Of a stretch of DNA of 64,000 nucleotides, positions 1-64,000 are shown one piece after another. Positions within the stretch are counted from its first letter, which is position 1. Each line of letters opens with the position of its first letter. The notes beneath the pieces were generated by a model that was not told the origin of the DNA, searched no databases, and worked only from the letters and a program-made list of their open reading frames with translations. Location of the stretch: assembly GCA_963811325.1 (NCBI GenBank), contig CAWEQT010000001.1, positions 2,328,758-2,392,757 of the forward strand, written 5' to 3'. A program made the position numbers and the translations under genes. This stretch comes from an uncultured delta proteobacterium (GTDB taxonomy: Bacteria; Desulfobacterota; Syntrophia; Syntrophales; Smithellaceae).

Positions 1-150
1 CCCCTTGTCAATTAATTCAAACATAATAAAACATTCTTCTGAGAAGCGGGCAATATTCAATGATGCGGCTGCTAACAATGGATTCGTGCCTTCAGCCCAT
101 TTTCTGAAGTGTTTCATTTTTTGATCTTTATCGATAAAAACCATGTTCAT
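1..150 (-). CDS. 5' part of an unidentified CDS running off the left edge
   Basis: Minus-strand open frame from ATG (148-150; second ATG 142-144) to position 1 (MNMVFIDKDQKMKHFRKWAEGTNPLLAAAS...). AGGTG (complement of 154-158) lies just upstream. Only 50 codons are visible and no family is recognisable. Confidence 0.3.
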   Translation of the reverse strand, partial: MNMVFIDKDQKMKHFRKWAEGTNPLLAAASLNIARFSEECFIMFELIDKG

Positions 151-445
151 GTCACCTGTAGAAAAAGTAACATAAAATCAATGTGTGTCAAGATTAAAAA
201 AGAAAGTCCGGTCAATGAATTTGACAACTGTTGACTTCACCTACTTAGTCTCAGTTTTTGCTGATAGGTAAAATTGAAAGTATCAGGTTGTAAGATGTAA
301 TGCATTTAAGCAAAAATAGTACGATATCCCCAATTTATAAAATGGTACAAATCTATGTAGCTTAAAAATTTGATAAACGATTCAATAGTGGAACACAATT
401 CAGATGAGAAAGAGCAAAAATAAGTTTACTAACGTTACGATCATT

Positions 446-2272
446 TTAGCCTTTCTTTTTACGTTTCAGAATAACCCCACCGATCTTGGTGTCCCGGGGA
501 TCGCCACCAATAGACGCCTCAATTTCATAGTTTTCAGCAACCTTTTGTATTATCAACTGACCGCTGCCTGGTTTTTCACCATAACTTCGTATGCCAAAAT
601 CACTTAACCCCACGCTGATTATCACAATCCTATCCGGTGGATGAAGTTCCAGGTCTTTTACAGTGTTTTCCTCGTGTTCTTTGGTAAAGCAATAGGGGAA
701 AATAGAAAATGTTGACAAAGGATTTTTCTGCCGTGCAAGATAATTTATCATTTCGCCAATGGGCAATACATCAAGTGTCTGACCAGGCGGATAACGTTTG
801 AGCCATTTGCTGATCTCGGATACAATTGTGCCCGTAGGATCTATGTTGGGTGGGAACGAGTAAAACATATCCACACCTTCTCCGACAATATATGTTTTTG
901 AATGCAAATTCTGTTGAGAATAAGTCACTAATTTTAAAACACCCGGTATCAATAATGCCAAACTGCACATGATAAACACGATACGTCCCCATTTCCCCGC
1001 GCCGAGTCGCCCAGGAAATTCACCGATTAATACTGCCGGCACAAGCAATCCAGCAAGTGCAGCCTGATAAAAGCCATATTGGAATATACGACCTTGTAAT
1101 AACATTCTACCCATCATTGCTGTTGCCAATAAAGCCAGCAATAACCGGGTAACTTGTATGTTGCTGCTTTTTACTTGGTTATTGCTCCGGATAACATCGG
1201 TTACACAAATGCTTGTGTAAATCAGCATGAGTCCCAAAAGGCAACGCCCCATTTGAGACCATTGAATTTTAAACCAAGACAGCCAAATCAAACAAACAAC
1301 CAACACCCCGATGAAAAGATACCTCAATCCCTTTCGAGGGCAATTGTCGGCAAGCCAGGCAAATCCACCGATCATCGTAATCAAAGCGCATGCCATCAAA
1401 GTTGCCCTGACATGGTTGATGAAGTTCTTCCATGGCTCATCGAGTCCCATAAAATTTAGGAAAAACCCACTATTTGTAATAACATCTGAAACTGCAAAAA
1501 TATTTATCCATGCGTGGCAAGCGACCATTATGGCTTCTTTCCATGGAAAAAACACCGCGAAATATAGTATAAATATCGATGTTGGAATAATAGCTCCTGC
1601 CGACCACGCAACGATGGTCTGACAATTCAACCGTTTCGAATTTCTGCATTGGATCATAATCGCAGCCACAGTAACAACTCCAGCCGCCATAAGGATTTCC
1701 AACTTCAGCAGAGCGGAGAGACCAAGTAGAAATCCTGCCAAGAAACTACTGAAGGGCGTCATTTCTTTAACCCATTTTATTAGTACGAAAACTAACAAAA
1801 GGCATACCAAGAATCCATGTGTTGCTTCATGAGAATAGGGGGTGGCAAAGTTATAATTGCCGACGCCAATGAATTGAGAAAAACCGAATACCGCAATAAA
1901 GCTTGCAGTTGCCACCACCGCAGCTCCCGGCCCCCATGCGCGGCGGCAAAGTATATAAATGACTAATGTGATTGCGCCAAATATCAAAAGGTTAGCCATC
2001 ACTAAAATCATAAGTCCCTGACCAAACAGCGAAAAGACACCCGCATTAATATATTGCGAAAGGGGGCCATAAAAGTTGATCATATGACCACTAGTAAGCA
2101 CTTCTCCCTGCGCCAATCGCCATGGAATATATAGTTGATAGCCGAAATCAACCAATGTATCAGGCCAACGGCGCCATGATGTTACCAGAAAAAATACGGT
2201 GACTCCCACTAACGATACAAGTCCAAGCAATTCCCATTGCCTAGAGCGATTCAATTTAATTTTATCATTCAC
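446..2272 (-). CDS. polytopic membrane protein, GT-C-fold (ArnT/PMT-like) glycosyltransferase candidate
   Basis: 608-aa ORF with a dozen or more hydrophobic spans over the first ~450 aa, then a soluble ~150-aa C-terminal domain. Family assignment is from architecture only. Confidence 0.6.
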   Translation of the reverse strand: MNDKIKLNRSRQWELLGLVSLVGVTVFFLVTSWRRWPDTLVDFGYQLYIPWRLAQGEVLTSGHMINFYGPLSQYINAGVFSLFGQGLMILVMANLLIFGAITLVIYILCRRAWGPGAAVVATASFIAVFGFSQFIGVGNYNFATPYSHEATHGFLVCLLLVFVLIKWVKEMTPFSSFLAGFLLGLSALLKLEILMAAGVVTVAAIMIQCRNSKRLNCQTIVAWSAGAIIPTSIFILYFAVFFPWKEAIMVACHAWINIFAVSDVITNSGFFLNFMGLDEPWKNFINHVRATLMACALITMIGGFAWLADNCPRKGLRYLFIGVLVVCLIWLSWFKIQWSQMGRCLLGLMLIYTSICVTDVIRSNNQVKSSNIQVTRLLLALLATAMMGRMLLQGRIFQYGFYQAALAGLLVPAVLIGEFPGRLGAGKWGRIVFIMCSLALLIPGVLKLVTYSQQNLHSKTYIVGEGVDMFYSFPPNIDPTGTIVSEISKWLKRYPPGQTLDVLPIGEMINYLARQKNPLSTFSIFPYCFTKEHEENTVKDLELHPPDRIVIISVGLSDFGIRSYGEKPGSGQLIIQKVAENYEIEASIGGDPRDTKIGGVILKRKKKG

Positions 2273-2464
2273 GGTTTGAGTTGAATCTCCTAATTTTTCT
2301 ATTAAATTTTATGATTGGATTTGATAATTATATACCTCACAAGAAAAAAATTATCCATCCCTTGAAAGTGGGATTTGGGGGTAACTATTTCCATCTGAAA
2401 GAAAGTATTTTCGTTGAGGTTGGCTATTTGTTTGTTTCAGGAAGGAGGAAACGGCATGTTCAAA

Positions 2465-2485
2465 GGAGTGTCCCTAGGAGTGTCC
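2465..2485 (+). repeat. tandem direct repeat GGAGTGTCC-cta-GGAGTGTCC (copy 1 of a recurring motif)
   Basis: Read directly. The same two-unit motif recurs at 2689-2710 and 5005-5025. Confidence 0.6.
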
Positions 2486-2617
2486 TTTTCATTGAAACTG
2501 AGTGCAAATGGATGCGCACCATTACAAATGGGGACATGCAGACTTTAATAAAATCAAATAATTGTAATAAAACAGGTGACTTAGACATCTTTCAGGTTCT
2601 CCTCTCACGCCGGAAAC

Positions 2618-2645
2618 CGGGGTTCAACTCCCCGTGGGACTACCA
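2618..2645 (+). other. orphan tRNA 3' fragment (T-arm + 3' acceptor strand + discriminator + CCA)
   Basis: CGGGG-TTCAACT-CCCCG (5-bp stem, 7-nt T-loop fitting TTCRANY), then TGGGACT-A-CCA. No complementary 5' acceptor strand (AGTCCCA or wobble variants) within about 350 nt upstream or 100 nt downstream. Confidence 0.55.
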
Positions 2646-2688
2646 AATAAATCAATTATTTACAAATTCAGGCATTCTCAAAACTCAT

Positions 2689-2710
2689 GGGTGTGCCTCT
2701 AGGTGTGTCT
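2689..2710 (+). repeat. tandem direct repeat GGGTGTGCC-tct-AGGTGTGTC (copy 2 of the motif)
   Basis: Read directly. 12-nt unit spacing, as in copy 1. Confidence 0.6.
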
Positions 2711-2925
2711 TTTCCCCTAATCTGGTATTAATAAGCCGTTATTGTTAAGTTTTAATAAATTAGTTTTCTTAATGAAACTCCATAGAATAATCTTTTTTAT
2801 TCGTACAGTGGCTCCATTTTTCATGCGTCAATCCAAAATTGAATAAAAACCTTGAATTTATTTTGTTGTAAATATTAGCACAACTTCGGATTGATACTTA
2901 TTCGGAAGATAGTAAATCTGAAATA

Positions 2926-4824
2926 TCAATGGCAAAATCCTCTGACTTTAGCACCTTCTAATATTCTGCAATTTCCTAATTCACACCCTTTTTGCGCATC
3001 ATAACAACCAAACTCTTTCTTGCCCTGATTTAAATAAACAAAACCCCTGTTGTTGTAAGCATCGGCATTATCCGGCTTCAGCCGGATGGCCTCGTTATAG
3101 TTTTCGATGGCTCGCTGATACTGACCGAGTTTAACGTAATCGGTTCCCCTGTTGTTGTAGGCATCGGCATAATTCGGTTTAAGGGTGATGGCCTTATTGT
3201 AGTCATTGATTGCTAGTTGATACCGACCCTTTATGCCGTAAGCCATCCCCCTGTTGTAATAGGCACCGGCATAATTCGGTTTAAGGCGTATGGCTTCATT
3301 GAAGTCATCGATGGCTCGTTGGTGCTGGCCAAGGGCAAAGTAAGCGATTCCTCTGTTGTTGTAGGCATAGGCATAATTCGGTTTAAGGCGTATGGCGTTA
3401 TTGAAGTCATCGATGGCTCGTTGGTGCTGGCCAAGGATAAAGTAAGCAGTTCCCCTGTTGTTGTAGGCATAGGCATAATTCGGTTTAAGGCGTATGGCTT
3501 CATTGTAATGATAAATAGCCTCACTTTTTTTGCCTTCCTTAGCCATTGCAAGATTATTATGGGCCAGATAGTTATCCTTTGTTACACACAAAGCGTGGCT
3601 GAAGAGAGTGCTACTGTTTTTCCAATAACCGCATTGTTGCCAGGTTAAAACTGCCATGATGGTTACAGCGACTATTGAGACCGGGAATAAAATCTTTCTG
3701 CATATGTTTTCACTCTTGCTCAAAGACGGAATGCCCCAGGCCAGCATAACAGCAATGCCTATAGAAGGCAGATAATCGTAGCGGTCGGCCATCGCGAAGT
3801 TTCCTATCTGAATAATCCCGATAACCGGCAGAAGAGTTATTGCATACCATAGCCATCCCACAAAGAGATACGGCAACCGTTTCACCATCATGATGACAAC
3901 AGCACTGATAACGAGAATCAAAAAAGTGGTTCCCAGAACTTGCCATAGCGGAATTTGCTCGGGAAAAAGATAAAAAATAGCCAGATCATGAGGCCAGAAT
4001 GTTTTCTCCAGATAAGTTACAAAAGCAACGGGGGCGTTGGTAAGCCGGGAAGTCAGAGAAAAGGAAAAACGTTCCATGGACGGATGATACTGATTGTACT
4101 GAGTATAAATCGTAATTACAGAAAAGACTGCTGATAGAATAAAAAAAGGTGTTTTTTCCTTCAACTGCCATAATACCCAATTGACTTTCCTAGATTCAAA
4201 ATGTCCTAGCGGCCAGTAATCCAGAAGTATCATGACTACAGGCAAGGTGACAACCATGGGTTTGCTCATAAGCGCACAGACAAAGCATAAAAGAACAACC
4301 AGATATCTTTTTATAACCGGTTTTTCCGTGTAATAGACATACAAACAAAGAGTAAGCATACAGAAAAACGCGCTTAAAACATCTTTGCGTTCAGATATCC
4401 AGACAACCGATTCCACATGAAGCGGATGAAGCGCGAAAAATGCCGCAACAAAGGCGCTTTTCCAAATATCTCCGGTCATGCGGTTAAAAAGCCAGAACAG
4501 TAGCAGAGTGCTCAATATGTGCAGGATAAGGTTTGTTAGATGATAGCCACCGGCATTCAGGCCATGAAGTTGATAATCGAACATCAATGACAGCCATGTC
4601 AAAGGATGCCAGAATTCAGCATAAGTGGAACTAAATGCCCAGCAAAATCCGTCCGGTGTGATTCCGGACTGAATATTACTGTTTTCTATAACGTAAACGG
4701 GATCATCAGCATTGACGAAGTCATATTGATTAACCTGCCAAAAAACAGCAAGTGTAACAATAGCTAAAACCAAATATATGATTAGTATTTGTTTCTTAGG
4801 ACTTATATTTATCTTATTTAACAT
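2926..4824 (-). CDS. membrane protein with PMT_2/TMTC-like N-terminal domain and C-terminal TPR array
   Basis: 632-aa ORF. Multi-pass N-terminal domain with FVNADDPVYVIENSN near the first loop, as in bacterial TMTC/DUF1736-type TPR proteins. About six 34-aa TPR units (AIRLKPNYAxAYNNRG...), then a Cys-rich tail. Confidence 0.75.
   Translation of the reverse strand: MLNKINISPKKQILIIYLVLAIVTLAVFWQVNQYDFVNADDPVYVIENSNIQSGITPDGFCWAFSSTYAEFWHPLTWLSLMFDYQLHGLNAGGYHLTNLILHILSTLLLFWLFNRMTGDIWKSAFVAAFFALHPLHVESVVWISERKDVLSAFFCMLTLCLYVYYTEKPVIKRYLVVLLCFVCALMSKPMVVTLPVVMILLDYWPLGHFESRKVNWVLWQLKEKTPFFILSAVFSVITIYTQYNQYHPSMERFSFSLTSRLTNAPVAFVTYLEKTFWPHDLAIFYLFPEQIPLWQVLGTTFLILVISAVVIMMVKRLPYLFVGWLWYAITLLPVIGIIQIGNFAMADRYDYLPSIGIAVMLAWGIPSLSKSENICRKILFPVSIVAVTIMAVLTWQQCGYWKNSSTLFSHALCVTKDNYLAHNNLAMAKEGKKSEAIYHYNEAIRLKPNYAYAYNNRGTAYFILGQHQRAIDDFNNAIRLKPNYAYAYNNRGIAYFALGQHQRAIDDFNEAIRLKPNYAGAYYNRGMAYGIKGRYQLAINDYNKAITLKPNYADAYNNRGTDYVKLGQYQRAIENYNEAIRLKPDNADAYNNRGFVYLNQGKKEFGCYDAQKGCELGNCRILEGAKVRGFCH
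3065..3505 (-). repeat. 102-bp periodic coding repeats (TPR units); units 3269-3370 and 3371-3472 nearly identical
   Basis: GCATAATTCGG-type unit starts at 3065, 3167, 3269, 3371 and 3473 (exact 102-nt phase). The two central units differ at only a handful of positions. Confidence 0.9.
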
Positions 4825-5004
4825 AACGAGTTTAGTGTCCTTTAATTATGCAAATTAACACCTCACAAAAACAGACACATAATTTTTTATTCTCTGTATC
4901 CTAATATACAAGAAAAATTAAATCAATGATAACGGATTGAAGTCTAGCATGTTTGCGGGGTGTGACAATTTGAGGAAGAAATAATTGTAAAGAATGTTCA
5001 AAAA

Positions 5005-5025
5005 AGGTGTATCCCAGGTGTGTCC
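5005..5025 (+). repeat. tandem direct repeat AGGTGTATC-cc-AGGTGTGTCC (copy 3 of the motif, 11-nt spacing)
   Basis: Read directly. Located in the intergenic region upstream of the TPR-membrane gene and of the DUF1566 gene. Confidence 0.55.
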
Positions 5026-5283
5026 TTATGAATGTTTTATCTTATATAGTGTCATAGGGGGCGTGGGATGATCTGACCTAGCCACCTCTAATTTTTATAA
5101 GAAACCTATTATTGTCCTATATGTAAAGGGTAACAAAAAATTGATAACTTCTTGAAAGTCTTATTTTCCCATTTTTCTATTTTATGTTATATTAAAATTG
5201 ATAATGGTTGAAATAATATGGCACCATCGGAAAACAAACAACTCACAAAAAAATAAGGCGACTTAAGTCATAAGGAACAGACA

Positions 5284-5730
5284 ATGAAAAAGTTATCAGG
5301 AACAATGGCAGCAATAATGGTAGTCGCTATTTTAGCAGGAGCTTTTATTACAACAGCAGTGTATGCCGGAGCAAAAGAGAAGGCGAGAGACGGTCGTTTC
5401 ATCGCCTATGACAACGGAACGGTATTGGACACTAAGACGAATTTAATGTGGGCGGCAAAGGACAATGGAAAAGATATTAACTGGAGCGACGCCAAGAGTT
5501 ACTGTGAGAACTATCGCGGGGGCGGCTATACAGACTGGAGGATGCCAACGCCGGATGAACTGGCGGAGTTGTATGATAGTAGCAAATCGCGGACAGGAGC
5601 ATGTAATACGAGCTATAATATTCATGTTGCCACGGAATTAATTGATATTACCTGTTTCGCTCCCTGGACTTCAGAAACGCGCAGTTCCGAGGCTGCCATC
5701 TTCGGATTCAGCCGTGGCTATCGGAGCTGA
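5284..5730 (+). CDS. DUF1566 (Lcl C-terminal domain) protein with N-terminal signal/anchor
   Basis: LMWAAKDNG..INWSDAKSYCENYRGGGYTDWRMPTPDELAELY matches the DUF1566 signature as I recall it. AAGGA lies 7 nt upstream of the ATG. Confidence 0.7.
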   Translation: MKKLSGTMAAIMVVAILAGAFITTAVYAGAKEKARDGRFIAYDNGTVLDTKTNLMWAAKDNGKDINWSDAKSYCENYRGGGYTDWRMPTPDELAELYDSSKSRTGACNTSYNIHVATELIDITCFAPWTSETRSSEAAIFGFSRGYRS

Positions 5731-6075
5731 ATTCGCCAGTCCTTTACCAACTACTTCACCCGGACTTTGCCGGTGCGTTCTGGCAAATAGATAATTTGGT
5801 CATTTCTTTTGGAGTACAGGGCGAAGACCTGTTCGTCACAAAAAAGGAGTTTCCATGAGTCGATTCATCCTTTCACATCTTTCTGCTTGAAAAAAGGTTT
5901 TTTCTGCACCTTTCCTTTATCAATCTACAATAATGTGTGTCACAGCAAGTTATTGATAAGCGAGCTGGTCTGTATATTTTTTGAAGTATCCATTAAACTG
6001 GGGTAGGTTCAGTGTGTCCGCTATGTCTGCCTGATCCATAACTACCCATAAATTATATTTAGTTGTTAGAGTTTC

Positions 6076-6639
6076 TTAATTAATTGCTTTGATGAATCCC
6101 TCATCTTTTATAAGCTCTTCTATATTCAATTTGATCATTTCATTTAATGCACTATTAACGTTCACAAGCTTGGATGCTTTGCGTTGCGTGGTCTTTGTCG
6201 ATGCATATACAGCATCACCTGTCTGCAAATCTTTTACAAGATAGTTAACCTTCAAAGTCCAGTTTACATCGTAGCTCAAATCATCAATTAGAAGGTCTTC
6301 GATCTCACCACTGAGGACTCTGGTTTTGTCATCGAGCTCTACACCTGAAAAACGCAACTCCGCGGCAACTGAATCTCTGAAAAAGATATTGATGTTTTTG
6401 TCAAATTTCAGGTTGCCCAACGCAGTATTGCGAATCTGAAAAGGTTTTACTTTACCGGTTTCTGCTGGAAGATACTTGAAGCTGGATACTGATACGCTTC
6501 CAGAAACTTTGTTGGCAGAACTTGGCAGGTAACTCAATGGAATCCTTGCACAACCATCCACAAAGAACATGGCGACTCTGAGTAAAAGCAGCATTGCCGT
6601 CAGGGAGAGAACTCTTCTTGAACCAGCCAGTTTCTGCAT
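6076..6639 (-). CDS. putative lipoprotein (YajG-like size and layout, weak)
   Basis: 187 aa. Hydrophobic signal ending ...FFVDGC. No catalytic motifs. Confidence 0.55.
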   Translation of the reverse strand: MQKLAGSRRVLSLTAMLLLLRVAMFFVDGCARIPLSYLPSSANKVSGSVSVSSFKYLPAETGKVKPFQIRNTALGNLKFDKNINIFFRDSVAAELRFSGVELDDKTRVLSGEIEDLLIDDLSYDVNWTLKVNYLVKDLQTGDAVYASTKTTQRKASKLVNVNSALNEMIKLNIEELIKDEGFIKAIN

Positions 6640-7006
6640 TAATAATTCTTCTTTCTATAGATGTTGTGTTGCTCTTATCATGCCCTAATAATCAGTTCAG
6701 TTGCGGATAAAAATTAATAAACTGCCATTGGGAATATATACCACACGTTAAGTTAGAATTCTATGGTATTGAGGGGGGCTGTATTGAGGGTTGAGGGTTC
6801 TTGAAAAAGATGTCTTGTTCATGTCATCAATACTACTTACGTTAAGATGGGAGAAGCAGAGTGTTGTGACCTTCCCAACCTATTTTTTATCATAACATAA
6901 ATTCAATGATCCAATCAACTTATCATGGTTTGGGAAGGCATGGAACACAATGTAGTCATGATTGAGAAACCCGGAAAGGAGTATTAGGTCTTCTATTTTA
7001 CGATCA

Positions 7007-7056
7007 ATCTAGCATGTCAATCTGTCATTGACATGCTAGATCATTATTTATATACT
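7007..7056 (+). promoter_or_regulatory. sigma70-type promoter TTGACA-17-TATACT overlapping a perfect 15-bp-arm palindrome (operator candidate)
   Basis: ATCTAGCATGTCAAT (7007-7021), ctgtc, ATTGACATGCTAGAT (7027-7041). The -35 TTGACA is at 7028-7033 and the -10 TATACT at 7051-7056, 34 nt before the ATG at 7090. Confidence 0.55.
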
Positions 7057-7089
7057 CTTAGTTGAAATTGTTGGTATTTTATAAAACTT

Positions 7090-9174
7090 ATGCCGGAAGA
7101 AACCAGACAATCAGACATTCTGTCAGCCGAAGTCTTTGATGTTATGCGCACTCTCGTAACGGCCATCAGAATAGTCAAACTTTATCCGCCAAATAATCCC
7201 GTCTATTCCCAAACGGTAAAGGAAGCTCATGAAGTACTTTCCCATTTTCTAGAAACCACACCAGAATATCATATTGGAGTGCAAAAAACTTTTTTTACCT
7301 ACTTGCACAATCAAATCGGAAAGGATACTGAAGCGAACAAAGCTATAGCTCAGGACATATTTACGAAAGGAATCCGGGATATTACCTTCCACAAGGGCGT
7401 TACTGAAAAAGAAATGATGGATCTTTTCCAGGCGCTTGCTTTGCAAGCAAAAGAAATAGGGATGCATAGCGGGGTTTCCTCGATCCTCTGGGAAAAAAGT
7501 GTGTCCAATATCGAAGTAAACGAGGCGGGGCTAGACGAAATTATCACGGCAAAAACAGAAATAGACAGGGAAGAGATCGCCCGCAAAATGGCCAATGCCG
7601 GTTCTTCCAGTTCAAAAACTAAAGAATTTACCGGCCATACAATGGTTTTGGATGAGCTTACAACCGACAATGCAGGCTTCGGTGCGGCTATGGTCGCCCT
7701 GGCAAAAAAGACACGAGGCGAAAATGAATCCGTTGAGGATCGTTTACTTACACTTTATAAGGAAGCTGTATGCAAGATTCAGAAAGAACATCCTGACCAA
7801 ATCGACACCCTCTTTGAGGCGCTGGCACAGTCCGCTTTGTCCCTCGAACAGCCTTTTCGCGAAGCATTGATTGCCGGGAAACTGTATGCGGTTTCTGATT
7901 CGGAAAACGCAGAAAAACTAAAAACTAAAATGGAAGAACAGGTGCCGAATGGATTTCATGAAATTCTGACCGGACGTTTTTTAGATTCATGGACAGCTCA
8001 ACAGGTGGCAGAGCTTTTAAAAAATCTGACAACAAAAGAAATAACATTGTTAAAGCCGCAGCCTTCTTCATTCCTTGCTCTCCCCACCGTATCGCTATCA
8101 TCTGATATAGGAGAGATTGTCAAAGAAATGGCGGGATACTCGACACAGGAGACGGAAGCGCTCAAATTCATTGGTAGCGTGGGTATGGAATCGGATATCA
8201 TCGATGCCTCGATGCACACCCTTATTTCCATTATGCCTCTGGTGAAGTCTCCTCATCATGCCACTCCGGACGAAAAGGAAATCGCCCTGTTTGCCGGCGT
8301 TATCCGCCAACTGGAAGATATGCTTAATTATCTTTTAAAGAAAAAAGATTATGGCCGCGTTTCCCTCATCACTAAAACATTTTATAGTCCCGTGGATCCA
8401 GCTTTTAAGCCCAGAATGTTAGAAGCCGTGAGAAAGACGTCTTCCAAGACTTTTATTATCTCAACAATCGAGGACTTGCAAAAATATACCAAAGATTCAC
8501 CAGAATACGTCTCTGCCTATTCTTGTTTGTCATTCATGGAACGTGAAGCAACTGAAGTCCTGCTGGAGATGCTGTCAAAAGAAACTGAAAGCAAGTCGAA
8601 AACAGTTATTCTCGACTTACTGAAAGATATCGGCAAAAATCAGATAGCAGTGATTAGCGAGCATCTTTCCGACAGCAGATGGCTTTTTGTCCGCGACATC
8701 ATAAATATCATAAGCGAGATCAAAAGCGACAAGGCCGTTGTTTCTCTCCAAAAGGCAGTGGAAAATAAGAATATAAAGATACGGCAAGAAGTGGTCAAGT
8801 GTTTGATCTCTATTGGGGGTAAAAAAGCCGCTGGTCTTCTGGCAAAGTTTTTAAAAGATGCGGATGACACCATTAAACTGATGGCAATTCGCGGCTTCAC
8901 CGAAATTAAGGGCATCAGCACTGAAGATATGAAAGCCCTCATAACGTTCCTCTATGATCGTCCTCTTCGCAAAAAGTATCAGGCGCTTACTTTAGAGGCA
9001 ATAAAAGCGCTGGGGAAGGTAGGCGGCCCTGCGGCAGATGACTTATTAAAAGACTACACTCGAGTTCGCTGGTGGAAGTCGCATAAACCTCAGATCGAGA
9101 GAAGGGACGCGGCGTTGAAAGCTATGGCTGAAATAAAAAGGAGGCAAGGCAATGGTGGATCAACAAAGCGATAG
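7090..9174 (+). CDS. HEAT-repeat protein sharing an N-terminal domain with the downstream HD-GYP protein
   Basis: 694 aa. The C-terminal third has HEAT/PBS-lyase-like repeats (..IRQEVVKCLISIGGKKAAGLLAKFLKDADDTIKLMAIRGF..). N-terminal VKLYPPNNPV...GIRDITFHKGVTEKEMMDLF parallels VTIYPESHPF...DIGGIIFKPGIAIEEFVRL of the next ORF. Confidence 0.7.
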   Translation: MPEETRQSDILSAEVFDVMRTLVTAIRIVKLYPPNNPVYSQTVKEAHEVLSHFLETTPEYHIGVQKTFFTYLHNQIGKDTEANKAIAQDIFTKGIRDITFHKGVTEKEMMDLFQALALQAKEIGMHSGVSSILWEKSVSNIEVNEAGLDEIITAKTEIDREEIARKMANAGSSSSKTKEFTGHTMVLDELTTDNAGFGAAMVALAKKTRGENESVEDRLLTLYKEAVCKIQKEHPDQIDTLFEALAQSALSLEQPFREALIAGKLYAVSDSENAEKLKTKMEEQVPNGFHEILTGRFLDSWTAQQVAELLKNLTTKEITLLKPQPSSFLALPTVSLSSDIGEIVKEMAGYSTQETEALKFIGSVGMESDIIDASMHTLISIMPLVKSPHHATPDEKEIALFAGVIRQLEDMLNYLLKKKDYGRVSLITKTFYSPVDPAFKPRMLEAVRKTSSKTFIISTIEDLQKYTKDSPEYVSAYSCLSFMEREATEVLLEMLSKETESKSKTVILDLLKDIGKNQIAVISEHLSDSRWLFVRDIINIISEIKSDKAVVSLQKAVENKNIKIRQEVVKCLISIGGKKAAGLLAKFLKDADDTIKLMAIRGFTEIKGISTEDMKALITFLYDRPLRKKYQALTLEAIKALGKVGGPAADDLLKDYTRVRWWKSHKPQIERRDAALKAMAEIKRRQGNGGSTKR

Positions 9175-10585
9175 CCGGGGCGAAGCGCTACAATCATTTT
9201 TCGCAAGGCAGTTACTGCTTGACAGGGCCAAGACAGCGTTCCAGCAGTTGTCTGGACTGCTGAAAAACGTGACTATCTATCCGGAATCGCACCCTTTCCT
9301 TTTGTCGCTGGTCGAAAAGATTATAATTACTATCGAAGGGCTGTTGGCGGACAGAAAGGAAGTTGCTTTCTATTTCGTGTCTGGAGAATTATTTTTCGAA
9401 ACCAAATCTATGCCCATAGATCAGAGCATTGCTATGCTAGTTGAACAATTTACAAGCCGGGATATAGGCGGGATCATATTTAAACCGGGCATTGCGATCG
9501 AGGAATTCGTCAGACTGGCAGTCCTGATGAACAGGGAGCCTTCGGCACTTGTCGCAGATGGCGGTATTATCAATGTTATTTCGCGTGAAAATATCTCCCA
9601 TATCAATCTCCACAGCGTTCTTCTCGTCGATAAAAAAAGCGGCGGTGCCGCTAAAGAAGAGAAAAGAAAAGCGGCAAAACTGTTTCTGGAAGCGATAGTA
9701 GCCATAAAAGAAATGGTCAAGAACGTCCATTCAGGTAAAACAGTCAACATGCGCAGGATAAACACGGTCGTCCAAAATATGGTGGATAATATACTCGCTA
9801 ACCGGGATACCCTCATTGCCCTAACCAACCTGAAAATGCATAACGAATACACATTTGCCCATTGCGTGAACACATCCATTTTTGCTATTTCCCTGGCGGT
9901 TCATCTGTCGTTGGAAAAAACACAGATTGCTGCGCTGGGAGTTTCCGCCATGCTGCATGATATCGGCAAAGTGCGCATTCAACCCGAAATTATCAACAAA
10001 ACTGGTAATCTTACTGATGAGGAATCTGAAGCCCTTAAGCGTCATCCTATTGAGGGAGCACTTATCCTTTCGGACATCCAGGCAATAACAAAGATAGCTA
10101 TGGTAACCGCATTTGAGCATCATCAGCATGGAGGTGTTGATGGCTATCCCCAGATAGACGGGCATGTTCAGCAACATCCTTTTTCACAAATTATCTCTAT
10201 TGCCGACGCATATGAGGTGCTTACGGCAAGACGGGTCTACTACAACGTTAAAATGCCTCCTGATCAGGTAATCAGTCTTCTGGCAAAAAAGCGGGAAAGC
10301 GATTTTAACGCAGTCCTTGTGAAGGCTTTTATTAACATGATCGGCATTTTCCCCATCGGCACGTTACTGAATCTTTCGAGCGGCGAAGTCGGACTTGTCG
10401 CACATCAGACCAGTGATCTTATGCGCCCACGCGTTTTACTGTTAACGAAATTCGACGGTTCGGAAAAAGAATCCGGTGAAGAAATCAGCCTTCTTGAAAC
10501 AACTGATGGGAAGTATAAACGGGATGTTGCCGGCACCATCGACCCCTTCACAGCAAATATTGATATGAAACAATATTTGGAATAG
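9152..10585 (+). CDS. HD-GYP domain c-di-GMP phosphodiesterase family protein
   Basis: 477 aa with MLHDIGKV (HD) and FEHHQHGGVDGYPQ (GYP). AGGAGG 7 nt upstream. The start overlaps the upstream ORF by 23 nt. Confidence 0.85.
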   Translation: MVDQQSDSRGEALQSFFARQLLLDRAKTAFQQLSGLLKNVTIYPESHPFLLSLVEKIIITIEGLLADRKEVAFYFVSGELFFETKSMPIDQSIAMLVEQFTSRDIGGIIFKPGIAIEEFVRLAVLMNREPSALVADGGIINVISRENISHINLHSVLLVDKKSGGAAKEEKRKAAKLFLEAIVAIKEMVKNVHSGKTVNMRRINTVVQNMVDNILANRDTLIALTNLKMHNEYTFAHCVNTSIFAISLAVHLSLEKTQIAALGVSAMLHDIGKVRIQPEIINKTGNLTDEESEALKRHPIEGALILSDIQAITKIAMVTAFEHHQHGGVDGYPQIDGHVQQHPFSQIISIADAYEVLTARRVYYNVKMPPDQVISLLAKKRESDFNAVLVKAFINMIGIFPIGTLLNLSSGEVGLVAHQTSDLMRPRVLLLTKFDGSEKESGEEISLLETTDGKYKRDVAGTIDPFTANIDMKQYLE

Positions 10586-10724
10586 CTCTACCGAAAACCT
10601 TGCTTAACCATAACGGCAAAGCAAGGAATTTCTACTTTGAGAAAACCATATTTGAAAAAACCGAATAAATAATTGGCAGAAATTTGGCGTTGACAGCGTA
10701 AAATAAAAGATTGCTCCCGTCATC

Positions 10725-10988
10725 ATGGAAAGAAACAAAGAAAATAATCTTCAGCTAAAATATCCCTGCGCATGGATTTATAAAATTATTGGTGTTGATC
10801 AAAACGACATGAAGTCTGCCGTTCTCGAAGTTATTCAGGATCGCGCATGCGTGATAACTCTCTCCCGGAGCAGTGAAACCGCTAAATACCACTGTCTCAA
10901 TGTAGAAATTACCGTGGAAAGCGAATCTCACAGGAAAATGATTTACGAATCTCTAAAAGCTCATCGGGCAATAAAAATGATTTTATAG
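10725..10988 (+). CDS. DUF493/YbeD-family small protein
   Basis: 87 aa. LKYPCAWIYKIIGV... resembles the FPC..f.KviG signature of the UPF0250/YbeD family. Confidence 0.65.
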   Translation: MERNKENNLQLKYPCAWIYKIIGVDQNDMKSAVLEVIQDRACVITLSRSSETAKYHCLNVEITVESESHRKMIYESLKAHRAIKMIL

Positions 10989-11116
10989 GGATTTACCCGC
11001 CAAGCATCAGTAGGGGGGCTGCCCTTCATTAATATCGCTTTCAAAAGATAACGCCGCGGCAAAGGGAGAGACCCCAAAGATAAAAGGAAGCGCTGTCTTA
11101 TCAATCCAATTAAATT

Positions 11117-11155
11117 AAAGCTCTCCGTGACAAGTTGCGGAGAGCTTTAATTTTT
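11117..11155. terminator. rho-independent terminator between convergent genes
   Basis: AAAGCTCTCCG (11117-11127) pairs with CGGAGAGCTTT (11138-11148), followed by AATTTTT. T/A-rich on both sides, so possibly bidirectional. Confidence 0.7.
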
Positions 11156-11233
11156 AAGGAACCATATAATTTTGTGTTTGCTCACTTACCTCGCGGCAAG
11201 CAAAGATATTTGCGCTCGCTGCCAAGTTTAATT

Positions 11234-13087
11234 TTATACAGATAGAATTGCCTCGCGGCCGTTGGCTCTGAATTCCTTCTTGATTTTGTTGAACTCATCA
11301 GGAGTGAGTCTACGATAAGTATTATCACCGCGCTTCCTGAAATAAATCTGCATGCCGGAATTGCGTTCAAGATTGAAATTATCGCGCTTGAAAGGCCGCA
11401 CAATAACTTTCTGGGTATCGGTAACAGGAAACTTCTCAACGGTGCGTATATAATCGGGCATCCATTTGGGATCCATCCCTCCTTCTTTCTGCTGTTTGAT
11501 AAACCAGGCGTAGACATCATCGGGATTAAACTCGACGCCATCTTTAAGCTGGACTGTAATCATGACCTTCTCATCAGCCACTTCACAGGGCGCTCCGTAG
11601 GCAATGGCGCAATCCGCGCACGGAATATTCTGGGCAAAACCAAGAACGCTCTCGGCTGAAAAATTCTCTCCGTCCTTGCGGATCCAGTCATCGGTGCGAC
11701 CGTTGAAAAACATGTAACGTTTCCCATTCACCATCCTGATATGTCCCAAATCACCCGAATGATACCAGCCTTTGCGGAATTTCTGATTGGTCGCTCCCTC
11801 ATTACCGAAATATCCTTCAAATCTGATGTTGTTATCGCCTACCTTGCGGCAGATTTCGCCAACGGCTTTATCGTAGTTGATGAGCGCACCGCTGGCGTCC
11901 GTAATACCAAGCGCGCATTCGCGTCCCTCTTCATCCAATATATGGATGGAGGAATCCACACGGCCTACCGAATCAACAGGGTCTCCGGGACGGTTGGCCG
12001 TGGTAATGACCGCCTCAGTGGAACCGTAGATCTCAAAAATATGATCCATACCCAGATAGCGTTTGAGTTTTATACGATCATTGACCGAAGCGCCGTTGCC
12101 ATAGGCTTTGCGGAATTTATTGCGCGGATGTTTGACCAGGGCGTTTTCTACAGCTTCGCCGCTACCGTATTTGCGCTCCAGAGCATCAATGATATAATGA
12201 AGCGGCTGGCCGACATAGTTGAGAAAAGTAACACCATGAGTGAGCATATCTTCTTCAAATACGCTCGCGGAAAAACGCCTCTTCATTACAAAACTGCCGC
12301 CCACAATCATCTGTGGCAATATTCCGATATACCAGGCGTTGGAATGAAACAAAGGCATCGAAATGTAACCACGGTCATTTTTGTTAAGATGAACCGCCGA
12401 TTGCACCATAAAGCCCGCTCCTACCAATTTGATATGAGTGCATGGCACTCCTTTGGGTAGTCCTGATGTGCCCGACGTATAGATCACAATAACCGGACTG
12501 AAATTATCCGCCTTGACCCGATAGCTTCCAGGCACAGTTATCTTTTCCGCATCTTCAACCGCCTGCTCCAGTGATTTGAATCCGGTTGATTGAAAAGCGT
12601 CCTTATCTCCTACGAAGTAAATATCTTCAGGACCGATCACCTGGACATTTTTAATTATACCTTCTACTTCTTTCAAAGTGCTGGCATTGATTATCAGAAA
12701 TGCTATGCCGGCCTGATCCATGACCTTGGCCAGAGTCTCGCCTCGAAATCCCGAATTAATAGCAAACATGATAGAATTGCTAAGGCCGGCTCCAAAAGAG
12801 GCATAGAGAAATTCGGGGGTATTATCCATATAGACACCGAAAGATAGCCTCTTCTCTTTGCCCAGTCGGCCACTGTCCACCAATTTCTTTCTTACGCTCA
12901 GAAGAAATTGCTCGTAACGCCGGGATTGCAGATAAACTTTCCGATAAGTATATTCACAGCCTTCAAATATGAAAAACACTCGATTACGTCTGAACCAAAA
13001 CTGCCACATAGTCAGTTTTATCATGGTGCCGAAATTTACAAAGCTAAACACATTTCGTATTATTGTTTTAAGATTAATTTTACCCAT
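11234..13087 (-). CDS. AMP-dependent acyl-CoA synthetase (long-chain/FATP-like)
   Basis: 617 aa. The AMP-binding motif IVIYTSGTSGLPKGV and the C-terminal GWYHSGDLG...GRTDD motif are present. Confidence 0.85.
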   Translation of the reverse strand: MGKINLKTIIRNVFSFVNFGTMIKLTMWQFWFRRNRVFFIFEGCEYTYRKVYLQSRRYEQFLLSVRKKLVDSGRLGKEKRLSFGVYMDNTPEFLYASFGAGLSNSIMFAINSGFRGETLAKVMDQAGIAFLIINASTLKEVEGIIKNVQVIGPEDIYFVGDKDAFQSTGFKSLEQAVEDAEKITVPGSYRVKADNFSPVIVIYTSGTSGLPKGVPCTHIKLVGAGFMVQSAVHLNKNDRGYISMPLFHSNAWYIGILPQMIVGGSFVMKRRFSASVFEEDMLTHGVTFLNYVGQPLHYIIDALERKYGSGEAVENALVKHPRNKFRKAYGNGASVNDRIKLKRYLGMDHIFEIYGSTEAVITTANRPGDPVDSVGRVDSSIHILDEEGRECALGITDASGALINYDKAVGEICRKVGDNNIRFEGYFGNEGATNQKFRKGWYHSGDLGHIRMVNGKRYMFFNGRTDDWIRKDGENFSAESVLGFAQNIPCADCAIAYGAPCEVADEKVMITVQLKDGVEFNPDDVYAWFIKQQKEGGMDPKWMPDYIRTVEKFPVTDTQKVIVRPFKRDNFNLERNSGMQIYFRKRGDNTYRRLTPDEFNKIKKEFRANGREAILSV

Positions 13088-13117
13088 TACTCCCCCAAAA
13101 TAATTTATTCTTATATG

Positions 13118-15931
13118 CTAAATGGAGATAATTTTCCGCAAAAATTGACCTGTTGAAGATTTTTCTTCCTGTGCCACTTTTTCCACCGTGCCTGAAGCAA
13201 TGATTTCACCGCCGCCGGAACCGCCTTCCGGTCCGAGATCAATAACATAATCAGCGCACTTAATTATGTCTAAATTATGTTCTATTACGACCATTGTATT
13301 ACCCATATCCACCAGGCGCATTAAAACATCCAGCAATTTTTGAATATCTGCGAAATGCAAACCGATGGTTGGTTCATCTAAAATATAGAGAGTATTGCTG
13401 TTTGTTTTCTTGCCCAATTCCCGCGCCAGTTTTATCCTTTGGGCTTCCCCGCCGGAGAGAGTAGTCGCCGACTGCCCCAGATGAATATAGCCCAAACCAA
13501 CATCGTTCAACAATTGCAAATGCGATTTAATTGAAGGAATATTGGAAAAAAATATCAGTGCCTGATTGACCGTCATGTCTAAAATCTCGGCAATATTCTT
13601 ATCTTTATATTTGATATCCAGCGTATCGGAATTGAATCGTTTGCCGTGACAAACATCACAAGTCACATAAACATCGGGCAAAAAATGCATTTCAATCTTT
13701 ATCAAACCGTTGCCTTCACAAGCCTCGCAGCGTCCGCCTTTCACGTTAAAGCTGAACCGCCCCGGCTTATATCCGCGCATCCTTGCTTCGGAAAGATTGG
13801 TAAATAAATCGCGGATAAAAGAAAAGATTCCCGTATAAGTTACCGGATTGGATCGTGGCGTACGGCCAATGGGATGCTGATTAATCATTATGACACGTTC
13901 AATATCTCCCAAATCTACAACTCTTTTAATTTTTCCCATTGATCCGGTATGCTGATTCAAACGACGCGCCAACACTTTATAAAGAGTTTCAATTATCATT
14001 GTGCTTTTACCAGAACCTGATACGCCGGTTACCGCCGTAAATACTCCTACAGGTATTTTAATATCAATATTTTTGAGGTTATTTTCAGTAGCTCCTTCTA
14101 AAACAATATGTCTTTTAGGAATTGACCGTCTTTTTGACGGCAACGCTATGCACTCTTTCCCCGATAAATATCTGCCGGTAAGCGAATGATCGCTTTGCAA
14201 AATTTCCCCGGGAGTTCCCTGGAAAACTATCTCTCCTCCCTGAGTTCCAGCGCCCGGACCTATATCCACAATATGATCGCAGGCTAGCATCATATCGGCG
14301 TCATGTTCTACAACCAGCACGGTATTGCCCATATCGCGCAATTTTTTTAACGTATCAATCAGGCGCAGATTATCTTTCTGATGCAGTCCGACAGTGGGCT
14401 CATCAAGCACATACAAGACTCCCATTAATCCGGAACCGATTTGTGTGGCCAGCCGGATGCGCTGACTTTCGCCTCCCGACAAAGATGATGTAGATCTCTC
14501 CAGAGTCAGATAATCCATGCCGACATTCAAAAGGAATTGAAGGCGGCTTTTAATTTCCCTGATAATTCTTTCGGTAATACCTTTTTCCTGCGGTGATAGT
14601 TTCAGTTGTTCGAAAAAATTAAAACAGTCGCGGATGGACATTTGGCAGAGCTCGTAAATATTCTTACCCATAACTGTAACGGCAAGTCTTTCTTTTTTTA
14701 AACGCGCTCCATGACAAGTATCGCAGGCGCTCAAATCATTGTAACGCATCAAATCATTACGCACTGCCGTCGAAGCTGTTTCTCTCCAGCGGCGCTCCAG
14801 TTGTTTGATCGCTCCTTCAAATGGCCGGTGAGCAAAGTATCTTTTATTTGAACGATCATGATAAAATTTAACATTCTCTTTACCTGATCCGTAAAGAAGA
14901 ACTTTTTGAATTTTTTCCGGCAATTTATTAAATGGCGTGTTAATATCAAAATCATAATGGGAGCTAAGAGCGTCTAAAATATTATAATAATAAAGAGAGT
15001 TTCGGCCCGCCCAAGGCGCGATAGCGCCTTCCCTTAAAGACAATCCGGCATCCGGCACAACCAGATATTCTGTAAAGCGCATACAGGAACCCAGACCGTT
15101 GCAATCAGGACAGGCGCCATAGGGACTGTTGAAGGAAAACATACGGGGAGTGAGCGCGGCAGTGCTTATTCCACAGTCAGGACAGGCATATTTTTCGCTG
15201 AAAAGCATTTCTTCGCCATTGACAAGAGCTATGCGTACAAGTCCTTCTGCACGGCTAGCCGCAATTTCCAGAGAATCGCGTAATCTCTTTCTCACGCCTT
15301 CTTTCAACACCAGACGGTCAACAATAAGATCAATATCATGGCGCTTATTCTTTTCCAGAATAATTTCTTCTGCAAGATCGCAAATTTTTCCGTCAATCCG
15401 GACGCGCGCAAATCCTTCTTTCTGAAGTTTTTTTAATTCTTTCTGGAATTCACCTTTTTTCCCGCGCACAAGCGGCGCCAGAATGCTGAATGATGTATTC
15501 GCCGGAAGGGAAAGAATACTTTCCAGAATACTATCTATTGTTTGCGATTTAATAACGCGTCCACAGCGATAACAATGACAAACGCCTATAGCAGAATAGA
15601 GCAGACGGAAGTAGTCGTATATTTCAGTGACTGTACCTACTGTTGAACGCGGATTATGACTGGCCGTACGCTGCTCTATAGATATAGCCGGTGATAAGCC
15701 TTCTATTGATTCCACATTCGGCTTATCCATTTGTCCGATAAACTGACGCGCGTAAGTGGAAAGTGATTCCACATATCGCCTTTGACCTTCGGCATAGATA
15801 GTATCAAAAGCGAGCGATGATTTGCCGGAACCGCTCACACCGGTAATAATGACAAACTTATCTCGGGGAATATCTAAACCTATGTTTTTTAAATTATGCT
15901 GAGAGGCCCCTCTGATTCTTATCGCGTCCAT
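13118..15931 (-). CDS. uvrA: excinuclease ABC subunit A
   Basis: 937 aa. Two ABC ATPase modules (GVSGSGKSS / [14 protein letters not shown] signatures), zinc-finger Cys clusters, and the canonical N-terminus [12 protein letters not shown]. Confidence 0.97.
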
Positions 15932-15952
15932 ATTTTTACTTTTATTACTCTT

Positions 15953-16927
15953 TTACAATCTTGTTTCAATGTGCGACTTATCCCGAACGGAAGAAATCCA
16001 TTCATCAAATTTCTTATCTAATTTTTCATTTTCAATTTTTGTCTTAATTTCTTCCCGCACCAAAGCAATCGGTTTCAATCCGGCGCCTTTTTTATCAACC
16101 ACCTTAATTATATGAAAGCCTAAACTGGATTCAATTACTTCACTTACTTGATTCAGGGGAAGGCTAAAAGCCGCTGCTTCAACTTCCGGAATAATTGTTC
16201 CTTTTTCGATAAAACCAACATCACCACCCTGCGCTGCCGCCGGTCCCTGAGAATATTTCTCGGCCAGCAAATCGAAAGATTCCCCGTTCATAATAAGTCC
16301 GCGCAAGCGCAGAGCTTCATTTTTCACTTTAGCTTTCATGTTTTTATCCGCGTTAGGAGGTAACAATAACAAAAGTTGTTTCATTCTTACGCTTTCTTTA
16401 CCTTCGTATTCCTGGCGGTGTTTATTGTAATATTCGCCAATTTCCTCATCACTTACGATTACCTTATCTTTTATTTCCCGTCTTAACAGGTGCATTCTAA
16501 CCAATTGCGACCTTATTTCTTTTTTAACAGATTCAATGGAGTTTCCTTCTTTATCAAGATTTTTCAAAAAATCCTGCATACTCAATTTTTGCTTATTCAT
16601 AACGTCCTGGAGCACCGCCATAACATCTGCATCCCTGACGCTAGCGCTAATGCCCGATTTTTTTGCCTCTTGTTCGATCAGTATATTATCAATCATTCGT
16701 TGAAATAAAGCATCTCTTGTCTGTTTCATCGCAGCATCCTTATCATTGCCTTTATAAGTATTTTCGATGTTTTTCCGGTAAGGTTCAAATGCCGTATTAA
16801 GGTCGTAAAGCGTTATTACATCATCGTTTACCACAGCAATAATTTTATCCACAACCTCGGCGTAAGCCGGCACGCATAAGAGTATTAGACTCCATAAAAT
16901 TAAAATAAACTTTTTGCAAAACTTCAC
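15953..16927 (-). CDS. SurA-like periplasmic chaperone / PpiC-type peptidyl-prolyl isomerase
   Basis: 324 aa. Signal peptide, SurA N-terminal-like region, and a parvulin domain (GGDVGFIEKG...SLGFHIIKV). Confidence 0.8.
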   Translation of the reverse strand: MKFCKKFILILWSLILLCVPAYAEVVDKIIAVVNDDVITLYDLNTAFEPYRKNIENTYKGNDKDAAMKQTRDALFQRMIDNILIEQEAKKSGISASVRDADVMAVLQDVMNKQKLSMQDFLKNLDKEGNSIESVKKEIRSQLVRMHLLRREIKDKVIVSDEEIGEYYNKHRQEYEGKESVRMKQLLLLLPPNADKNMKAKVKNEALRLRGLIMNGESFDLLAEKYSQGPAAAQGGDVGFIEKGTIIPEVEAAAFSLPLNQVSEVIESSLGFHIIKVVDKKGAGLKPIALVREEIKTKIENEKLDKKFDEWISSVRDKSHIETRL

Positions 16928-16949
16928 AATGATTCCTCCCTGTTTAATT

Positions 16950-17954
16950 TCACTTATTCAATTTCCTTATCTGTATATTGGTTTGTTTTTTAATCACCGC
17001 TTTTTTCTTTAATTCTTCCAGCCAGCTTATAAAAGCCGCGTCTTCTTTTTGCAGCCGAATATCAGCAATCACATCTTCTCTAACATCTGTAAAATTTACG
17101 GCTCTCGCCGGTTGACTCTCCAAGACTTTGAAAACATGAAATCCATAAGAACTTTGCACAATTGGACTTATCTTATTAACCGACGTTTTGAAAATAGTTT
17201 TATCCAGGGGTTCCGGCATTACCCATCTGGTAACAAATCCAAGATCTCCGCCGTGGTGAGCTTCCGGGCCGATGGACACACTGGCGGCCACTTCGGCAAA
17301 ATCTTCTCCGGAGTTTAATCTTTCCACTACTTTTTTAGCTGCTTCCGAATCCCGGACAACTATCTGCGCGATCCTTACTCGGTATTCCTTTTTGTAATGA
17401 TTACGGTGTTCATTAAAATAATCTTCAGCTTCATCATCTGATATTTTAATTTTGGCATTGACATCAATTGCGATAAGCTTTTGCAGAAGCATCTCTTTTT
17501 TAAAATCTTCTTTCCAGTTTTCATATTTTACATTTTCCTGCGCAAACAGGCTGATGAAATCTCCTCCATAATCTTTTTTAATTTCTTTAATTTTATTCTC
17601 CAACTCGATCTCGCTTATGGATATATTCAGCTCCTGCGCCCTCAGATATATTATTTTTTCCGTAATCATGCTGTCTAAAACTTCGTCTTCAAATCGTTTC
17701 ATGTATTCCGGTTGATCCAAAAATTCTTTGGGCACCATATACATTTTTTGCTCTAACCTGGACTGATAATCATCGAGATAAATTCTGGAACCATTAACCG
17801 TGGCAACGTAAGGTCGAAAAAAAATATTAATCTTATCGCAAGCAACAACAAAACTCAGGATCAGCAAACATGGAACAGCATAACGGCTCAAGGCTATCCT
17901 CTTTGCTGCTCTGGTGAAAGAAAAAATATCAGAATGCGATTTTGTTGTAATCAT
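16950..17954 (-). CDS. PpiC-type peptidyl-prolyl isomerase (second SurA-like paralogue)
   Basis: 334 aa. Parvulin motif GGDLGFVTRW...SYGFHVFKV, with an N-terminal anchor. Confidence 0.8.
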   Translation of the reverse strand: MITTKSHSDIFSFTRAAKRIALSRYAVPCLLILSFVVACDKINIFFRPYVATVNGSRIYLDDYQSRLEQKMYMVPKEFLDQPEYMKRFEDEVLDSMITEKIIYLRAQELNISISEIELENKIKEIKKDYGGDFISLFAQENVKYENWKEDFKKEMLLQKLIAIDVNAKIKISDDEAEDYFNEHRNHYKKEYRVRIAQIVVRDSEAAKKVVERLNSGEDFAEVAASVSIGPEAHHGGDLGFVTRWVMPEPLDKTIFKTSVNKISPIVQSSYGFHVFKVLESQPARAVNFTDVREDVIADIRLQKEDAAFISWLEELKKKAVIKKQTNIQIRKLNK

Positions 17955-17980
17955 AACATTTCTTTATACCCTGCTTGCGG

Positions 17981-20900
17981 TTATTGGGCAAGCATCTTTA
18001 ATAACAACCCGGCCTGATCCAATATTTCCTTTTCGTGAAGAGCCGGAGCGGACACATACAATTTGTAATCAGGCGTAAAACGTAATTCTTTGATGTTCTT
18101 GCGAAAAAGCGCGATAATCTTTGCGGGATCAACCGGCGAATTATCCCGGAAGAAAATATACAAATATTTGCCGTCATAGCCCATCTTTTTACCCTTCAGA
18201 GGTTTAAGACAATTCCTTATGCTGATTACATACAAAAGATTATCCACGGATGTGGGCAAATCCCCGTAACAATCCTGCAGCTCGCTTTTAATCTGATTAA
18301 TGTCTTCATCATTTCCGGATAGAGATATTCTTTTATACAAGACCAGGCGCTGATGAATATCCTGAACATACTCTTCGGGAATAAAAGCTGAAATTCCCAA
18401 CTGAATTTCAGGCAATAATTCCTCTTCACCAATTTCTTCTCCCTTAATTTCCCGAACCGTCTTTTCCATTAATTCGGTATAAAGTTCATAACCAACAGCA
18501 GAAATATGACCTGACTGGGAAATTCCCAACAAATTTCCGCCGCCGCGGATTTCCAGATCATTATAAGCTATCCTGAATCCGGAACCAGGTTCAGAAAATT
18601 CTTTAATTACCTGTAATCTTTTCATGGCTTCGCGGGAAAGCATCGCTCCCCGGGGTAATAGCAGGTAGGCAAAAGCTTCCTGACTGGAACGGCCCACACG
18701 GCCACGTATCTGATAGAGTTGTGCTAATCCGAACTTTTCGGCGCGATTAATAATTATTGTATTTGCTGTGGGAATATCTAAACCGGAGCCGATAATAGTG
18801 GTACAAACAAGAACTTCACATTCCTGCCTTATGAATTTTGTCATTGCTTTTTCAATTTCCGCCGGTTTCATTTGACCATGGACAACCCCGACGCTCGCCT
18901 GCGGAACCAGGCGTTGCACAAGACGGGCAATCGAATAAATTGAGCGCACTCTATCATGGACAAAAAATATCTGTCCCTGACGCGCCAGTTCTTTTTCTAT
19001 CGCGGCTTTAATCACATCCTCATCGAATTCCAGCACATAAGTTTTTATGGACACACGATCTTCTGGCGGCGTATTAATAATGGATAAATCTCTAATGCCA
19101 ACAAGTGATAGATGAAGAGTGCGCGGAATCGGCGTTGCTGAGAGCGTGAGTACATCAACGAGTGTGCGCATTTTTTTTAACTTTTCCTTATGAGCCACGC
19201 CGAAGCGCTGTTCTTCATCAATTATCACCAGCCCCAGATCTTTAAATTCAATGTCTTTTTGGATCAGACGATGCGTACCCACGACAATATCCACTTTTTG
19301 ACTTCTTATATCTTCCACAATTTTCTTTTGTTCGGCAGTACTTTTAAAACGATTCAACACTTCAACACGAACAGGGAAATCTTTGAAACGGCGGGAAAAA
19401 GTCTGATAATGCTGTTCTGCTAAAATAGTTGTAGGCACTAAAACGGCAACCTGCTTGCCATCCATGACAGCCCGAAAAGCTGATCGAATCGCAACTTCCG
19501 TTTTACCGAAACCGGCATCACCGCAAATCAATCTATCCATCGGTTTAGAATCATCCATGTCCAGATGAATATCTTCAACAGCTTTGTCTTGATCCGGTGT
19601 CTCTTCAAATTCAAAAGTGGAGCAAAATTCCTCGTAAATCCGGTCCGGCGGGGCAAATGATTTTCTTTCCATAACTTCGCGGGCGGCATAAATGGCTACC
19701 AGTTCCTCGGCATATTCGCGCACTGACTTTTTAACCTTTTCTTTTACAGCTTCCCATGAAGTCCCGCCCATTTTATCAATCTTCGGCACATAACCATCGG
19801 GTCCCAGATAGCGTTGAATTTTCTCCAGAGAATTAACAGGAATGTAGAGTTTATCGCCATCCAAATACTCAATGATTAAAAAATCGTTTTCGAGTTTACC
19901 TACGGTAATTTTTTTCAATCCGCGATAAATACCAATGCCGAAATCAGTATGAACAATAAAATCATCTTCTTTTAAATCACCAAAGGATTTAATAAAGTAA
20001 CCTTCCCTCACTGGCCTCACACGCCGGCGGGGAGCCTTTTTGACAAATATTTCTTCTTCGCTTAAAAAAACCAGTTTCATTGCCGGCATAATAAAACTGG
20101 TAGAAATTTCCCCTTCCCATAAAATAAGTTGAGGGTTTCTTTCCCATTGGTTAATAATTTCCAGGACTGAATCTTGGGGAGATAAAATCTGTACCGGCAA
20201 ATCGTAGGACAAAAGCAGATGCTTCATCCGTTGAATGGCTTCCTGATCTGGACAAAATAAAAAAATCAACATGCCTTCGGATAGCCACAATTTAATCTTT
20301 TCCGCGGTCCACCGTAAAGAAGCGTCTTCCTTAATCTCACCGGCAAGTAATTCTCCTGTACAAAGATATTGGTAAGTTTCAAACGTAACCGTAGCTGCTA
20401 CATTATCTTTTCCCTGATCCAGGTTGAGTCCTTCCAGAGAAATTTGTCCAAACCTGTCGAGATCTGCCAGGATATTGGCTAAATCAACATAAGTGTTTTC
20501 TTTTTCCAGATAAAATTTGTCACTGTTTTTAGTTTTAAATAACAATTTGTCAATATTAAGCCCTGCATTCTGGATTGCATGGTTTATGGCCAGCGGATTA
20601 TCCAAAATCACTAAAGTATTTTTCGACAGATAATCAAAAAGGCCTGACAACATATTGCACGAAAGCCCGTTATTATTATCGTATGATTCATAAAACAGCG
20701 GTAAAAATATAGGATTGATGGAATTGGTCAAACCATTTTTCAGAGAATCTACTAAACGATTACGAATATCGCGGGAAAGAGAAAGATCATCGGCACGCCT
20801 TCTGATATTACGAATAGCCAACTCCAATGTTGACGGATTGATGATTACCTCACTGGCCGGCGGCACAATGAAGGTATCCGCTGTCTCTATTGAACGCTGA

Positions 20901-21538
20901 GAAGAAGCATCAAAAGTTCGGATAGATTCGATTTCATCGCCGAACATTTCCAAACGCAGCGGGTTCTTTTCAGCGGGAGGGAATATATCAATAATATTCC
21001 CCCTGATACTGAATTCTCCTTTTTCTTCCACAAGACTGACTCTTTTATAACATCCGGACATAAGACAAGCGCAAAAGTCATCTCTGTTTAGAGTGTCACC
21101 CGTGGAAATGATTTGCAGATAGTTATTGAATTGCGCAATGGGCGTCACTTTTTGCATTAAGGCGATTACGGAAGTAACCACTATTGTTTTGGTTTTTATT
21201 TGCAGATTGGTAAGCGCTTCCATGCGAGTTAATTCTTCCTCCTTCTGGAGGGCAAACATATCAATTGTAAGAAAATCCAATGATGGGTAATGAAATATCG
21301 ATTCTTCTCCTAAAAACAGAGATAAATCCCGCGCGAAATCCGCTGCTTCTTTTTCTTCCGGACAAATAACAAGCAGTGGTCTCTCCAGACGGGCAAAAAG
21401 AAGAGATGTTAAGAATGGACGAGACGCGCCATTGAGTCCGCTGACATCGACCTTTGTGGAGTCCTCATTAATTTGCCGGATAAGATTACGCAGGGATTCA
21501 ATATCTTCTTTAATTTTTTTTGTGATAAGTTTTCGCAC
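17981..21538 (-). CDS. mfd: transcription-repair coupling factor
   Basis: 1185 aa. CarD/TRCF domain, helicase motifs [11 protein letters not shown] and DEEQRFG, C-terminal TRG/D7 region. Confidence 0.97.
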
Positions 21539-21777
21539 TGATAATAGCCCAAACTTTCTTCAAAATAAGTTAACACCAAAACCCATTCTGAATGAAAAAT
21601 GGCTCTTCAATCCAGAATGGGTAGGTTTGAGTATTTGTTTAATCTTCTTTCCCGGATAATTCAATTAATAATTTCTTCACCGGAATTTTCCATTAAAAAT
21701 AAATGTTTTCCCAATATATGTTGACAACCGCCTCGTCTTTGATAGACTGCCGCATATCATTTTAATGGAGATTAAAT

Positions 21778-22019
21778 ATGATTTCTGTTGAGGATGCCTT
21801 AAAGACAATTCTTGTTAATTTTCGGCCGCTGGGTTTGGAAAAGATAAATATGTTGCGTATATAACCGGCGATCAAGGCTCCGGCATTTTGAAATCAATGG
21901 TTAAAGCTCATGCGTTAATCGTCACGGGAGAAAAAGAAACCCGAAACAAAAAGGGAGCGCAGGTAACGATTCAATTACTGGATGACTCTTTATCTCAAAC
22001 AGAGTTTCTCCAATTATAG
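21778..22019 (+). pseudogene. moeA: moeA (molybdopterin molybdenumtransferase) relic: N-terminal ~25 codons joined to C-terminal ~50 codons
   Basis: MISVEDALKTILVNFRPLGLEKI (typical MoeA start) stops at 21862-21864. Then GDQGSGILKSMVKAHALIVTGEKETRNKKGAQVTIQLL (typical MoeA C-terminus) runs to TAG at 22017-22019. The ~350 central codons are absent. A TTGACA-16-TAGACT promoter lies at about 21721-21748. Confidence 0.65.
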
Positions 22020-22065
22020 AAAATCTCCTCAAACAATAAAAATATAGTTGATATTTTATTGCATG

Positions 22066-22094
22066 TTGACACATAGGTAATCTTGAAGTTAAAT
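22066..22094 (+). promoter_or_regulatory. promoter of tRNA-Sec (TTGACA-17-TTAAAT)
   Basis: -35 at 22066-22071 and -10 at 22089-22094, 18 nt before the mature 5' end at 22113. Confidence 0.55.
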
Positions 22095-22112
22095 TAATAG
22101 AAATTTCCCAAT

Positions 22113-22210
22113 GGAAGTGCCAAGGTCACTGGTGGGCCTCCCGGACTTCAAATCCGGTGTGGGGCGCTAAAACCGTCCCAGGTGGGTTCGATTCCCATGC
22201 ACTTCCGCCA
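22113..22210 (+). tRNA. selC: tRNA-Sec (anticodon UCA)
   Basis: 98 nt. 8-bp acceptor stem GGAAGTGC/GCACTTCC. Anticodon loop CTTCAAA (TCA at 22148-22150). Long variable arm (6-bp stem, 9-nt loop). T-arm GTGGG-TTCGATT-CCCAT. Discriminator G and encoded CCA. Confidence 0.92.
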
Positions 22211-22463
22211 ATTATTCATATAATATCAATTGTTTATCGTTTTAAATACGATCAGGGGACGATCCGACAACAGGATTGTTACGTCTGAAAAGATGTTCTG
22301 TATCACCATCCAGTGATGAATGGTTAATTTGACAATTTCTTCCGGTTATACACAAATCTCCAACATTGATGAAAAGCCTGAACCGGCAATCTGGATTTTT
22401 TATTATTGATTTTTAATTTCCATTGCTTTAACCTACGCCTACAAATTACAATAGAGAATAAAA

Positions 22464-23855
22464 ATGAAAAATATCGGAAAGCCTCTCAATAACGGATACA
22501 CTAATAGGATTCTGGCGATGTTCATGGATAATTTCGGAATGAATCGCACGGCGTCCATTGTGACCATGATCATTACCAGCATGGTCATTATCTTTTCCTG
22601 TTTCTGGTTTTTTCATTCCGCTCCGCCGAAAACAATTATCATCACCAGTGGCGAAGCAGACAGCGCTTACTATAAGGTTGCCCAAAAGTACGCCGAAATT
22701 CTGGCTCGCGACGGCGTTAAAATGAAAATCCTGACCTCCGCCGGTTCCGCAGATAATCTCAAGCGGCTTTCGGATCCGTCTTTTAAAGTAGATATCGGCT
22801 TTGTTCAAGCGGGACTGGCTAAAGGGCAAAATATCAATCATCTGGTTTCTCTGGGCAGCGTTTCCTATCAACCTCTTTTAATTTTTTATCGCCTACAGCA
22901 ACCCGTGGAAATTCTCTCACAACTCAATGGAAAGTGTATTGCCATCGGTCCGGAAGGCAGCGGGGCGCACTCACTGGCATTGGCGCTGCTTGCGGTAAAC
23001 GGCATCGAGCCTGGCGGAGCAACGACATTTCAGAATATGGAAGGTGAAAATGCGGCCGCATCCCTGCTGGCGGGAAAAACGGACGCTATTTTCTTGACGG
23101 CTGATTCCGCCTCTTCGCAGACAATGAGAACCCTGTTTCAGACTCCGGAGATTAAGCTGATTAGTTTCAAGCAGGCCGATGGCTATGTCCGCCGCATCGG
23201 TTACCTGAAAAAGCTTACCATTCCTCAAGGCGCCATGGATTTTGGCAAAAATATTCCAGCGCACGATGTTGTTCTGGTCAGCCCCACGGTGGAACTGATC
23301 GCGCGGGATAATTTGCATCCGGCGCTGTCCGATTTGCTTTTGGCCGCTGCCACAAAAATACACGGGCGCTCAGCCCTGTTTCAGAGCCGCGACGAATTTC
23401 CTGCGCCTCTGGAAAACGAATACCGCATCAGCGACGATGCAAAACGTTTTTATAAATCCGGCAAAAGCTTTTTTTACCGCTATCTGCCTTTCTGGTTAGC
23501 CAGTCTCCTCAACCGGATTCTGGTCGTGTTTGTGCCGCTCATAATTATATTGATTCCGGGGTTAAAAAGCATTCCGGCCTTATTCCGATTGCGCATGAGA
23601 CTGCGTATCAACAAGTGGTATCGACTGTTATTTCTGATTGAACAGGATTCGATGACGCAATTTGAGCCCGAGAAGATCGAAGAACTGACACGGTTAATCG
23701 ATGAAATCGAATCCGATGTCAATAAAATGAAAATGCCGGCCTCTTACGGAGACCAGTTCTACATATTGCGCACACATATTAAATTTGTACGTATCAATCT
23801 TCAGGATCGCAAAGCCACAGCATCAGGAGGAAAGGTTGCAAATACCAGCGTATGA
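22464..23855 (+). CDS. TAXI-family TRAP-type solute-binding protein with N- and C-terminal membrane anchors
   Basis: 463 aa. IIITSGEADSAYYKVAQKYAEIL...KILTSAGSADNLKRL...GFVQAG matches the TAXI (TRAP-associated) receptor signature. Hydrophobic segments at both ends. Confidence 0.6.
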   Translation: MKNIGKPLNNGYTNRILAMFMDNFGMNRTASIVTMIITSMVIIFSCFWFFHSAPPKTIIITSGEADSAYYKVAQKYAEILARDGVKMKILTSAGSADNLKRLSDPSFKVDIGFVQAGLAKGQNINHLVSLGSVSYQPLLIFYRLQQPVEILSQLNGKCIAIGPEGSGAHSLALALLAVNGIEPGGATTFQNMEGENAAASLLAGKTDAIFLTADSASSQTMRTLFQTPEIKLISFKQADGYVRRIGYLKKLTIPQGAMDFGKNIPAHDVVLVSPTVELIARDNLHPALSDLLLAAATKIHGRSALFQSRDEFPAPLENEYRISDDAKRFYKSGKSFFYRYLPFWLASLLNRILVVFVPLIIILIPGLKSIPALFRLRMRLRINKWYRLLFLIEQDSMTQFEPEKIEELTRLIDEIESDVNKMKMPASYGDQFYILRTHIKFVRINLQDRKATASGGKVANTSV

Positions 23856-23875
23856 TAGTGCGTCATAATATTAAT

Positions 23876-23908
23876 TTGTCATTACAATGACAACAGTTGT
23901 GATATAAT
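23876..23908 (+). promoter_or_regulatory. 8-bp-arm palindrome TTGTCATT-ac-AATGACAA next to an extended -10 (TGaTATAAT)
   Basis: Palindrome at 23876-23893. TG at 23900-23901 and TATAAT at 23903-23908, 60 nt upstream of the flavin-reductase-like gene. Confidence 0.4.
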
Positions 23909-23968
23909 CGGTAGGGCTTACCGGAAGAAGCCAATGAGAATTTATCCGGTTAACATAAGGGGTTTGCC

Positions 23969-24466
23969 ATGAAAGATTTAAATTACATGAATGTTGCCGA
24001 GGATGCCATCAAGAAAATAGAAAGAGGATCTTTTTTAACCGTAAAAGCAGGGAACGCGCTCAACACCATGACAATTGGTTGGGCCACTTTCGGATTTATC
24101 TGGCAGAAGCCGATCATGATGGTGGCGGTGCGATCTTCGAGGCACACCTTTGGCATCATTGAAAAAGCAGATGATTTTACCGTTACTGTGCCGGCTGGCG
24201 GGATGAATAAAGAAATAGCTTTTTGCGGTTCCAAATCCGGCAGAGATGTAGACAAATTCAAAATGTGCAGACTGGAAATAATCAGCGGCCACAAGGTTGT
24301 TTCCCCAATTATCAAAATTCCCGGATATCATTACGAGTGTAAAATAGTTTACAAGTCCGCCATGAACGAGACGCATCTTGACAAAAATTATGATACGTCT
24401 CTTTATCCGCAAAAGGATTACCACACTCTTTACTTCGGCGAAATATTGGCCTGCTACGAAACCTGA
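23969..24466 (+). CDS. flavin reductase-like (FMN-binding split-barrel) protein
   Basis: 165 aa. NTMTIGWATFGFIWQKPIMMVAVRSSRHT resembles the flavin reductase/flavoredoxin family core. Confidence 0.65.
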   Translation: MKDLNYMNVAEDAIKKIERGSFLTVKAGNALNTMTIGWATFGFIWQKPIMMVAVRSSRHTFGIIEKADDFTVTVPAGGMNKEIAFCGSKSGRDVDKFKMCRLEIISGHKVVSPIIKIPGYHYECKIVYKSAMNETHLDKNYDTSLYPQKDYHTLYFGEILACYET

Positions 24467-24531
24467 TCGGGCGACGGTTGTATTTATTTTAATGTCAATA
24501 AAAGCGGATTGACTCCGCAAAGGAGGTTATC

Positions 24532-25197
24532 ATGGAATTAGCTGCTGCAATTAGGGGAAGAAGGAGTATTCGTAAATTCAAATCGCAGGATGTACCCCAA
24601 AATATACTTACAGAGATTCTGGAGGTGGCGCGCTGGTCGCCATCATGGGGAAACACGCAGCCCTGGGACTTATATGTGCTGACGGGTAAGACTCTGGCAA
24701 AATTCAAAGGAATGAATCTCAAGCAAACGCTGGCCGGAGCAGCGACCGCGTCCGATGTGCCTATGCCGACAAATTGGCCTGATGCCATGAAAGCAAGGTA
24801 TGGAGAGCTGGGCAAAGTTGTTTTGTCTGCGCAGGGTATAAAAAGAGATGATAAGGAAGCACGCGATAAATACTATCAGAACATGATTTCTGTCTTTGAC
24901 GCTCCCTGTCTTATTCTTGCCTGTATTTCGAGGGATAATCTTGTCGAATACCAGATGTTGGATATTGGCCTCATCACCCAAACAATATGCCTGGCGGCTT
25001 ACGACAAAGGTCTCGGTACTTGTCTGCTGGCAGCAGCCGCGCGTTACTCCGCTGAAATCAGAAAGATAGCGGCAATTCCTGAGGATAAAAAAATTGTTGT
25101 GGGCATCGCTTTGGGCTATCCCGAGCCTTCATTTCCTCTCAACAATTTCGAGCGGGACAGAGCAAAGCTGACTGAATTTGTCCATTGGATGGAATAA
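24532..25197 (+). CDS. nitroreductase family protein
   Basis: 221 aa. AIRGRRSIRKF, ...ARWSPSWGNTQPW and the C-terminal ..IALGYP motif. AAAGGAGG SD. Confidence 0.85.
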   Translation: MELAAAIRGRRSIRKFKSQDVPQNILTEILEVARWSPSWGNTQPWDLYVLTGKTLAKFKGMNLKQTLAGAATASDVPMPTNWPDAMKARYGELGKVVLSAQGIKRDDKEARDKYYQNMISVFDAPCLILACISRDNLVEYQMLDIGLITQTICLAAYDKGLGTCLLAAAARYSAEIRKIAAIPEDKKIVVGIALGYPEPSFPLNNFERDRAKLTEFVHWME

Positions 25198-25252
25198 ACG
25201 ACAATTTATTGTGGTGCCATTACCTTTTTGTCATAGATGATAATGCAGAAAC

Positions 25253-25330
25253 CAGATTGCCCGCATGCGCACATAGGGGTTCCCTGCCATAACCTAAAGG
25301 TCATCATGATCTGAGAGGTGGCGCAATGAC
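25253..25330 (+). repeat. degenerate REP-like intergenic element (GATTGCCCGC ... CATAACCTAAAGGTCA ... GCGCAATGAC)
   Basis: Shares ordered blocks with 25955-26072 on the other side of the PilZ gene (CATAACCTrAAGGTCA at 25288-25303 and 26042-26057). Confidence 0.5.
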
Positions 25331-25373
25331 AATGCTGGCAGGGTAATGCCGCCGGGAAATTTCATTAGATTCA

Positions 25374-25820
25374 TTATCTGCCTACGATTTCAATCCGGAG
25401 ACGTCTGGCCATGATTTTATTCCGGCGAAAGGCTTTTCGAGATAGAGAATTCTGATTTTTCTTCAGGATATTTTCAATATTCACCAATATTTCTTCCACT
25501 TCTTCCGAACACATATACTCATTTGCCGCAAAATCGAATTGCAATCCATACCTGTTTTTATTGCCCTGATTCACCACATTGCGCACGATGCATATGATAT
25601 CTGAGGCATGATTCTTTCCCTTGGATATATTGAGAGAAATCTTGCTTTCTATTTCAAGATCAAGATTCGTCTCAATCGCCATCCCAAAAAAATTAAAATC
25701 AACGGGTTTCACACTCTCGACGCAAGCTTTCCCGTCTGATTCATCTTGAAATGAAATACTCGCGGTCATGTCTCCTGCTCTATAATGAGAATATTGCCTT
25801 CGTTCTTCACCTTTATACAT
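25374..25820 (-). CDS. PilZ-domain-like protein
   Basis: 148 aa. N-terminal EERRQYSHYR (RxxxR-like) followed by ..VDFNFFGMAI.. (D/NxSxxG-like). Assignment is moderate. Confidence 0.55.
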   Translation of the reverse strand: MYKGEERRQYSHYRAGDMTASISFQDESDGKACVESVKPVDFNFFGMAIETNLDLEIESKISLNISKGKNHASDIICIVRNVVNQGNKNRYGLQFDFAANEYMCSEEVEEILVNIENILKKNQNSLSRKAFRRNKIMARRLRIEIVGR

Positions 25821-25954
25821 TAATAAAATATCCTGTTTGAGGGTTTGTATTAATGATTACCCGTTAAGTTATAGATATTATATCATATTAAGGAAAAATT
25901 ATACTAATTTTTTATTATGTTTGCAATAATCTTAAAATGTTCTATTTTATTTAA

Positions 25955-26072
25955 TGTTCCTGGATTCCCGCTTCTAGCGTTCGCAATGGCAGGATGGGTT
26001 TCCACATATGCCGGAGTTCGCGACAAAAAGATGCCTCCCCTCATAACCTGAAGGTCACAAGAGGGAGAGAAG
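25955..26072 (+). repeat. degenerate REP-like intergenic element (CTGGATTCCCGC ... CGCAATGGC ... CATAACCTGAAGGTCA)
   Basis: Direct-orientation partner of 25253-25330. Confidence 0.5.
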
Positions 26073-26144
26073 TAAAGAGTTAAATAACAGTGGTAGATTT
26101 TATATTGTCACTGTAAAAAAAAGATATTTATTCTAAACAGTTAT

Positions 26145-26912
26145 TTAAGTTTTCTTCAGGTTACGAAAATCGGGTTTTCGTTTTTGCATGAAGGCCATCA
26201 TGGCCTCAATATTTTCGGGGCCGCCGGCCTGTCGTTTCATGCTCTCATGCTCGGCCTTAAGGGCGGCCTCTATACCGGCCTTATGCACAAGCTTGAGGCA
26301 CCTTTTAGCCTCGCGCAGAGACGCCATCGGCAACTGGGCAATTTCTGTGGCCTTGGCCATCGCGTTTTGCACAAGCTCGTCATCACTTAACTTGCGGGCA
26401 GCTATTCCGGTTTCCAGAGCTCTGTTGGCATTAATCCATTCAGAAGTAAAAATTAGCTCTGCCGCGCGCTGGACACCGATATTGGCCTGCAGCATATAAG
26501 TGCTCGCAAATTCCGGCGCCATACCCAGGCTAGTGAATGGTATACGCATACGCAAACTTTCACCCACATAGAGGATATCGCAATGAAATAGCATGGTAGC
26601 ACCACCTCCAACGGCAACTCCCTTGGCCGCGCCTATCAACGGTTTATCAAAGTCAATAACGGCGCGTTCGCAAATTTGATAGGGCGGCAGTGCAGCGAAT
26701 GCGCCGCTATCGCTCAAATCCTGGCCGGCAGAGAAATCTTTACCCGCACCGGTTATAACCACAACGATTACTTCATCGTTTTCGCGGGCCGCATCAAGCT
26801 CCGCGGAAAAGGCTTTCCACTGTTCAGTATTGAATGCATTCTTTTTTTCAGGGCGATTCAATGTTAATGATAATACGCCATCTCTGAGATCTTTTATAAC
26901 CGTATTGCTCAT
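26145..26912 (-). CDS. enoyl-CoA hydratase/isomerase (crotonase) family protein
   Basis: 255 aa. ITGAGKDFSAGQDL and ..GAAKGVAVGGGATM.. oxyanion-hole motifs. Confidence 0.88.
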   Translation of the reverse strand: MSNTVIKDLRDGVLSLTLNRPEKKNAFNTEQWKAFSAELDAARENDEVIVVVITGAGKDFSAGQDLSDSGAFAALPPYQICERAVIDFDKPLIGAAKGVAVGGGATMLFHCDILYVGESLRMRIPFTSLGMAPEFASTYMLQANIGVQRAAELIFTSEWINANRALETGIAARKLSDDELVQNAMAKATEIAQLPMASLREAKRCLKLVHKAGIEAALKAEHESMKRQAGGPENIEAMMAFMQKRKPDFRNLKKT

Positions 26913-27258
26913 GGGGGACTTCTCCTTTGTAATTAATTATTAATGTTTAGAAAATCAAGACTGCATAGAACAAGACTAAAGGATCATGCTTGTAATTATC
27001 ATAACTGGCTTTTACTGCCTTCTTATAAGAATTATGTCAAGCCTTTTTAGAAGCGGATCCTTTAAGAAGGATTTTCAATTAAACCATTTTTGTAAATTTA
27101 TCAGGACATCTTCTCTCTTTGCAATTGGTGAACTTTCCGGGGGAAACATTACACCGGCACAAAATCTTATGTAAATAACAATTGACATGCAAAAGGAACT
27201 TCCCTATCTTCCTTCCGAAAGAAGTGTCTTATCGAAATCATACTTAACAGGAAAAGAT

Positions 27259-28458
27259 ATGACAAAAAATAATGAAGTGGCTCTGAATAATAGGAAGAGT
27301 GATCTCATAAAACTCGTCTTATTGATGAACAAGCAAAATAAAAGATTTATGCCGCCATTTAATCCGATCCTCAAAACGATTGATTTAGTTATCACTCAGG
27401 GCGAACTCGACCTGCTGCTGATGATGGGCACAGGTTTATACTCATATGAACAGGTCGCCGCTTTGAGCAACATGAATAGTGAAAATTTCAATTCATTATT
27501 CGAATCCCTTAAACAAAAGGCATTCGTAGGAATGCATAAAACCGGAACAGGCGAAGAACGATATAAGATCAATCCTTTTATTGTCGGGTGGTTTGAAGGA
27601 GTGGTTTCGTATTTAATCGGAAAACCTGAAGAAAAGGAATTCGCTAAAAGATATATGTCCTTTTTTGATTCGTTACGGAATCGCAATTACTTCCCTGTCC
27701 GGAAAGTTATGGATGTGATGGGCAAATATGCGTCTACATCAAATCAGAGTGTCGGTATGGTTCATGAATCCAAAAATGCCAAGGGAAAGTCCACTATCAT
27801 CATTAATGAGGCAATTAATTTGTCGGATTCTAATATTTATCCGACAAATTCCATTAATGATATGATCATGGAATATGGAAGTAAAAGTATCATTGGTCAA
27901 TTCAAAGCATGCATGTGCCGGCAGGTTGCTTCCAATATTGATGATCAGTGTCGCTTCAAAATGCCCGGTGACATAGGATGCATGGGTTTTGGCGATAAAA
28001 TTATACCTTATCTGAAATATGGGTATATGCGCCAAATAAGCAAGGAAGAAGCATTTGATATTATACAGAAAGCAAGAGATTGTGGCGCCATACATACGGT
28101 GTTTCATGAAAAGGATGATACTAAACTTCCTCAAGGCGGTTTGTGCAACTGCTGCTGGGACTGCTGCGGCATATTTCGCTCTTACAACATGGGAGCTGTT
28201 CCTTTACGTTACAGTTGTTACTATCTGGCTAAGATCACGGATAGTTCAAAATGCAAAGGATGCGGAAAATGTGAAAAGTACTGTCCGACTGCCGCGATTA
28301 AAGTCGTGGAGAAAAAAGTGGAGCTCGACGCGAAGAAGTGCATCGGCTGCGGTCAATGCTTTCATCAGTGTTCCCGTTCAGTTATAGAGCTCATTGAGAA
28401 CAAACGTACCGCATTTCTGCCGATGCTTAAAAAATCTGAGGGAAGAATAACAACATAG
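27259..28458 (+). CDS. Fe-S protein: unknown N-terminal domain + CxCCxxCC motif + 2x[4Fe-4S] ferredoxin domain
   Basis: The ORF track starts at 27187, but ATG 27259 has AGGAAA 5 nt upstream. The C-terminus has CNCCWDCC, CKGCGKCEKYCP and CIGCGQCFHQC. Confidence 0.7.
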   Translation: MTKNNEVALNNRKSDLIKLVLLMNKQNKRFMPPFNPILKTIDLVITQGELDLLLMMGTGLYSYEQVAALSNMNSENFNSLFESLKQKAFVGMHKTGTGEERYKINPFIVGWFEGVVSYLIGKPEEKEFAKRYMSFFDSLRNRNYFPVRKVMDVMGKYASTSNQSVGMVHESKNAKGKSTIIINEAINLSDSNIYPTNSINDMIMEYGSKSIIGQFKACMCRQVASNIDDQCRFKMPGDIGCMGFGDKIIPYLKYGYMRQISKEEAFDIIQKARDCGAIHTVFHEKDDTKLPQGGLCNCCWDCCGIFRSYNMGAVPLRYSCYYLAKITDSSKCKGCGKCEKYCPTAAIKVVEKKVELDAKKCIGCGQCFHQCSRSVIELIENKRTAFLPMLKKSEGRITT

Positions 28459-28513
28459 CTAAAAAATGCTTTTATTTATACTTGTTCCCCAGTTGATTCC
28501 AGGGAAATAATCC

Positions 28514-28565
28514 GGGACGGTTGAATGTTTATAATGGATTCCGGTTAAAAGCGTGCCGGAATGAC
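28514..28565 (+). repeat. REP-like element: GGGACGGTTGAATGTTTATAAT + palindrome GGATTCCGG-n12-CCGGAATGAC
   Basis: Partner copy at 29556-29615 (GGGACGGTTGTATTTAATTTA ... CCGGATTCCC). The two copies bracket the J-domain gene in direct orientation. Confidence 0.5.
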
Positions 28566-28802
28566 ATTTGTGGAGTAAGGGAATGACGGAAGCGTGGTCA
28601 CTGCGAACAAAGCAAAATAATTTCATACCAAATCTATGTTATAGAAATTGCCACCCGGCATGTGCAGCCGTTGGAGAGACGGCTCGCAATACAATAATGG
28701 ATTTGATATCATTAATCTGCACCGAATTGGTTTTTCCCCTTGATAATTCTCCAGCATATTGCTATTTTTTAAAATAAATTATCTTCCAGAGGAACAAGGT
28801 TC

Positions 28803-29552
28803 ATGCCAACGACGCAAACTATTTCATCGGAACTTTTTCAGGCATGCGAAACAATTTTTGGGTCTGAGGTAAAAGTATCCAATGATTTTCTGAAATATCT
28901 TCAGCCCATCGGCATTAAAACGGCTTACCGGAAAAGAGCATTTGAAACACATCCCGACAGAGCAAAAGCACTGGGTTCTTTCGCAAGGGATTTAAATACG
29001 GAATTCATAGATGTCCGGCAGGCCTATGAAAAACTGCTTTTGTTTGTTGAAACAAAAGATCAAAACACATACCACCACAAGAGCAGACATAATAAGAGCC
29101 ACGACAACCAAAGATCCACACATAAAAAACGTAAAAGCTATCCCGATCATTTCTACACCGGCAGCGTCCCGAAGGGAAACCTTATGCTCGGCCAGTTTTT
29201 ATACTACTCCGGCCTTATTTCATGGCAAACCCTTATCGAAGCTATTTGCTGGCAGCGGCAGCAGCGGCCTCAAATAGGACAGATAGCCATATCCTGGGGG
29301 CTGATTTCATCTCAGGATGTCATTTGTATACTCGCAGCTCGGACTTTTAATGAAAAATTCGGTGAATGTGCACTTCGCATCGGCTATATTTCAAATTTCG
29401 AGCACTTTGCACTTATTGGTAAGCAGCGACAACTCCAGAGCCCCTTTGGTGAATATTTTATTGAAAGAGGTATCCTTACATCCAAGGACATAATGATCAT
29501 TGCCAACAAACAGCAACTTCACAACCTCACAGAAAACAGATGGAAAGAATAA
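28803..29552 (+). CDS. J-domain protein with four C-terminal MshEN-like (GspE-N-like) 24-residue motifs
   Basis: 249 aa. J-domain YRKRAFETHPDRA (HPD). C-terminal repeats LGQFLYYSGLISWQTLIEAICWQ, IGQIAISWGLISSQDVICILAAR, FGECALRIGYISNFEHFALIGKQ and FGEYFIERGILTSKDIMIIANKQ. Confidence 0.75.
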   Translation: MPTTQTISSELFQACETIFGSEVKVSNDFLKYLQPIGIKTAYRKRAFETHPDRAKALGSFARDLNTEFIDVRQAYEKLLLFVETKDQNTYHHKSRHNKSHDNQRSTHKKRKSYPDHFYTGSVPKGNLMLGQFLYYSGLISWQTLIEAICWQRQQRPQIGQIAISWGLISSQDVICILAARTFNEKFGECALRIGYISNFEHFALIGKQRQLQSPFGEYFIERGILTSKDIMIIANKQQLHNLTENRWKE

Positions 29553-29555
29553 TTT

Positions 29556-29615
29556 GGGACGGTTGTATTTAATTTAGTCTGACCGGATTCCCATTTTCAC
29601 GGATATATGCCGGGC
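29556..29615 (+). repeat. REP-like element, second copy flanking the J-domain gene
   Basis: See 28514-28565. Confidence 0.45.
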
Positions 29616-29795
29616 TTCGCTGCGGAAAAAGAGTCTCCTTTCCTTCAATCCCTTCCCCTGCGTACATAAGGTAGTCTCATAATGAAGGAAAGTAAATATC
29701 TGCCGATAAACCATCTCAGTCTGTTTAATTTCCTTATCAACTTTAGCTTTCCGGCTGTTCGGGTTTGAAATATTGTAACTTGTTTACGGAAATGG

Positions 29796-29822
29796 TGTAT
29801 AATAAAATCGTTTAGTTAAACG
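29796..29822 (+). promoter_or_regulatory. extended -10 (TGTATAAT) followed by palindrome CGTTTAGTTAAACG
   Basis: TGTATAAT at 29796-29803 and the palindrome at 29809-29822, 43 nt upstream of the FmdE-like start. Confidence 0.35.
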
Positions 29823-29864
29823 ACTAGTATCGCACTGGCGTGGATTTTGTGAGATGAAAGTTTC

Positions 29865-30503
29865 ATGACAACGACAGATAGCAGACGGAAGATACCGGAT
29901 GATCTGGCAAGATGCGTGGAATTTCACGGGCATGTCTGCCCTTGTCTGATCTATGGTTACAGGGTAGCAAAAGAGGCAATAAGATTGATGAATCTAAGAC
30001 GAGCCGTTGATGAAGAAGTGGCTGCCATCTGTGAAAACGATTCCTGAGCCATCGATGCCCTTCAGGTTCTGCTCGGCACAGTGGCGGGTAAGGGCAATCT
30101 GATAATCAAAGATTTCGGGAAGAACGCCTACACGGTGCTGAACCGTTCAAAGCGGCACGCCTATCGCTTTTCCCGAAAGACGTGCTACAATTACACGGGT
30201 AAGGACAAGAACACTTTTGATCATCTGGAGAAAGCTGTTGCGGACGGTATGGCTTCGGAAGATGACCGGAGGAATCTAAAGCGCTTGAAGGTTGATGATC
30301 TGCTTGCGCGTCCCTTCGAGGAAATCTTTACTACCACGGAAGTGTCCTTTAATGAGCATCTCTACGCGCAGTTTACGCCGTCTGAACCTTGTGCCGTCTG
30401 CGGCGAGATGACTATGGCGGCAAAGATGGTGAATCTAGGTGATGAGCGGCGCGCCTGTATTCCCTGTTCGCAAAAAAAGGGTTCAAAACAGAATATTAAA
30501 TGA
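29865..30503 (+). CDS. FmdE/FwdE-family protein with in-frame TGA (30045-30047): candidate selenoprotein
   Basis: Track ORFs 29865..30047 and 30081..30503 share a frame, and the only interruption is one TGA. The merged product is CVEFHGHVCPCLIYGYRVA...[36 protein letters not shown]...CAVCGE..CIPC, a complete FmdE-family layout with a C-terminal zinc ribbon. Confidence 0.7.
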
Positions 30504-30652
30504 ATAACCCTTTTCCCAATATGACCATTGACTCATGGCATATGTTTATTGATCTTCTTAAAATTCAGCCCAACGAACGACAAGGCACGTATTTCTGATC
30601 CTTTTCCTGATGTAGGCGATATCCAATTATACAGTTTTCATGCGATTTGGTA

Positions 30653-31672
30653 TTAAAGCAGTTTCCCCAGGACAGGATGTCTTTGCGCGGCCATACGCAC
30701 AATAAGGCTTCCCATCTGGGCATAGCTGATGCCATCGGCTTCGGCGGCACAGGCCATGCTGGCGTCTGAGCTGATATCCGCGTTTGGATTAACATCCAGA
30801 ACATAAAAAATATTATCCCGAAGACGGATGTCCATGCGGGCGTAATCCCTGCATCCGGTCGCCCGATAGGCGTTGCCGCAAACCTGCTCCAACACCTTTT
30901 TTTCGTTATTCGTAAGAGGGGCGGGTAACAGGGTTTCAATTTTTTCGTAATGCTGAGAGCCGGGAATATATTTCGCATCATATGTGCAGAGCCTGTCTTT
31001 TATGTTGCCGAAACAAGAAAAATCCATTTCCGCCGCAGGCAGCACCGTTAATTTATCGTTGCCCCAGACAGAAACGTGGAACTCGCGTCCATCAATGAAA
31101 TCCTCCACCAGTGCCGGTTGGGAATATTTATTCAGAATAAAGGATATTCTATTTTTTAAATCCGGTTGATTCATCACCACGGATTCAGGCGTAATGCCCG
31201 CTGAACAATGTTCGTTTTGTGGTTTGACAATCGCCGGAAATGTCTTCCAGTCCTGTATATCCGGGGAGCTAAAAATTCCCCAGGCCGGTGTGGGGATGCG
31301 GGCTTTCTCCAAAAGAATTTTCACGCGGTATTTATCATACGCCAGCGAAAGCGTTTCGGAATCAGCGCCGGTGAAGGTATAACCTAACGTTTCCAGCTTT
31401 TTTATCACCAGTAATTCACTGTTTTCAATACCCGGAAGCCCTTCGCACCAATTGAAAATGATATATTTGGCAGGATCAAAGGGCTGAAGGTGACGGGCAA
31501 TATCGTTATCCGCGATAGGAACGGAAAATGTAGGGTGTCCTATGCTTATAAGAGCGTCGCTAAGCTGTATAGAGAGCCTGATCACTTCATCCTTTTCATC
31601 TTGGGTCCATTCCGGATTAACATTGTACAATAAAACCACCGGAATTTTTGTGGGCGCTATGTCTAACAGCAC
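30653..31672 (-). CDS. ATP-grasp protein of the D-alanine--D-alanine ligase family
   Basis: 339 aa. GTG start with AAAGGTGA SD. Ddl-like layout (..IVKPQNEHCSAGI.., ..EDFIDGREFHVSV.., ..YARMDIRL..YVLDVNPN). Confidence 0.7.
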   Translation of the reverse strand: MLLDIAPTKIPVVLLYNVNPEWTQDEKDEVIRLSIQLSDALISIGHPTFSVPIADNDIARHLQPFDPAKYIIFNWCEGLPGIENSELLVIKKLETLGYTFTGADSETLSLAYDKYRVKILLEKARIPTPAWGIFSSPDIQDWKTFPAIVKPQNEHCSAGITPESVVMNQPDLKNRISFILNKYSQPALVEDFIDGREFHVSVWGNDKLTVLPAAEMDFSCFGNIKDRLCTYDAKYIPGSQHYEKIETLLPAPLTNNEKKVLEQVCGNAYRATGCRDYARMDIRLRDNIFYVLDVNPNADISSDASMACAAEADGISYAQMGSLIVRMAAQRHPVLGKLL

Positions 31673-31918
31673 TATGTCACCTTTTCAGAGTTATAAAAAA
31701 CTTCTTTCCTGGAGAAAGATTGTAAAGAAGCGATGCCTGCATGTCAATATAATATTGATCATAATCTTCTTCTGAATTATACTTGTTATGGCCTTATTAA
31801 ATAATATGCACAACGCAATGACACCTTGTTACCGGACAGTAATGAGTATCATTCCATGTTAATTTCAATCTTGTTTTACCTTCCAATATCTGGTAGTTCA
31901 CAATAAAGGATTGTATTA

Positions 31919-33256
31919 ATGAACGAAATTCTTACAGTTTCACAACTTAATAATAATATTAAATTTCTCTTGGAGGAGAGTTTTGATTTTGTTCTGGTGG
32001 AAGGCGAGGTTTCCAATCTGCGACGGCCGCAATCCGGCCATATTTACTTCACGCTGAAGGATGATAAAAGCCAAATTAAGGCAGTATTTTTTCATAAGTT
32101 CGGTACGTATCAACGGCGGACTTATTTTGAACTGGAAGAGGGGTTAAAAGTTTTGTGCCGGGCGCGCCTCAACGTTTATCTGCCGCGCGGCGAATATCAG
32201 CTTATTGTTGAATCAGTGGAACCTCTTGGCGTCGGCGCTTTGCAAAAAGCATTTGAACAACTCAAAGCCAAGCTTTTTGCCGAGGGATTATTCGATGAAC
32301 GCCATAAAAAAGCAATTCCCTTTCTGCCTAAAATAATTGGAGTGGTTACTTCGCCTACAGGCGCTGTGATCAGGGATATTTTAAATATAACTAAACGGCG
32401 TTTCCCCATGGCCGATATATTAATTGCCCCTGTGCGAGTGCAGGGAAACGAAGCGGCAGCCGAAATAATTCAGGCTCTACGCAATTTACAATCTCATGGA
32501 ACTGTTGATGTAATAGTCATCGCCCGGGGAGGAGGATCTCTTGAGGATATTGCTTCTTTTAATGATGAGGCTTTGGCGCGGGAAATATTCCGTTCGTCAA
32601 TACCCATAGTATCCGCAGTTGGACACGAAACGGATTTCACTATTTGTGATTTTGTGGCCGATCTTCGAGCGTCCACGCCTTCAGCCGCAGCGGAATTAAT
32701 CGTGCCGGAATGGATGGAGTTAATAACAAAGATTAATATTCTCAAACAGAGGATGATAGCGGGTTATTGCCGCTGCCTGAAAGATAAGAAAAATGAGCTT
32801 ACCGGAATACAGGAAAGGCTTAAAGATCCGCGCCGGTTTTTAATTAATTTAAAAATTAATCTGGATGACCTCAAAGAAAGACTCGGGACAGCTTTTTATC
32901 ATGAACAACAAAACCTTAAAAATGAACTTCAACAACTTCAGTTGCGGCTTTTGCACCAGAATCCGGCAAGAAAAATCAATGAAAGAAAAATTTTATTAAA
33001 AAATATTCAAAAGAATTTACTCAACAATTTATCAAGCCGCCTGGCGGCGCTCAAAGAGCGGCTCCAAAAGGACTCTGCTGTTTTGGAATCTTTGAATCCT
33101 CTGGGGGTTTTGCAAAGAGGTTTCAGCATTACACGCAGTATTGCCAGCGGCATGATTGTCAGACAAGCGGCTGATCTAAACATAGGGGAAGATGTCAATG
33201 TCCAATTGGCAACAGGTAATTTTAACGCTAAAATAGAAAAAATATTTCAGGGGTAA
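31919..33256 (+). CDS. xseA: exodeoxyribonuclease VII large subunit
   Basis: 445 aa. OB-fold N-terminus (VEGEVSNLRRPQSGHIYFTLKD), catalytic core (VVTSPTGAVIRDI, ARGGGSLEDI) and a coiled-coil tail. Confidence 0.95.
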   Translation: MNEILTVSQLNNNIKFLLEESFDFVLVEGEVSNLRRPQSGHIYFTLKDDKSQIKAVFFHKFGTYQRRTYFELEEGLKVLCRARLNVYLPRGEYQLIVESVEPLGVGALQKAFEQLKAKLFAEGLFDERHKKAIPFLPKIIGVVTSPTGAVIRDILNITKRRFPMADILIAPVRVQGNEAAAEIIQALRNLQSHGTVDVIVIARGGGSLEDIASFNDEALAREIFRSSIPIVSAVGHETDFTICDFVADLRASTPSAAAELIVPEWMELITKINILKQRMIAGYCRCLKDKKNELTGIQERLKDPRRFLINLKINLDDLKERLGTAFYHEQQNLKNELQQLQLRLLHQNPARKINERKILLKNIQKNLLNNLSSRLAALKERLQKDSAVLESLNPLGVLQRGFSITRSIASGMIVRQAADLNIGEDVNVQLATGNFNAKIEKIFQG

Positions 33257-33258
33257 TT

Positions 33259-33495
33259 ATGGCAAAAGAAAAATTTGAAGACGCATTGAAAAAGCTCGAA
33301 GATATAGTAAGGAAGATGGAATCCGGCGATATGCCTTTAGATGAAGCCTTGAAATCTTTTGAAGAAGGAATAAAAAGCATTCGCTTTTGCATGACTAAAT
33401 TAGAAGAAGCGGAACGGCGTGTCGAAATGCTTTTGGGGAAAGAAGATTCCCTGCAGGTAAAGCGTTTTGAGGGAGACGACAGCGATGGAAGGTGA
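33259..33495 (+). CDS. xseB: exodeoxyribonuclease VII small subunit
   Basis: 78 aa. FEDALKKLEDIVRKMESGDMPLDEALKSFEEGI is the canonical XseB pattern. Confidence 0.93.
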   Translation: MAKEKFEDALKKLEDIVRKMESGDMPLDEALKSFEEGIKSIRFCMTKLEEAERRVEMLLGKEDSLQVKRFEGDDSDGR

Positions 33496-34393
33496 TGAGG
33501 GATTCTTAAAAGCGTATTTACAGGACAGGAAGAAAATTGTGGAAGAAGCATTGCAACATTATCTACCCGCTGATGATATTCCGGCAAAGATATATGAGGC
33601 TGTTCGTTACAGTGTTTTTAACGGAGGAAAGCGAATCAGGCCGATTCTCTGCCTGGCGGCGGCGGAAGCGGTTGACGGCGATCTGGCTTCGGCCATGCCG
33701 ATTGCCTGCGCTTTGGAATTGATTCATTCTTACTCCCTGATTCATGATGACTTGCCGGCAATGGACGATGATGATTTCCGGCGTGGCAAGCCTAGCTGTC
33801 ACAAAGCTTTCGGAGAGGATATAGCCATACTGGCCGGCGACGCGCTGCTTACGGAGGCCTTTGTTCTTTTATCCCGAGCGGAAAAAGTCAGATTATCCGG
33901 ATTCTCCGCAGAAAGGCGTTTGGCGGTTATACAGGAAATTGCCTATGCTGCCGGAATTTGCGGCATGGTTGGCGGTCAGGCTCTTGATGTGCTTTCGGGA
34001 AAATCAGAATCCGACGAAATCACGCTGCGGGAAATTCACCGGCGCAAAACGGGAGCTTTAATTGTTGCCGCGGTAAAATCAGGGGCTATTATTTTTAACG
34101 CCGGCAAAAATAAAATTCAATCTCTGGCAGAATACGGAATAAATATGGGTCTGGCTTTTCAGATAGCAGATGACATCTTAAATGTCGAAGGGGACCGTGA
34201 GTTGATGGGCAAGGAAACCGGCAGTGATGCCTCCCGTGACAAACTTACCTATCCGTCTTTGCTGGGAATGGAACTGGCGAAGGAAAAATTAGTAAAGTAT
34301 ATAGACGCGGCAGTGGCGAGTCTTTCCGGTTTTGATGAGAGGGCTATGCCGCTTATTGTCATTGCGCGCTATATAATGGAAAGAAAATCATAG
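33485..34393 (+). CDS. ispA: (2E,6E)-farnesyl diphosphate synthase / polyprenyl synthetase
   Basis: FARM LIHDDLPAMDDDDFRRG and SARM FQIADDILN. ATG 33485 overlaps the xseB stop; the track's upstream start at 33467 is less likely. Confidence 0.9.
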   Translation: MEGDEGFLKAYLQDRKKIVEEALQHYLPADDIPAKIYEAVRYSVFNGGKRIRPILCLAAAEAVDGDLASAMPIACALELIHSYSLIHDDLPAMDDDDFRRGKPSCHKAFGEDIAILAGDALLTEAFVLLSRAEKVRLSGFSAERRLAVIQEIAYAAGICGMVGGQALDVLSGKSESDEITLREIHRRKTGALIVAAVKSGAIIFNAGKNKIQSLAEYGINMGLAFQIADDILNVEGDRELMGKETGSDASRDKLTYPSLLGMELAKEKLVKYIDAAVASLSGFDERAMPLIVIARYIMERKS

Positions 34394-34423
34394 GCAAAAT
34401 TTAATATTGGAAAGGATTTTGTT

Positions 34424-36340
34424 TTGGTAAAGCATCAGGAAACAGTTAATTACAGTGTTCTGAAAAATGTGGAATTCCCCGCGGATATTCGAAAACTTAA
34501 TACTGCCCAACTCAATACTCTGGCACAGGAAGTGAGAGATTTAATTATTCATACGGTTTCTTCCCGTGGCGGTCATCTTGCTGCGTCTTTAGGAGCAGTG
34601 GAATTAACACTGGCTCTCCATTACGTTTTTAATACGCCGCAGGATAAGATTGTCTGGGATGTCGGCCATCAGGCTTACGCGCATAAAATCATTACCGGAC
34701 GTAAAGATACTTTTGCCGATTTGCGCAAACAAAGCGGCATCAGCGGATTTCCAAGAAGGGAAGAAAGCCTCTATGATGTTTTTGATGTAGGACACAGCGG
34801 AACTTCTATCTCGGCCGCCGCGGGATTTACTGAAGCCGGTTGCTTAAAAGGTGATAAAAATAAAATAATCGCTGTTATTGGCGACGGCTCCATGTCCACA
34901 GGCATGGCCTTTGAAGGATTGAATTGGGTGGGAGATCGTAAAAAAAACATGATCATAGTTTTAAACGATAACGAAATGTCTATTTCTTCGAATGTCGGCG
35001 CGATGTCTTCCTATCTGAATCGGGTGATGACCGGCCATACAATAACCACATTGAAAGCGGATATTAAAAGTTTTCTTGAAAGCATTCCCGGCATTGGCGG
35101 AGGTATGGTTAAATTCGCCAGGCAGATAGAAGAATCTCTAAAAACATTTATGATTCCCGGAGCTCTTTTTGAAGAAATGGGATTTACCTATGTTGGTCCG
35201 TTGGAAGGACACCGATTAAAGTACCTCATTAAAAATTTTGAAAATATCAAAGAACTGACAGGCCCTGTGCTCGTTCATGTAATCACAAAAAAAGGCAAGG
35301 GCTACCGGTTTGCCGAAGAAAACCCGCTGACTTATCACGGCGTAGCTCCTTTTAACGTGGAAACCGGTAAAGCTATTTCTCCTCCGTCTGATATTCCAAC
35401 ATATACGAAAGTATTCGGCAGAACTTTAGTTAAACTGGCGCGGGCCGATGCCCGTATTGTGGCTATTACCGCCGCAATGTGTGATGGCACTGGTCTCGAT
35501 CAATTTTGCAAGGAATTCCCAAAACGCTTTTATGACGTGGGTATCGCGGAGCAACATGCAGTAACCTTTGCCGCTGGTTTGGCGGTGGAAGGCTTTGTTC
35601 CCGTCGTTGCCATTTATTCGACTTTTCTGCAACGGGCTTATGATCAGATAGTATATGATGTCTGCCTGCAAAAACTACCGGTTGTTTTTGCCATTGACCG
35701 AGGCGGGCTTGTTGGCGAAGATGGCGCCACCCATCAGGGTCTCTTGGATTATTCTTATTTGCGTTCCATTCCTGATATTATTGTTATGGCGCCTAAAGAC
35801 GAAAATGAACTGCAACACATGCTCAAGACGGCTATTGGCTGTGGTCATCCGGTATCGTTGCGTTATCCGCGGGGTAAAGGAGTAGGGGTCATTCTTGATG
35901 ATGAACCAAAAACGCTGGAAATAGGTAAAGGTGAAGTATTGCGGAATGGGTCCGATCTGGCTATTCTCGCTATCGGTTCGGCGGTCAATCCGGCGCTGAT
36001 TGCGGCCAGGCGGCTCTCCGAGGAAGGTTTTAATATTAAAGTGATCAATGCCCGTTTTGTGCAACCTCTTGACGGAGAAATGGTTTTGAAAACGGCGGCA
36101 ACAATTAAAAAAATTATTACGGTTGAAGAAAATATGCTGCGCGGTGGTTTCGGCAGCGCCGTTTTAGAATTATTGGCCGAAGAAGGTGTCACCGGCGTCT
36201 GGGTGAAGCGATTGGGTATTTCCGATGAATTTGTTAAACATGCCACACAGACCGAGCAGCGCCATAAGTATGGAATTGATGAAGAAGGTATTATTCGGGC
36301 AATAAGAGATATGCTGGCGGGACAATCCGGTATCCAATGA
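34424..36340 (+). CDS. dxs: 1-deoxy-D-xylulose-5-phosphate synthase
   Basis: 638 aa. GHxxxS..HK motifs, ThDP-binding GDGSMSTGMAFEGLN, transketolase-like middle and C-terminal domains. TTG start with GGAAAGGA upstream. Confidence 0.95.
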   Translation: MVKHQETVNYSVLKNVEFPADIRKLNTAQLNTLAQEVRDLIIHTVSSRGGHLAASLGAVELTLALHYVFNTPQDKIVWDVGHQAYAHKIITGRKDTFADLRKQSGISGFPRREESLYDVFDVGHSGTSISAAAGFTEAGCLKGDKNKIIAVIGDGSMSTGMAFEGLNWVGDRKKNMIIVLNDNEMSISSNVGAMSSYLNRVMTGHTITTLKADIKSFLESIPGIGGGMVKFARQIEESLKTFMIPGALFEEMGFTYVGPLEGHRLKYLIKNFENIKELTGPVLVHVITKKGKGYRFAEENPLTYHGVAPFNVETGKAISPPSDIPTYTKVFGRTLVKLARADARIVAITAAMCDGTGLDQFCKEFPKRFYDVGIAEQHAVTFAAGLAVEGFVPVVAIYSTFLQRAYDQIVYDVCLQKLPVVFAIDRGGLVGEDGATHQGLLDYSYLRSIPDIIVMAPKDENELQHMLKTAIGCGHPVSLRYPRGKGVGVILDDEPKTLEIGKGEVLRNGSDLAILAIGSAVNPALIAARRLSEEGFNIKVINARFVQPLDGEMVLKTAATIKKIITVEENMLRGGFGSAVLELLAEEGVTGVWVKRLGISDEFVKHATQTEQRHKYGIDEEGIIRAIRDMLAGQSGIQ

Positions 36341-36394
36341 TTTTTAATTATACCAAATAGCTTTCGTTATTTCTTAAAAGCAAAATGGTATTAA

Positions 36395-37138
36395 ATGAAT
36401 ATGGCCACTCAAAAAATTCGTTTGGACGAATTGCTCGTTAATCGAGGAATCGCGCCCACGCTGGAAAAAGCCCGCGCGCTGATCTTAGCCCGGGCGGTGA
36501 AAATTAATGAAACATATCTGGATAAGGCGGGCGCGCCTGTTGCGGTTGATGCCGAAATACGAATAAAGGGTCAAGACAATCCCTATGTTAGCCGCGGGGG
36601 ATTAAAACTGGAAGCTGCTTTAAAAGAATTTAAACTAAATGTTGAAAATATTGTCGTCCTTGATGTCGGGGCTTCCACCGGAGGCTTTACAGATTGCCTT
36701 TTGCAGGCAGGCGCCAGGAAAGTTTACGCTCTTGATGTAGGTTATGGCCAGTTAGCCTGGAGGTTGCGTGAAGACAGACGCGTAGTCGTAATCGAACGCA
36801 CGAATATTCGTTATTATGACGGTGCTGATTTGGACGAACGGATTGATCTTGTCACAATTGATGTTTCTTTTATTTCTCTGAAAACTGTTATTCCGGCGGT
36901 CTTAAAATTTTTAGGAGACGGGGCGCGGATTCTAGCGCTGATTAAACCGCAGTTTGAAGCCAAAAGGGAAGAAGTGGGAAGTCATGGGGTGGTTAAAGAC
37001 GCCTCTGTTCATGAACGCGTAGTGCGGGATATCAGCGGATTTTGCGTAGCTAAGAATTTAGGGGTTGAAGGAACTTGTGTATCGCCTGTTTTAGGTCCGG
37101 CGGGGAACTGGGAATTTTTTATCCTAGCGCGAAAGTAA
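36395..37138 (+). CDS. tlyA: TlyA-family rRNA 2'-O-methyltransferase (S4 + FtsJ domains)
   Basis: 247 aa. RLDELLVNRG (S4 domain), VSRGGLKL, and the SAM motif LDVGASTGGFTD. Confidence 0.9.
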   Translation: MNMATQKIRLDELLVNRGIAPTLEKARALILARAVKINETYLDKAGAPVAVDAEIRIKGQDNPYVSRGGLKLEAALKEFKLNVENIVVLDVGASTGGFTDCLLQAGARKVYALDVGYGQLAWRLREDRRVVVIERTNIRYYDGADLDERIDLVTIDVSFISLKTVIPAVLKFLGDGARILALIKPQFEAKREEVGSHGVVKDASVHERVVRDISGFCVAKNLGVEGTCVSPVLGPAGNWEFFILARK

Positions 37139-37262
37139 TACCATTTCTAAATCAAAGATGATATTGAGGCAGCTAAGCGGAGGCGACGAGGCTTATTATA
37201 CATACGTTGAGGAAGCCGACAACGACGCCAACAAAAATAGCGTTTTGATTTAGAATTGGTAT
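37138..37262 (+). repeat. 125-bp intergenic element with 20-bp terminal inverted repeats (MITE/ERIC-like), copy 1
   Basis: ATACCATTTCTAAATCAAAG ... TTTTGATTTAGAATTGGTAT. Begins on the last base of the tlyA stop and ends 9 nt before the ispH ATG. About 90% identical to copy 3 and about 80% to the reverse complement of copy 2 (by eye). Confidence 0.9.
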
Positions 37263-37271
37263 AAGAGCAAA

Positions 37272-38999
37272 ATGGAAATTAAACTCGCCAGGACAGCGGG
37301 CTTTTGCATGGGTGTGCGCAGGGCCGTGGATATTGTATTGGATATAGCGCAACATGAAACCCGCCGACGTATTTATACTTACGGTCCTTTGATTCATAAC
37401 CCGCAAACAATTGAATTACTCAAGAGCCGCGGCGTTAAACCTGTTGAAAGTATCGAAGAGATAAAAGACAGGGAAAACGCTATTCTGATTATTCGCGCTC
37501 ATGGTATCGCTCCGGCTGAAAGGAAAAAAATTAAGGAAATCGGCATTAAGGTTGTAAATGCAACCTGTCCTAAAGTCGGTTACGTGCAATCCATCATCAA
37601 AAAACATACTGCTCTTGGTTATACCGTGGTGATCGTAGGCGATAAGGAACATCCGGAGGTTGACGGTCTTTTAGGTTACGCAGGCGAGAAAGGCATTATT
37701 CTGTCCACTTTGGACGATGTGGATAAATTATCTTCCCATGATAAAATTTGTGTTGTCGCTCAAACAACTCAAGATTCAAATAATTACGGCAAGATTGTTG
37801 AAAAAATAAAGAAAAGCTGCTCTAAAGCGGTTGTATTTAACACTATTTGCTCTTCAACTGAACAAAGACAAGCTGAAGTTATAGCAATGGCTGGTGAAAT
37901 GGACGCAATGTTTATCGTTGGCGGAAAAAACAGCGCCAATACCAGAAGGCTGGCTGACCTTGCCCAAAAGCAACAATCTTCCACTTTTCAAATCGAAACT
38001 CCAGCAGAAATGGGAAATATTAATCTAGGTCCCTATAATCGTATCGGGGTTTCAGCAGGCGCTTCCACCCCTAACTGGATTATCGATCGGGTGATGGATA
38101 AAATCATGGAAGGTCAAAGCCGTAAGTTAAAAAACTTGGGTAAATTGCTCAATCTATGGATATGGGCTATCAAAACGGATATTTATTCCGCTGTGGGCGC
38201 AGGGTGTCTTTGTCTGGTTTGCATGCTGTTGCAGAATATACCGGTGAACCTGTCTTTTGTAGCGATTGCCTCTCTTTATGTATATGCAATACATGTCTTA
38301 AATCATTTGATTAGCCGAAAGCCTACTGGTCTTGTCGGCTCTTTTCGGGAAGAAAGCTATCACCATCATAAAAAAATATATTTATACACCGCTTTACTGT
38401 CTATTGTCGCCGCCCTTGCATTGGCATTTAATAATGCAATCATTGTCTTTATTTTTCTATTTGTTATTTCATTTGCCGGTGTGCTTTATAATATGAGGAT
38501 TCTGCCTAATAGATGGCATTTCCGGAGTTTAAAAGATTTGCCCGGTTCAAAAAATATATCTATGTCTGCAGCCTGGGGAATCGTAGCGGCAATCTTGCCT
38601 GCCCTGGGCAAAAATTATTCCTTTAATACCGGTTTAATCGTTGCTTTTTGCTTTACCTTTGGGATGGTTTTTATCCGTTCAGCAATGTCGGATATTCTGG
38701 AAATACAAAGTGATAAATTGATAGGACAGGAAACTATTCCCGTTTTTTTCGGAAAAACGCTGACAATAACCATACTTAAAATTACTTCATTGATATTATT
38801 CACTCTTCTTATTCTTTCTTATCCGGCAGGCTGGAGTACATCTCTAAGTTTTTTTCTGTTACCGTGTATATTATATATATGGATTTGTTTTCAGTTTTGT
38901 GATAAAAAACAAGTGCTTTCCGGGGCTGTTAAGGAAGGCATTCTGGAAACCAGCTATATTATAGCTGGTTTTTGTGTTTTCTTATGGCGTGTTTTTTGA
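37272..38999 (+). CDS. ispH: IspH (HMBPP reductase) fused to a C-terminal UbiA-like polytopic membrane domain
   Basis: Residues 1-285 are IspH (GFCMGVRRA, NATCPKV, NTICSST cluster cysteines, GASTPNW). Residues ~290-575 have about 8 hydrophobic helices with SDILEIQSDKLIGQETIPVFFG, resembling the second Asp-rich motif of UbiA prenyltransferases. Confidence 0.85.
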   Translation: MEIKLARTAGFCMGVRRAVDIVLDIAQHETRRRIYTYGPLIHNPQTIELLKSRGVKPVESIEEIKDRENAILIIRAHGIAPAERKKIKEIGIKVVNATCPKVGYVQSIIKKHTALGYTVVIVGDKEHPEVDGLLGYAGEKGIILSTLDDVDKLSSHDKICVVAQTTQDSNNYGKIVEKIKKSCSKAVVFNTICSSTEQRQAEVIAMAGEMDAMFIVGGKNSANTRRLADLAQKQQSSTFQIETPAEMGNINLGPYNRIGVSAGASTPNWIIDRVMDKIMEGQSRKLKNLGKLLNLWIWAIKTDIYSAVGAGCLCLVCMLLQNIPVNLSFVAIASLYVYAIHVLNHLISRKPTGLVGSFREESYHHHKKIYLYTALLSIVAALALAFNNAIIVFIFLFVISFAGVLYNMRILPNRWHFRSLKDLPGSKNISMSAAWGIVAAILPALGKNYSFNTGLIVAFCFTFGMVFIRSAMSDILEIQSDKLIGQETIPVFFGKTLTITILKITSLILFTLLILSYPAGWSTSLSFFLLPCILYIWICFQFCDKKQVLSGAVKEGILETSYIIAGFCVFLWRVF

Positions 39000-39041
39000 T
39001 ATGGAAGTGCACTTCCGGAAAAAAAGGAGGTTCTAAAGATT

Positions 39042-39641
39042 ATGGTAAGAAAATCGTTCGCTAAATACATATTAATGATTTTTATTTTAACAACAATGGG
39101 TTGCAGCGGATTGCGTTTTTCCCAGTCAGCGCCGGAAGCAAAGGATTTTCACCCGCAAAGAGTGGCTGTGTTTCCGGTGGAAGTATGGAATCATAAAGAA
39201 ATGACTGACTCAAGGGAAGCTGTGGAACAAATTGTCGCGGGTTCATTAGTTGAAAAGAAGTGGTTTCCCAATGTCATTTATGCTGAGAGTCTGAATAAAC
39301 AAATCCAGGTCAATGAAGAATTACGTAAAGCTGTAACTGAGTATCTATCTAAATTGCGTCAGCTTGATTTTTCTGATCCTGATCTGAGCAAAAAAATCGG
39401 CGAATTAGCAAAAATTGACGCGTTTTTGCTGGTGTCCGTTGACGATTGGGAATATACTACAGAACGTGATAAGAAATTGGCGAAGGTTGGCATAACCATG
39501 GAATTATATGATATCTCCACCGGTAAATTAATGTGGAAAGCCGGTCATGATATAATAGAAGATTATATGATAATGAAACCCGATTTGCTTAAAGTTGCCC
39601 AGGATGTTACCAGTAAGATAATTGGTTGCATGCCGCATTGA
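39042..39641 (+). CDS. lipoprotein of unknown function (DUF799/LpoB-like layout, weak)
   Basis: 199 aa. Lipobox LTTMGC. AAGGAGG SD. Confidence 0.6.
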   Translation: MVRKSFAKYILMIFILTTMGCSGLRFSQSAPEAKDFHPQRVAVFPVEVWNHKEMTDSREAVEQIVAGSLVEKKWFPNVIYAESLNKQIQVNEELRKAVTEYLSKLRQLDFSDPDLSKKIGELAKIDAFLLVSVDDWEYTTERDKKLAKVGITMELYDISTGKLMWKAGHDIIEDYMIMKPDLLKVAQDVTSKIIGCMPH

Positions 39642-39684
39642 GTGGGCGAAAAAGATAAATTTTAACCGATTAAGGAGAAATTAG

Positions 39685-39906
39685 ATGAAAGAAGAAGTGC
39701 AAAAAGCTATCGATCTTATAAGACCCAGCCTGCAGGCGGATGGCGGGGATGTAGAACTTATAGATGTCAGCGCAGATGGGATAGTAAAGGTGAAGTTAAC
39801 CGGCGCTTGCCGTGGTTGCCCCATGTCTCAGATGACTCTAAAGATGGGGATAGAAAAAATGATTAAAAAGCAAATACCGGATATAAAGGAAGTAATTGCT
39901 GTTTAA
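39685..39906 (+). CDS. NifU C-terminal domain-like Fe-S assembly protein
   Basis: 73 aa. IRPSLQADGGDVELIDV...KLTGACRGCPMSQMTLK (CxxC) is the Nfu/NifU-C signature. Confidence 0.85.
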   Translation: MKEEVQKAIDLIRPSLQADGGDVELIDVSADGIVKVKLTGACRGCPMSQMTLKMGIEKMIKKQIPDIKEVIAV

Positions 39907-40065
39907 GTTTGTTTTATGGCAATAGCCCGTCAAAATACCTTTAAAAACTTTTTTGTGAATTGACAATTATCAGTGATTTTGATTAACAAAGATTTCCTGA
40001 CAGCCAACTGGTAAGGTATTTTTATTTTGTGTAAATAATTATTATAAGAAGGAGTATAAAGAATT

Positions 40066-40245
40066 ATGGCATATGTGATTACTGACGAATGTATCGCTTG
40101 CGGTTCTTGTGAAAGCGAATGCCCTGTCGAGGCAATTTCTGAAGGCGAAGATAAATATGTTATCGACGCTAAACTTTGTAACGATTGCGGAAATTGTGCC
40201 GATCAATGTCCGGTGGAAGCAATCGTTCCGGGGGATGGAAAATAA
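40066..40245 (+). CDS. 2x[4Fe-4S] ferredoxin (59 aa; below the ORF-track cutoff)
   Basis: MAYVITDECIACGSCESECPVEAISEGEDKYVIDAKLCNDCGNCADQCPVEAIVPGDGK has two CxxCxxCxxxCP motifs. GGAG lies 10 nt upstream. Replaces the spurious track ORF 40109..40393. Confidence 0.9.
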   Translation: MAYVITDECIACGSCESECPVEAISEGEDKYVIDAKLCNDCGNCADQCPVEAIVPGDGK

Positions 40246-40426
40246 TTTATCAGCGACAAAATTACAACTGGGAATAAATCCTAATTCATATAGATATATT
40301 CCCGGTTTCCCCTTTTTAATTACAAACTATCCTCACTTAATGTCCGGCAAGTCTTATTATTTTACGAAAATTAAACCGGGAGTTTTTAAGTAATTAATAA
40401 AAGACCAGGTGTGAAAGGTTTAGTTA

Positions 40427-41074
40427 ATGAAAAAGTTAATTACCTTTGAAGGTGTTGAGGGTTCGGGAAAGTCAACCCAAATAAAACTTGTTGCCGATTA
40501 TTTTGTTAAGAAAAATGTTCCGCTTCTTGTTACTCAGGAGCCATCAGGGACAGACATAGGCCGAAAAATAGGAGGCATTCTTTTTAACAGTGAACATTAT
40601 TATATGTGCGCGGAAAGTGAAATGTTTTTGTTTTGTGCGGCACGGGCACAACATGTTCGGGAGAAAATTTTGCCTGCTTTAGAACAAAACAAAGTTGTTT
40701 TGTGCGACCGGTTTTCTGATGCCACCTATGCCTATCAGGGGGCAGGACGCGGTCTTGATTACGAATTTATCAAGTTAATCAACGACTATTCGGCAATGTT
40801 TTTAAAACCGGACTTAACTTTATTGTTTGATTTGCCGGTAGAAGTTGGACTGCAAAGAGCTATGGATCGAAATAATCGCCTTAAGGAACCTTCTTCTATA
40901 GACAGGTTTGAAAGAGAAAACATTGATTTCCATCAACGGATTCGTGAAGGTTATCTCAATATTTTAAGAAATGATCCAAAACGTTTCCGCTTAATTGACG
41001 CGAACCGTGATGTTAACAAAATTCAAGAAGAAGTGTGCCAGTATATTAGTGATTTTATAAATTTACAAAATTAG
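40427..41074 (+). CDS. tmk: thymidylate kinase
   Basis: 215 aa. ITFEGVEGSGKSTQ P-loop, DRF motif (CDRFSDATYAYQG). Confidence 0.93.
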   Translation: MKKLITFEGVEGSGKSTQIKLVADYFVKKNVPLLVTQEPSGTDIGRKIGGILFNSEHYYMCAESEMFLFCAARAQHVREKILPALEQNKVVLCDRFSDATYAYQGAGRGLDYEFIKLINDYSAMFLKPDLTLLFDLPVEVGLQRAMDRNNRLKEPSSIDRFERENIDFHQRIREGYLNILRNDPKRFRLIDANRDVNKIQEEVCQYISDFINLQN

Positions 41075-41101
41075 TTATTTGGGGATATTTCCTTTTAAAT
41101 T

Positions 41102-42081
41102 ATGTCTTTTCACGATATTTACGGTCATGAAAAAAAAATTGAGATTATCCAAAAAACCTTGGCTAAAAAAAGAATAGGGCACGCTTATCTTTTCAGCGGT
41201 ATTCCCGCCGTGGGTAAAAGAACTTTAGCCTTGGAATTTATCAAGGCTCTCAACTGCGACAAGGTAGATTCCCTTCACGATTCCTGCGGCGAATGTGTCT
41301 CCTGCCGGAAAACTCAGCGCAAAAGCCATCCCGATATCTTTTCCGTGGAAGCCGATGGTCAGTTTATTCGTATTGATTCCATTCGTGAAATTCAGAAGCG
41401 AATTAGATGCAAACCTCTGGAGGCCAGGATGCGGGCATTTATTATTGATGATGCCGATAAAATGAACGATCAGGCGGCAAACGCGCTTTTAAAAATACTG
41501 GAAGAACCATCTCCGTCCAATATATTAATTCTGGTTACAGCCAGACCTTACTCTCTGCCATCCACAATCATTTCGCGTTGCCAGCATATGCGTTTCAATC
41601 CACTTAGTTCTAAAACAGTGGCAAAATTTCTTATCGCTCAGCAGGGCATGGATAACCAAAAAGCTTCACTTCTGGCAGCTTTATCCGGTGGTTCCATTGG
41701 CAACGCAATGGAATTAAATAAAGAAGATATTATTGTCTATCGCACGGAATTGTTAAAGTTGCTTTCAATTACACGCAGAGAAGACCCCTTCAGTTTAATC
41801 AATTTTGCGTCTTTCCTGGGACAGGGGGGGGGGAAATCCGGCAAGGGTTTAATATTCTTAACACTTTTTTCCGTGATGCTCTGATTTTTAAAGAAATCAA
41901 ACAAAGCGAAATGTTAATCAATCAAGACAATTCTTCTTTTATTGCAACATGCGCCGCGCGTTTGTCCGGCGAACAAATCCTTCAAAATATAGCGCAGATA
42001 GAAAAAGCAGGGGAGATTATGGAACAGAATGTCAACAAATCATTGACATTGGAAACAATGGCATTTAAGTTAAATTATTAA
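41102..42081 (+). CDS. holB: DNA polymerase III delta' subunit, reading frame broken at a G10 run (41824-41833)
   Basis: HAYLFSGIPAVGKRTLA, zinc module CDKVDSLHDSCGECVSCRK, SRC motif IISRCQ. As sequenced the frame stops at 41884. A shift at the G run (8 or 11 G instead of 10) continues ...EIRQGFNILNTFFRDALIFKE...LETMAFKLNY to TAA 42079-42081, giving about 327 aa. Confidence 0.8.
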
Positions 42082-42101
42082 AAAATTAGGTAGGATAAAA
42101 A

Positions 42102-42857
42102 TTGCTTGTAAATATTATTGGAGTTAAATTTAAACAAGAGGGTAGGATATATAGTTTCAGTGCCGCTGATCTTATTTTGCATAAAAATGATCAGGTTATT
42201 GTCAATACCGATAATGGTCTGGCGCTGGGAATTGTAGCTAATGACGTAAAAAGGTGTCAACCGTCGGATCTGCCGGCAAATCTAAAAAAAGTCGTTCGTA
42301 AAGCAACTGCTCAAGATTTGCAAGTTAAAGAAGAAAACGATAAGTTGGAGGGCGACGCCCGGAAATTTTGTGTGGAAAGGATTCAGGCAAGAGGGCTTTC
42401 CATGAAATTAATAGATGTGGACTGCCTCTTCGAAAAGAGCAAAATTATTTTTTACTTTACGTCGGAAAGCAGAGTGGATTTCCGTGAATTGGTTAAAGAC
42501 CTCGTTCAAAGATTCAAAATAAGAATAGAACTGAAGCAGATAGGCGCCCGGCAGGAAACACGCATTACCAAAGGCATTGCTGTTTGCGGCCGACTGGTTT
42601 GTTGCGCGGGAATACTGCAAAATTTAGAGAGAGTTACGGTCAAAATGGCGAAAGAACAGAGCATGTCGCTTAATCCGGAAAAAATTTCCGGATTATGTGG
42701 CCGCCTAATGTGCTGTCTGGCTTTTGAACATGAAGGATACTCCGGGCGGAAAAAATGTCCCAAAGCTGTTAAGACTGACGATAATAATGAAGACGTGCAG
42801 TGCGAAAGGCAGACATTGGATTTGGAAAAAATGGATGAAAAGGACTCTTTTCAATAA
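42102..42857 (+). CDS. PSP1 domain protein (YaaT/RicT-like)
   Basis: 251 aa. PSP1 core (..FYFTSESRVDFRELVKDLVQRFKIRIELKQIG..) and C-terminal Cys motifs (CGRLVCC, CGRLMCCL). TTG start. Confidence 0.85.
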   Translation: MLVNIIGVKFKQEGRIYSFSAADLILHKNDQVIVNTDNGLALGIVANDVKRCQPSDLPANLKKVVRKATAQDLQVKEENDKLEGDARKFCVERIQARGLSMKLIDVDCLFEKSKIIFYFTSESRVDFRELVKDLVQRFKIRIELKQIGARQETRITKGIAVCGRLVCCAGILQNLERVTVKMAKEQSMSLNPEKISGLCGRLMCCLAFEHEGYSGRKKCPKAVKTDDNNEDVQCERQTLDLEKMDEKDSFQ

Positions 42858-42879
42858 TCAGGATGGAGATGCTGTCAAT

Positions 42880-44778
42880 ATGCCAAAATCATTTTATATA
42901 ACGACACCGATTTATTACGTTAATGCTTCACCGCATATCGGACATGCTTATACGACAATTGTTGCCGATGTTTTGGCCAGATATCATCGCATGATTGGCG
43001 AAAAAACTTTCTTTGTTACCGGAACTGATGAACACGGCGATAAAATCGCGGAAGCGGCAATAAAATCCGGAGTAACTCCTCAGGAATACGCGGACAAAAT
43101 TAGCGCGCAGTTTCGCACTTTGTGCCCGGAACTTTCAATTACCAATGATTACTTCATCAGGACAACCGATCCCAACCATATCGAAACAGTGCGTTATATT
43201 TTACAAAAAGTATATGATTCCGGTGATATTTACTTCGGCAGTTACGGCGGTTATTACTGTTTCGGCTGTGAAAGATTTCTGACTGAAAAAGAAATAATTG
43301 ACAATAAATGTCCTGAGCATGACAGAGAACCTCAGTATATCGAAGAAAAAAATTATTTTTTCAAAATGAGCAAGTATCAGGATTGGCTTGTTAAATACAT
43401 TTCGGAACATCCTGATTTTATCCGGCCTGAAAGATATAAAAATGAAGCGCTGGCGTTTTTGCGCGAGCCCCTGGAGGATCTTTGCATATCACGCCCCAAA
43501 TCCCGTCTGCAATGGGGTATCACTCTACCTTTTGATCAGGATTATGTAACCTATGTCTGGTTTGACGCTTTGATTAATTATGTTACTGCCCTGAATTATC
43601 CCGACGGAGAAAAATTTAAGATGTTCTGGCCGGCAGCAGAGCATCTTATTGCGAAAGATATTTTAAAACCTCATGGCATTTACTGGCCGACAATGCTCAA
43701 GGCGGCTGGTATCGAACCATACCGGCACCTGAATGTCCATGGTTATTGGAACTCGGATCAAAGCAAAATGTCCAAAAGCCTTGGTAATATTGTTCGTCCG
43801 CTTGATTTAAAAGATAAATACGGTCTGGATGCCTTCCGTTATTTCCTTTTGAGAGATATGGTCTTCGGGCTGGATTCCAATTTTTCCGAGGAAGCTTTTG
43901 TACAGCGGTTAAATTCTGATTTGGCCAATGATTTGGGAAATCTGATCAGCCGCACTATTACTATGGCTATCAAGTATTGCGATGGTAAAGTGCCGGAAAT
44001 CAGTCGCAAAGAAAAAATTTCGGCGTTGCACGAAGCCGCTCTAAGAACGGTCGCAGATGTTGAATCCAGTTTTGATGATATGTCTCTGCATAAAGCCTTG
44101 ATTGCCATTTGGGATTTCATAAATGTCACCAATAAATACATTGTCGAGAATGAGCCCTGGACTTTGGGAAAAGACCCGGCAAACAAGGAAAAATTAACAG
44201 CGATTATGTATAATTTGCTTGTCGCCTTACAGGCAATAGCTGTACTGCTCAAGCCTTTCATGCCGCAGACCGCGGAGAAAATTTTGCGGCAAATTGGAGT
44301 AGATGAATCTCAAAACTTGGATATGGCCAGTATAAAAAAAGATGATGCCTTAAAGGCGGGCAGCCCTTTAACTCGTGGCGAATCGTTGTTCCCGCGCATT
44401 GTTCAAGAAAAAGAAAACCTGACGCAGGAGAAAAAATCTTCCATGATTGATTTAAAACAGGAAATCGACTACGAGGAATTTGCCAAAGTGGATTTGCGTG
44501 TGGCAAAAATTCTGGCGGCGGAAGCTGTTCCCAAATCCAATAAGCTGCTTAAACTTAAAATTGATATAGGTGAAGAGCGCACAATCGTTGCCGGTATCGG
44601 CAAGGACTATACTCCGGAGGAATTAATCGGTAAAAGTATTGTGGTTGTTGCCAATTTAAAGCCGGCGAAATTAATGGGAGTTGAATCTCACGGCATGCTT
44701 CTGGCAACTGATACGGATAAAGGACTTAGCGTCCTGACATTCGATCGCGAAGCACAAACAGGAGCAAAGATCCGGTAG
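42880..44778 (+). CDS. metG: methionine--tRNA ligase with C-terminal tRNA-binding (Trbp111/EMAP-like) domain
   Basis: HIGH (SPHIGHAYT), KMSKS (SKMSKSLGN), zinc knuckle CFGCERF..CPEH, C-terminal VDLRVAKIL...KLLKLKIDIGEE. ATG 42880 fits the family N-terminus; the track start 42724 overlaps PSP1. Confidence 0.95.
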   Translation: MPKSFYITTPIYYVNASPHIGHAYTTIVADVLARYHRMIGEKTFFVTGTDEHGDKIAEAAIKSGVTPQEYADKISAQFRTLCPELSITNDYFIRTTDPNHIETVRYILQKVYDSGDIYFGSYGGYYCFGCERFLTEKEIIDNKCPEHDREPQYIEEKNYFFKMSKYQDWLVKYISEHPDFIRPERYKNEALAFLREPLEDLCISRPKSRLQWGITLPFDQDYVTYVWFDALINYVTALNYPDGEKFKMFWPAAEHLIAKDILKPHGIYWPTMLKAAGIEPYRHLNVHGYWNSDQSKMSKSLGNIVRPLDLKDKYGLDAFRYFLLRDMVFGLDSNFSEEAFVQRLNSDLANDLGNLISRTITMAIKYCDGKVPEISRKEKISALHEAALRTVADVESSFDDMSLHKALIAIWDFINVTNKYIVENEPWTLGKDPANKEKLTAIMYNLLVALQAIAVLLKPFMPQTAEKILRQIGVDESQNLDMASIKKDDALKAGSPLTRGESLFPRIVQEKENLTQEKKSSMIDLKQEIDYEEFAKVDLRVAKILAAEAVPKSNKLLKLKIDIGEERTIVAGIGKDYTPEELIGKSIVVVANLKPAKLMGVESHGMLLATDTDKGLSVLTFDREAQTGAKIR

Positions 44779-44822
44779 CTGTTCTTATTATAAAAAAGCG
44801 GCTACCGTTTTATACGTCTTGC

Positions 44823-45539
44823 CTAATCTTTTAAGAGCTTTTCAATAGCGGGTTGATCAAAGCCATCAACTACCTGACCCTTGATATAAAATAAGGGTGT
44901 TCCTTTGACTCCGATTGCAGAAGCCAACTTCATGTGCGTTTTAACTGTCTCATCAATTTTTTTATCGGTGCAGGCAGCAAGTTGAGCATTATCAAGCTTC
45001 CCGCTCAGAGCATCATCATAAGCTTTGGCCGCATCTTTTGAACATAAAATGTATTTAATCTTGCCTGCCGATTCTTTAGACAACGGGAAAAAGAAAGCAT
45101 AAATAGTTACATCTTTATGCTGAGTAAAATATTTATAGGACTCCCGACAAAAGTGACAATTGGGATCAATAAATTCCACGATGGTTGTTTTCCCGTTACC
45201 AATTTTTAAAGCGCTGTCCAGAGACAATTTAGCCATCTTTTGTGCCATCTTTTTGGAATTACTTTCCCTGGTGATATTTACTCCGTTTTTGGAAATGATG
45301 GGGCCGCCAATTATTACATCTTCTTTCGGCATGTAATAATAAATCTGATTGCCTGTATATACTTCATATATTCCTTTAATATCGGTAGCCGTTATGCTCT
45401 CAAAAATATTCTTGGGAAAGCTTTTTTTGAATTGTTCAGCTACTCCTGCCGATAAATCTTTAGAGGATAAGTTTTTAGCTAAAGCAAAAGTTGGAAAGAG
45501 AAAAAGAATAAGTATAAGGGTTGCTGTTGATTTCTTCAC
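44823..45539 (-). CDS. DsbC/DsbG-like periplasmic thiol:disulfide interchange protein
   Basis: 238 aa. Signal peptide. Thioredoxin-fold CxxC (FIDPNCHFCRESY), ...GVKGTPLFYI. Confidence 0.8.
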   Translation of the reverse strand: MKKSTATLILILFLFPTFALAKNLSSKDLSAGVAEQFKKSFPKNIFESITATDIKGIYEVYTGNQIYYYMPKEDVIIGGPIISKNGVNITRESNSKKMAQKMAKLSLDSALKIGNGKTTIVEFIDPNCHFCRESYKYFTQHKDVTIYAFFFPLSKESAGKIKYILCSKDAAKAYDDALSGKLDNAQLAACTDKKIDETVKTHMKLASAIGVKGTPLFYIKGQVVDGFDQPAIEKLLKD

Positions 45540-45671
45540 TGTTTACCTCCTTATTGAAAATCTTTGTGAGTATAAATTTAAATTATGTCCGTGTCAAGTT
45601 TTGTACAACGGGCGAATGTAAAGGGATACCTGTATCCGGAGACGGCGGCCAAGTAGAAAGCTCCCTCCGTT

Positions 45672-47240
45672 TCAGAACGGGCTTCCTGTAACGGCGTTCA
45701 ATTTCCCTGTGGTCGAATCGATAGTAAAGGCATAGACAGCGCCGGTATTCACATCTGATGCATAGGCATAGGGCCCTTGGGGGTCAATCGTAACGGTAGT
45801 AAGACTTGCAAAACTTATCCCTGATGAAATTTGCTGAATATTAGTTAATGCTCCATTGGTTCCGATTGAATAAACCCAGATGGTTCCATCATTCCTATTT
45901 GACACATAGGCAAATGCTCCTGATGTATTAGCGTAAACCGTGACTGGGTTAGAATACATCTCTGCAGTCACCGCCGTTCCGGTGCTCAATGACCCATCGG
46001 AATTAATAGTATAGACCGAGATATTGCCGGAACCCATATTGGACACATAGGCATATGCTCCTCCTGATGGGTTAGTGTAAACTGTGACGGACATAGGATA
46101 CGTCCCTGCGGTCACCGCTGTTCCGGTGCTCAATGACCCGTCGGAATTAATCGTATAGACCGAGATATTGCCGGAACCCATGTTGGGCACATAGGCATAT
46201 GCTCCTCCTGATGGATTAGCGTAAATCGTGACGGAGGTAGGATACGCCCCCGCAGTCACTGTCGGGGTATTAAAGGAAGGGATCAATGCTCCGGGTGTGG
46301 TGGTATTATCTATGGTGTAGGCCGAAATAGTACCGTCAGTCATATTGGGCACATAGGCATATGCTCCTGATGAGTTAGCGTAAACCGTGACGGAGGTAGG
46401 ACTTGTCCCGGCAGTAAACGGGCTTCCTGTAACGGCGGTCAATGACCCGTCGGAATTGATGATATAGGCCGAAATAGTGTCGGAACCTATATTGGGCACA
46501 TAGGCATATGCTCCTCCTGATGGGTTAGCGTAAATCGTGACGGAGGTAGGACTTGTCCCGGCAGGGAACGGGTTTCCTGCTGAAACGGGGACGGAGACCA
46601 ATGCCCCTGTGGTCTGATTGATGTCATAGGCCGAAATAGTGTCGGAACCCATATTGGGCACATAGGCAAATTCTCCTGATGGGTTAGCGTAAATCGTGAC
46701 GGAGGTAGGACTTGTTCCGGCAGGGAACGGGTTTCCTGCTGAAACGGGGACGGAGACCAATGCCCCTGTGGTCTGATTGATGTCATAGGCCGAGATGTTA
46801 CCAGGACTGGAATTTGACACATAGGCAAATAGCCCTGATGGGTCAACCGTAACAGGACTGGAACTCATCACGCAGCTCACGGCCACGTCGTACACTGGCG
46901 AGCCGCTGATTGTGCCGCTGCCATTACTGACGACGCAAGTTTGGGAAGGGTTGGTCGGATGTGTTTTTATCGTGACGGAGTAGGCAGTTCCGCTTGTCAG
47001 CGCGGTGGCAAAGGCAAAAGCACCATTGACAGAGATTGTCTGGTCATCTCCTCCATTGTCCTGTAACACCAGCCCGCTGCCGATCATACCGCTGACCGTG
47101 CCGCTAATTGTGTAGTTGTATCCCGGTGAGGTGCCGCAGGACGCCAAAATGGCCACCAGACCAACAGCCCATACGGTCTTGACCAATATCCTCCAAAATA
47201 TTCTAAATTCACGTTTTTTATCTATGGACAGTGCCAGCAT
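45672..47240 (-). CDS. lipoprotein with lactonase-type (YVTN-like) beta-propeller repeats
   Basis: Start moved to ATG 47240 (GGAG 6 nt upstream; lipobox ILASCG). N-terminal Ig-like segment, then about 8 repeats of ..AYVPNMGSxxISAY.I...G.L......AGT.PTSVT.YANPSG... Confidence 0.8.
   Translation of the reverse strand: MLALSIDKKREFRIFWRILVKTVWAVGLVAILASCGTSPGYNYTISGTVSGMIGSGLVLQDNGGDDQTISVNGAFAFATALTSGTAYSVTIKTHPTNPSQTCVVSNGSGTISGSPVYDVAVSCVMSSSPVTVDPSGLFAYVSNSSPGNISAYDINQTTGALVSVPVSAGNPFPAGTSPTSVTIYANPSGEFAYVPNMGSDTISAYDINQTTGALVSVPVSAGNPFPAGTSPTSVTIYANPSGGAYAYVPNIGSDTISAYIINSDGSLTAVTGSPFTAGTSPTSVTVYANSSGAYAYVPNMTDGTISAYTIDNTTTPGALIPSFNTPTVTAGAYPTSVTIYANPSGGAYAYVPNMGSGNISVYTINSDGSLSTGTAVTAGTYPMSVTVYTNPSGGAYAYVSNMGSGNISVYTINSDGSLSTGTAVTAEMYSNPVTVYANTSGAFAYVSNRNDGTIWVYSIGTNGALTNIQQISSGISFASLTTVTIDPQGPYAYASDVNTGAVYAFTIDSTTGKLNAVTGSPF
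46467..46787 (-). repeat. near-identical tandem coding repeats (162 + 159 nt) inside the beta-propeller gene
   Basis: Units start at 46467 and 46629, with the next at 46788. They differ by one 3-nt indel and a few substitutions. A second near-identical 144-nt pair lies at about 45975-46262. Confidence 0.9.
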
Positions 47241-47526
47241 TTTTTCTCCATGTATGCGGATTATTTTTAAAATTGTTTGAGTTTTACTTTTTTGGTGTGG
47301 AAGTATATGAAGAATTATTTCATATGTCAATAAATATTGGCTGCACGAATATTGGCATGATATAATAACCATCGAATGGCCTTGAATTTTACTTAACAAA
47401 ATATTAGTTTACATTAAACGTTTGTTTTCAGATAGTTAACTTGCAATTAAATGTAATATAAAAAATTTAAGCTAACGAATATGGTGGAATATTCAGATAA
47501 GTTAAAGATTGAAAAAGATATAAGCA

Positions 47527-47706
47527 ATGGCGTTAAAAACCACCGAACAATATGACGAAAGCCGGCGCAACATGAATTTAAAAGTCTACCAGCCGGGAGA
47601 ATTGGTTAAAAATTCGGTAGATAATCCGATAATTAGACCATCCATCAAAATGCTTGAAATGATCGCTCTATCTAACGGATATTTTAGGGGCAACAGGCGG
47701 CCGTAG
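47527..47706 (+). pseudogene. N-terminal stub of a 4-hydroxybutyryl-CoA dehydratase (AbfD)-family gene
   Basis: MALKTTEQYDESRRNMNLKVYQPGELVKNSVDNPIIRPSIKMLE... follows the canonical AbfD N-terminus (..TAEQYIESLRKLN.RVY..GE.I.....HP.IRPSIN), then terminates at codon 60. Confidence 0.6.
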
Positions 47707-47739
47707 AGCTGTTAATTTGGGTATAAGGTACACGAATTA

Positions 47740-48081
47740 ATGCAAGTTGGTATAGGCATAAAATATTGCGGTGGTTGTAATCCTGTCATTGACAGAGTAA
47801 AACTTGTTCAGGAAATCAAAAAACTGCTTTCACCGGAATTCATTCTGTCAGCGAACCAAACCAAAGAGCATTGGGATATCGGTATTCTCATTTGCGGCTG
47901 CCTGACTGCCTGCGCGGATAAAACGGATTTTAAAAATTCCGCCGGTAAATGGATTAAAGTCGCCGGTAAATCAGTTAATCAAAATATTGTTTCGGAAAAA
48001 GAATTAGCCGAAGTTATCGTAGAAAAAATCAAGGGTACGAACCTCAAAGCAAGTTTAGAAAGCGATAAGCCACTCCTTTGA
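47740..48081 (+). CDS. small Cys-rich protein of unknown function
   Basis: 113 aa. CGGC near the N-terminus and CGCLTAC mid-protein. No family recognised. Confidence 0.5.
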   Translation: MQVGIGIKYCGGCNPVIDRVKLVQEIKKLLSPEFILSANQTKEHWDIGILICGCLTACADKTDFKNSAGKWIKVAGKSVNQNIVSEKELAEVIVEKIKGTNLKASLESDKPLL

Positions 48082-48203
48082 AATTACATCTCTCTTGATC
48101 TGTAGTGGATTTACTCTTGTATTTATATCATACTCCTCGGTATTTTCAGATTATCACCATTTTTTATAAACTAATTATACCTTGATGTACTTTGAAATTA
48201 ATT

Positions 48204-48245
48204 TTTATTTCATAGCCTGACTATGAAATAAAATAATACTTGACA
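48204..48245 (+). promoter_or_regulatory. 12-bp-arm palindrome TTTATTTCATAG-cctga-CTATGAAATAAA next to a TTGACA -35 (TetR operator candidate)
   Basis: Palindrome at 48204-48232 and TTGACA at 48240-48245. The half-site TGACTATGA is repeated again at 48249-48257. Lies 55-95 nt upstream of the TetR gene. Confidence 0.55.
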
Positions 48246-48297
48246 GTATGACTATGATAATATATGTTAAACAAGTAGGTGCCGACAAGACATTGAC

Positions 48298-49008
48298 ATG
48301 ATGGATAAAAGCAAACCAAAGAACAGAAAAGACCGCATTATGGACGCCGCCCTTCGTATATTTGCAGAGAAAGGTTTCCAGAACTCAACGATTACTGAAA
48401 TCAGTAAAGAGGCCAGCGTTTCAGAAGCTACAATATACGAATATTTCGGCACAAAGGAAGACCTCCTTTTCGCCATCCCCGAAAAAGTATCTAATGAAAC
48501 CTTTGAGGAATCATCAAAAGTCATACCCTATATCAAAGACGTGGAAGGAAAGATCAGAGCTATTCTGCTTTTCTATGTCCAGCTTTATCAATCCAATCCC
48601 AATTACTCCGCGCTGGTTCTTCTGCAGTTAATGTCCAACAAGAGATTTCGCCATACATCCGCGCATGCGGCTATACGCCGTTCATCTCACGGTCTTCTGG
48701 ATTGTATCAGGGAAGGAATCGCCGACGGAACTTTCAAAAAGGACTCCAATCCCTATTTGATCCGCTCCATGTTCATGGGCACTGTCGAACACTTATTCAT
48801 TCACTGGCACATGCAGGGAATGCCTAAACGAAAGCCAAGCACCGCGGATATGCTCAATCCTTTAATTGAAATTGTTTTCGACGGCATTCGCGCCAAAAAA
48901 GAAGAATCATGCCCTACGCTGTACCTGAAATTTGAAGACGCCAGCGTTTTGGGAAAAATTATAAGGGAAAAAGATGGAGGAACTTCCTCAAAAGATAAAA
49001 CCAAATAA
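48298..49008 (+). CDS. TetR/AcrR family transcriptional regulator
   Basis: 236 aa. HTH RIMDAALRIFAEKGFQNSTITEISKEASVSEATIYEYFGTKEDLL. Confidence 0.9.
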   Translation: MMDKSKPKNRKDRIMDAALRIFAEKGFQNSTITEISKEASVSEATIYEYFGTKEDLLFAIPEKVSNETFEESSKVIPYIKDVEGKIRAILLFYVQLYQSNPNYSALVLLQLMSNKRFRHTSAHAAIRRSSHGLLDCIREGIADGTFKKDSNPYLIRSMFMGTVEHLFIHWHMQGMPKRKPSTADMLNPLIEIVFDGIRAKKEESCPTLYLKFEDASVLGKIIREKDGGTSSKDKTK

Positions 49009-49036
49009 CCTAACACTTTTTAAAAGGGGTATTAAA

Positions 49037-50539
49037 ATGAGAACAAAACAAGATTTTATAAACGCCCTGTCGAAAATGAAACGCAACATTTATTATGATG
49101 GCAATCTGATCGATCGGACGGACGAGTTGCAGAGCGACTGCATCAATGTTATGGGCACAACGTATGACGAAGCAGCCAAACCAGAAAATGAACGTCTGAT
49201 GACTGCCACATCTCACCTCACGGGAGAGAAGATTAACCGTTTTACTCATATTCACCAGAGCAAGGAAGATCTGCATTGCAAGCAGGATATGACGCGTATG
49301 CTGTGCCAGAAAGTCGGTGGCTGCGTCCAGCGATGTATGGGAATAGATGGAACAAACGCTATTTACAATGTCTCGTATGAAGCGGATAAAGTGAAAAAGG
49401 GCGAGACCAATTATCACGAAAACTTCAAGAAGTGGCTGGCCCGTTTCCAGAAGGAAGACATGATCGCCGCATGCGCCCAGACGGACACCAAGGGCGACCG
49501 CATGCTACGTCCCGCAGAGCAGCCTAATCCCGGTTCTTATGTGTATATCAAGGAGAGAACCAAGGACGGCATCATTGTGGAAGGCTGCAAGGTGCACATT
49601 TCCGAAGCGTCTGTATCCGATGAAATTCTTGTTCTGCCTACCCGAGCGCTCAGGCCAGAAGACAAGGACTACGCCGTGGCTTTTGCCGTTCCCGCGGACT
49701 ATGACGGCGTGAAACAAGTTGTGACGATTCATGGCTACCGTCAACGCGATTATTACAAACGCGGTTTTACCCCAGGACTTACCGACTCATATCTGATTTT
49801 TGAAAACTGTTTCGTGCCCTGGGAGAGAGTCTTCCTGGCAGGCGAGCATCAACATGGCGGCATATTGGCCCTGCTCTTCGCCTTGTTCCATCGCCATTCT
49901 TACTCCGGCTGCAAGCCGGCGATCGGCGATATTCTGCTGGGGAAAGCCGCACTGGCTGCCGAATGCAACAACGTTCATAAAGAATCGCATGTCCGCGAAA
50001 AACTGGCTGAGATCATCATGACAACCGAGCTGGGTTATGCCGCGGGCTACACGGCATCCGATCTGGCCAAACCGGAAGTTTATATTCCGGGTATGGGTTT
50101 TGTTCCTTTCGGTCCCGGTTCCTACATTCCCCATTCGATTTACTGTAATGTCGGCCGGTGTCTCTCCGGCGAGGCAGTCTATCGCGAAGCCGAGATTCTT
50201 TGTGATATCTCCGGCGGTGTTGCGGCGACATTCCCGCATGAAAAAGATTTTGCTAATCCGGCAACAGGTGAAGCGCTTTTGAAATACACCAAACGCAATC
50301 CGAAGATATCAGCGGAGGATCAGGCACAGTTCTGGCGATTCATGGGCGACGATATGTGTTCCGCGACTGGCGGCATTTACAATATTGGCAATTACCACGG
50401 CGGCGGATCGCCCATCATGGAGCAAATCGCCATCACTACTCAATATGATATTGAATCCCGTAAAAAGGTGGTGAGATATATTGCCGGTATGAGCGGCGGT
50501 GACCGTGAGGCGCTGGCGCCCAAGGCAGTGAAAAAGTAA
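49037..50539 (+). CDS. 4-hydroxybutyryl-CoA dehydratase/vinylacetyl-CoA isomerase (AbfD)-family protein
   Basis: 500 aa from ATG 49037 (AAGGGG upstream). Fe-S ligand pattern CVQRC and HRHSYSGC as in AbfD (C..xC, H......C). HpaB-family fold overall. Confidence 0.8.
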   Translation: MRTKQDFINALSKMKRNIYYDGNLIDRTDELQSDCINVMGTTYDEAAKPENERLMTATSHLTGEKINRFTHIHQSKEDLHCKQDMTRMLCQKVGGCVQRCMGIDGTNAIYNVSYEADKVKKGETNYHENFKKWLARFQKEDMIAACAQTDTKGDRMLRPAEQPNPGSYVYIKERTKDGIIVEGCKVHISEASVSDEILVLPTRALRPEDKDYAVAFAVPADYDGVKQVVTIHGYRQRDYYKRGFTPGLTDSYLIFENCFVPWERVFLAGEHQHGGILALLFALFHRHSYSGCKPAIGDILLGKAALAAECNNVHKESHVREKLAEIIMTTELGYAAGYTASDLAKPEVYIPGMGFVPFGPGSYIPHSIYCNVGRCLSGEAVYREAEILCDISGGVAATFPHEKDFANPATGEALLKYTKRNPKISAEDQAQFWRFMGDDMCSATGGIYNIGNYHGGGSPIMEQIAITTQYDIESRKKVVRYIAGMSGGDREALAPKAVKK

Positions 50540-50662
50540 ATTTCCCGTACATAGGGTGTCAGCAGGTAAAACTGCTGACACCCTATGCCAATTTTCAAAA
50601 AAGATTGCAAATTTTTATCAAATCATTTTTTTTTAACATAGAAATTGCAAAGGAGACTTACT

Positions 50663-51463
50663 ATGTTTGATCTTTCCCAGTTTTCACTAAAAGAAAAAGT
50701 AGCAGTAATTACCGGCGGCGGCCGTGGCATCGGCCAAGCCATAGCATTTGCTTTTGCCAAGGCCGGAGCAATAGTTATCGTAACCAGCCGTAAGGCACAG
50801 GATCTGGAAGCAACGGCAAACGAAATTAAGGCCTTCGGCGGTGAAGCTTTTCCGCTTCCGGCTCATTTGGGCAAAACAGAAGAAATTAAAAAAATGATTG
50901 ATGCCGTAATGGCAAAATACGGACGAATTGATATTCTGGTCAACAACGCCGGCGCGAGTCCCGCCATGGGCTCCGTCCTTGAATGTGATGGGCGACTATG
51001 GGATAAACTAATGGATATAAATCTGAAAGCTGCTTACTTCGTCAGTCAGGCCGCAGCCAATATTATGGTAAAGCAGGGTGGGGGAAAAATAATCAATATC
51101 GCTTCCGTGGACGGTCATAATCCGGAACCCGGTTTGAGCATCTATTCTATTTCCAAAGCCGGCATCAGAATGCTGACAAAAGCCTTTGCCAGTGAACTGC
51201 TCCGTTTTAATATTCAAGTAAACACTATCGCTCCGGGGCCAATCAGCACCAAGATGATGAATTCCCACTGGGGACACCTGCCGCCCGAAGAAGCTCAAAA
51301 AGTAAAAGAAATGATAAAAAAAGCTTTGCCTTCCGGTCGAATCGGCAATCCCGATGAAATAGCAGGCGCCGCTCTATACCTGGCATCCAACGCAGCAAGC
51401 TATACCACGGGAGCGGAAATTTTGATCGACGGAGGCTTACTGCTGGGCAATCATCTTTCCTGA
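50663..51463 (+). CDS. SDR-family oxidoreductase
   Basis: TGGGRGIG cofactor motif, NNAG, catalytic YSISKAG. AAAGGAG SD before ATG 50663. Confidence 0.9.
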   Translation: MFDLSQFSLKEKVAVITGGGRGIGQAIAFAFAKAGAIVIVTSRKAQDLEATANEIKAFGGEAFPLPAHLGKTEEIKKMIDAVMAKYGRIDILVNNAGASPAMGSVLECDGRLWDKLMDINLKAAYFVSQAAANIMVKQGGGKIINIASVDGHNPEPGLSIYSISKAGIRMLTKAFASELLRFNIQVNTIAPGPISTKMMNSHWGHLPPEEAQKVKEMIKKALPSGRIGNPDEIAGAALYLASNAASYTTGAEILIDGGLLLGNHLS

Positions 51464-51465
51464 TT

Positions 51466-51590
51466 ATACCATTTCTAAATCAAAGCTCTATCTTTGTTGG
51501 CAGCGTCGTCAGCTTCCTCAACGTATTATTAATATGCCTCGTCACTTACCTCCTGCCGCCTCGATATCATCTTTGATTTAGAAATGGTAT
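51466..51590 (-). repeat. 125-bp TIR element, copy 2 (inverted relative to copies 1 and 3)
   Basis: ATACCATTTCTAAATCAAAG ... CTTTGATTTAGAAATGGTAT (perfect 20-bp TIR). Starts 2 nt after the SDR stop and ends 43 nt before the next ATG. Confidence 0.9.
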
Positions 51591-51633
51591 AATGAAAAAA
51601 GTAAAATAAACACTGACAAAAGGGAGAATTAAA

Positions 51634-52173
51634 ATGATCAATCGTGAAACCGCAGTTTTAGTTATCATTGATATTCAGGGCAACCTTGCCCAAGCCATGT
51701 TTGACAAGGAAAATCTTTTCTCCAATACTATAGAATTAATTAAAGGATTTAAAGTCTTGAACGTGCCGGTTATTGTCACCGAACAAATCCCGCAAAAGCT
51801 GGGGCCAACTATTCCGCAGATAGCCGCTGAACTTGACGGCATTAAACCTATAGCAAAGGAATCTTTCAGTTGTTGGGAAGATGTACATTTCCGCGAACAT
51901 CTGGAAGCGTTAAGTCATAGGCATATAGTCCTCCTGGGAATTGAGACCCATGTCTGCGTTTACCAAACCGCCCTTGATCTAATCTCCAATGGTTATGATG
52001 TTCATCTGGTTGCCGATGCCATTTCATCGCGCACGCCGGAAAACCGCCAGATCGGGATAGACGCGATGAAAAGCGCAGGCACGAAAATCACATCCACAGA
52101 AATGGTTTTGTTTGAACTGCTGCGCACAGCCGCAGACCCGAAAGCAAAAGAACTTTTTAAAATTGTGAAGTGA
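51634..52173 (+). CDS. isochorismatase-family cysteine hydrolase
   Basis: 179 aa. VLVIIDIQ (Asp), ..VIVTEQ.., catalytic Cys in GIETHVCVYQTALD. Confidence 0.85.
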   Translation: MINRETAVLVIIDIQGNLAQAMFDKENLFSNTIELIKGFKVLNVPVIVTEQIPQKLGPTIPQIAAELDGIKPIAKESFSCWEDVHFREHLEALSHRHIVLLGIETHVCVYQTALDLISNGYDVHLVADAISSRTPENRQIGIDAMKSAGTKITSTEMVLFELLRTAADPKAKELFKIVK

Positions 52174-52280
52174 AGAAAACGTTTGGAATTCCCCGAACAC
52201 GTTAAAAGGAAAAGTAGTCTAACTCCCGGTATTCATGGGAGTGATAGCAATCCAGTGGATGCTGTTGTTGCGCGGCGCCA

Positions 52281-52487
52281 TTATCTATTAAGTGATTGGA
52301 GTTTAAGTTTACTCATCTTTTCCGCATGACCGTTAATCCCTATCTCTTTAATCTGGCCGATGCATGCTGCTCTATCGGATTTAAATATGAAGGCAAGAAT
52401 TCTCGACATGAAGTTGTTGAATAGCTTGCAATCATTTGGATTTGAAAACTCTTTGCATTCAGCACATGAAGAATATTTGTTATTCAT
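52281..52487 (-). CDS. small Cys-rich ORF (possibly the C-terminal remnant of a DUF3795-like protein)
   Basis: 68 aa. CAECKEFSNPNDC...AAC. Lies at the edge of a decayed-looking region. Confidence 0.35.
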   Translation of the reverse strand: MNNKYSSCAECKEFSNPNDCKLFNNFMSRILAFIFKSDRAACIGQIKEIGINGHAEKMSKLKLQSLNR

Positions 52488-53203
52488 GCAAGCAGTGATC
52501 GCCTATTTAATTACTCTTTGCCATATAATATCATGTAAAGTCGCCTTAAGTTCATCTCTTGGACCATTCCGTCGGCCTGACATTGAAAGGTCCTCCGGTG
52601 CTTCTTCTAACACGCATATCAGTTAAAACATCGCCGGTTTTTTTACGGAAAGCATCCGAATGCGAAAATCAGCCTCATTTGAACCTCCCCAGAGAAAAGG
52701 CAATGAAAAGATAAAAAATATATATGGTGTCAATTCTTCAATACGTAAAATAATGATTGTATCAACGCCTCCCTTGGAAAACTGTTTCAACAATTCTGAT
52801 TCAGGTTTGCTCGACCAACTGGAAAAGTCTCTAATGTTGCCAGGTACAGAAAGACTCCCACAAGGGAAACCTTGAAATGCATTTTTGATTTCTTCTAACG
52901 CTATTGATTCCCTTTTAGCTGGTTATTTCTGGTCATTTCTCCATGCTGTTTCAGGCAAAACGGCTATAGGCTCAAGACCATTTTTTTTCCGTCACAAATC
53001 GTCGGCTGTCCAGCCGCATGGTAAATCTTCATAGATGTACTTGCGCACCCTGAAATCGCCAACGTTAAGAATTATAGAGACTACATAAATGACTTTCATA
53101 TTAAATGACCTTTTAACATTTTAGCGCATAACGAAAAAATTAGATGAAGTATAGCGGAATGCGCCAAAATGCGTAGCATTTTGGCGCCAGATTGACTTAC
53201 TTA

Positions 53204-53614
53204 TTAAATCAATCGCTCGCGCCACTGTCTGAGCTTGGAATAGTGAAAACCTCCGGCAAACAAGCATAAAAGGATTGTTTGCAGGAACCACGTTGGCAGC
53301 ATATGCCATGCTGTAATATGCCCTAAAAGAACAGCCATGACTTCGGTCAGTACAAGACCATAGATTACAAGCACAGTGAGAGCAGCTATAATTTTGCGTT
53401 TTAGAGGCTTTTGATATGCCCAAACCAACAGGGCTGTCCAGCCAAGCATGAGCGAAGCACCATAACCCATAGCAAATTGGTATGCCCCTGACACGTCATC
53501 AAAACCCCAAAGAAGATGTGCAAGAGATTGGTCAATCATGGGCAAGATAGCCAGCGCATCTGTGATGGTACCGGCCAAGAACGCTACTCGAAGGACCTTT
53601 TCTTGACTCCACAT
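53204..53614 (-). CDS. small integral membrane protein, unknown function
   Basis: 136 aa with four hydrophobic helices. Confidence 0.6.
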   Translation of the reverse strand: MWSQEKVLRVAFLAGTITDALAILPMIDQSLAHLLWGFDDVSGAYQFAMGYGASLMLGWTALLVWAYQKPLKRKIIAALTVLVIYGLVLTEVMAVLLGHITAWHMLPTWFLQTILLCLFAGGFHYSKLRQWRERLI

Positions 53615-53810
53615 ATAATCTCCTTAGTCACTTTATGGACTAACATTGTTTATATGGATCATTGCTAATATTACAAACGCCGCATTTTTTGTAAATAGAA
53701 ATGTGAATCCGAAAACTTTAAAAGAATTGAAATTATAAAAACATAATTCGTTATTGTTTGTCAATATGCGTTGTCAAACAGTTCAATTTTAGATATATAA
53801 CTACGAGTCC

Positions 53811-55388
53811 ATGATGCTTTATAAAGGTGGAAATTTAAGAAGAACCATGAACGCTGAAAACGCCGTCAGCCAGCACAGATTCTGGGGAGAAACAACCGCT
53901 TTTCTCGCTCTGTTTTTCGACAATGTCGGAGTGCTGATATTTTTCAGCGCTATACTTGTTTTCACTTTCAACTATCCGGCGGACATAATCCTGACACGCA
54001 TGATTCCGGGCACAGCCGTCGGAATTTGCGCGGGCGATCTTGCCTATACATGGCTCGCCATCCGTTTGAGACGAAAAACCGGTCGCGCCGATGTCACGGC
54101 GATGCCTCTGGGTATTGATACGCCTTCAACCATCGGCATTGCCTACGCTGTTATGGGCCCAGCTTATATCACCACCCGCGACGCGCAACTCACCTGGCAT
54201 ATTGGCATGGCCACTCTCTTCATGATAGGTGTCGTCAAGGTCTTAACCTCTTTTTTCGGCGGATGGGTTCAGCGCATCATTCCCACAGCGGGACTGTTGG
54301 GGCCGCTCGCCGGAATAGGACTTCTGCTGCTGGGATTTCTGCCGATGATCGAAATATTCAACGAGGCTGTTGTCGGCATGGTCGCCATGGGACTTATCTT
54401 TACGGCGCTCATGAGCAAACTGCAGCTGCCGGGCCGCCTGCCCGGTGTTCTTGCAGCAGTCATTCTGGGCACGGGCATTCATTTCGTTCTGGGCTATGGC
54501 GGATACCTGCCGGGGTTTACCACGCCTTCTCTGGAAATGAATTTTTCTTTACCCGCTTTTTCCATCGCTTTTCTCAAAACACTGCCGCAAAGTATTCAAT
54601 ATCTGACCATCGCTATCCCCTTCGGCATTTTGACAATAATCGGCGGCATCAATAATACGGAAAGCGCCCGTCTGGCAGGCGACGATTACCGCACAAGAGA
54701 TATCCTGCTCACGGAGGCATTTTCATCACTGATCGCGGCTTTCTTCGGCGGCGTGGCGCAAACCACACCTTATATCGGCCATCCGGCATATAAAAAGATG
54801 GGCGCGACATGGTGGTACACACTGCTGACGGGAATCCTGATCGGTATCTGCTCCGTGGTCGGACTGCTTTCTCTTTTTGTTAGTCTCATCCCGCGGGCGG
54901 TTATCGCGCCAATATTCATCTTTATCGGTTTTGAAATCGTTCGTCAGGCCTACAAAGATTCGCCGCCTGCTCATTCCCCGGCGGTAAGTTTAAGCTTCCT
55001 GCCGGTTGTTGCCAGTCTGGTGCTTATGATTCTCAGCCAGTTCATGGGCGCGATGGGCGTCACGCCGGACAGGTTGCCGCTGCGCCTGCAACTCCTGCAT
55101 CAAACACTGACAATGCTCAGTAACGGGTTTATTATAACGGGGCTTCTCTGGGGCAGTATGCTGGCGTATCTCATTGACCACAAAGCGCGGCTGGCTGCCC
55201 TATGCTGTGCCGTATGCGCCATATTGACTCTCTTCGGCATTATCCATTCGGTAATGCCCAGCGGTAAACTTTACCTGCCCTGGCGCATCACAACAACCCA
55301 TGCCCACTATATGCTCGCGGTGGCCTATCTTGCGTTATCGGGCATCCTGTTGTTCTTGACCGGAAGAACGAATAATCCATGTACATAA
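53811..55388 (+). CDS. polytopic permease (NCS2/SulP-like superfamily candidate), substrate unknown
   Basis: 525 aa with 12 or more helices. Visibly more GC-rich than its neighbours, with many shadow ORFs on both strands. The start is ambiguous (53811 or ATG 53847). Confidence 0.65.
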   Translation: MMLYKGGNLRRTMNAENAVSQHRFWGETTAFLALFFDNVGVLIFFSAILVFTFNYPADIILTRMIPGTAVGICAGDLAYTWLAIRLRRKTGRADVTAMPLGIDTPSTIGIAYAVMGPAYITTRDAQLTWHIGMATLFMIGVVKVLTSFFGGWVQRIIPTAGLLGPLAGIGLLLLGFLPMIEIFNEAVVGMVAMGLIFTALMSKLQLPGRLPGVLAAVILGTGIHFVLGYGGYLPGFTTPSLEMNFSLPAFSIAFLKTLPQSIQYLTIAIPFGILTIIGGINNTESARLAGDDYRTRDILLTEAFSSLIAAFFGGVAQTTPYIGHPAYKKMGATWWYTLLTGILIGICSVVGLLSLFVSLIPRAVIAPIFIFIGFEIVRQAYKDSPPAHSPAVSLSFLPVVASLVLMILSQFMGAMGVTPDRLPLRLQLLHQTLTMLSNGFIITGLLWGSMLAYLIDHKARLAALCCAVCAILTLFGIIHSVMPSGKLYLPWRITTTHAHYMLAVAYLALSGILLFLTGRTNNPCT

Positions 55389-55620
55389 ATCTCCGTGTTT
55401 TGCGCCCAATGTTTAGACAAATTAGTTCTCTGATTGTTCATTAAGTATGTTTACAAAACGCAGATAACGCCGCAGAGCAGGTATACCTCCGCCCTCGGAA
55501 ATAATTTGCTAGACTTGATCTGGTTCAGCGACAATCGCGCCACCCAGATATGCTACAGATGTATTATGGAAGATTGCGGATGTAAGAGATGGGGCACGCC
55601 AGCGCATTAAGAAGCACCTG

Positions 55621-56013
55621 ATGGAAATCAAGTATAAAATATGGATTGAAAAAAACGGTAAGATGATTTTCGGCAAAGGTCGAAATAACACTTTCCAAGC
55701 CATTGATGAGCAGCACAGCCTCAATGCCGCGGCTAAAGAATTAGGAATGTCTTATCGCGCAGCATGGGAAAGATTGAAGGTATCTGAAGAACGGACGGAG
55801 AAGAAACTTGTCGAAAACGGCATCAAGGAAAAATCATTGTATCTCACATCTCAGGCCAGGGCAATCATAGAAAGATTTGAAATACTTGAAAAAGACGTGG
55901 AAAATATCTTATGCAAGGCGGACAAGGACTTTAAAAAATTGTTTAAAATTGGCTGGAAGCAATTACGAATTGCAACAATCACAACATTGAAGAAAAATTT
56001 TTGTGTATCTTAA
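55621..56013 (+). CDS. ModE-N-terminal-like winged-helix regulator
   Basis: 130 aa. ...FQAIDEQHSLNAAAKELGMSYRAAWERLKVSEE resembles the ModE/LysR-type HTH_1 N-domain. No Mop domain. Confidence 0.6.
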   Translation: MEIKYKIWIEKNGKMIFGKGRNNTFQAIDEQHSLNAAAKELGMSYRAAWERLKVSEERTEKKLVENGIKEKSLYLTSQARAIIERFEILEKDVENILCKADKDFKKLFKIGWKQLRIATITTLKKNFCVS

Positions 56014-56043
56014 TAATACGTAAAAAGCCTCTTTAGGAAAAAA

Positions 56044-56688
56044 TTATTTCTTCAAACCCTTTATAATAACATCCAAACTATTTTGAACAGTGGAATGGAT
56101 TCTCTCCATGCGTTTTATCGGATTGCCTGTAAAAAGATAAAGTGAAATAATACCGTTTAACATACCCCAAATTGCATTTTGCATCTGCCTGATGTTGCTT
56201 ATGGGAAAAAACTCACCTGACTCTATACCCTTTTGGATGATTTCAGAAATAGGCTTAATATTTTCATTTGTTGATCTAATTAGTTCAGTACTTTGCTCTT
56301 CAGTTAGATGCATCTGGCCTGTTTGCATCATGAAAGTCATAAGTATTCTAAAAAGTTCCTTATCACTTAGAAAATAATCAACATAAATCCGGGCAAATTC
56401 TTGCAAAAGTTGCGAAGCCGAAGCATCTATGGATGAGAAGAAATTCCTTATTCTTTCATTAAGCGCGATATTATCGGCAATTAATATTTGAGTATATATC
56501 TCCTCTTTACTTTCAAAGCAAAGGTAAATTGATCCTTTGCTAACTTCAGATTTGGCAGCAATGCTATCAACCGTTACGGCCTTGAATCCTCGATCAAAAA
56601 AAAGTCTCCGCGCTGCTTTCAAAATTGTATTTCTTCGACTTTCTTTTCCTTTTTCTTTCTTTTTTCTTCTTTTTTCTTCCAAGTTCAA
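56044..56688 (-). CDS. TetR/AcrR family transcriptional regulator
   Basis: 214 aa. HTH ILKAARRLFFDRGFKAVTVDSIAAKSEVSKGSIYLCFESKEEIY. Confidence 0.9.
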   Translation of the reverse strand: MNLEEKRRKKKEKGKESRRNTILKAARRLFFDRGFKAVTVDSIAAKSEVSKGSIYLCFESKEEIYTQILIADNIALNERIRNFFSSIDASASQLLQEFARIYVDYFLSDKELFRILMTFMMQTGQMHLTEEQSTELIRSTNENIKPISEIIQKGIESGEFFPISNIRQMQNAIWGMLNGIISLYLFTGNPIKRMERIHSTVQNSLDVIIKGLKK

Positions 56689-57330
56689 TTTAGTTGCCTT
56701 TATTAAAAACGATATTTATTCCCGATTCGGACAGGTAAATATTCTTCAGGAAGTTAATATTTTACCCATATTTTCTATTGCAAGTGCATAAATTAATATC
56801 TGTATTGTGTCAAGATAAAATCAAAGATTATATAATATTTAATTTTCAATTATTATTTCTTGCTTAATTCAATTTTTCCAGTTCCCTGACAAGTATTTTC
56901 AAAGGCTGGCTCTGATTGACATTATGCACATCAATGTAACGGATAATACATTTTCTTAATAGTTAATTGCAGGAAATAAAATGCCAAAGCTCTTTTTTGT
57001 TTTTCAATTTCTCTGATTACACATCCTTTTGCATTTTTAATAGCATATTTTGTTAAAAATATTAAGCTCGACAAATAACTTAAATTCTTCTTGACTTTAT
57101 TCGGCCTTGCGTTTAAGTTCACACGATTTCGTAAATTGTGAGTTGCGAAAGGAAAAGTTGAATTTAGACATTTTGAAGTACAAGGTTAATCCGTTATTTC
57201 TTTAAAGTTTAGTGGATTTTAAAGCCTGTCAAGGTAAATCTTATATATCCTTTAAAGCATTTCAGATTTTCAAATTCTGTCATGGTTTTAATTCGACTTG
57301 GAAAAATATATAAAAGGAGTTTGAGCAACT

Positions 57331-57531
57331 ATGCCAGAAGGAAAAGTAAAATGGTTCAACGCAAGCAAAGGATTCGGTTTCATTGAAAATGACGAAGGTG
57401 GGGATGTTTTCGTTCATTTCAGCGCCATTCAATCAGAAGGGTTTAAATCACTGACTGAAGGGCAACGTGTATCTTTCGAAATACAAAAGGGCAAAAAAGG
57501 CCTGGAAGCTGAAAACGTAAAACCACAATAA
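57331..57531 (+). CDS. cold-shock protein (CspA family)
   Basis: 66 aa. [16 protein letters not shown] (RNP1) and VFVHFS (RNP2). Long AT-rich 5' leader. Confidence 0.95.
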
Positions 57532-57543
57532 GCATACAACATA

Positions 57544-57580
57544 AAAAACTCTCCTATAAAATATACGGGAGAGTTTTTTA
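57544..57580 (+). terminator. rho-independent terminator of the csp gene
   Basis: AAAAACTCTCC (57544-57554) pairs with GGAGAGTTTTT (57568-57578), with a T run. A second hairpin, TTCGCCT-atgaa-AGGCGAA-TTTT, lies at 57627-57649. Confidence 0.85.
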
Positions 57581-57824
57581 TTATCATTACTTCTGCCCAG
57601 AATATGTTTATTCAATTCTAATTTTCTTCGCCTATGAAAGGCGAATTTTGGATTACGCTAAAATTGAACAAATTTAGCTGTGATAAACTTCGAAGCAAAG
57701 CCAGATTTGACTATATTTTTTTCCTTTAATATATCTTGACAAAAACAAAAGATTTGAGTTAGTGCATTTTAGTCTTTTATCATGGGTATTCTTAATTATT
57801 CCGAATAATACGGGAGGCTTATTT

Positions 57825-59507
57825 GTGTATTTTTCGAAAGAAATGCAAGAAACGTCTTTGAAACTCAGCCGAAAATGGGAAGATAAAGTTCAAAAGTCGT
57901 TAAAAAATAATCCTGATCAAAAAAAACGCTTTTCCAGCGTGTCGGATACGGAAATCAAAAGGCTCTATACTCCGGAAGATATTAAGGATATTAATTACGC
58001 TGAAGACATCAGCGTTCCCGGTGAATTCCCTTATCTGCGCGGCAATCAAGTCACCGGTTACCGGGGACGTTATTGGACATTCCGCATGTTCTCCGGCATG
58101 GGCAGCGCACAAGACACCAATAAGCGGTGGAAAATGCTCCTGCGCGAAGGTCAGACCGGGCTTAGCACCGCTTTTGATTTTCCGACTCTCATGGGATACG
58201 ACAGCGACTCGCCTAAAGCGCTGGGCGAAGTTGGCAAGTGTGGCGTTGCCATAGACACTCTGGAAGATTTCATGACTCTTATGGAGGGCATTCCTCTGGA
58301 TGAAGTCACCACATCCATGACTATTAACCCCCCTGCGACAGTTTTATTTGCTATGTATTGCGCGGCGGCGAATATTAAAGGCGTGCCTCTTACCAAAATA
58401 GGCGGCACCATTCAAAATGATATGCTTAAAGAATTCATCGCGCAAAAAACTTTCATGTGCCCGCCGGAACCTTCGGTAAAGCTAATCAGTGATACCGTCG
58501 AATTCGGTACAAAATTTATTCCGCGCTGGAACACGATCAGCATCAGCGGTTATCATATCCGCGAGGCAGGTTCCACTGCCGTTCAGGAACTGGCTTTCAC
58601 TATCCGCGACGGCATCGAATATGTGGAAGACTTAATTCGCCGCAAAAAATTGAATGTTGATGATTTTGCTTCGCGGCTATCTTTCTTTTTCAATTCGCAC
58701 ATTGATTTTTTCGAAGAAATCTGCAAACTGCGGGCGGCGCGCCGTATATGGGCAAAAATTATGCGTGATCGTTTCCATGCCAAAGATCCCCGCTCCATGT
58801 GGTTACGCTTTCACACACAAACAGCCGGATGTTCGCTGACAGCCCAACAACCGTATAATAACGTCGTCCGAACAACAGTGGAAGGATTGGCCGCCGTCCT
58901 GGGTGGCACTCAATCTCTGCATACCAACTCTCTGGATGAAGTTTTCTGTCTACCTTCCGAACATGCCGCGGAAATTGCCCTGCGAACACAACAAATTCTG
59001 GCTGAAGAAACCGGGGTGCCCAACACCATCGATCCTCTGGCCGGCTCTTATTTTATTGAAGCTATGACTAATCAAATCGAAGAGGCCGCATGGGATTACA
59101 TCCATAAAATTGATGCCATGGGCGGGATGATTGCCGCCATAGAAAAGGGTTTCCCGCAAATGGAAATTGCCGAATCAGCATATAAATTCCAGAGACAGAT
59201 GGAAAGAGGCGAAAAAATCATGGTGGGCGTGAATAAATATGTAAGCAACAATGAATACCCCATCCCGTTTTTGGAAATCGAAGAAAGAATCAGCGAGGAA
59301 CAGATAAAAAGGCTCAATGATGTGCGCCGCAAACGCGACAGTAACGCGGTTAAAAAGTCTCTCGAAAATGTAAAAAATGCCTGCAAAAAAGGAGAAAACG
59401 TAATGCCGCATTGCATTGAAGCTGTAAAAAATTTGGCGACTTTGCAGGAGATATGCAACATATATCGTGAAGTTTATGGGGAATATAAAGACCCAGGATT
59501 ATATTAA
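57825..59507 (+). CDS. B12-dependent acyl-CoA mutase large (substrate-binding) subunit, isobutyryl-CoA-mutase-type signature
   Basis: Full-length match to MutB/IcmA layout. WTFRMFSGMG (Phe where MCM has Tyr in TIRQYAG) and KEFIAQKTF (Gln where MCM has Arg in KEFMVRNTY). GTG 57825 has GGGAGG 7 nt upstream; the alternative start is ATG 57843. Confidence 0.88.
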   Translation: MYFSKEMQETSLKLSRKWEDKVQKSLKNNPDQKKRFSSVSDTEIKRLYTPEDIKDINYAEDISVPGEFPYLRGNQVTGYRGRYWTFRMFSGMGSAQDTNKRWKMLLREGQTGLSTAFDFPTLMGYDSDSPKALGEVGKCGVAIDTLEDFMTLMEGIPLDEVTTSMTINPPATVLFAMYCAAANIKGVPLTKIGGTIQNDMLKEFIAQKTFMCPPEPSVKLISDTVEFGTKFIPRWNTISISGYHIREAGSTAVQELAFTIRDGIEYVEDLIRRKKLNVDDFASRLSFFFNSHIDFFEEICKLRAARRIWAKIMRDRFHAKDPRSMWLRFHTQTAGCSLTAQQPYNNVVRTTVEGLAAVLGGTQSLHTNSLDEVFCLPSEHAAEIALRTQQILAEETGVPNTIDPLAGSYFIEAMTNQIEEAAWDYIHKIDAMGGMIAAIEKGFPQMEIAESAYKFQRQMERGEKIMVGVNKYVSNNEYPIPFLEIEERISEEQIKRLNDVRRKRDSNAVKKSLENVKNACKKGENVMPHCIEAVKNLATLQEICNIYREVYGEYKDPGLY

Positions 59508-59537
59508 TGAAACTGATTTTGCTTTTAGGAGATAAAT

Positions 59538-59939
59538 ATGCCGGAAAGAAAAATTCGCGTGATGGTTGCCAAACCGGGGCTTGATGGCCACGATCGCGGC
59601 GCGCGAATTCTTGCGCGCTGTTTCCGCGATGCCGGATTTGAAGTTGTTTACACAGGCTGTCATCAAACACCTGAACAAATTGTTGCGGCCGCTATTCAGG
59701 AAGATGTTGATCTGGTTGGTTTGAGCTGTCTTTCCGGCGCTCACCGCATGCTTTTCCCGCGGGTTGTGGAACTTTTGCGCGAAAAAGACGCGTCCGATAT
59801 CACCGTCATCGGCGGCGGCATCATTCCTGAACAGGATTTACCTATGCTTTACGATGCCGGCATCAAAGCGATTTTCACTCCCGGCGCCTCGCTTGATTCC
59901 ATTGTGGAATGGATTAAAACAAATATAAAACCACACTAA
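59538..59939 (+). CDS. acyl-CoA mutase small subunit (cobalamin-binding domain)
   Basis: 133 aa. DxHxxG motif (GLDGHDRGA), ...SxL...GG. Confidence 0.92.
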
Positions 59940-60063
59940 TACCAATTCTAAATCAAAGATGATATTGAGGCGGCTAGACAGAGGCTACGAGACGTATTAT
60001 ACATACGTTGAGGAAGCCGACAACGACGCCAACAAAAATAGTGCTTTGATTTAGAATTGGTAT
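59939..60063 (+). repeat. 125-bp TIR element, copy 3
   Basis: ATACCAATTCTAAATCAAAG ... CTTTGATTTAGAATTGGTAT (perfect 20-bp TIR). Begins on the last base of the B12-subunit stop and ends 12 nt before the meaB ATG. Confidence 0.9.
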
Positions 60064-60075
60064 AGGCAAACAAAT

Positions 60076-61050
60076 ATGGATTCAATTATAAAAAAAGTCT
60101 GCGATGGCGATGTACGCTCGGCCTCCCGCCTCATCAGAGATATCGAAGATAAGCGTCCGGAAGCCAAGTTAAAAATCAAAAAACTTTACGCGCATACTGG
60201 TAAATCTTTCATTATCGGTATAACCGGAGCACCAGGCGCGGGCAAGAGCACCTTGACTGATGCTTTAATCACTGAACTGCGTAAACAACATAAGACCGTC
60301 GGCGTACTGGCTGTTGATCCAACAAGCCCTTTTACCGGAGGAGCGATTCTGGGAGATAGAATCCGCATGCAGCGCCATGCCGAAGATTCCGGAGTTTTTA
60401 TCCGATCGCTGGCCACCCGCGGTGCGCTGGGAGGTCTTTCCGGGGCTGCGGGCAATGCCATTCACGTCATGGAAGCAATGGGCAAAGATATTATTATTGT
60501 GGAAACGGTAGGCATCGGCCAGCAGGAAATTGATATTGTAAATCACGCGCACAGCGTTGTGGTTGTTCTTGTTCCCGGCATGGGCGATGAAATTCAAACA
60601 ATGAAGGCCGGATTAATGGAAATAGCAGATGTATTTGTCGTCAACAAAGCCAATCGTGGCGGCGCTAAACAATTACAAATGGAATTAGCTTCAATGCTCA
60701 ATTTATCGCCTAAAACTTCCGACGGATGGAAGCCGCCAATAGTGATGATTGGAGATGCCTTTGAGCCCGTTGCCTTTGCCAAAGATAACGCCCAACTCGC
60801 AAAGAACATAGAGGCGCATCATATTTATCTGCAACAAAGCGGCAAATTCAACGAAAGAATGCACAGAAAAGCAATGGCGGAAATTAAAGACGCGCTGAGT
60901 GCCTGTCTTCTAGAACCGGTTTTGCGTTCTCTTATTGAAAGCGGTGAATTGGAGAAATTTGCCGAAAAGATAAAAAACAGAAAAGCTGATCCTTATTCCG
61001 TGGCGGAAGAAATCACTGATAAGTTTTTTCAAAAGCGGGGCAAAGCATGA
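60076..61050 (+). CDS. meaB: methylmalonyl-CoA-mutase-associated G-protein chaperone (MeaB/ArgK)
   Basis: 324 aa. P-loop GAPGAGKST, DPTSPFTGGAILGDR, ETVGIGQ, NKAN. Confidence 0.93.
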   Translation: MDSIIKKVCDGDVRSASRLIRDIEDKRPEAKLKIKKLYAHTGKSFIIGITGAPGAGKSTLTDALITELRKQHKTVGVLAVDPTSPFTGGAILGDRIRMQRHAEDSGVFIRSLATRGALGGLSGAAGNAIHVMEAMGKDIIIVETVGIGQQEIDIVNHAHSVVVVLVPGMGDEIQTMKAGLMEIADVFVVNKANRGGAKQLQMELASMLNLSPKTSDGWKPPIVMIGDAFEPVAFAKDNAQLAKNIEAHHIYLQQSGKFNERMHRKAMAEIKDALSACLLEPVLRSLIESGELEKFAEKIKNRKADPYSVAEEITDKFFQKRGKA

Positions 61051-61661
61051 AAACTGTAAAAAGTAAAAAACAGGCCGTCTCTAAAGTTATCAAAAAGAAA
61101 TCTCCATCCGTAAAAATAACTAAAAAGCCTGCAGTCAGAAAGGACAGAGGATTGGTTATGGTCATCACAGGCAACGGCAAGGGAAAAACAACCGCCGCCT
61201 TCGGTCAGGCACTGCGAGCTATCGGACAGGGCTACAATGTTTTCATTCTGCAATTTATGAAAGGAAGAAAATACGGTGAACTCATTGCCGCAGAAAAATA
61301 TCTTCCCAATTTAACCATACGCTTGTTCGGTCTGGACAGCTTTGTCATGCGCGATAATCCGGCAGCAATTGATATTGAATTGGCACAAAAAGGATTAGAC
61401 GCCGCCAGAAAAGCAATCATAAGCGGCAAATATGATATGGTTATTCTCGACGAAATTAATGTGGCTCTGGATTTCAAACTCATAATGCTAAAGGAGGTAA
61501 TCGAACTGATTAAAAATAAACCGCCCGCACTTGACCTGATTTTAACCGGCCGCTATGCGCCAGAGGAAATTATAAAACTCGCCGACACCGTAAGCGAAGT
61601 GAAAGAAATCAAGCATCATTATACCGCCGGTATCAAGGACCGCGTAGGAATAGAATATTAA
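61047..61661 (+). CDS. cobO: cob(I)yrinic acid a,c-diamide / cob(I)alamin adenosyltransferase (CobO/BtuR type)
   Basis: 204 aa. GNGKGKTTAAFG P-loop, ..ILDEIN... ATGA overlap with the meaB stop. Confidence 0.88.
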   Translation: MKTVKSKKQAVSKVIKKKSPSVKITKKPAVRKDRGLVMVITGNGKGKTTAAFGQALRAIGQGYNVFILQFMKGRKYGELIAAEKYLPNLTIRLFGLDSFVMRDNPAAIDIELAQKGLDAARKAIISGKYDMVILDEINVALDFKLIMLKEVIELIKNKPPALDLILTGRYAPEEIIKLADTVSEVKEIKHHYTAGIKDRVGIEY

Positions 61662-61696
61662 ATAACACATCCTAAAATAAAAGGAGATTTTAAAAA

Positions 61697-62155
61697 ATGT
61701 TTGAAATGGTACCTGTAGAAAAACTGAAAACAATGATTGGTCAGGATAACGGCGTAAGCGATTGGGTTCTGATTGATCAGGAAAGGGTCAACCGGTTTGC
61801 CGATGCCACGGATGACCATCAGTGGATTCATGTGGACATCGAACAGGCTAAGAATGGTCCCTTCGGCGGCACAATAGCGCACGGATTCTTAACTTTGTCC
61901 ATGACTTCCTTTTTCGGCAGTTCGGGGAAATATCTGCCGGAAGGAATAAAGATGGTTATAAACTACGGTTTAAACAAGGTGCGTTTCATCGCTCCTGTTC
62001 CTGTAGGGTCGAGAATACGCTCCAAAATGGTTATCTCTGGCGTTGAGGAGAAAGAACCGGGACGAATTCTTATGACAACCACTCATACCATCGAAATTGA
62101 AGGACAGGATAAACCGGCGTGTGTTACTGAATCATTGGCAATGTTCATGGTCTGA
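61697..62155 (+). CDS. MaoC-like (R)-specific enoyl-CoA hydratase (hot-dog fold)
   Basis: 152 aa. ..FADATDDHQWIHVDIEQAKNGPFGGTIAHGFLTLS.. is the MaoC dehydratase signature. Confidence 0.88.
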   Translation: MFEMVPVEKLKTMIGQDNGVSDWVLIDQERVNRFADATDDHQWIHVDIEQAKNGPFGGTIAHGFLTLSMTSFFGSSGKYLPEGIKMVINYGLNKVRFIAPVPVGSRIRSKMVISGVEEKEPGRILMTTTHTIEIEGQDKPACVTESLAMFMV

Positions 62156-62264
62156 TTCCATGCGACTTGGTATGAAAGTGAAGTGATAATAAATATATAA
62201 AAACCTCCGTTTCCTCATAAGAAAGAAAACGGAGGTTTAAACTTATTAAACCAGCTTGATGGAT

Positions 62265-63032
62265 TTATTCCCCCTTGAAATTAGGTTCGCGTTTTTCAAA
62301 GAAAGCTGTCATCCCTTCTACAGCGTCCATACTCGTTTTCAACTTATCTATCCATTTCTTGTCAGAGGCAAGACCTGCATCCAGTCCTTTTTCTAAACCA
62401 ATAGCCATTCCCTCAAGAACCGCGCTCACGGCAAGAGGAGGTCTCTTGGAAATCTTAATCGCGTAATCCGTAGCTTCTTTCATTAAATCGGCAGCCGGGC
62501 AAACTTTATCCACGAGGCCAAGGGCCAGCGCTTCGGGCCCGTTAACTTTCTTGCTGAAAAAAATAAAATCCAGTGCTTTGGATTTACCGATTATTTTCGG
62601 CATACGCTGCACGCCACCCCAACCGGGGATAATGCCTAGATTCAATTCCGGACATCCGATCTGGGCTTTGGGATTGTCTGTCATGTAACGAAAATGGCAG
62701 GCCATTGCCAGTTCGCATCCGCCGCCAAGAGCGTGTCCGTTTATAGCCGCAATGAAAGGCTTGATGGAACGTTCAATGCGGTTATAAACATCAATGCCAT
62801 TGGGACCTTTGTCAATATTCGCTATGTCTGAAACATCCATGCCCGCGCAGAAAGCCTTTTCTCCAGAACCTGTAATAATGACAACTCTGGTATCCTTGGT
62901 TTTTTCTACCTCAGTTACAAACTGATCCAATTCTTCACGTATGCCCAGATTTACAGAGTTCATTGGCGGACGATTCAGTGTGGCGATGGTTACGAAATCC
63001 TTCGTTGAAACGGTAATGTTATTATAAGCCAT
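62265..63032 (-). CDS. enoyl-CoA hydratase/isomerase (crotonase) family protein
   Basis: Start moved to ATG 63032 (AGGAGGA 6 nt upstream; MAYNNITVSTKDFVTIATLNRPP). ITGSGEKAFCAGMDV and ..NGHALGGGCELAMACH. Confidence 0.9.
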   Translation of the reverse strand: MAYNNITVSTKDFVTIATLNRPPMNSVNLGIREELDQFVTEVEKTKDTRVVIITGSGEKAFCAGMDVSDIANIDKGPNGIDVYNRIERSIKPFIAAINGHALGGGCELAMACHFRYMTDNPKAQIGCPELNLGIIPGWGGVQRMPKIIGKSKALDFIFFSKKVNGPEALALGLVDKVCPAADLMKEATDYAIKISKRPPLAVSAVLEGMAIGLEKGLDAGLASDKKWIDKLKTSMDAVEGMTAFFEKREPNFKGE

Positions 63033-63287
63033 ATTTATCCTCCTGATTTTTTTTGCGATAATTATAGTAGAATTATTTTTTGTGTTTTCTTCTTTAACAA
63101 AAATATGAAACCTGTCAAGCACAATCACGGATATGAACCGCCGAATATAAAGAAAAAACAAGACCAGATCATTTGCCTACTCAGATTATAGAATGATATA
63201 TTCCTGATAGAATTAAAGATTAAGCAGAAACATTGACATGCTTTTCTTATTATATATATAATTAATATTATTAGCTGAGAGGTGTAT

Positions 63288-63698
63288 ATGCTCAATTTTA
63301 AAAATATTTTATATCCTGTTGATCTTGATTCAAAAAACATTTCTTCATTAGTTAAGGCTTTGGAATTTGCGCAATTGTTTCACTGCCGAATACACATATT
63401 GTATGTTAATGATATTCAGGCCGGTTATCGTTATCCGACGGATCGCGAGGATGCCGTTGCTTTGCGAGTTAAGGAAACCGTTCCCGAATCTCTATTGGAA
63501 AATATAGACATTATTTATGCAATTTCCAAAGGGGATGCAGCGAAAGAAATCGTCAAATACACACAGGAACATCAGATTGATCTGATCATATTCGGACATA
63601 AACACCATAGCAAACTATATTCATCTATATTTGACAGCACCGATATTAATATTATTGATATGGCTCTATTGTCTGTTTTAGTCATTCCGGAGAAATAG
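63288..63698 (+). CDS. universal stress protein (UspA) family
   Basis: About 136 aa. ILYPVDLD..., ...DLIIFGHKHHSKL... ATG 63288 is preferred over the GTG at 63282. Confidence 0.8.
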   Translation: MLNFKNILYPVDLDSKNISSLVKALEFAQLFHCRIHILYVNDIQAGYRYPTDREDAVALRVKETVPESLLENIDIIYAISKGDAAKEIVKYTQEHQIDLIIFGHKHHSKLYSSIFDSTDINIIDMALLSVLVIPEK

Positions 63699-63731
63699 AT
63701 CATAGCTTATTGAAGGAGTAAAACAAGCTCA

Positions 63732-64000
63732 ATGAGACGAATTTTTTACGTTTTGTATGCAACGCTGTTTTTCTCGCTCATTGTGCCTTCTACATGCCCG
63801 GCTGCAGATAATTCAATGAATCTGGGTTCACTGTTGCCAATCTGGTCGATTCTTCCATTTGCCGGCATTTTGTTCTCTATAGCTTTGATTCCCTTACTTG
63901 CGCCCCATTTTTGGGGTCATCATTTCATGAAAATTTCGGCATTTTGGGCTTTGGTTTTTGCCGTGCCGTTTCTGTATTTTTTCCGGGAAGTTGCCATCCA
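63732..64000 (+). CDS. 5' part of a polytopic transporter gene (NhaD/ArsB-type ion transporter-like), runs off the right edge
   Basis: MRRIFYVLYATLFFSL...SILPFAGILFSIALIPLLAPHFWGHHFMKISAFWAL... resembles the N-terminus of NhaD-type antiporters. Open to the window end. Confidence 0.5.
   Translation, partial: MRRIFYVLYATLFFSLIVPSTCPAADNSMNLGSLLPIWSILPFAGILFSIALIPLLAPHFWGHHFMKISAFWALVFAVPFLYFFREVAI

Follow-up and report, generated by a model that had tools for sequence, protein, structure and literature searches.

We find that an FmdE-family gene in a 64,000-nucleotide stretch of DNA (the window) carries an in-frame TGA at codon 61, in the place of a Cys that is invariant among its closest homologues. 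This TGA is real and is carried by all sampled members of the lineage. Judging from the sequence, we lean toward a recent nonsense mutation that has become fixed in one near-clonal Smithella-like lineage, and consider a plain nonsense mutation, which an earlier note on this DNA had raised only as a fallback, at least as likely as the selenoprotein that it had proposed. We infer that translation stops at UGA61 without insertion of selenocysteine (Sec). In this scenario, a change of TGT to TGA would have been followed by fixation in one near-clonal lineage, and the protein would end at residue 60, short of its fourth metal ligand, its beta-sheet core and its zinc ribbon. Such a gene would be a pseudogene of very recent origin or, in the best case, a leaky allele.

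The interrupted gene and its product

Gene callers split the gene into two ORFs of 60 and 140 residues. The earlier note had read these (29865–30047 and 30081–30503) as parts of one frame separated by one TGA, and translation confirms this: codon 61 is the sole interruption, with no frameshift and no further stop. There is no evident ribosome-binding site upstream of the GTG at 30081, and the syntenic orthologues in loci L001–L003, L014 and L016 are all single ORFs, which bears out the suggestion that this start is an artefact. Read through codon 61, the product is a complete FmdE/FwdE-family protein, as had been claimed, that matches Pfam FmdE over the full profile (1–133 of 133; E = 1.3e-31; 109.8 bits against a cut-off of 22.9), and HGHVCPC, the 12-residue core motif and the CxxC...CxxC zinc ribbon described in the note are all found in the translation. 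The FHGHxC motif, metal ligands and zinc-finger domain of FmdE-like proteins were defined by Axelrod et al. 2010 (PMC2954224). Here FHGHxC, which contributes three metal ligands (His, His, Cys), is present as F20-H21-G22-H23-V24-C25, Asp64 and Gln67 of the second FmdE motif are retained in the read-through product, and all ligands and motif residues other than that at codon 61 are intact. An AF2 model (pLDDT 74.9) gives structural matches to 2GVI (E = 2.9e-10), 2GLZ (1e-8) and 3D00 (2e-4), and to nothing else.

Table 1. Features of the window that bear on the interrupted FmdE-family gene
Feature	Position	Strand	Details and basis
FmdE-family (PF02663) gene	29865..30503	+	212 codons with codon 61 read through; translation, Pfam
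Metal-site motif H21-G-H23-V-C25-P-C27 (HGHVCPC, residues 21-27)	29925..29945	+	sequence, alignment
In-frame TGA, codon 61	30045..30047	+	column of invariant Cys; TGT in nearest orthologues
Hairpin after the TGA	30051..30103	+	lower stem 30051-30061 / 30091-30103, upper stem 30070-30075 / 30085-30090
C-terminal treble-clef zinc ribbon C176xxC179...C198xxC201	30390..30467	+	intact, downstream of the TGA; translation, alignment
Canonical tRNA-Sec (selC)	22113..22210	+	ARAGORN; Rfam RF01852, 77.4 bits against a gathering score of 47
Predicted tryptic peptide spanning residue 61 on read-through			AVDEEVAAICENDS, then U, C or W, then 15 residues

The column under the TGA is Cys in 22/22 of the closest homologues, and in 83 homologous loci (35–83% identity) the aligned codon is TGC 54 times, TGT 35 times, AGC once (a paralogue) and never TGA; Cys thus occupies 89 of 90 aligned homologous segments. 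In the alignment, codon 61 falls on Cys55 of 2GLZ and on Cys61 of 2GVI, the fourth ligand of a His2Cys2 Zn/Ni site (PMC2954224). The alignment check that the earlier note had suggested therefore returns a conserved Cys, one that is functionally central in homologues and that is missing here as a sense codon. The nearest orthologues (L001–L003) have TGT, one base away from TGA, and the codon is a premature stop relative to all orthologues, as expected of a nonsense pseudogene. Conservation among homologues extends to both sides of the codon, and identity to L001/L002 is 87% in the N-terminal part and 79–81% in the C-terminal part. If one base of this gene were changed at random to give a stop, the chance of striking codon 61 would be about 1–1.4%, and that of striking any Cys codon 8–14%. 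Residue 27 (TGT, 29943–29945) is also unusual: it is Cys here and Gly in all other Smithella-clade orthologues except the deletion variant L099, which alone shares Cys27.

Gene calls show the 60-aa/140-aa split on at least 22 contigs, and in 13 independent assemblies (separate ENA, NCBI and Logan samples) the TGA is present and 639/639 bases of the gene are identical. All 13 fetched contigs are 99.96–100% identical to the window, and hence represent one near-clonal lineage; when clustered at 90% identity, the 140-aa fragment forms a cluster of one. The clone occurs in many samples, so the TGA allele is not obviously costly. Samples with this strain include the sources of SRR34864995/6, SRR31840436/40, ERR12076131 and ERZ25039466, and the clone is also represented by a public contig of 2.78 Mb and by assemblies GCA_052326005.1 and GCA_052916125/145/205. 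We find no diverged TGA form among the 83 homologous loci or among the short hits of the fragment search, and no match came from exact-pattern scans, which covered the TGA context in both genome_contigs and JGI metagenomes and the HGHVCPCLIYG context in JGI metagenomes. Two proteins of 137–139 aa (P0128 and P0129) that resembled further TGA forms were rejected as scaffold-gap or contig-edge artefacts carrying TGC. The search for TGA-containing orthologues that the note had recommended thus yields only Cys versions in these collections.

Selection on the gene and lesions in relatives

The pairwise omega of the window gene is 0.31, compared to 0.315 between two intact orthologues. Branch estimates are 0.33–0.63 for the TGA lineage and 0.16–0.28 for its sister lineage, with overlapping intervals, one of which (0.22–0.77) excludes 1. 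These values suggest that purifying selection acted on the gene through most of the history of the lineage, until recently, and hence that the lesion is young; they would suit a very young lesion or a functional gene alike. At columns that are otherwise invariant, the TGA lineage has six substitutions of its own (G27C, V53A, R120H, P161S, P165H and L170F), compared to 0–5 in the other 22 sequences. An apparent relative-rate acceleration with L014 as outgroup was rejected, as the neighbouring genes are equally asymmetric and L014 is therefore not a true outgroup; with L016, FmdE is no different from its neighbours (Fisher p = 0.5–0.8).

In relatives, the gene appears to be dispensable. The syntenic copy in L005 carries a CGA>TGA change at codon 136 together with G22W and with C179F and C198F, which remove zinc-ribbon Cys; L099 has lost codons 57–179 through a 369-nt deletion between GCCATCTG repeats. 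The shared Cys27 raised L099 as a candidate sister of the window, but polarised sites tentatively place it with L001/L002, by 3 to 1.

The same clone contains one other in-frame TGA in the window, at 5728–5730 in an Lcl_C/DUF1566 gene (5284–5790), at a position that is Trp in homologues; the frame past it still ends in ...LPVRSGK, and we find no SECIS-like hairpin after this TGA. The clone thus does carry plain TGA nonsense lesions, at about one per 45 other genes. Reassignment of TGA was rejected, since TGA is the ordinary stop of 16/46 window ORFs, at orthologous ends.

Hairpin, tRNA-Sec and possible decoding of UGA61

The principal rival to a nonsense mutation, which we consider possible but doubtful on sequence grounds, is a newly born selenoprotein, in which UGA61 would be read as Sec by SelB and the tRNA-Sec of the window, with a pre-existing hairpin serving as a makeshift SECIS. 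Sec would then take the place of the fourth His2Cys2 ligand, or act with the new Cys27 as a redox pair, and the FmdE family would have its first member with Sec. The position of the TGA on an invariant ligand Cys, for which the chance expectation is about 1%, favours this possibility, as do an otherwise intact and constrained gene and the confirmation of the TGA in 13 assemblies. Syntrophales are rich in selenoproteins, and Cys homologues are a known source of new selenoproteins in Deltaproteobacteria (PMC1794560). A canonical selC in the window also speaks for Sec: ARAGORN and Rfam confirm the tRNA-Sec that the earlier note had placed about 8 kb upstream, 7.7 kb from the FmdE gene, with an 8-bp acceptor stem, a 5-bp T stem, a UCA anticodon, a G73 discriminator and an encoded CCA. 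An NMT1_3-family gene follows it, and L087 and L088 also contain a tRNA-Sec gene. Against Sec, neither selA, selB nor selD was seen in the 64-kb window or in 10 kb past its left end.

The hairpin downstream of the TGA is compatible with this possibility but is not specific to it. The stem TGCCCTT 30056–30062 / AAGGGCA 30090–30096 and an inner 4-bp helix are exactly as the note had described. The apical loop is the 9-nt GCACAGUGG (30076–30084), with the 6-nt CGGCAC as an alternative, and begins 26–28 nt past the UGA; the energy is –14.4 to –15.9 kcal/mol. Using our own implementation of the published bacterial SECIS constraints (PMC13188914), rather than bSECISearch itself, we find that the segment passes the loop, stem, spacing and energy rules. 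The stability of the hairpin exceeds that at 98% of the window's coding positions, and nothing comparable follows any of 14 true TGA stops or the other in-frame TGA. However, the test is passed by 22% of window coding positions (12% with a stricter loop rule) and by 39/43 Cys-encoding orthologues, 14/43 of which have hairpins at least as stable. We conclude from these comparisons that the hairpin is compatible with the bSECIS rules but, since the Cys orthologues pass the same test, appears to be no evidence for a SECIS. The RNAfold z-score of –0.95 is unremarkable, Rfam at E up to 10 over 29950–30250 gives no SECIS-type match, the loop of the best-scoring fold lacks the commonest G[G/U] arrangement, and a scan of the loci examined for FdhA-type UGA motifs gave nothing usable as a reference SECIS. 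Two candidate hairpin-strengthening changes, GAT at D64 and GTG at V73, were rejected because both are also found in the outgroups L014 and L016 and are therefore ancestral; we find no hairpin-improving change or lineage-specific tuning in the TGA lineage. The note's view of the stem-loop as a plausible SECIS is compatible with the rules but gains no specific support.

Several parts of the earlier case for a candidate selenoprotein nevertheless stand, namely the Cys column, the tRNA-Sec and a hairpin at the right distance, and none of the findings that the note had named as fatal to it (no conserved Cys in the column, two genuinely separate genes in relatives, or no SECIS-like fold in a genome without selB) was encountered. 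Set against these are an unspecific hairpin, no diverged TGA form in the collections searched, the loss of the gene in relatives and the second, non-Sec in-frame TGA. In weighing a nonsense mutation, we counted in its favour the occurrence in one clone only, the want of a diverged TGA form, the pre-existing hairpin, the broken L005 and L099 copies, the Lcl_C TGA, the private substitutions, the branch omega and a family without a known selenoprotein; we counted against it the roughly 1% chance of striking codon 61, a Sec-type site, the otherwise intact gene, the pairwise omega of 0.31, the tRNA-Sec, the wealth of selenoproteins in Syntrophales, the bSECIS-fitting hairpin and the occurrence of the clone in many samples.

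A third reading, which we regard as unlikely, is that a standard amino acid is inserted at UGA61 and some full-length protein still made, either by a selC*/SelB* opal-suppressor tRNA-Cys or by near-cognate read-through by tRNA-Cys or tRNA-Trp. Mukai et al. 2017 (PMC5389517) showed that UGA can be decoded as Cys in E. coli, and reported selB* and selC* tRNA-Cys(UCA) from Syntrophobacterales and Desulfobacterales, as well as a selC* gene from a composite Smithella genome. The otherwise intact FmdE gene fits such decoding, and both in-frame TGAs of the window fall in Cys or Trp columns, whose tRNAs are near-cognate for UGA; however, few codons lie a single base change from TGA, and TGT/TGC and TGG are among them, so that these columns call for no special account. 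The window has moreover a single tRNA, a canonical selC with G73, not U73; no selC*, selB* or cysS* is seen in the window or the 10 kb to its left, and TGA terminates those 16 ORFs as an ordinary stop. Lastly, it is very improbable that the TGA stems from faulty sequencing or assembly, or that the annotated 60-aa and 140-aa ORFs are really two genes: the identical 639-nt gene with its TGA in 13 assemblies effectively refutes this. All orthologues are moreover single ORFs, the split lies within the fold core, at a metal ligand, and no ribosome-binding site is evident for the GTG at 30081.

Implications and comparison with known systems

FmdE is not among the 119 prokaryotic selenoprotein families of a 2026 inventory, in agreement with the earlier note, which knew of no FmdE-like protein in the standard lists, and a Sec form would thus be new if true. 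FmdE would then join the selenoprotein families, with Sec either binding Zn/Ni or pairing with Cys27, and the window would capture a selenoprotein at birth, at the earliest Cys-to-Sec step, with a pre-existing hairpin co-opted as SECIS. Such a conversion could be functional at once, because a SECIS-compatible hairpin pre-existed, in about 90% of Cys orthologues, and would be a natural example of escape from the simultaneous need for a UGA and a SECIS. If the TGA is instead plain nonsense, this is an ordinary young pseudogene whose value is mainly cautionary: a TGA at a conserved Cys, a hairpin and a tRNA-Sec can coincide by chance where a Sec-using bacterium has coding regions rich in Cys and in G+C, and no selenoprotein annotation is warranted for singletons of this kind.

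Compared to FmdE/FwdE-like proteins (2GLZ, 2GVI and 3D00), the read-through product has the same full-length Pfam match, FHGHxC motif, Asp64/Gln67 pair, treble-clef zinc finger and predicted fold, and, like most family members, its gene lies outside any fmd/fwd operon; it differs in that the fourth-ligand codon is TGA and in that the change of Gly27 to Cys creates HxHxCxC. With selenoproteins that arose by replacement of a metal-ligand or redox Cys by Sec, such as FdhA, the large subunit of [NiFeSe] hydrogenase and SelD, the gene shares a UGA at a conserved functional Cys, a host tRNA-Sec, a hairpin 16–37 nt downstream and abundant Cys homologues, whereas here a second, diverged Sec form is lacking, the hairpin is common to Cys orthologues and the family falls outside the 119-family inventory. 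The selC* tRNA-Cys/SelB* system of opal suppression (PMC5389517) would, in a deltaproteobacterium that also uses Sec, insert Cys at a UGA that stands in a Cys column, whereas the window tRNA has the canonical selC form (G73, 8/5). The likeness to young bacterial nonsense pseudogenes (L005, L099 and the Lcl_C gene) extends to a single-base premature stop, restriction to one clone, decay in relatives and a second TGA lesion nearby; the FmdE gene is set apart from these by freedom from secondary lesions, by the Sec-type codon and site that were struck, and by a dN/dS well below 1.

The in-frame TGA of the FmdE-family gene

We find that the FmdE-family gene (PF02663) is, as the earlier note described it, a single frame interrupted by one TGA, and that its read-through product is complete, spanning the entire PF02663 profile in a Pfam search (E 1.3e-31) and carrying HGHVCPC at residues 21-27, the core motif and the C-terminal C176xxC179...C198xxC201. 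An AlphaFold model of this product (pLDDT 74.9) has as its structural matches only 2GVI, 2GLZ and 3D00, PDB structures of FmdE/FwdE-like proteins, and the gene is a family member by each criterion tested, the fourth-ligand codon excepted.

Coordinates of the FmdE-family gene and of other features (window positions, except the remnant, which is numbered on its own contig)
Feature	Position	Strand	Remarks
FmdE-family gene	29865-30503	+	212 codons, one frame; sole internal stop is codon 61
In-frame TGA	30045-30047	+	codon 61 of the FmdE-family gene
tRNA-Sec	22113-22210		found by ARAGORN and Rfam
Lcl_C/DUF1566 gene	5284-5790		in-frame TGA at 5728-5730, 19 codons short of the family's usual end
FmdE remnant, locus L099	442-708		88-aa fusion of N-terminal 56 residues and zinc ribbon
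Membrane-like ORF	53204-53614	-	136 aa
Cys-rich ORF	52281-52487	-	68 aa

The interrupted column is a conserved Cys, as had been proposed. All 22 closest database homologues (74-84% identity; Smithella or Smithellaceae metagenome-assembled genomes) have Cys here in an invariant context, ICENDS-C-A[VI]DALQ, and across 83 homologous loci fetched from bacteria and archaea (35-83% identity) the aligned codons are TGC (54), TGT (35) and, in a second paralogue, AGC (1), with no TGA. A PDB sequence search gives a gap-free alignment in which residue 61 falls on Cys55 of 2GLZ, which together with His15, His17 and Cys19 binds a solvent-accessible Zn/Ni ion at a putative active site; the 2GVI counterparts are His16, His18, Cys20 and Cys61, and one 2GVI crystal form holds a ligand of no known identity 1.8 Å from the Cys61 sulfur (PMC2954224). 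Because residue 61 aligns to a Zn/Ni ligand, the TGA takes the place of the fourth ligand in a His2Cys2 site. Just one of the 73-77 one-step nonsense mutations possible in the gene yields TGA at codon 61, and the chance that a random nonsense mutation falls there is 1.0-1.4%, compared with 8-14% for any Cys codon.

Exact-sequence look-up of both products finds the split into 60-aa and 140-aa ORFs on 22 or more contigs, drawn from independent assemblies of ENA, NCBI and Logan, and the gene is identical at 639/639 bases, including the TGA, in 13 of 13 contigs fetched, which rules out assembly or sequencing error. TGA-carrying contigs match the window at 99.96-100% identity over up to 15 kb, so all carriers are one near-clonal lineage, with too little diversity to read selection on the TGA. 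A degenerate exact-pattern scan for CENDS-TGA-A[VI]DA finds nothing in 185,579 species genomes or in JGI metagenomes, nor does a scan of JGI metagenomes for the lineage-specific context HGHVCPCLIYG. Clustered at 90% identity, the 140-aa fragment is the sole member of its cluster, with no diverged TGA form, and a homology search with this fragment returns no TGA form, only full-length Cys proteins and a few short ones; the latter, considered as extra TGA forms, were rejected as scaffold-gap or contig-edge artefacts with TGC.

Selenocysteine machinery and the downstream hairpin

The tRNA-Sec gene reported upstream of the FmdE gene is present and canonical: its acceptor stem has 8 bp and its T stem 5 bp, the anticodon is UCA, the discriminator is G73, and CCA is encoded. 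No selA, selB or selD is seen in the 64-kb window or the 10 kb to its left. Reassignment of TGA is rejected, as 16 of the window's 46 ORFs end in TGA.

The tRNA-Sec gene has mfd on one side and an NMT1_3-family gene on the other (window 21539-22463). At the equivalent position (1163-2509 in L001) the nearest relatives, the homologous loci L001 and L002, have a bestrophin-like gene, accompanied in L001 by an integrase-arm fragment, and no tRNA-Sec within 10 kb, pointing to a rearrangement at or close to selC or to the insertion of an island there. In the window (22464-23855) and in L002 the NMT1_3-family gene is a single ORF of 463 aa; L001 (2625-3987) has two, of 248 and 196 aa, probably owing to a frameshift in that metagenomic contig. 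Elsewhere in the window, a ~128-nt intergenic element occurs in two ~90% identical copies (~37136-37265 and ~59937-60066), upstream of a lytB-like and a meaB-like gene. The 22-nt inverted repeats at its ends, TAATACCAATTCTAAATCAAAG ... CTTTGATTTAGAATTGGTATA, point to a palindromic repeat of the MITE or REP kind, and the element matches no Rfam family at the gathering threshold. A 1.6-kb stretch (52174-53810) lacks ORFs as long as 150 aa and holds only the membrane-like and Cys-rich ORFs tabulated above.

The hairpin stem, TGCCCTT (30056-30062) paired with AAGGGCA (30090-30096), lies exactly where it had been placed. We applied our own implementation of the bacterial SECIS (bSECIS) constraints as given by PMC13188914, a review of 2026: 3-9 nt in the apical loop, with G within the first two positions, 4 bp or more in the upper stem, a UGA-to-loop distance of 16-37 nt and a free energy of -7.5 kcal/mol or lower. 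The hairpin passes, with a 6-bp upper stem, the loop GCACAGUGG or CGGCAC, 26-28 nt spacing and -14.4 to -15.9 kcal/mol; the suggestion that it is plausible as a SECIS therefore holds for the published constraints but not for specificity, as 39 of 43 Cys-encoding orthologues also pass 3' of the Cys codon, 14 with equal or greater stability. Among 1,500 random in-frame positions in window genes, 22% pass the loose rule, 12% a stricter loop rule, and only 2.2% match the stability of the window hairpin, while 0 of 14 genuine TGA stops are followed by a passing hairpin. RNAfold gives z = -0.95 for the region, and an Rfam search of it returns no SECIS match. Over the 66-nt hairpin stretch the window differs from its nearest orthologues, L001-L003, only by TGT/TGA, GTC/ATC, GAC/GAT and GTA/GTG (window state second), of which GAT and GTG are ancestral because outgroups L014 and L016 share both. 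The GCCCUU/AAGGGC pairing is a by-product of conserved Ala-Leu and Lys-Gly codons. Sec insertion is mechanistically conceivable with this hairpin, yet the hairpin is no evidence of selection for a SECIS.

Selection on the gene and decay in relatives

Syntenic orthologues (L001-L003, L005, L014, L016) are flanked by the same DnaJ-like and D-Ala-D-Ala-ligase-like genes. Pairwise ω (dN/dS, Nei-Gojobori) is 0.306 for the window against either L001 or L002, and 0.315 between these two intact genes; three-taxon estimates are 0.33-0.63 on the window branch and 0.16-0.28 on the sister branch, both with wide bootstrap intervals, one of which (window branch, 0.22-0.77) excludes 1. With L016 as the outgroup, a relative-rate test shows the FmdE gene evolving no faster than its neighbours, and the window protein has six private substitutions at otherwise invariant columns, compared with 0-5 in other sequences. 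Because every ligand and motif residue besides codon 61 is kept, with no second stop or frameshift, the gene was functional through most of the lineage's history; it is still functional or else bears a very young lesion, and the fact that the carriers are clonal agrees with a lesion of recent date.

In the syntenic copy of L005 (Smithella sp. SPRUCE 570 MAG; 2036-2668) codon 136 carries CGA>TGA, the HGH motif is altered by G22W, and the zinc ribbon by C179F and C198F. Several of these changes are G>T, and the copy is clearly a pseudogene unless its consensus is of low quality. In L099 (ENA ERZ27256877, a 920-nt contig) 369 nt between two GCCATCTG repeats are missing, an in-frame deletion that takes out codons 57-179. 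Cys27 (TGT), which replaces Gly in HGHVCPC, is found only in the window and L099, although polarised sites place L099 with L001/L002; HxHxCxC could in principle supply all four ligands of a compact site, with no need of Cys61, but this is pure speculation.

The TGA in the Lcl_C/DUF1566 gene falls in a column that is Trp in 7 of 11 aligned homologues. The Pfam match continues across this stop, all aligned homologues end ...RALPVRSGK, as does the window read-through, and the truncated ORF recurs in other assemblies of the clone (protein record P0137, locus L100). The bSECIS test finds no SECIS-like hairpin after this TGA, and a nonsense change of TGG to TGA probably explains it; at least one such ordinary lesion in the clone among ~45 other genes lifts the number of TGA-at-Cys lesions that chance should produce to the order of one per genome.

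Nonsense mutation or decoded UGA

The earlier observation as a whole (TGA, motifs, tRNA-Sec and stem coordinates) is confirmed, and our leaning is towards a recent fixed nonsense mutation. With rough rates of one chance nonsense mutation in ~45 genes, ~2% of them on a conserved Cys, a bSECIS-like hairpin 3' of 2-22% of sites, and an assumed fraction of one novel single-lineage selenoprotein per Sec-rich genome, the nonsense and selenoprotein readings start less than one order of magnitude apart. The lack of a diverged TGA form in the collections searched, a hairpin that is not specific to the TGA form and decay in L005 and L099 push towards nonsense mutation, under which the gene would be an ordinary young pseudogene.

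That UGA61 is decoded as Sec in a newly born selenoprotein seems rather unlikely, if clearly worth entertaining: the exact ligand-Cys target, so rarely hit by random nonsense, and the otherwise clean gene push in this direction, and it has in its favour the canonical tRNA-Sec and a selenoprotein-rich group: 19 selenoproteins are counted in Syntrophus aciditrophicus, and it is especially in Deltaproteobacteria that Cys homologues give rise to new ones (PMC1794560).

Other decoding, with some full-length protein still made by near-cognate read-through or a selC* route, is improbable. The selC* genes, described by Mukai et al. 2017 (PMC5389517), are tRNA-Sec-like tRNA-Cys genes, some having a UCA anticodon and a second selB after them in Syntrophobacterales and Desulfobacterales; one is reported in a composite Smithella genome, and in E. 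coli a tRNA of this type reads UGA as Cys. The window tRNA, however, carries G73 rather than the U73 of selC*, and is thus not a selC*. An artefact or two separate genes is exceedingly improbable given the identical gene in 13 contigs from independent assemblies.

In agreement with the earlier note, FmdE/PF02663 is not among the 119 prokaryotic selenoprotein families inventoried in 2026, and none of the papers searched pairs FmdE with selenoproteins. As a candidate, the gene offers a Sec/Cys pair, a tRNA-Sec and a hairpin that loosely fits the bSECIS rules, and lacks the conservation by which published pipelines exclude pseudogenes. Were UGA61 read as Sec, the product would be a selenoprotein of a known kind, unusually seen immediately after its origin.

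Follow-up and report, generated by a model that had tools for sequence, protein, structure and literature searches.

Three 125-bp repeats in a Smithellaceae genome represent, as far as searched, an undescribed MITE family common in Smithella-like syntrophic bacteria

Small inverted-repeat elements and the three copies of the window

Smithella and other Syntrophales, which have not been cultured or are difficult to grow, play a key part in the syntrophic degradation of alkanes and fatty acids. Many accepted families of non-autonomous DNA transposons (MITEs) in general have no known partner transposase. Among the small repeats of Streptococcus pneumoniae, RUP is linked to IS630-Spn1 and to a TA duplication, and BOX has neither terminal inverted repeats (TIRs) nor a target duplication. 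Target duplications of 3 bp, TTA or TAA, are the mark of the PIF/Harbinger transposons and of their Tourist MITEs (PMC2836001, PMC2213677), and the transposases of Harbinger fall together with those of the bacterial IS5 family (PMC12730594). The TIR duplex of the Correia elements is a substrate for RNase III in RNA and some Correia copies carry promoter-like motifs, while the ERIC/IRU elements show size variants from internal insertions and, when located at the 3' ends of genes, alter mRNA decay (PMC10969869).

Here, we report on three copies of a repeat in a stretch of 64,000 nt from an uncultured member of the Smithellaceae, hereafter the window. With a probability of about 0.8, these are copies of a MITE that inserts at T-N-A and is tolerated at the stop codons of operons. 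The copies are located at 37138-37262 (+), 51466-51590 (inverted) and 59939-60063 (+), exactly where a preliminary description of the window had placed them, and their 20-nt terminal inverted repeats were likewise recovered: the 20-mer terminus ATACCAWTTCTAAATCAAAG had 6 matches in the window when one mismatch was allowed, against 0.01 expected from 100 shuffles. The right terminus of copy 1 has one mismatch (TTTTGATT... in place of CTTTGATT...). Copies 1 and 3 were 92% identical, copy 2 was 82-86% identical to the other two, and a search of the window with an nhmmer profile of the family revealed no further copies or fragments. The boundaries, on the other hand, had to be revised. The first A and the last T of the 125-bp unit belong to a 3-bp target duplication, as revealed by 72 + 69 copies from genomes and metagenomes, and the element proper is therefore set at 123 bp. 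The parts of the three copies are as follows.

37136..37138, + strand: left target duplication of copy 1 (TAA), which doubles as stop codon for the TlyA-like gene (36395-37138)
37139..37261, + strand: copy 1, 123-bp element (TACC...GGTA), in 'ATGA-left' orientation at the tlyA-like/ispH junction
37262..37264, + strand: TAA, right target duplication of copy 1; next come GAGCAAA and the start codon of ispH
51464..51466, + strand: TTA, triplet on the left flank of copy 2, adjoining the SDR stop TGA (51461-51463)
51467..51589, - strand: copy 2, 123-bp element, inverted relative to copies 1 and 3, with perfect TIRs, at the SDR/isochorismatase junction
51590..51592, + strand: right flank triplet of copy 2 (TAA), differing from the left TTA in the middle base
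59937..59939, + strand: TAA, left target duplication of copy 3, with which the B12-binding subunit gene (59538-59939) ends as its stop codon
59940..60062, + strand: copy 3, 123-bp element, at the B12-binding subunit/meaB junction, a lineage-specific insertion
60063..60065, + strand: TAG, triplet on the right flank of copy 3, differing from TAA at one base

Pfam assigned the flanking genes to the same pairs as had been named for them, namely a TlyA-like protein (FtsJ+S4) and IspH (LytB, fused to a UbiA-like domain) at copy 1, an SDR and an isochorismatase at copy 2, and a B12-binding subunit and MeaB at copy 3. The upstream stop ends at 37138 for copy 1 and at 59939 for copy 3, in both cases the first base originally given to the element, and at 51463 for copy 2, 2 nt ahead of the element, while the downstream start codons are found 9, 43 and 12 nt past copies 1, 2 and 3. 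The distances first reported, 0-2 nt from the stop and 9-43 nt to the next start, agree with these positions, and the A that stop and element had seemed to share is explained by the upstream gene ending, in copies 1 and 3, with the left TAA as its stop codon. Since the two triplets of copy 2 differ in their middle base, its duplication has decayed, and imperfect target duplications are found in two of the three window copies (TTA/TAA and TAA/TAG).

Family size, target duplication and mobility

More than 140 further paired-end copies were found in about 39 species-level genomes, mostly of Smithella, Smithellaceae and Syntrophales, with one Syntrophorhabdales and one Desulfomonilia as outlying hosts. 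Two Nitrosomonas isolates harboured a 103-bp version of the element, and copies were present also in metagenomes of peat, sediment and digester. The paired-end copies numbered 72 in 118 genome loci and 69, non-redundant, in 120 metagenome loci; by nhmmer, 86 of these genome loci and 104 of these metagenome loci contained true copies. Dispersal within single genomes is seen in the three copies within 64 kb here and in at least 9-11 loci in each of three MAGs, as counted by a scan of MAG loci that asked for an exact 17-mer match. The modal size of the element was 123 bp (125-126 bp with flank bases) in the genome and metagenome sets alike, and the elements are too short and too rich in stops to encode a transposase. 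The TIRs (19-20 nt) were the best-conserved part of an alignment of 39 copies. Decay was apparent from derivatives shortened by deletion to 46-98 bp, from solo ends and from insertions nested in copies, and small hairpin modules were nested inside some copies. Five AT-rich metagenome contigs with the 19-mer and ATG had no second end and were treated as one chance match that had been resampled.

The preliminary description did not recognise the sequence, and no catalogued family could be matched to it in Rfam, E. coli genomes, plasmids or the open literature. Rfam gave no match for the window at the gathering score except an unrelated tRNA-Sec, and none on 37100-37300 even at E<=10. When copy 1 was compared by blastn (word 11) with 5,426 genomes of E. 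coli, a species that has ERIC and REP, no match was obtained at E<=0.01. The plasmid collection held chance fragments of 25-33 nt only, IMG/VR held 34 single chance matches and 0 true copies, and searches of the open literature by organism and by sequence string returned nothing on this element. As far as searched, the 125-bp repeats make up an undescribed MITE family, new but ordinary in kind, which Smithella-like syntrophic bacteria commonly carry.

The target duplication was resolved by comparing the copies. The base just outside each 125-bp end was directly repeated (-1 = +1) in 55/72 copies of the genome set and 54/69 of the metagenome set, and in the genome set position -2 was T in 66/72 and position +2 was A in 60/72. 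As the repeated base is framed by T and A, the duplication is T-N-A. Exact TNA duplications were present in 41 of the 72 genome copies (TTA 23, TAA 14, TGA 2, TCA 2) and, as an independent replication, in 36 of the 69 metagenome copies, with TTA and TAA together accounting for 37/41 and 33/36 of them, respectively. This duplication is the signature of Tourist/PIF-Harbinger and IS5-type elements and not that of IS630. For 17 of the 72 copies an ORF of >=100 aa had the duplicated triplet as its stop codon. When compared with all TNA sites of the restored spacer, 14 stop-codon insertions were observed against 8.2 expected (P about 0.004), and an additional test gave 7 against 3.7 (P about 0.035), a modest excess of about 1.8-fold obtained with a crude, ORF-based gene model. 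Only 1/72 copies was located inside an ORF of >=100 aa, and the gene contexts among the 72 copies included 21 convergent, 31 co-oriented and 9 divergent ones. The placement in transcribed intergenic spacers of operons, as originally described, was borne out.

Comparison of filled and empty sites showed that copies 1 and 2 are old and common to other species and that copy 3 is specific to this lineage. The site of copy 3 was empty in four Smithella relatives, in which a 19-52-nt spacer without the element was found and the B12-binding protein was 92-95% identical. Two spacers of the window are themselves empty where a relative is filled.

34392..34411, no strand: empty site; the orthologous spacer of Smithella sp. 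SMAG_U14785 is filled by a 125-bp copy (L014:6991-7115)
21709..21715 (about), no strand: empty site; Syntrophaceae bog_1110 has a 67-bp deletion derivative (L024:5511-5577), the junction alignment being rough

Copies 1 and 2 occupy orthologous junctions in other species, with the orientation kept where checked. The orthologue of copy 1 in Smithella sp. SMAG_U14785 (L014, about 3990-4250) has an 84-nt insert in the right TIR, and an orthologue of copy 2 measures 148 bp in the same orientation (L088:7660-7807). The orthologous old copies were about 86% identical, near the flanking coding DNA (79-89%), with the adjacent spacer diverged. Altogether, the earlier assignment to a MITE-type element fits a short, non-coding sequence with TIRs, a target duplication, many copies and empty-site polymorphism, and the neutral relic of only three copies that was considered alongside it does not fit the many more copies and the empty sites found.

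The search for an autonomous partner with matching ends gave no result in the window, in which no transposase had been seen before either, or in about 2 Mb of sequence (8-15-kb pieces around about 250 copies). For this search the interiors of all solo ends were read in the 118 genome and 120 metagenome loci and the outer 10-mers were paired at 450-3500 bp. Several candidates were rejected on their gene content. In L022 (genes for hydrogenase maturation and radical-SAM proteins), L017, L260 (a co-oriented pair, thiM/thiE by eye), L043 (chromosomal genes, a histidine kinase and a response regulator by eye) and L111 (chromosomal genes of Nitrosomonas), ordinary genes were located between copies or fragments that are separate from each other, and L053:388-1227 has TIR-like ends around a Gp49/HTH toxin-antitoxin pair and no transposase. 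The ends of the element begin with TACC; IS5-family ends usually begin with G (GG/GA). As no partner was found, we infer transposase-mediated movement and the family of the transposase from the TIRs, the target duplication and the polymorphism.

Hairpin structure and competing explanations

The element folds as a single long hairpin with compensatory changes. RNA folding of the window copies gave z-scores of -4.4 to -9.1 on both strands, and the 19-20-bp terminal duplex was real by this measure. In the family alignment 96% of cells were paired, against 30-36% when the pairing was slid, and nine stem pairs had double changes, the shuffle control for covariation being one that leaves the relatedness among copies in place. 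Column pair 28-109, outside the minimal ends, was never broken (CG 21, UA 16, UG 2) and its changes cross subfamilies; smaller numbers of compensatory changes were seen at column pairs 44-92 and 62-73. Such changes are not predicted by simple transposase binding; either selection on the hairpin or a templated correction from arm to arm is needed.

37195..37222, - strand: sigma-70-like motif TTGTCG-16-TATAAT in copy 1, with the same motif in copy 3 at 59996-60023

The possible antisense promoter of the preliminary description is present as a motif in copies 1 and 3, where it matches 10/12 positions of the sigma-70 consensus on the opposite strand. It is absent from copy 2 and kept in only 13/33 alignable copies, and is a subfamily accident and not a feature of the family; matches of this grade are expected from shuffles at one per 400 nt (mean 0.8-1.2), which is the level observed. 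The stems are followed by TAAGAGC, TAATGAA and TAGGCAA in copies 1, 2 and 3, without a T-run, no terminator-like call coincides with any of the three copies, and orientation relative to genes is random. It is accordingly very unlikely that the element is a transcriptional signal, a carrier of outward or antisense promoters or of an intrinsic terminator, and not a transposon relic. An origin from REP/BIME-like palindromes, dispersed through recombination or a RAYT (Y1) transposase and not as a transposon with TIRs and target duplication, could draw on the imperfectly palindromic and intergenic nature of the element, on copies near the 3' ends of genes and on the small hairpin modules nested in it. 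Such palindromes are usually 20-40 nt long, come without duplication in alternating clusters and are associated with RAYT, whereas this element has 123 bp, sharp ends, a clear 3-bp target duplication and single copies, and no RAYT-like ORF was noticed beside any copy (ORFs by eye and one Pfam scan), so that this origin appears extremely improbable. Barely credible is a MITE of the IS630/Tc1-mariner type with TA target duplication, which had been suggested earlier and in favour of which TA flanks or overlaps the ends of all three window copies. The repeated base is located outside this TA, the duplicated unit being TNA (55/72, 54/69), and the second base of the TA in ATACC varies, covarying in the inverted and not the direct sense (ATACC..GGTAT, ATTCC..GGAAT, ATGCC..GGCAT), which makes the internal TA part of the inverted repeat. 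Nor was an IS630-like gene seen in any locus.

A domesticated structured element, in which the hairpin, as RNA or extruded DNA, is selected as an operon-internal module and mobility is only the means of its spread, is an unlikely explanation. Such a module might be processed by RNase III/E, might stabilise the mRNA or might slow translation termination or coupling at the abutting stop; an RNase III site or stabiliser that could uncouple the expression of the flanking genes had already been suggested in the preliminary description. The compensatory changes beyond the minimal ends, the old orthologous copies that have diverged as little as coding flanks next to a diverged spacer, the excess of insertions at stop codons and the precedents of Correia, cut by RNase III, and ERIC, acting on mRNA decay (PMC10969869), all argue for it. 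However, no orientation bias relative to transcription was found (14 sense, 14 antisense; 7:9 for stop-codon copies), even though at three stem positions a G.U pair of one strand would turn into C.A in the opposite strand. Orthologous copies did not resemble each other more closely than non-orthologous ones did, many copies have been truncated or interrupted or are missing in relatives, and covariation between the arms can arise without selection through templated quasi-palindrome correction or subfamily inheritance. Domestication is compatible with the MITE explanation and extends it. In its most far-reaching form, a Tourist-like MITE that prefers and regenerates stop codons would, by way of a selected hairpin, be a mobile operon-internal RNA module (for processing, decay, termination or coupling), would have moved horizontally between the Desulfobacterota (Smithella and its relatives) and the Betaproteobacteria (Nitrosomonas) and would serve as a landing pad for smaller loop-targeting repeats, which we regard as decidedly improbable.

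Proposed mode of insertion and comparison with known systems

Under the preferred MITE explanation, the mobile unit consists of 123 bp with 19-nt terminal inverted repeats (TACCAWTTCTAAATCAAAG) and, because the interior is itself an imperfect palindrome, is one long hairpin-forming sequence as a whole. A transposase supplied in trans would bind both ends and insert the element at T-N-A, mostly TTA/TAA, via a 3-nt staggered cut by which the triplet is duplicated. The stop codons TAA and TGA would then be legitimate targets, and with the triplet regenerated on either side the upstream frame would stay closed and the downstream ribosome-binding region untouched, which may be why insertions survive in operon spacers of 7-50 nt. 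The family has probably long been active in Smithella/Syntrophales and has probably crossed into other lineages, including Nitrosomonas. Once inserted, the element would be co-transcribed and add a hairpin of about 125 nt to the mRNA, and if RNA processing, the efficiency of termination at the adjacent stop codon or translational coupling were affected, this would be incidental.

The family accounts for a recurrent 125-bp 'gap' between genes in MAGs of Smithella/Syntrophales and is a ready marker for presence/absence typing at strain level and for the detection of assembly breaks. It offers a clean bacterial case of a TWA-duplicating MITE able to target the stop codon itself, and shows how a transposon may reside in tightly packed operons without cost to either reading frame. 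Filled and empty alleles in close species (B12 subunit/meaB, tlyA/ispH, SDR/isochorismatase) are natural test cases, and such pairs could reveal whether a 125-nt hairpin between cistrons alters mRNA processing or translational coupling. Current understanding is not overturned by this MITE family.

The element resembles several known systems. Like RUP and BOX of S. pneumoniae it is a small, hairpin-forming intergenic repeat, and the modular build of BOX recalls the size variants seen here, but the sequences are unrelated. ERIC/IRU of enterobacteria and Yersinia, where ERIC is an imperfect palindrome of about 127 bp found in transcribed intergenic regions in either orientation (PMC10969869), has no sequence similarity to it (5,426 E. 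coli genomes) and occurs in other taxa, and a TNA duplication is shown for the present family. As described in a review, Chunjie, a MITE found in Geobacter uraniireducens, shares with it a host from the former Deltaproteobacteria, an intact operon around the insertion, variation in size and numerous partial copies (PMC10969869, citing Chen et al. 2008); at 178-235 bp Chunjie is, on this description, apparently another family. Correia (CREE/NEMIS) of Neisseria falls in the 100-150-bp class too and has long TIRs, copies in the hundreds and frequent co-transcription with neighbouring genes (PMC10969869), but duplicates TA and not TNA, is unrelated in sequence and belongs to a different phylum; Correia has RNase III cleavage and an IHF site, whereas a duplex is predicted for this element and no IHF consensus was seen in it by eye. 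From the Tourist MITEs of PIF/Harbinger (e.g. mPing of rice) and the IS5 family the element differs by its bacterial host, the lack of a partner found, its palindromic interior and ends that start with TACC and have no recognisable similarity to theirs, while it has in common with them the build of a short, non-coding TIR element flanked by a 3-bp TTA/TAA duplication (PMC2836001, PMC2213677).

Three copies of the element and their target

Direct reading of all three stretches bore out the three repeats of the preliminary description, each 125 bp by its boundaries:

37138-37262, + strand, copy 1, between tlyA-like and ispH genes
51466-51590, inverted, copy 2, between SDR and isochorismatase genes
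59939-60063, + strand, copy 3, between the B12-binding subunit gene and meaB

The flanking genes agree with Pfam at every junction, namely TlyA-like (FtsJ+S4) and IspH (LytB with a UbiA-like C-terminal part) at copy 1, SDR and isochorismatase at copy 2, and the B12-binding subunit and MeaB at copy 3, and the spacing to the adjacent stop and start codons was the same on remeasuring. The 20-mer ATACCAWTTCTAAATCAAAG matched six times in the window (≤1 mismatch) against 0.01 expected from shuffles; the matches form three inverted pairs at a spacing of 125 nt. Identity is 92% between copies 1 and 3 and 82–86% between these and the inverted copy 2, and a family profile HMM detected neither another copy nor a fragment elsewhere in the 64 kb.

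In 72 copies with paired ends (genome loci plus the window), the second base before the preliminary left boundary was T in 66 and the second base after the right boundary was A in 60, while the base just outside the element was equal on both sides in 55 (TT 30, AA 20, CC 3, GG 2). The exact duplications were TTA (23), TAA (14), TGA (2) and TCA (2). An independent metagenome set agreed, with the middle base equal in 54 of 69 copies and exact duplications in 36 (TTA 17 and TAA 16 among them). The flanking T and A and the repeated outside base thus establish duplication of T-N-A, and the element proper measures 123 bp, TACC...GGTA. Furthermore, the variable third base of ATACC covaries in inverted fashion with its partner in GGTAT (A-T 19, T-A 13, G-C 3), so that it belongs to the inverted repeat. 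The TA duplication first suggested, and the IS630/Tc1 partner derived from it, are thereby contradicted.

The modal size, 125–126 bp by the preliminary boundaries, was found in 36 of the 72 copies, and derivatives ranged from 46 to 293 bp, the larger ones being the canonical element with extra hairpin modules at fixed places and the shorter ones internal deletions. One subfamily has a variant right end (…AAAGTTAGCCAAAGAAAGCGAATTGGTAT) with just the outer ten bases in common with the usual end, which suggests that these ten are the part any transposase must see.

Other features of the window are:

22113-22206, + strand, tRNA-Sec gene (Rfam RF01852, 77 bits)
37272-38999, IspH fusion: LytB in residues 3-278, UbiA-prenyltransferase-like C-terminal part in residues 368-545 (E 1e-9)
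45672-47399, − strand, repeat-bearing ORF with 130-160-nt units at 45853-46831
2926-4824, − strand, repeat-bearing ORF with 102-nt units at 3035-3544

The tRNA-Sec gene indicates that the organism uses selenocysteine, the IspH–UbiA-like fusion is an unusual architecture, and the two ORFs, with their long internal tandem or direct repeats, encode repeat-domain proteins.

Distribution, mobility and placement

An exact-pattern (17-mer) scan of a species-representative genome collection gave at least 118 stretches. Profile search identified a true copy in 86 of the 118 listed; the other 32 were lone chance 17-mer matches in unrelated taxa. A manual count among the matches listed put true copies in at least about 39 assemblies, and the hosts among these matches were mostly Smithella, Smithellaceae, Syntrophaceae, Syntrophales and unclassified 'delta proteobacterium' MAGs, with single hosts in Syntrophorhabdales (locus L011) and Desulfomonilia (L035) and two Pseudomonadota-labelled MAGs, one of which (L010) shares synteny with L001, a contig from Syntrophales. 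Two cultured Nitrosomonas, N. communis Nm44 (L095) and Nitrosomonas sp. Nm34 (L111), carry 102–103-bp copies between ordinary chromosomal genes, two to three per 8 kb. As these are homologous to the element along their entire length, and not at the ends alone, their presence in two cultured Betaproteobacteria implies that the family, or else its partner, was transferred across phyla. A metagenome scan added 120 stretches, 104 of them with true copies by profile search, and no true copy was found in viral contigs, plasmids or E. coli genomes. The window host itself is a Smithella-like organism: its flanks are 79–91% identical to Smithella MAGs at the DNA level, and no entry in a large protein collection exceeds 95% identity to its B12-binding subunit, the nearest entries bearing the names Smithella or Smithellaceae.

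The search for empty sites in relatives, proposed in the preliminary description, found the copy 3 site without the element in four Smithella relatives, whose B12-binding subunits are 92–95% identical to that of the window and whose spacers before MeaB are 19–52 nt long, as compared with the window's 136 nt. Conversely, the window spacer 34392-34411 is empty and that of Smithella sp. SMAG_U14785 is filled by a 125-bp copy (L014:6991-7115); the window is also empty at about 21709-21715, a position filled in locus L024 by a 67-bp derivative. As for copies 1 and 2, they are old insertions, since the orthologous junctions are also filled, tlyA|ispH in L014 and SDR|isochorismatase in L088, the latter in the same orientation as copy 2 and with its own extra modules. 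Orthologous copies are 86% identical, similar to their flanking genes (79–89%) and no more alike than non-orthologous copies (83–88%). In the operon of copy 3, a small gene for a GIY-YIG nuclease separates the methylmalonyl-CoA mutase large subunit from the B12-binding subunit in some relatives (L278/L279 1003-1350, Smithella sp. SCADC-type contigs); it is missing from that place in the window and other relatives, and is therefore another mobile insertion.

The left TAA of the duplication doubles as the upstream gene's stop codon at copies 1 and 3, and in copy 2 the target TTA lies directly 3′ of the TGA stop. Removal of the element restores spacers of about 7, 47 and 11 nt with 1, 8 and 1 candidate TNA sites, respectively; hardly any TNA other than the stop codon, or none at all, would then spare the genes. 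An ORF of at least 100 aa has the duplicated triplet as its stop codon in 17 of 72 copies. If every TNA of the restored spacer is taken as equally likely, 14 insertions fell on stop codons in the genome set where 8.2 were expected (P about 0.004), and 7 in the metagenome set where 3.7 were expected (P about 0.035), a modest excess under a crude gene model of longest ORFs ≥100 aa. We read this excess as the target rule combined with purifying selection, which the spacer contexts (31 co-oriented, 21 convergent, 9 divergent) and the single copy of 72 inside an ORF ≥100 aa also fit; a mild preference for gene ends may perhaps lie behind it.

Hairpin structure, possible effects and nested repeats

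The terminal inverted repeats form stems of 19–20 bp, perfect in copies 2 and 3, and the interior inside the 19-nt ends is an imperfect palindrome too. RNAalifold on 39 canonical copies predicted one long hairpin, in which the terminal stem is followed inward by a pair of short stems and, at the centre, by a CGTAT...ATACG hairpin. With this fold 96% of cells pair, against 30–36% with the partner slid by 1–3 columns. Nine pairs have changes on both sides, matched by 0 of 500 shuffles. The clearest interior case, column pair 28-109 (C-G 21, U-A 16, U-G 2, none broken), switches inside each of two sequence subfamilies. Selection on the hairpin can account for such covariation between the arms, and so, equally, can templated correction between quasi-palindrome arms or shared descent.

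Work on REP sequences has considered a stable stem near a stop codon in relation to the terminating ribosome; a stem starting 0–2 nt past the stop codon could likewise impede it here. Insertion would also break the close stop–start spacing that permits translational coupling. In length the stems would suffice for RNase III, and effects of RNase III and RNase E have precedents in the Correia and ERIC elements (PMC10969869). Orientation relative to surrounding genes showed no bias (sense:antisense 14:14, and 7:9 for copies on stop codons) despite three stem positions that are G.U on one strand and would be C.A on the other, which argues against any strand-specific role. The antisense promoter once proposed, TTGTCG-16-TATAAT, is present as a motif in copies 1 and 3, missing in copy 2 and kept in just 13 of 33 alignable copies of the family. 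No terminator-like site overlaps any of the three window copies.

Smaller repeats were observed in or near the element. A micro-repeat of 15–18 nt, GTGACCTTYAGGTTA, lies at 26044-26058 (−) and 25290-25304 (−) in the window (2 against 0.04 expected) and in loci L004, L006, L022, L027, L041, L063, L074, L082, L086, L096, L110 and others, with 52 occurrences (≤2 mismatches) in about 2 Mb of fetched, mostly Smithella-type loci. In the cases inspected it sits in a hairpin loop. Twenty-two matches are within 350 nt of a terminal repeat of the element, where those inspected, which run in either orientation, occupy the central loop, the loops of GC hairpins or the extra module. Other matches belong to unrelated hairpins; the one at 26044, for example, forms part of the loop above a terminator-like stem (CTCCCTC..GAGGGGAG) with a T-run after it. 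The micro-repeat is reminiscent of the 'very small mobile repeated elements' of cyanobacteria. An insert of ~84 nt, starting CGG(T/G)AGCGCAT(A/C)CCCG.CAGGGGAGCGCATAA (L014 ~4060-4145, L039, L197, L261), recurs at the same point within the right terminal repeat in several copies from different genomes and is a second small element, one that seems to target this end. A ~70-nt module with two hairpins, AGTGAAACTCGAATTACAG...CTGGAATTCGTTAGTTGAACTGTCCCGCTTCAGCGGGGC, is inserted directly 3′ of GGCGGC of the element in L027, L042, L063, L071, L077, L081, L084, L105, L108, L110, L219 and L245, and its length differs between the orthologous copies L071:3822 and L081:2732 (150 vs 228 bp).

Partner transposase and relation to known elements

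No transposase gene was found between or beside matching ends in the window and roughly 2 Mb of fetched DNA (8–15-kb pieces). The IS5-family groups IS1031, IS427 and ISL2 generate 2–4-bp duplications. A 3-bp, mostly TTA/TAA duplication is the hallmark of PIF/Harbinger elements and their Tourist MITEs (PMC2836001, PMC2213677), and PIF/Harbinger transposases fall into one group with those of the IS5 family in bacteria (PMC12730594). The IS5 family is our best guess for the partner, though a tentative one. In Smithella sp. D17 contig_16 (L053:388-1227), ends resembling the terminal repeats (3 and 2 mismatches) surround 840 bp with genes for a Gp49/HigB-like toxin (PF05973, E 7e-27) and an antitoxin-like protein of the HTH_3 type; the segment is either cargo that two ends have caught between them or a cassette that entered an existing copy.

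The element had rightly been classed as a MITE, which it is by every structural criterion but a known partner. It had no Rfam match even at E≤10, no sequence kinship to known elements among those testable (Rfam, E. coli genomes) and no match in the literature by name or sequence string, and is, in the sources searched, an undescribed family of the MITE kind. Its stop-codon logic, its spread from Desulfobacterota to Nitrosomonas and its natural filled and empty alleles make it useful rather than surprising. Like Correia, ERIC and Chunjie it resides inside transcription units, and with the Tourist elements it shares a TWA duplication.

What the first reader, a model, noticed from the sequence alone, without database searches (positions are those of the whole stretch)
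37272..38999. IspH fused to a UbiA-like membrane domain with a degenerate first Asp-rich motif
This is a single 575-codon ORF. Residues 1-285 are a complete IspH with all three cluster cysteines. Residues ~290-575 form about 8 transmembrane helices.

The membrane domain carries SDILEIQSDKLIGQETIPVFFG, which looks like the second Asp-rich motif plus the G..T.pv..G of UbiA-superfamily prenyltransferases. The region where the first NxxxDxxxD motif is expected instead reads HVLNHLISRKPTG.

IspH makes IPP and DMAPP, so tethering it to a membrane prenyltransferase-like domain suggests substrate channelling or membrane anchoring at the last MEP-pathway step. The gene sits at the end of an ispA-dxs-tlyA-(repeat)-ispH cluster. 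The fusion I know of for IspH is with ribosomal protein S1, not with UbiA.
Basis: partly seen in the sequence, partly recalled or inferred. Interest (0 to 1): 0.62.

Follow-up and report, generated by a model that had tools for sequence, protein, structure and literature searches.

The report
Membrane-anchored IspH-UbiA fusion, remodelled motif
This Smithella gene really does fuse the last enzyme of the MEP isoprenoid pathway (IspH) to a nine-helix UbiA-type membrane domain, but the fusion family was published in 2015; what is new is that this lineage has replaced one of the domain's two metal-binding motifs while keeping the domain under selection.

Summary
Window 37272-38999 (+) is one 575-codon ORF. 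Residues 1-285 are a complete IspH and residues ~304-575 are a 9-TM UbiA-superfamily domain (Pfam UbiA 38.2 bits, cut-off 34.2).

The fusion is not an assembly artefact. Independent contigs from four studies span the junction without indels. More than 4,500 homologues in several phyla carry both domains.

The fusion is not new. Rao et al. 2015 (Chem Sci, PMC4746011) described 47 "IspH-UbiA" proteins. Their expression attempts failed and the function is still unknown.

The degenerate first motif is real. Across the family, the canonical NDxxDxxxD is N-[H/R]-x-x-[D/N/E]. In the Smithella clade only the Asn survives: N-R-L-I-[S/G]-R-K-P…G-S-F-R-E-E. The lost Asp is the equivalent of AfUbiA D72, whose mutation abolishes GPP binding.

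The second motif (D474, E477, D481), R469, K427 and Y406 are conserved. The rebuilt loop is nearly invariant in the clade, and dN/dS of the membrane domain is 0.16.

Best reading: this is a membrane-tethered IspH, probably the housekeeping copy, in a conserved ispA-dxs-tlyA-ispH operon. Its UbiA-fold domain still has a functional polar pocket but is probably not a canonical two-Mg2+ prenyltransferase. Interest is modest.

The parts
37272..38999 (+). ispH::ubiA-like fusion ORF, 575 aa plus stop
   Evidence: junction confirmed in independent contigs
37272..38126 (+). IspH (HMBPP reductase) domain, residues 1-285. Cluster Cys are C12 (37305-37307), C99 (37566-37568) and C193 (37848-37850). H42, H127, E129, T165/T166, S221, N223 and S265 are present.
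   Evidence: Pfam LYTB E = 1.3e-88; TIGR00216 above cut-off; 3DNF E = 4.6e-68 and aligned to E. coli IspH; Foldseek E = 1e-19; invariant columns
38127..38180 (+). Linker, residues 286-303: end of the IspH C-terminal helix plus a helix (287-301) leading into TM1. pLDDT is lower here (about 69).
38181..38996 (+). UbiA-superfamily membrane domain, residues 304-575. The nine TM helices are 304-320, 327-347, 367-388, 390-407, 426-445, 453-476, 495-516, 525-545 and 551-574.
   Evidence: Pfam UbiA above the gathering score; AF2 model; Foldseek AfUbiA 4tq4 E = 5.5e-5, DGGGPS 7bpu, ApUbiA 4od5
38292..38354 (+). Remodelled first motif and L2-3 loop, residues 341-361: H-V-L-N344-H-L-I-S348-R-K-P-T-G-L-V-G-S-F-R359-E360-E361. 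Only the Asn of NDxxDxxxD remains. R359 keeps the canonical N+15 spacing.
   Evidence: canonical roles from PMC4106721
38676..38753 (+). Second Asp-rich motif region, residues 469-494: R469-S-A-M-S-D474-I-L-E477-I-Q-S-D481-K-L-I-G-Q-E487-T488-I-P-V-F-F-G494.
   Evidence: Aligned to the DGGGPS second motif; D481 invariant and R469, G485, E487, T488, G494 at least 90% conserved
37140..37260 (.). 121-bp dispersed repeat with 17-bp terminal inverted repeats, inserted between tlyA and ispH. It is not part of the gene. Most relatives have tlyA ending about 10 nt before ispH.
33467..37138 (+). Upstream operon genes: ispA (33467-34393), dxs (34424-36340) and tlyA-like FtsJ/S4 methyltransferase (36395-37138).
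   Evidence: synteny conserved in the Smithella/Syntrophales loci
39042..39641 (+). Downstream 199-aa predicted lipoprotein with no Pfam match, syntenic with the fusion gene throughout the clade.

Best explanation
The gene encodes a member of the published IspH-UbiA fusion family.

IspH half. It is a fully equipped HMBPP reductase that makes IPP and DMAPP. It sits at the end of a conserved ispA-dxs-tlyA-ispH operon, so it is most likely the cell's working IspH. That last step is inferred, because I could not test whether it is the only copy.

Membrane half. It is a nine-helix UbiA-fold domain. Its polar pocket faces the cytoplasm, the same side as IspH, so it holds IspH at the inner face of the membrane.

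The pocket is still functional. It keeps:
- the second Asp-rich motif (D474, E477, D481);
- the near-universal UbiA tyrosine (Y406);
- Lys and Arg residues of the kind that bind diphosphate in UbiA enzymes (K427, R469, R359) and the motif-1 Asn (N344).

The first Mg2+ site has been replaced in the Smithella clade. The Asp equivalent to AfUbiA D72 is Ser or Gly. The loop has become a basic, clade-invariant N-R-L-I-S-R-K-P…G-S-F-R-E-E.

My reading is that the domain still binds a phosphorylated isoprenoid, but it probably does not work as a canonical two-Mg2+ aromatic or lipid prenyltransferase. It would act on or sense its ligand through a rebuilt, more Arg/Lys-dependent site while tethering IspH to the membrane.

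Shown: architecture, fold, motif states, selection and distribution. Inferred: ligand binding, non-canonical chemistry and the housekeeping role.
For: - Architecture and authenticity.
- IspH catalytic residues present and invariant.
- UbiA fold with 9 TM helices.
- All 32 diverse family members hit Pfam UbiA.
- Motif 1 across the family is N-[HR]-x-x-[D 52% / N 26% / E 14%]. The Smithella clade has S or G at +4 (113 of 120) and R-E-E at +15 to +17 (100 of 120, against at most 2 of 197 elsewhere).
- Motif 2 and the pocket residues D481 (100%), R469, K427, Y406, E487 and T488 are conserved across phyla.
- Clade-specific fixed changes cluster in the two motif regions (353-358, 477, 480, 482).
- Purifying selection within the clade: dN/dS is 0.16 for the UbiA half and 0.08 for the IspH half.
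- The rebuilt loop is itself nearly invariant (H341, L346, P351, R359 and E360 in 120 of 120).
- In AfUbiA, N68 and D72 coordinate the Mg2+ that bridges the diphosphate. D72A abolishes GPP binding, and the MenA equivalents lose function: PMC4106721.
- The ispA-dxs-tlyA-ispH::ubiA-lipoprotein-nifU-tmk order is conserved down to 51% identity.
Against: - There is no biochemical datum for any IspH-UbiA protein. Rao et al. could not express the full-length protein.
- The mapping of N344 and S348 onto AfUbiA N68 and D72 rests on three things: position at the end of TM2, the same N+15 Arg spacing as M. jannaschii DGGGPS, and the Foldseek superposition. It is not a residue-level structural alignment. 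Profile methods fail to align this half to solved UbiA structures.
- The invariant E360 and E361 could restore a metal site, which would make the enzyme canonical after all.
- I could not check whether a second, soluble IspH exists in the genome, because the genome search was shut.
Confidence: 0.55

Rival explanations
1. True bifunctional 'Rosetta stone' enzyme, as Rao et al. proposed. The UbiA domain would be an active Mg2+-dependent prenyltransferase fed by IPP and DMAPP made locally by IspH. In the Smithella clade, the lost Asp would be functionally replaced by the clade-invariant E360/E361 pair in the L2-3 cap.
For: - The second motif, Y406, K427, R469 and N344 are conserved.
- Loss of D(+4) and gain of R-E-E occur together and only in this clade, which looks compensatory.
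- The domain is under purifying selection.
- The pocket faces the same side of the membrane as IspH (topology from PMC4106721).
Against: - UbiA enzymes normally use C10 or longer prenyl diphosphates. These need IspA or a polyprenyl synthase in between, so direct channelling from IspH is not obvious.
- D72A alone abolishes GPP binding in AfUbiA.
- Position +1 (Asp in NDxxD) is His or Arg family-wide.
- No acceptor substrate or conserved partner gene emerges from the gene context.
Confidence: 0.25
2. Pure membrane anchor or pseudoenzyme. The UbiA fold would only tether IspH to the membrane, for example near membrane-bound low-potential electron donors, and would bind no ligand.
For: - The first motif is non-canonical across the whole family and is lost here.
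- Gene context is variable, as expected for a housekeeping ispH.
- The architecture is fixed, and I found no clear standalone copies of this UbiA subfamily.
Against: - A simple anchor would not need nine helices.
- It would not need cross-phylum invariance of charged and polar residues at the canonical active-site positions (D481 100%; R469, K427, Y406, E487, T488 at least 90%).
- The replaced loop would not be expected to be invariant within the clade.
Confidence: 0.15
3. Assembly or frameshift artefact that joins two separate genes.
For: None found.
Against: - Contigs from four independent studies cross the junction without indels.
- There are 40 genome loci and thousands of proteins with the same 575-aa architecture.
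- Both halves are under purifying selection in frame.
Confidence: 0.01

Closest known systems
IspH-UbiA 'Rosetta stone' fusion proteins (Rao, O'Dowd, Li, Wang, Oldfield, Chem Sci 2015; PMC4746011)
   Same: - Same architecture: N-terminal IspH with three Cys, C-terminal 9-TM UbiA-like domain (CDD PT_UbiA_5 according to the paper).
- Same kind of organisms: anaerobic deltaproteobacterial lineages.
- Function of the membrane half is unknown in both.
   Different: - The paper reports 47 sequences, 'all in sulfate-reducing bacteria', with 'two DXXXD repeats'.
- The family seen here is far larger: more than 4,500 clusters at 90% identity. Source-given names include syntrophic Smithella, Brocadia and other Planctomycetes, Nitrospinae, Nitrospirae and Zixibacteria.
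- The first motif is mostly non-canonical. A D(+4)xxx[D/E](+8) arrangement survives in only about 17% of non-Smithella members (33 of 197 have D or E at +8), and it is absent in this clade.
AfUbiA and ApUbiA, archaeal UbiA homologues of solved structure (4TQ3/4TQ4, 4OD5)
   Same: - Best structural matches for residues ~290-575 (Foldseek E = 5.5e-5 to 1e-3, TM-score normalised to target 0.53-0.69).
- Nine TM helices.
- Long cytoplasmic L2-3 and L6-7 loops after TM2 and TM6.
- The conserved Tyr and the second Asp-rich motif are present.
   Different: - Only 14-19% identity.
- The NDxxDxxxD motif is reduced to N-H-x-x-S.
- The residue equivalent to D72, which is essential for GPP binding in AfUbiA, is Ser.
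Archaeal DGGGPS (digeranylgeranylglyceryl phosphate synthase, 6M31/7BPU) and NCBIfam PRK13591 / PRK12872-type prenyltransferases
   Same: - These are the nearest named sequence families.
- The second-motif region aligns (D-x-x-D-x-x-G-D…G…P…G).
- The N…N-x-P-x-R spacing of the L2-3 loop is the same in the wider fusion family.
   Different: - Scores are far below the curated cut-offs (16-45 bits against 238-353).
- Nothing suggests a glycerol-phosphate acceptor.
- The first motif is not conserved.
IspH-RPS1 fusions (NF000907, Clostridia and Fusobacteria)
   Same: IspH is the N-terminal module of a two-module protein in anaerobes.
   Different: The C-terminal partner there is soluble S1 RNA-binding repeats. 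Here the NF000907 match covers only residues 1-285 (319 bits against a cut-off of 624).

Membership tests
IspH / LytB (PF02401, TIGR00216) | Family HMM match above the curated cut-off over the full domain | tested here: met
   PF02401 297 bits (cut-off 24.5), profile 1-266 of 267. TIGR00216 281.2 bits (cut-off 187.85).
IspH / LytB (PF02401, TIGR00216) | Three [4Fe-4S]-ligating cysteines and the catalytic His, Glu, Thr, Ser and Asn residues (E. coli C12, C96, C197, H41, H124, E126, T167, S225, N227, S269) | tested here: met
   C12, C99, C193, H42, H127, E129, T165/T166, S221, N223 and S265 align to the solved IspH structures. They are invariant or nearly invariant in the family.
IspH / LytB (PF02401, TIGR00216) | Trefoil IspH fold | tested here: met
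   Foldseek: 3dnf E = 1.1e-19, TM-score to target 0.81; E. coli 3szu TM-score to target 0.83, rmsd 2.0 Å.
IspH / LytB (PF02401, TIGR00216) | HMBPP reductase activity | not testable with these tools
   Needs an enzyme assay or complementation of an ispH-depletion strain.
UbiA prenyltransferase superfamily (PF01040) | Pfam HMM match above the gathering score | tested here: met
   38.2 bits in the whole protein and 41.3 bits for the domain alone, cut-off 34.2. The match covers only profile positions 68-234 of 250, which is after motif 1.
UbiA prenyltransferase superfamily (PF01040) | Eight- or nine-TM UbiA fold with two pseudo-symmetric four-helix bundles | tested here: met
   The AF2 model has 9 TM helices. 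Foldseek matches AfUbiA, DGGGPS, ApUbiA, UBIAD1 and Rv3806c.
UbiA prenyltransferase superfamily (PF01040) | First Asp-rich motif NDxxDxxxD at the end of TM2 | tested here: not met
   The sequence is N344-H-L-I-S348-R-K-P-T352, so only the Asn is kept. Clade-wide, +1 is Arg and +4 is Ser or Gly. The residue mapping is inferred from TM2 position and N+15 Arg spacing.
UbiA prenyltransferase superfamily (PF01040) | Second Asp-rich motif DxxxD at the end of TM6 | tested here: met
   D474-I-L-E477-I-Q-S-D481 is a conservative ExxxD. D481 is invariant and position 477 is Asp in 79% of other family members. The region aligns to the DGGGPS second motif.
UbiA prenyltransferase superfamily (PF01040) | Near-universal active-site Tyr on TM4 (AfUbiA Y139) and a basic diphosphate ligand (K146) | tested here: met
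   Y406 at the end of TM4 is invariant, and K427 is invariant or Arg. Equivalence to Y139 and K146 is inferred from position, not from a residue-level superposition.
UbiA prenyltransferase superfamily (PF01040) | Mg2+-dependent prenyl transfer | not testable with these tools
   No biochemical data exist for any IspH-UbiA protein.
IspH-UbiA fusion family (Rao et al. 2015) | IspH at the N-terminus fused in frame to a C-terminal UbiA-like (PT_UbiA_5) domain; total length about 575-585 aa | tested here: met
   The C-terminal domain's nearest relatives are almost all fusions of about 575 aa.
IspH-UbiA fusion family (Rao et al. 2015) | 'Two DXXXD repeats' in the UbiA domain, as stated in the paper | tested here: not met
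   Only the second (E477xxxD481) is present. The first is absent in the Smithella clade and in most of the family.
IspH-RPS1 fusion (NF000907) | C-terminal S1 repeats; full-length match at or above 624 bits | tested here: not met
   319 bits, covering residues 1-285 only. There is no S1 domain.
DGGGPS / archaeal GGGP prenyltransferases (NF009512, NF009522 and others) | Equivalog HMM at or above its cut-off | tested here: not met
   16-18 bits against cut-offs of 278-353.

The most novel reading that the evidence does not exclude
In the Smithella/Syntrophales clade, the UbiA-fold domain may have stopped being a metal-dependent prenyltransferase. It could instead be a metal-independent, Arg/Lys-based receptor for a membrane prenyl (di)phosphate. 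Such a receptor could allosterically couple membrane isoprenoid pools to the last MEP-pathway step, as a built-in feedback sensor. Alternatively it could catalyse a new, non-prenyl-transfer reaction on such a lipid.
Probability: 0.15. Interest if true: 0.6.

Novelty: new variant of a known kind. Interest (0 to 1): 0.3.

Why it matters
IspH is an essential enzyme and a drug target, and how flux at the end of the MEP pathway is handed to membrane-bound isoprenoid consumers is poorly understood.

A large family of anaerobes from several phyla welds IspH to a UbiA-fold membrane protein. The named members include alkane- and propionate-degrading syntrophs and anammox bacteria. Nobody has yet assigned an activity to the membrane half.

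Two results here narrow the hypotheses. The family's first metal site is non-canonical, and one clade has replaced it outright while conserving the rest of the pocket. That points to specific residues to test: E360/E361, S348, D481, K427 and Y406.

This is an incremental addition to a published observation, not a new kind of system.

Tried and rejected
1. A single-sequence phmmer search of the membrane half against PDB sequences gave only spurious IL-36Ra hits.
2. A 32-sequence family profile against PDB found only the second-motif region of DGGGPS and AfUbiA. hmmalign would not align the first half to the DGGGPS fragment. The motif-1 equivalence therefore rests on fold, position and spacing, not on a sequence alignment.
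3. I looked for a conserved partner gene in distant lineages.
   - A small GT2 glycosyltransferase lies next to the gene in Brocadiales and in two deltaproteobacterial genomes.
   - These GT2s are not orthologous (28% identity over 96 aa), and none is in this window. I rejected this as a functional clue.
   - DUF502, UbiD and UbiE neighbours in Brocadia are not conserved elsewhere.
4. I looked for standalone versions of this UbiA subfamily.
   - Most shorter hits carry IspH C-terminal residues, so they are N-terminally truncated fusions.
   - About a dozen carry none. The one I looked up sits on a 997-bp contig starting at base 18.
5. Rfam over 36000-40500 found nothing meaningful.
7. Model coordinates are not exposed, so I could not measure distances in the predicted pocket or at the IspH-membrane interface.
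Full report
**1. The observation**

Window 37272-38999 (+) is a single ORF of 575 codons with no internal stop.

Residues 3-278 match Pfam LYTB (E = 1.3e-88). They match the NCBIfam IspH equivalog TIGR00216 above its cut-off, at 281 bits against 187.85.

The N-terminal 285 residues match Aquifex aeolicus IspH (3DNF) at E = 4.6e-68 and align end to end with E. coli IspH. This places C12, C99 and C193 on the three cluster cysteines. It places H42, H127, E129, T165/T166, S221, N223 and S265 on the catalytic residues. These columns are invariant or nearly so across the family.

The C-terminal half matches Pfam UbiA above the gathering score. It scores 38.2 bits in the whole protein and 41.3 bits alone, against 34.2. 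The match covers only profile positions 68-234, which is after the first Asp-rich motif.

**2. It is not an artefact**

- Logan contigs from four runs in four different studies cross the domain junction (38100-38160) with no insertion or deletion. Two of them match the stretch with no differences.
- Forty loci from Smithella and other Syntrophales genomes encode the same protein of about 575 aa at 51-95% identity.
- The protein database returns more than 4,500 clusters at 90% identity. All 240 listed carry both Pfam domains.

**3. Fold**

An AlphaFold2 model built on 59 sequences has mean pLDDT 85.9 and pTM 0.79.

After the IspH trefoil and a linker helix (287-301) it shows nine TM helices: 304-320, 327-347, 367-388, 390-407, 426-445, 453-476, 495-516, 525-545 and 551-574. 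So there are nine helices, not about eight. The long loops after TM2 and TM6 are as in UbiA structures.

Foldseek against the PDB gives IspH structures first (E about 1e-19). It then gives AfUbiA (4TQ4/4TQ3, E = 5.5e-5 to 8e-5), DGGGPS (7BPU/6M31), ApUbiA (4OD5/4OD4), UBIAD1 and the Rv3806c phosphoribosyltransferase.

With IspH in the cytoplasm and TM1 running inward to outward, loops L2-3, L4-5 and L6-7 are cytoplasmic. These loops are rich in Arg and Lys, while the opposite loops are short and nearly uncharged; this can be read directly from the sequence. That is the canonical UbiA topology, with the pocket on the cytoplasmic face (PMC4106721).

**4. The fusion is already known**

- They report 47 IspH-UbiA proteins, "all in sulfate-reducing bacteria". 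The membrane half is classed as PT_UbiA_5.
- They state that "two DXXXD repeats" are present.
- They propose membrane localisation and local IPP/DMAPP supply.
- They could not express the full-length protein.
- Only one later paper in the library mentions the fusion at all.

**5. Size and spread of the family**

An exhaustive search of 1.84 billion representatives with the membrane half alone found 852 clusters at 50% identity with E ≤ 1e-3.

- Of the top 150, the full-length ones are all fusions of about 560-610 aa.
- Most shorter ones carry IspH C-terminal residues at their N-terminus, so they are truncated fusions.
- The apparently standalone hit that I looked up sits at the edge of a 997-bp contig.
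- I found no clear standalone form of this UbiA subfamily.

Source-given names include Smithella and Smithellaceae, Thermodesulfobacteriota, Nitrospinae, Nitrospirae, Candidatus Brocadia and other Planctomycetes, and Zixibacteria. This is much wider than "sulfate reducers".

**6. The motifs**

In canonical UbiA enzymes the first motif is NDxxDxxxD and the second is DxxxD. In AfUbiA:

- N68 and D72 hold the Mg2+ that bridges the diphosphate.
- D198 and D202 hold the second Mg2+.
- N68A and D72A abolish GPP binding, and the MenA equivalents lose function.
- Y139 is the most conserved residue of the superfamily (PMC4106721).

I counted residues from the conserved Asn at the end of TM2 in 317 full-length fusions.

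| Position | Non-Smithella members (n = 197) | Smithella clade (n = 120) |
|---|---|---|
| 0 | N 90% | N |
| +1 | H or R 77% (Asp in canonical enzymes) | R |
| +4 | D 52%, N 26%, E 14% | S or G (113 of 120) |
| +8 | V or A mostly (D or E about 17%) | variable (A in 77 of 120) |
| +11 to +15 | N-[E/D]-P-x-R | [V/I]-G-S-F-R |
| +16, +17 | not an acidic pair | E-E |

The N…N-x-P-x-R spacing of the non-Smithella members is identical to NDIFDIEIDRINKPSR in the M. jannaschii DGGGPS sequence printed. The full Smithella-clade loop reads N-R-L-[I/L]-[S/G]-R-K-P-x-G-x-x-G-S-F-R-E-E. This window has H at +1 and S348 at +4.

The combination "no acid at +4, acidic pair at +16/+17" occurs in 100 of 120 Smithella-clade sequences. 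It occurs in at most 2 of 197 others.

The motif is partly degenerate family-wide and fully replaced in this clade.

The second motif is intact in conservative form: D474-x-x-E477-x-x-x-D481. D481 is invariant. R469, G485, E487, T488, G494, K427, Y406, W435 and P443 are at least 90% conserved across phyla.

**7. Selection**

Within the Smithella clade (pairs at least 85% identical), Nei-Gojobori dN/dS is 0.08 for the IspH half and 0.16 for the UbiA half.

The replaced loop is itself nearly invariant. H341, L346, P351, R359 and E360 are each present in 120 of 120 sequences.

Positions that are fixed differently in the clade and in the rest of the family cluster in the two motif regions: 353-358, 477 (D to E), 480 (G to S) and 482 (R to K).

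This is remodelling of a pocket under constraint, not decay.

**8. Context**

Pfam confirms xseA, xseB, ispA, dxs and a tlyA-like methyltransferase upstream. Downstream are a 199-aa lipoprotein with no Pfam match, a NifU-like protein, tmk and holB.

The order ispA-dxs-tlyA-ispH::ubiA-lipoprotein-nifU-tmk is kept in essentially all Smithella/Syntrophales loci, down to 51% identity. tlyA usually ends about 10 nt before ispH.

In this window a 121-bp element with 17-bp terminal inverted repeats has inserted between them. Two more copies lie at 51468-51588 and 59941-60061.

In distant lineages the context is different and not conserved. Neighbouring GT2 genes in Brocadiales and in two deltaproteobacteria are not orthologous, and none is present here.

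The operon position suggests this is the working IspH. I could not test for a second copy because the genome search was shut.

**9. Interpretation**

- Identity is essentially certain: a member of the IspH-UbiA family, with a catalytically complete IspH tethered to the cytoplasmic face of the membrane by a UbiA-fold domain.
- The charged and polar residues conserved across phyla at canonical active-site positions argue against a mere anchor.
- Family-wide replacement of the +1 Asp by His or Arg, and clade-specific loss of the D72 equivalent, argue against canonical two-Mg2+ prenyl transfer.
- I therefore favour (0.55) a still-functional, ligand-binding pocket with a rebuilt first site. Its chemistry or sensing role is unknown.
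- The main rival (0.25) is that E360/E361 restore a metal site and the protein is the bifunctional enzyme Rao et al. envisaged.
- A pure anchor gets 0.15 and an artefact about 0.01.

**10. Earlier notes of this scan**

Earlier notes report the same architecture in two other genomes. One follow-up reached the same reading: a known 2015 family whose motif was rebuilt in Syntrophales. I re-derived this independently here. It is not independent evidence.

**11. Verdict**

- The fusion itself is already published.
- The clade-specific motif replacement and the much wider taxonomic spread are modest additions.
- Interest is 0.3.

Noticed in passing
window 37140-37260, 51468-51588, 59941-60061; also L001 ~3127, L004 ~5788, L010 ~1987, L013 1861-1992, L017 3239-3267: A dispersed intergenic element of about 121 bp has 17-bp terminal inverted repeats (ACCATTTCTAAATCAAA…TTTGATTTAGAATTGGT). 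It gives 6 arm hits in the window against 0.69 expected. It sits at different intergenic positions of the same ispA-dxs-tlyA-ispH operon in different Smithella genomes, so it looks like a mobile MITE/REP-like element. It has no Rfam match.
   Followed up: partly
window 39042-39641 (+): A 199-aa predicted lipoprotein (lipobox …TTMGC) has no Pfam family. It lies immediately downstream of ispH::ubiA. It is syntenic with it in essentially all Smithella/Syntrophales loci (38-89% identity) but not in other phyla.
   Followed up: partly
L041/L042 (Candidatus Brocadia) 6722-13023; L046 4756-8447: In Brocadiales the fusion gene is flanked by a divergently transcribed GT2 glycosyltransferase and a downstream DUF502 membrane protein. 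The two ORFs overlap by 4 nt in L046. In Brocadia a UbiD-family decarboxylase and a UbiE/MenG methyltransferase (quinone-tailoring genes) follow. This arrangement is not conserved in other lineages.
   Followed up: partly
L043 9850-10689, L044 7921-8703: In two deltaproteobacterial genomes on large contigs (3.2 and 4.7 Mb) a GT2 glycosyltransferase of 260-279 aa lies immediately downstream of the fusion gene. A dus gene lies upstream and a HIT-family gene follows. This GT2 is not orthologous to the Brocadia one.
   Followed up: partly
L005 and L023: One MAG ('Syntrophaceae bacterium fen_1165') carries two fusion genes on different contigs, 82% and 73% identical to the query. Each has its own dxs-tlyA upstream. 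The MAG is either a mix of two strains or holds a true duplication of the operon.
   Followed up: no
window 45672-47399 (-): A 575-aa ORF is made of many degenerate repeats of the type '…PTSVTIYANPSGxxAYVPNMGSxxISAYxIN…', which look like beta-propeller or lactonase-type repeats, behind a signal or TM segment. I did not examine it.
   Followed up: no
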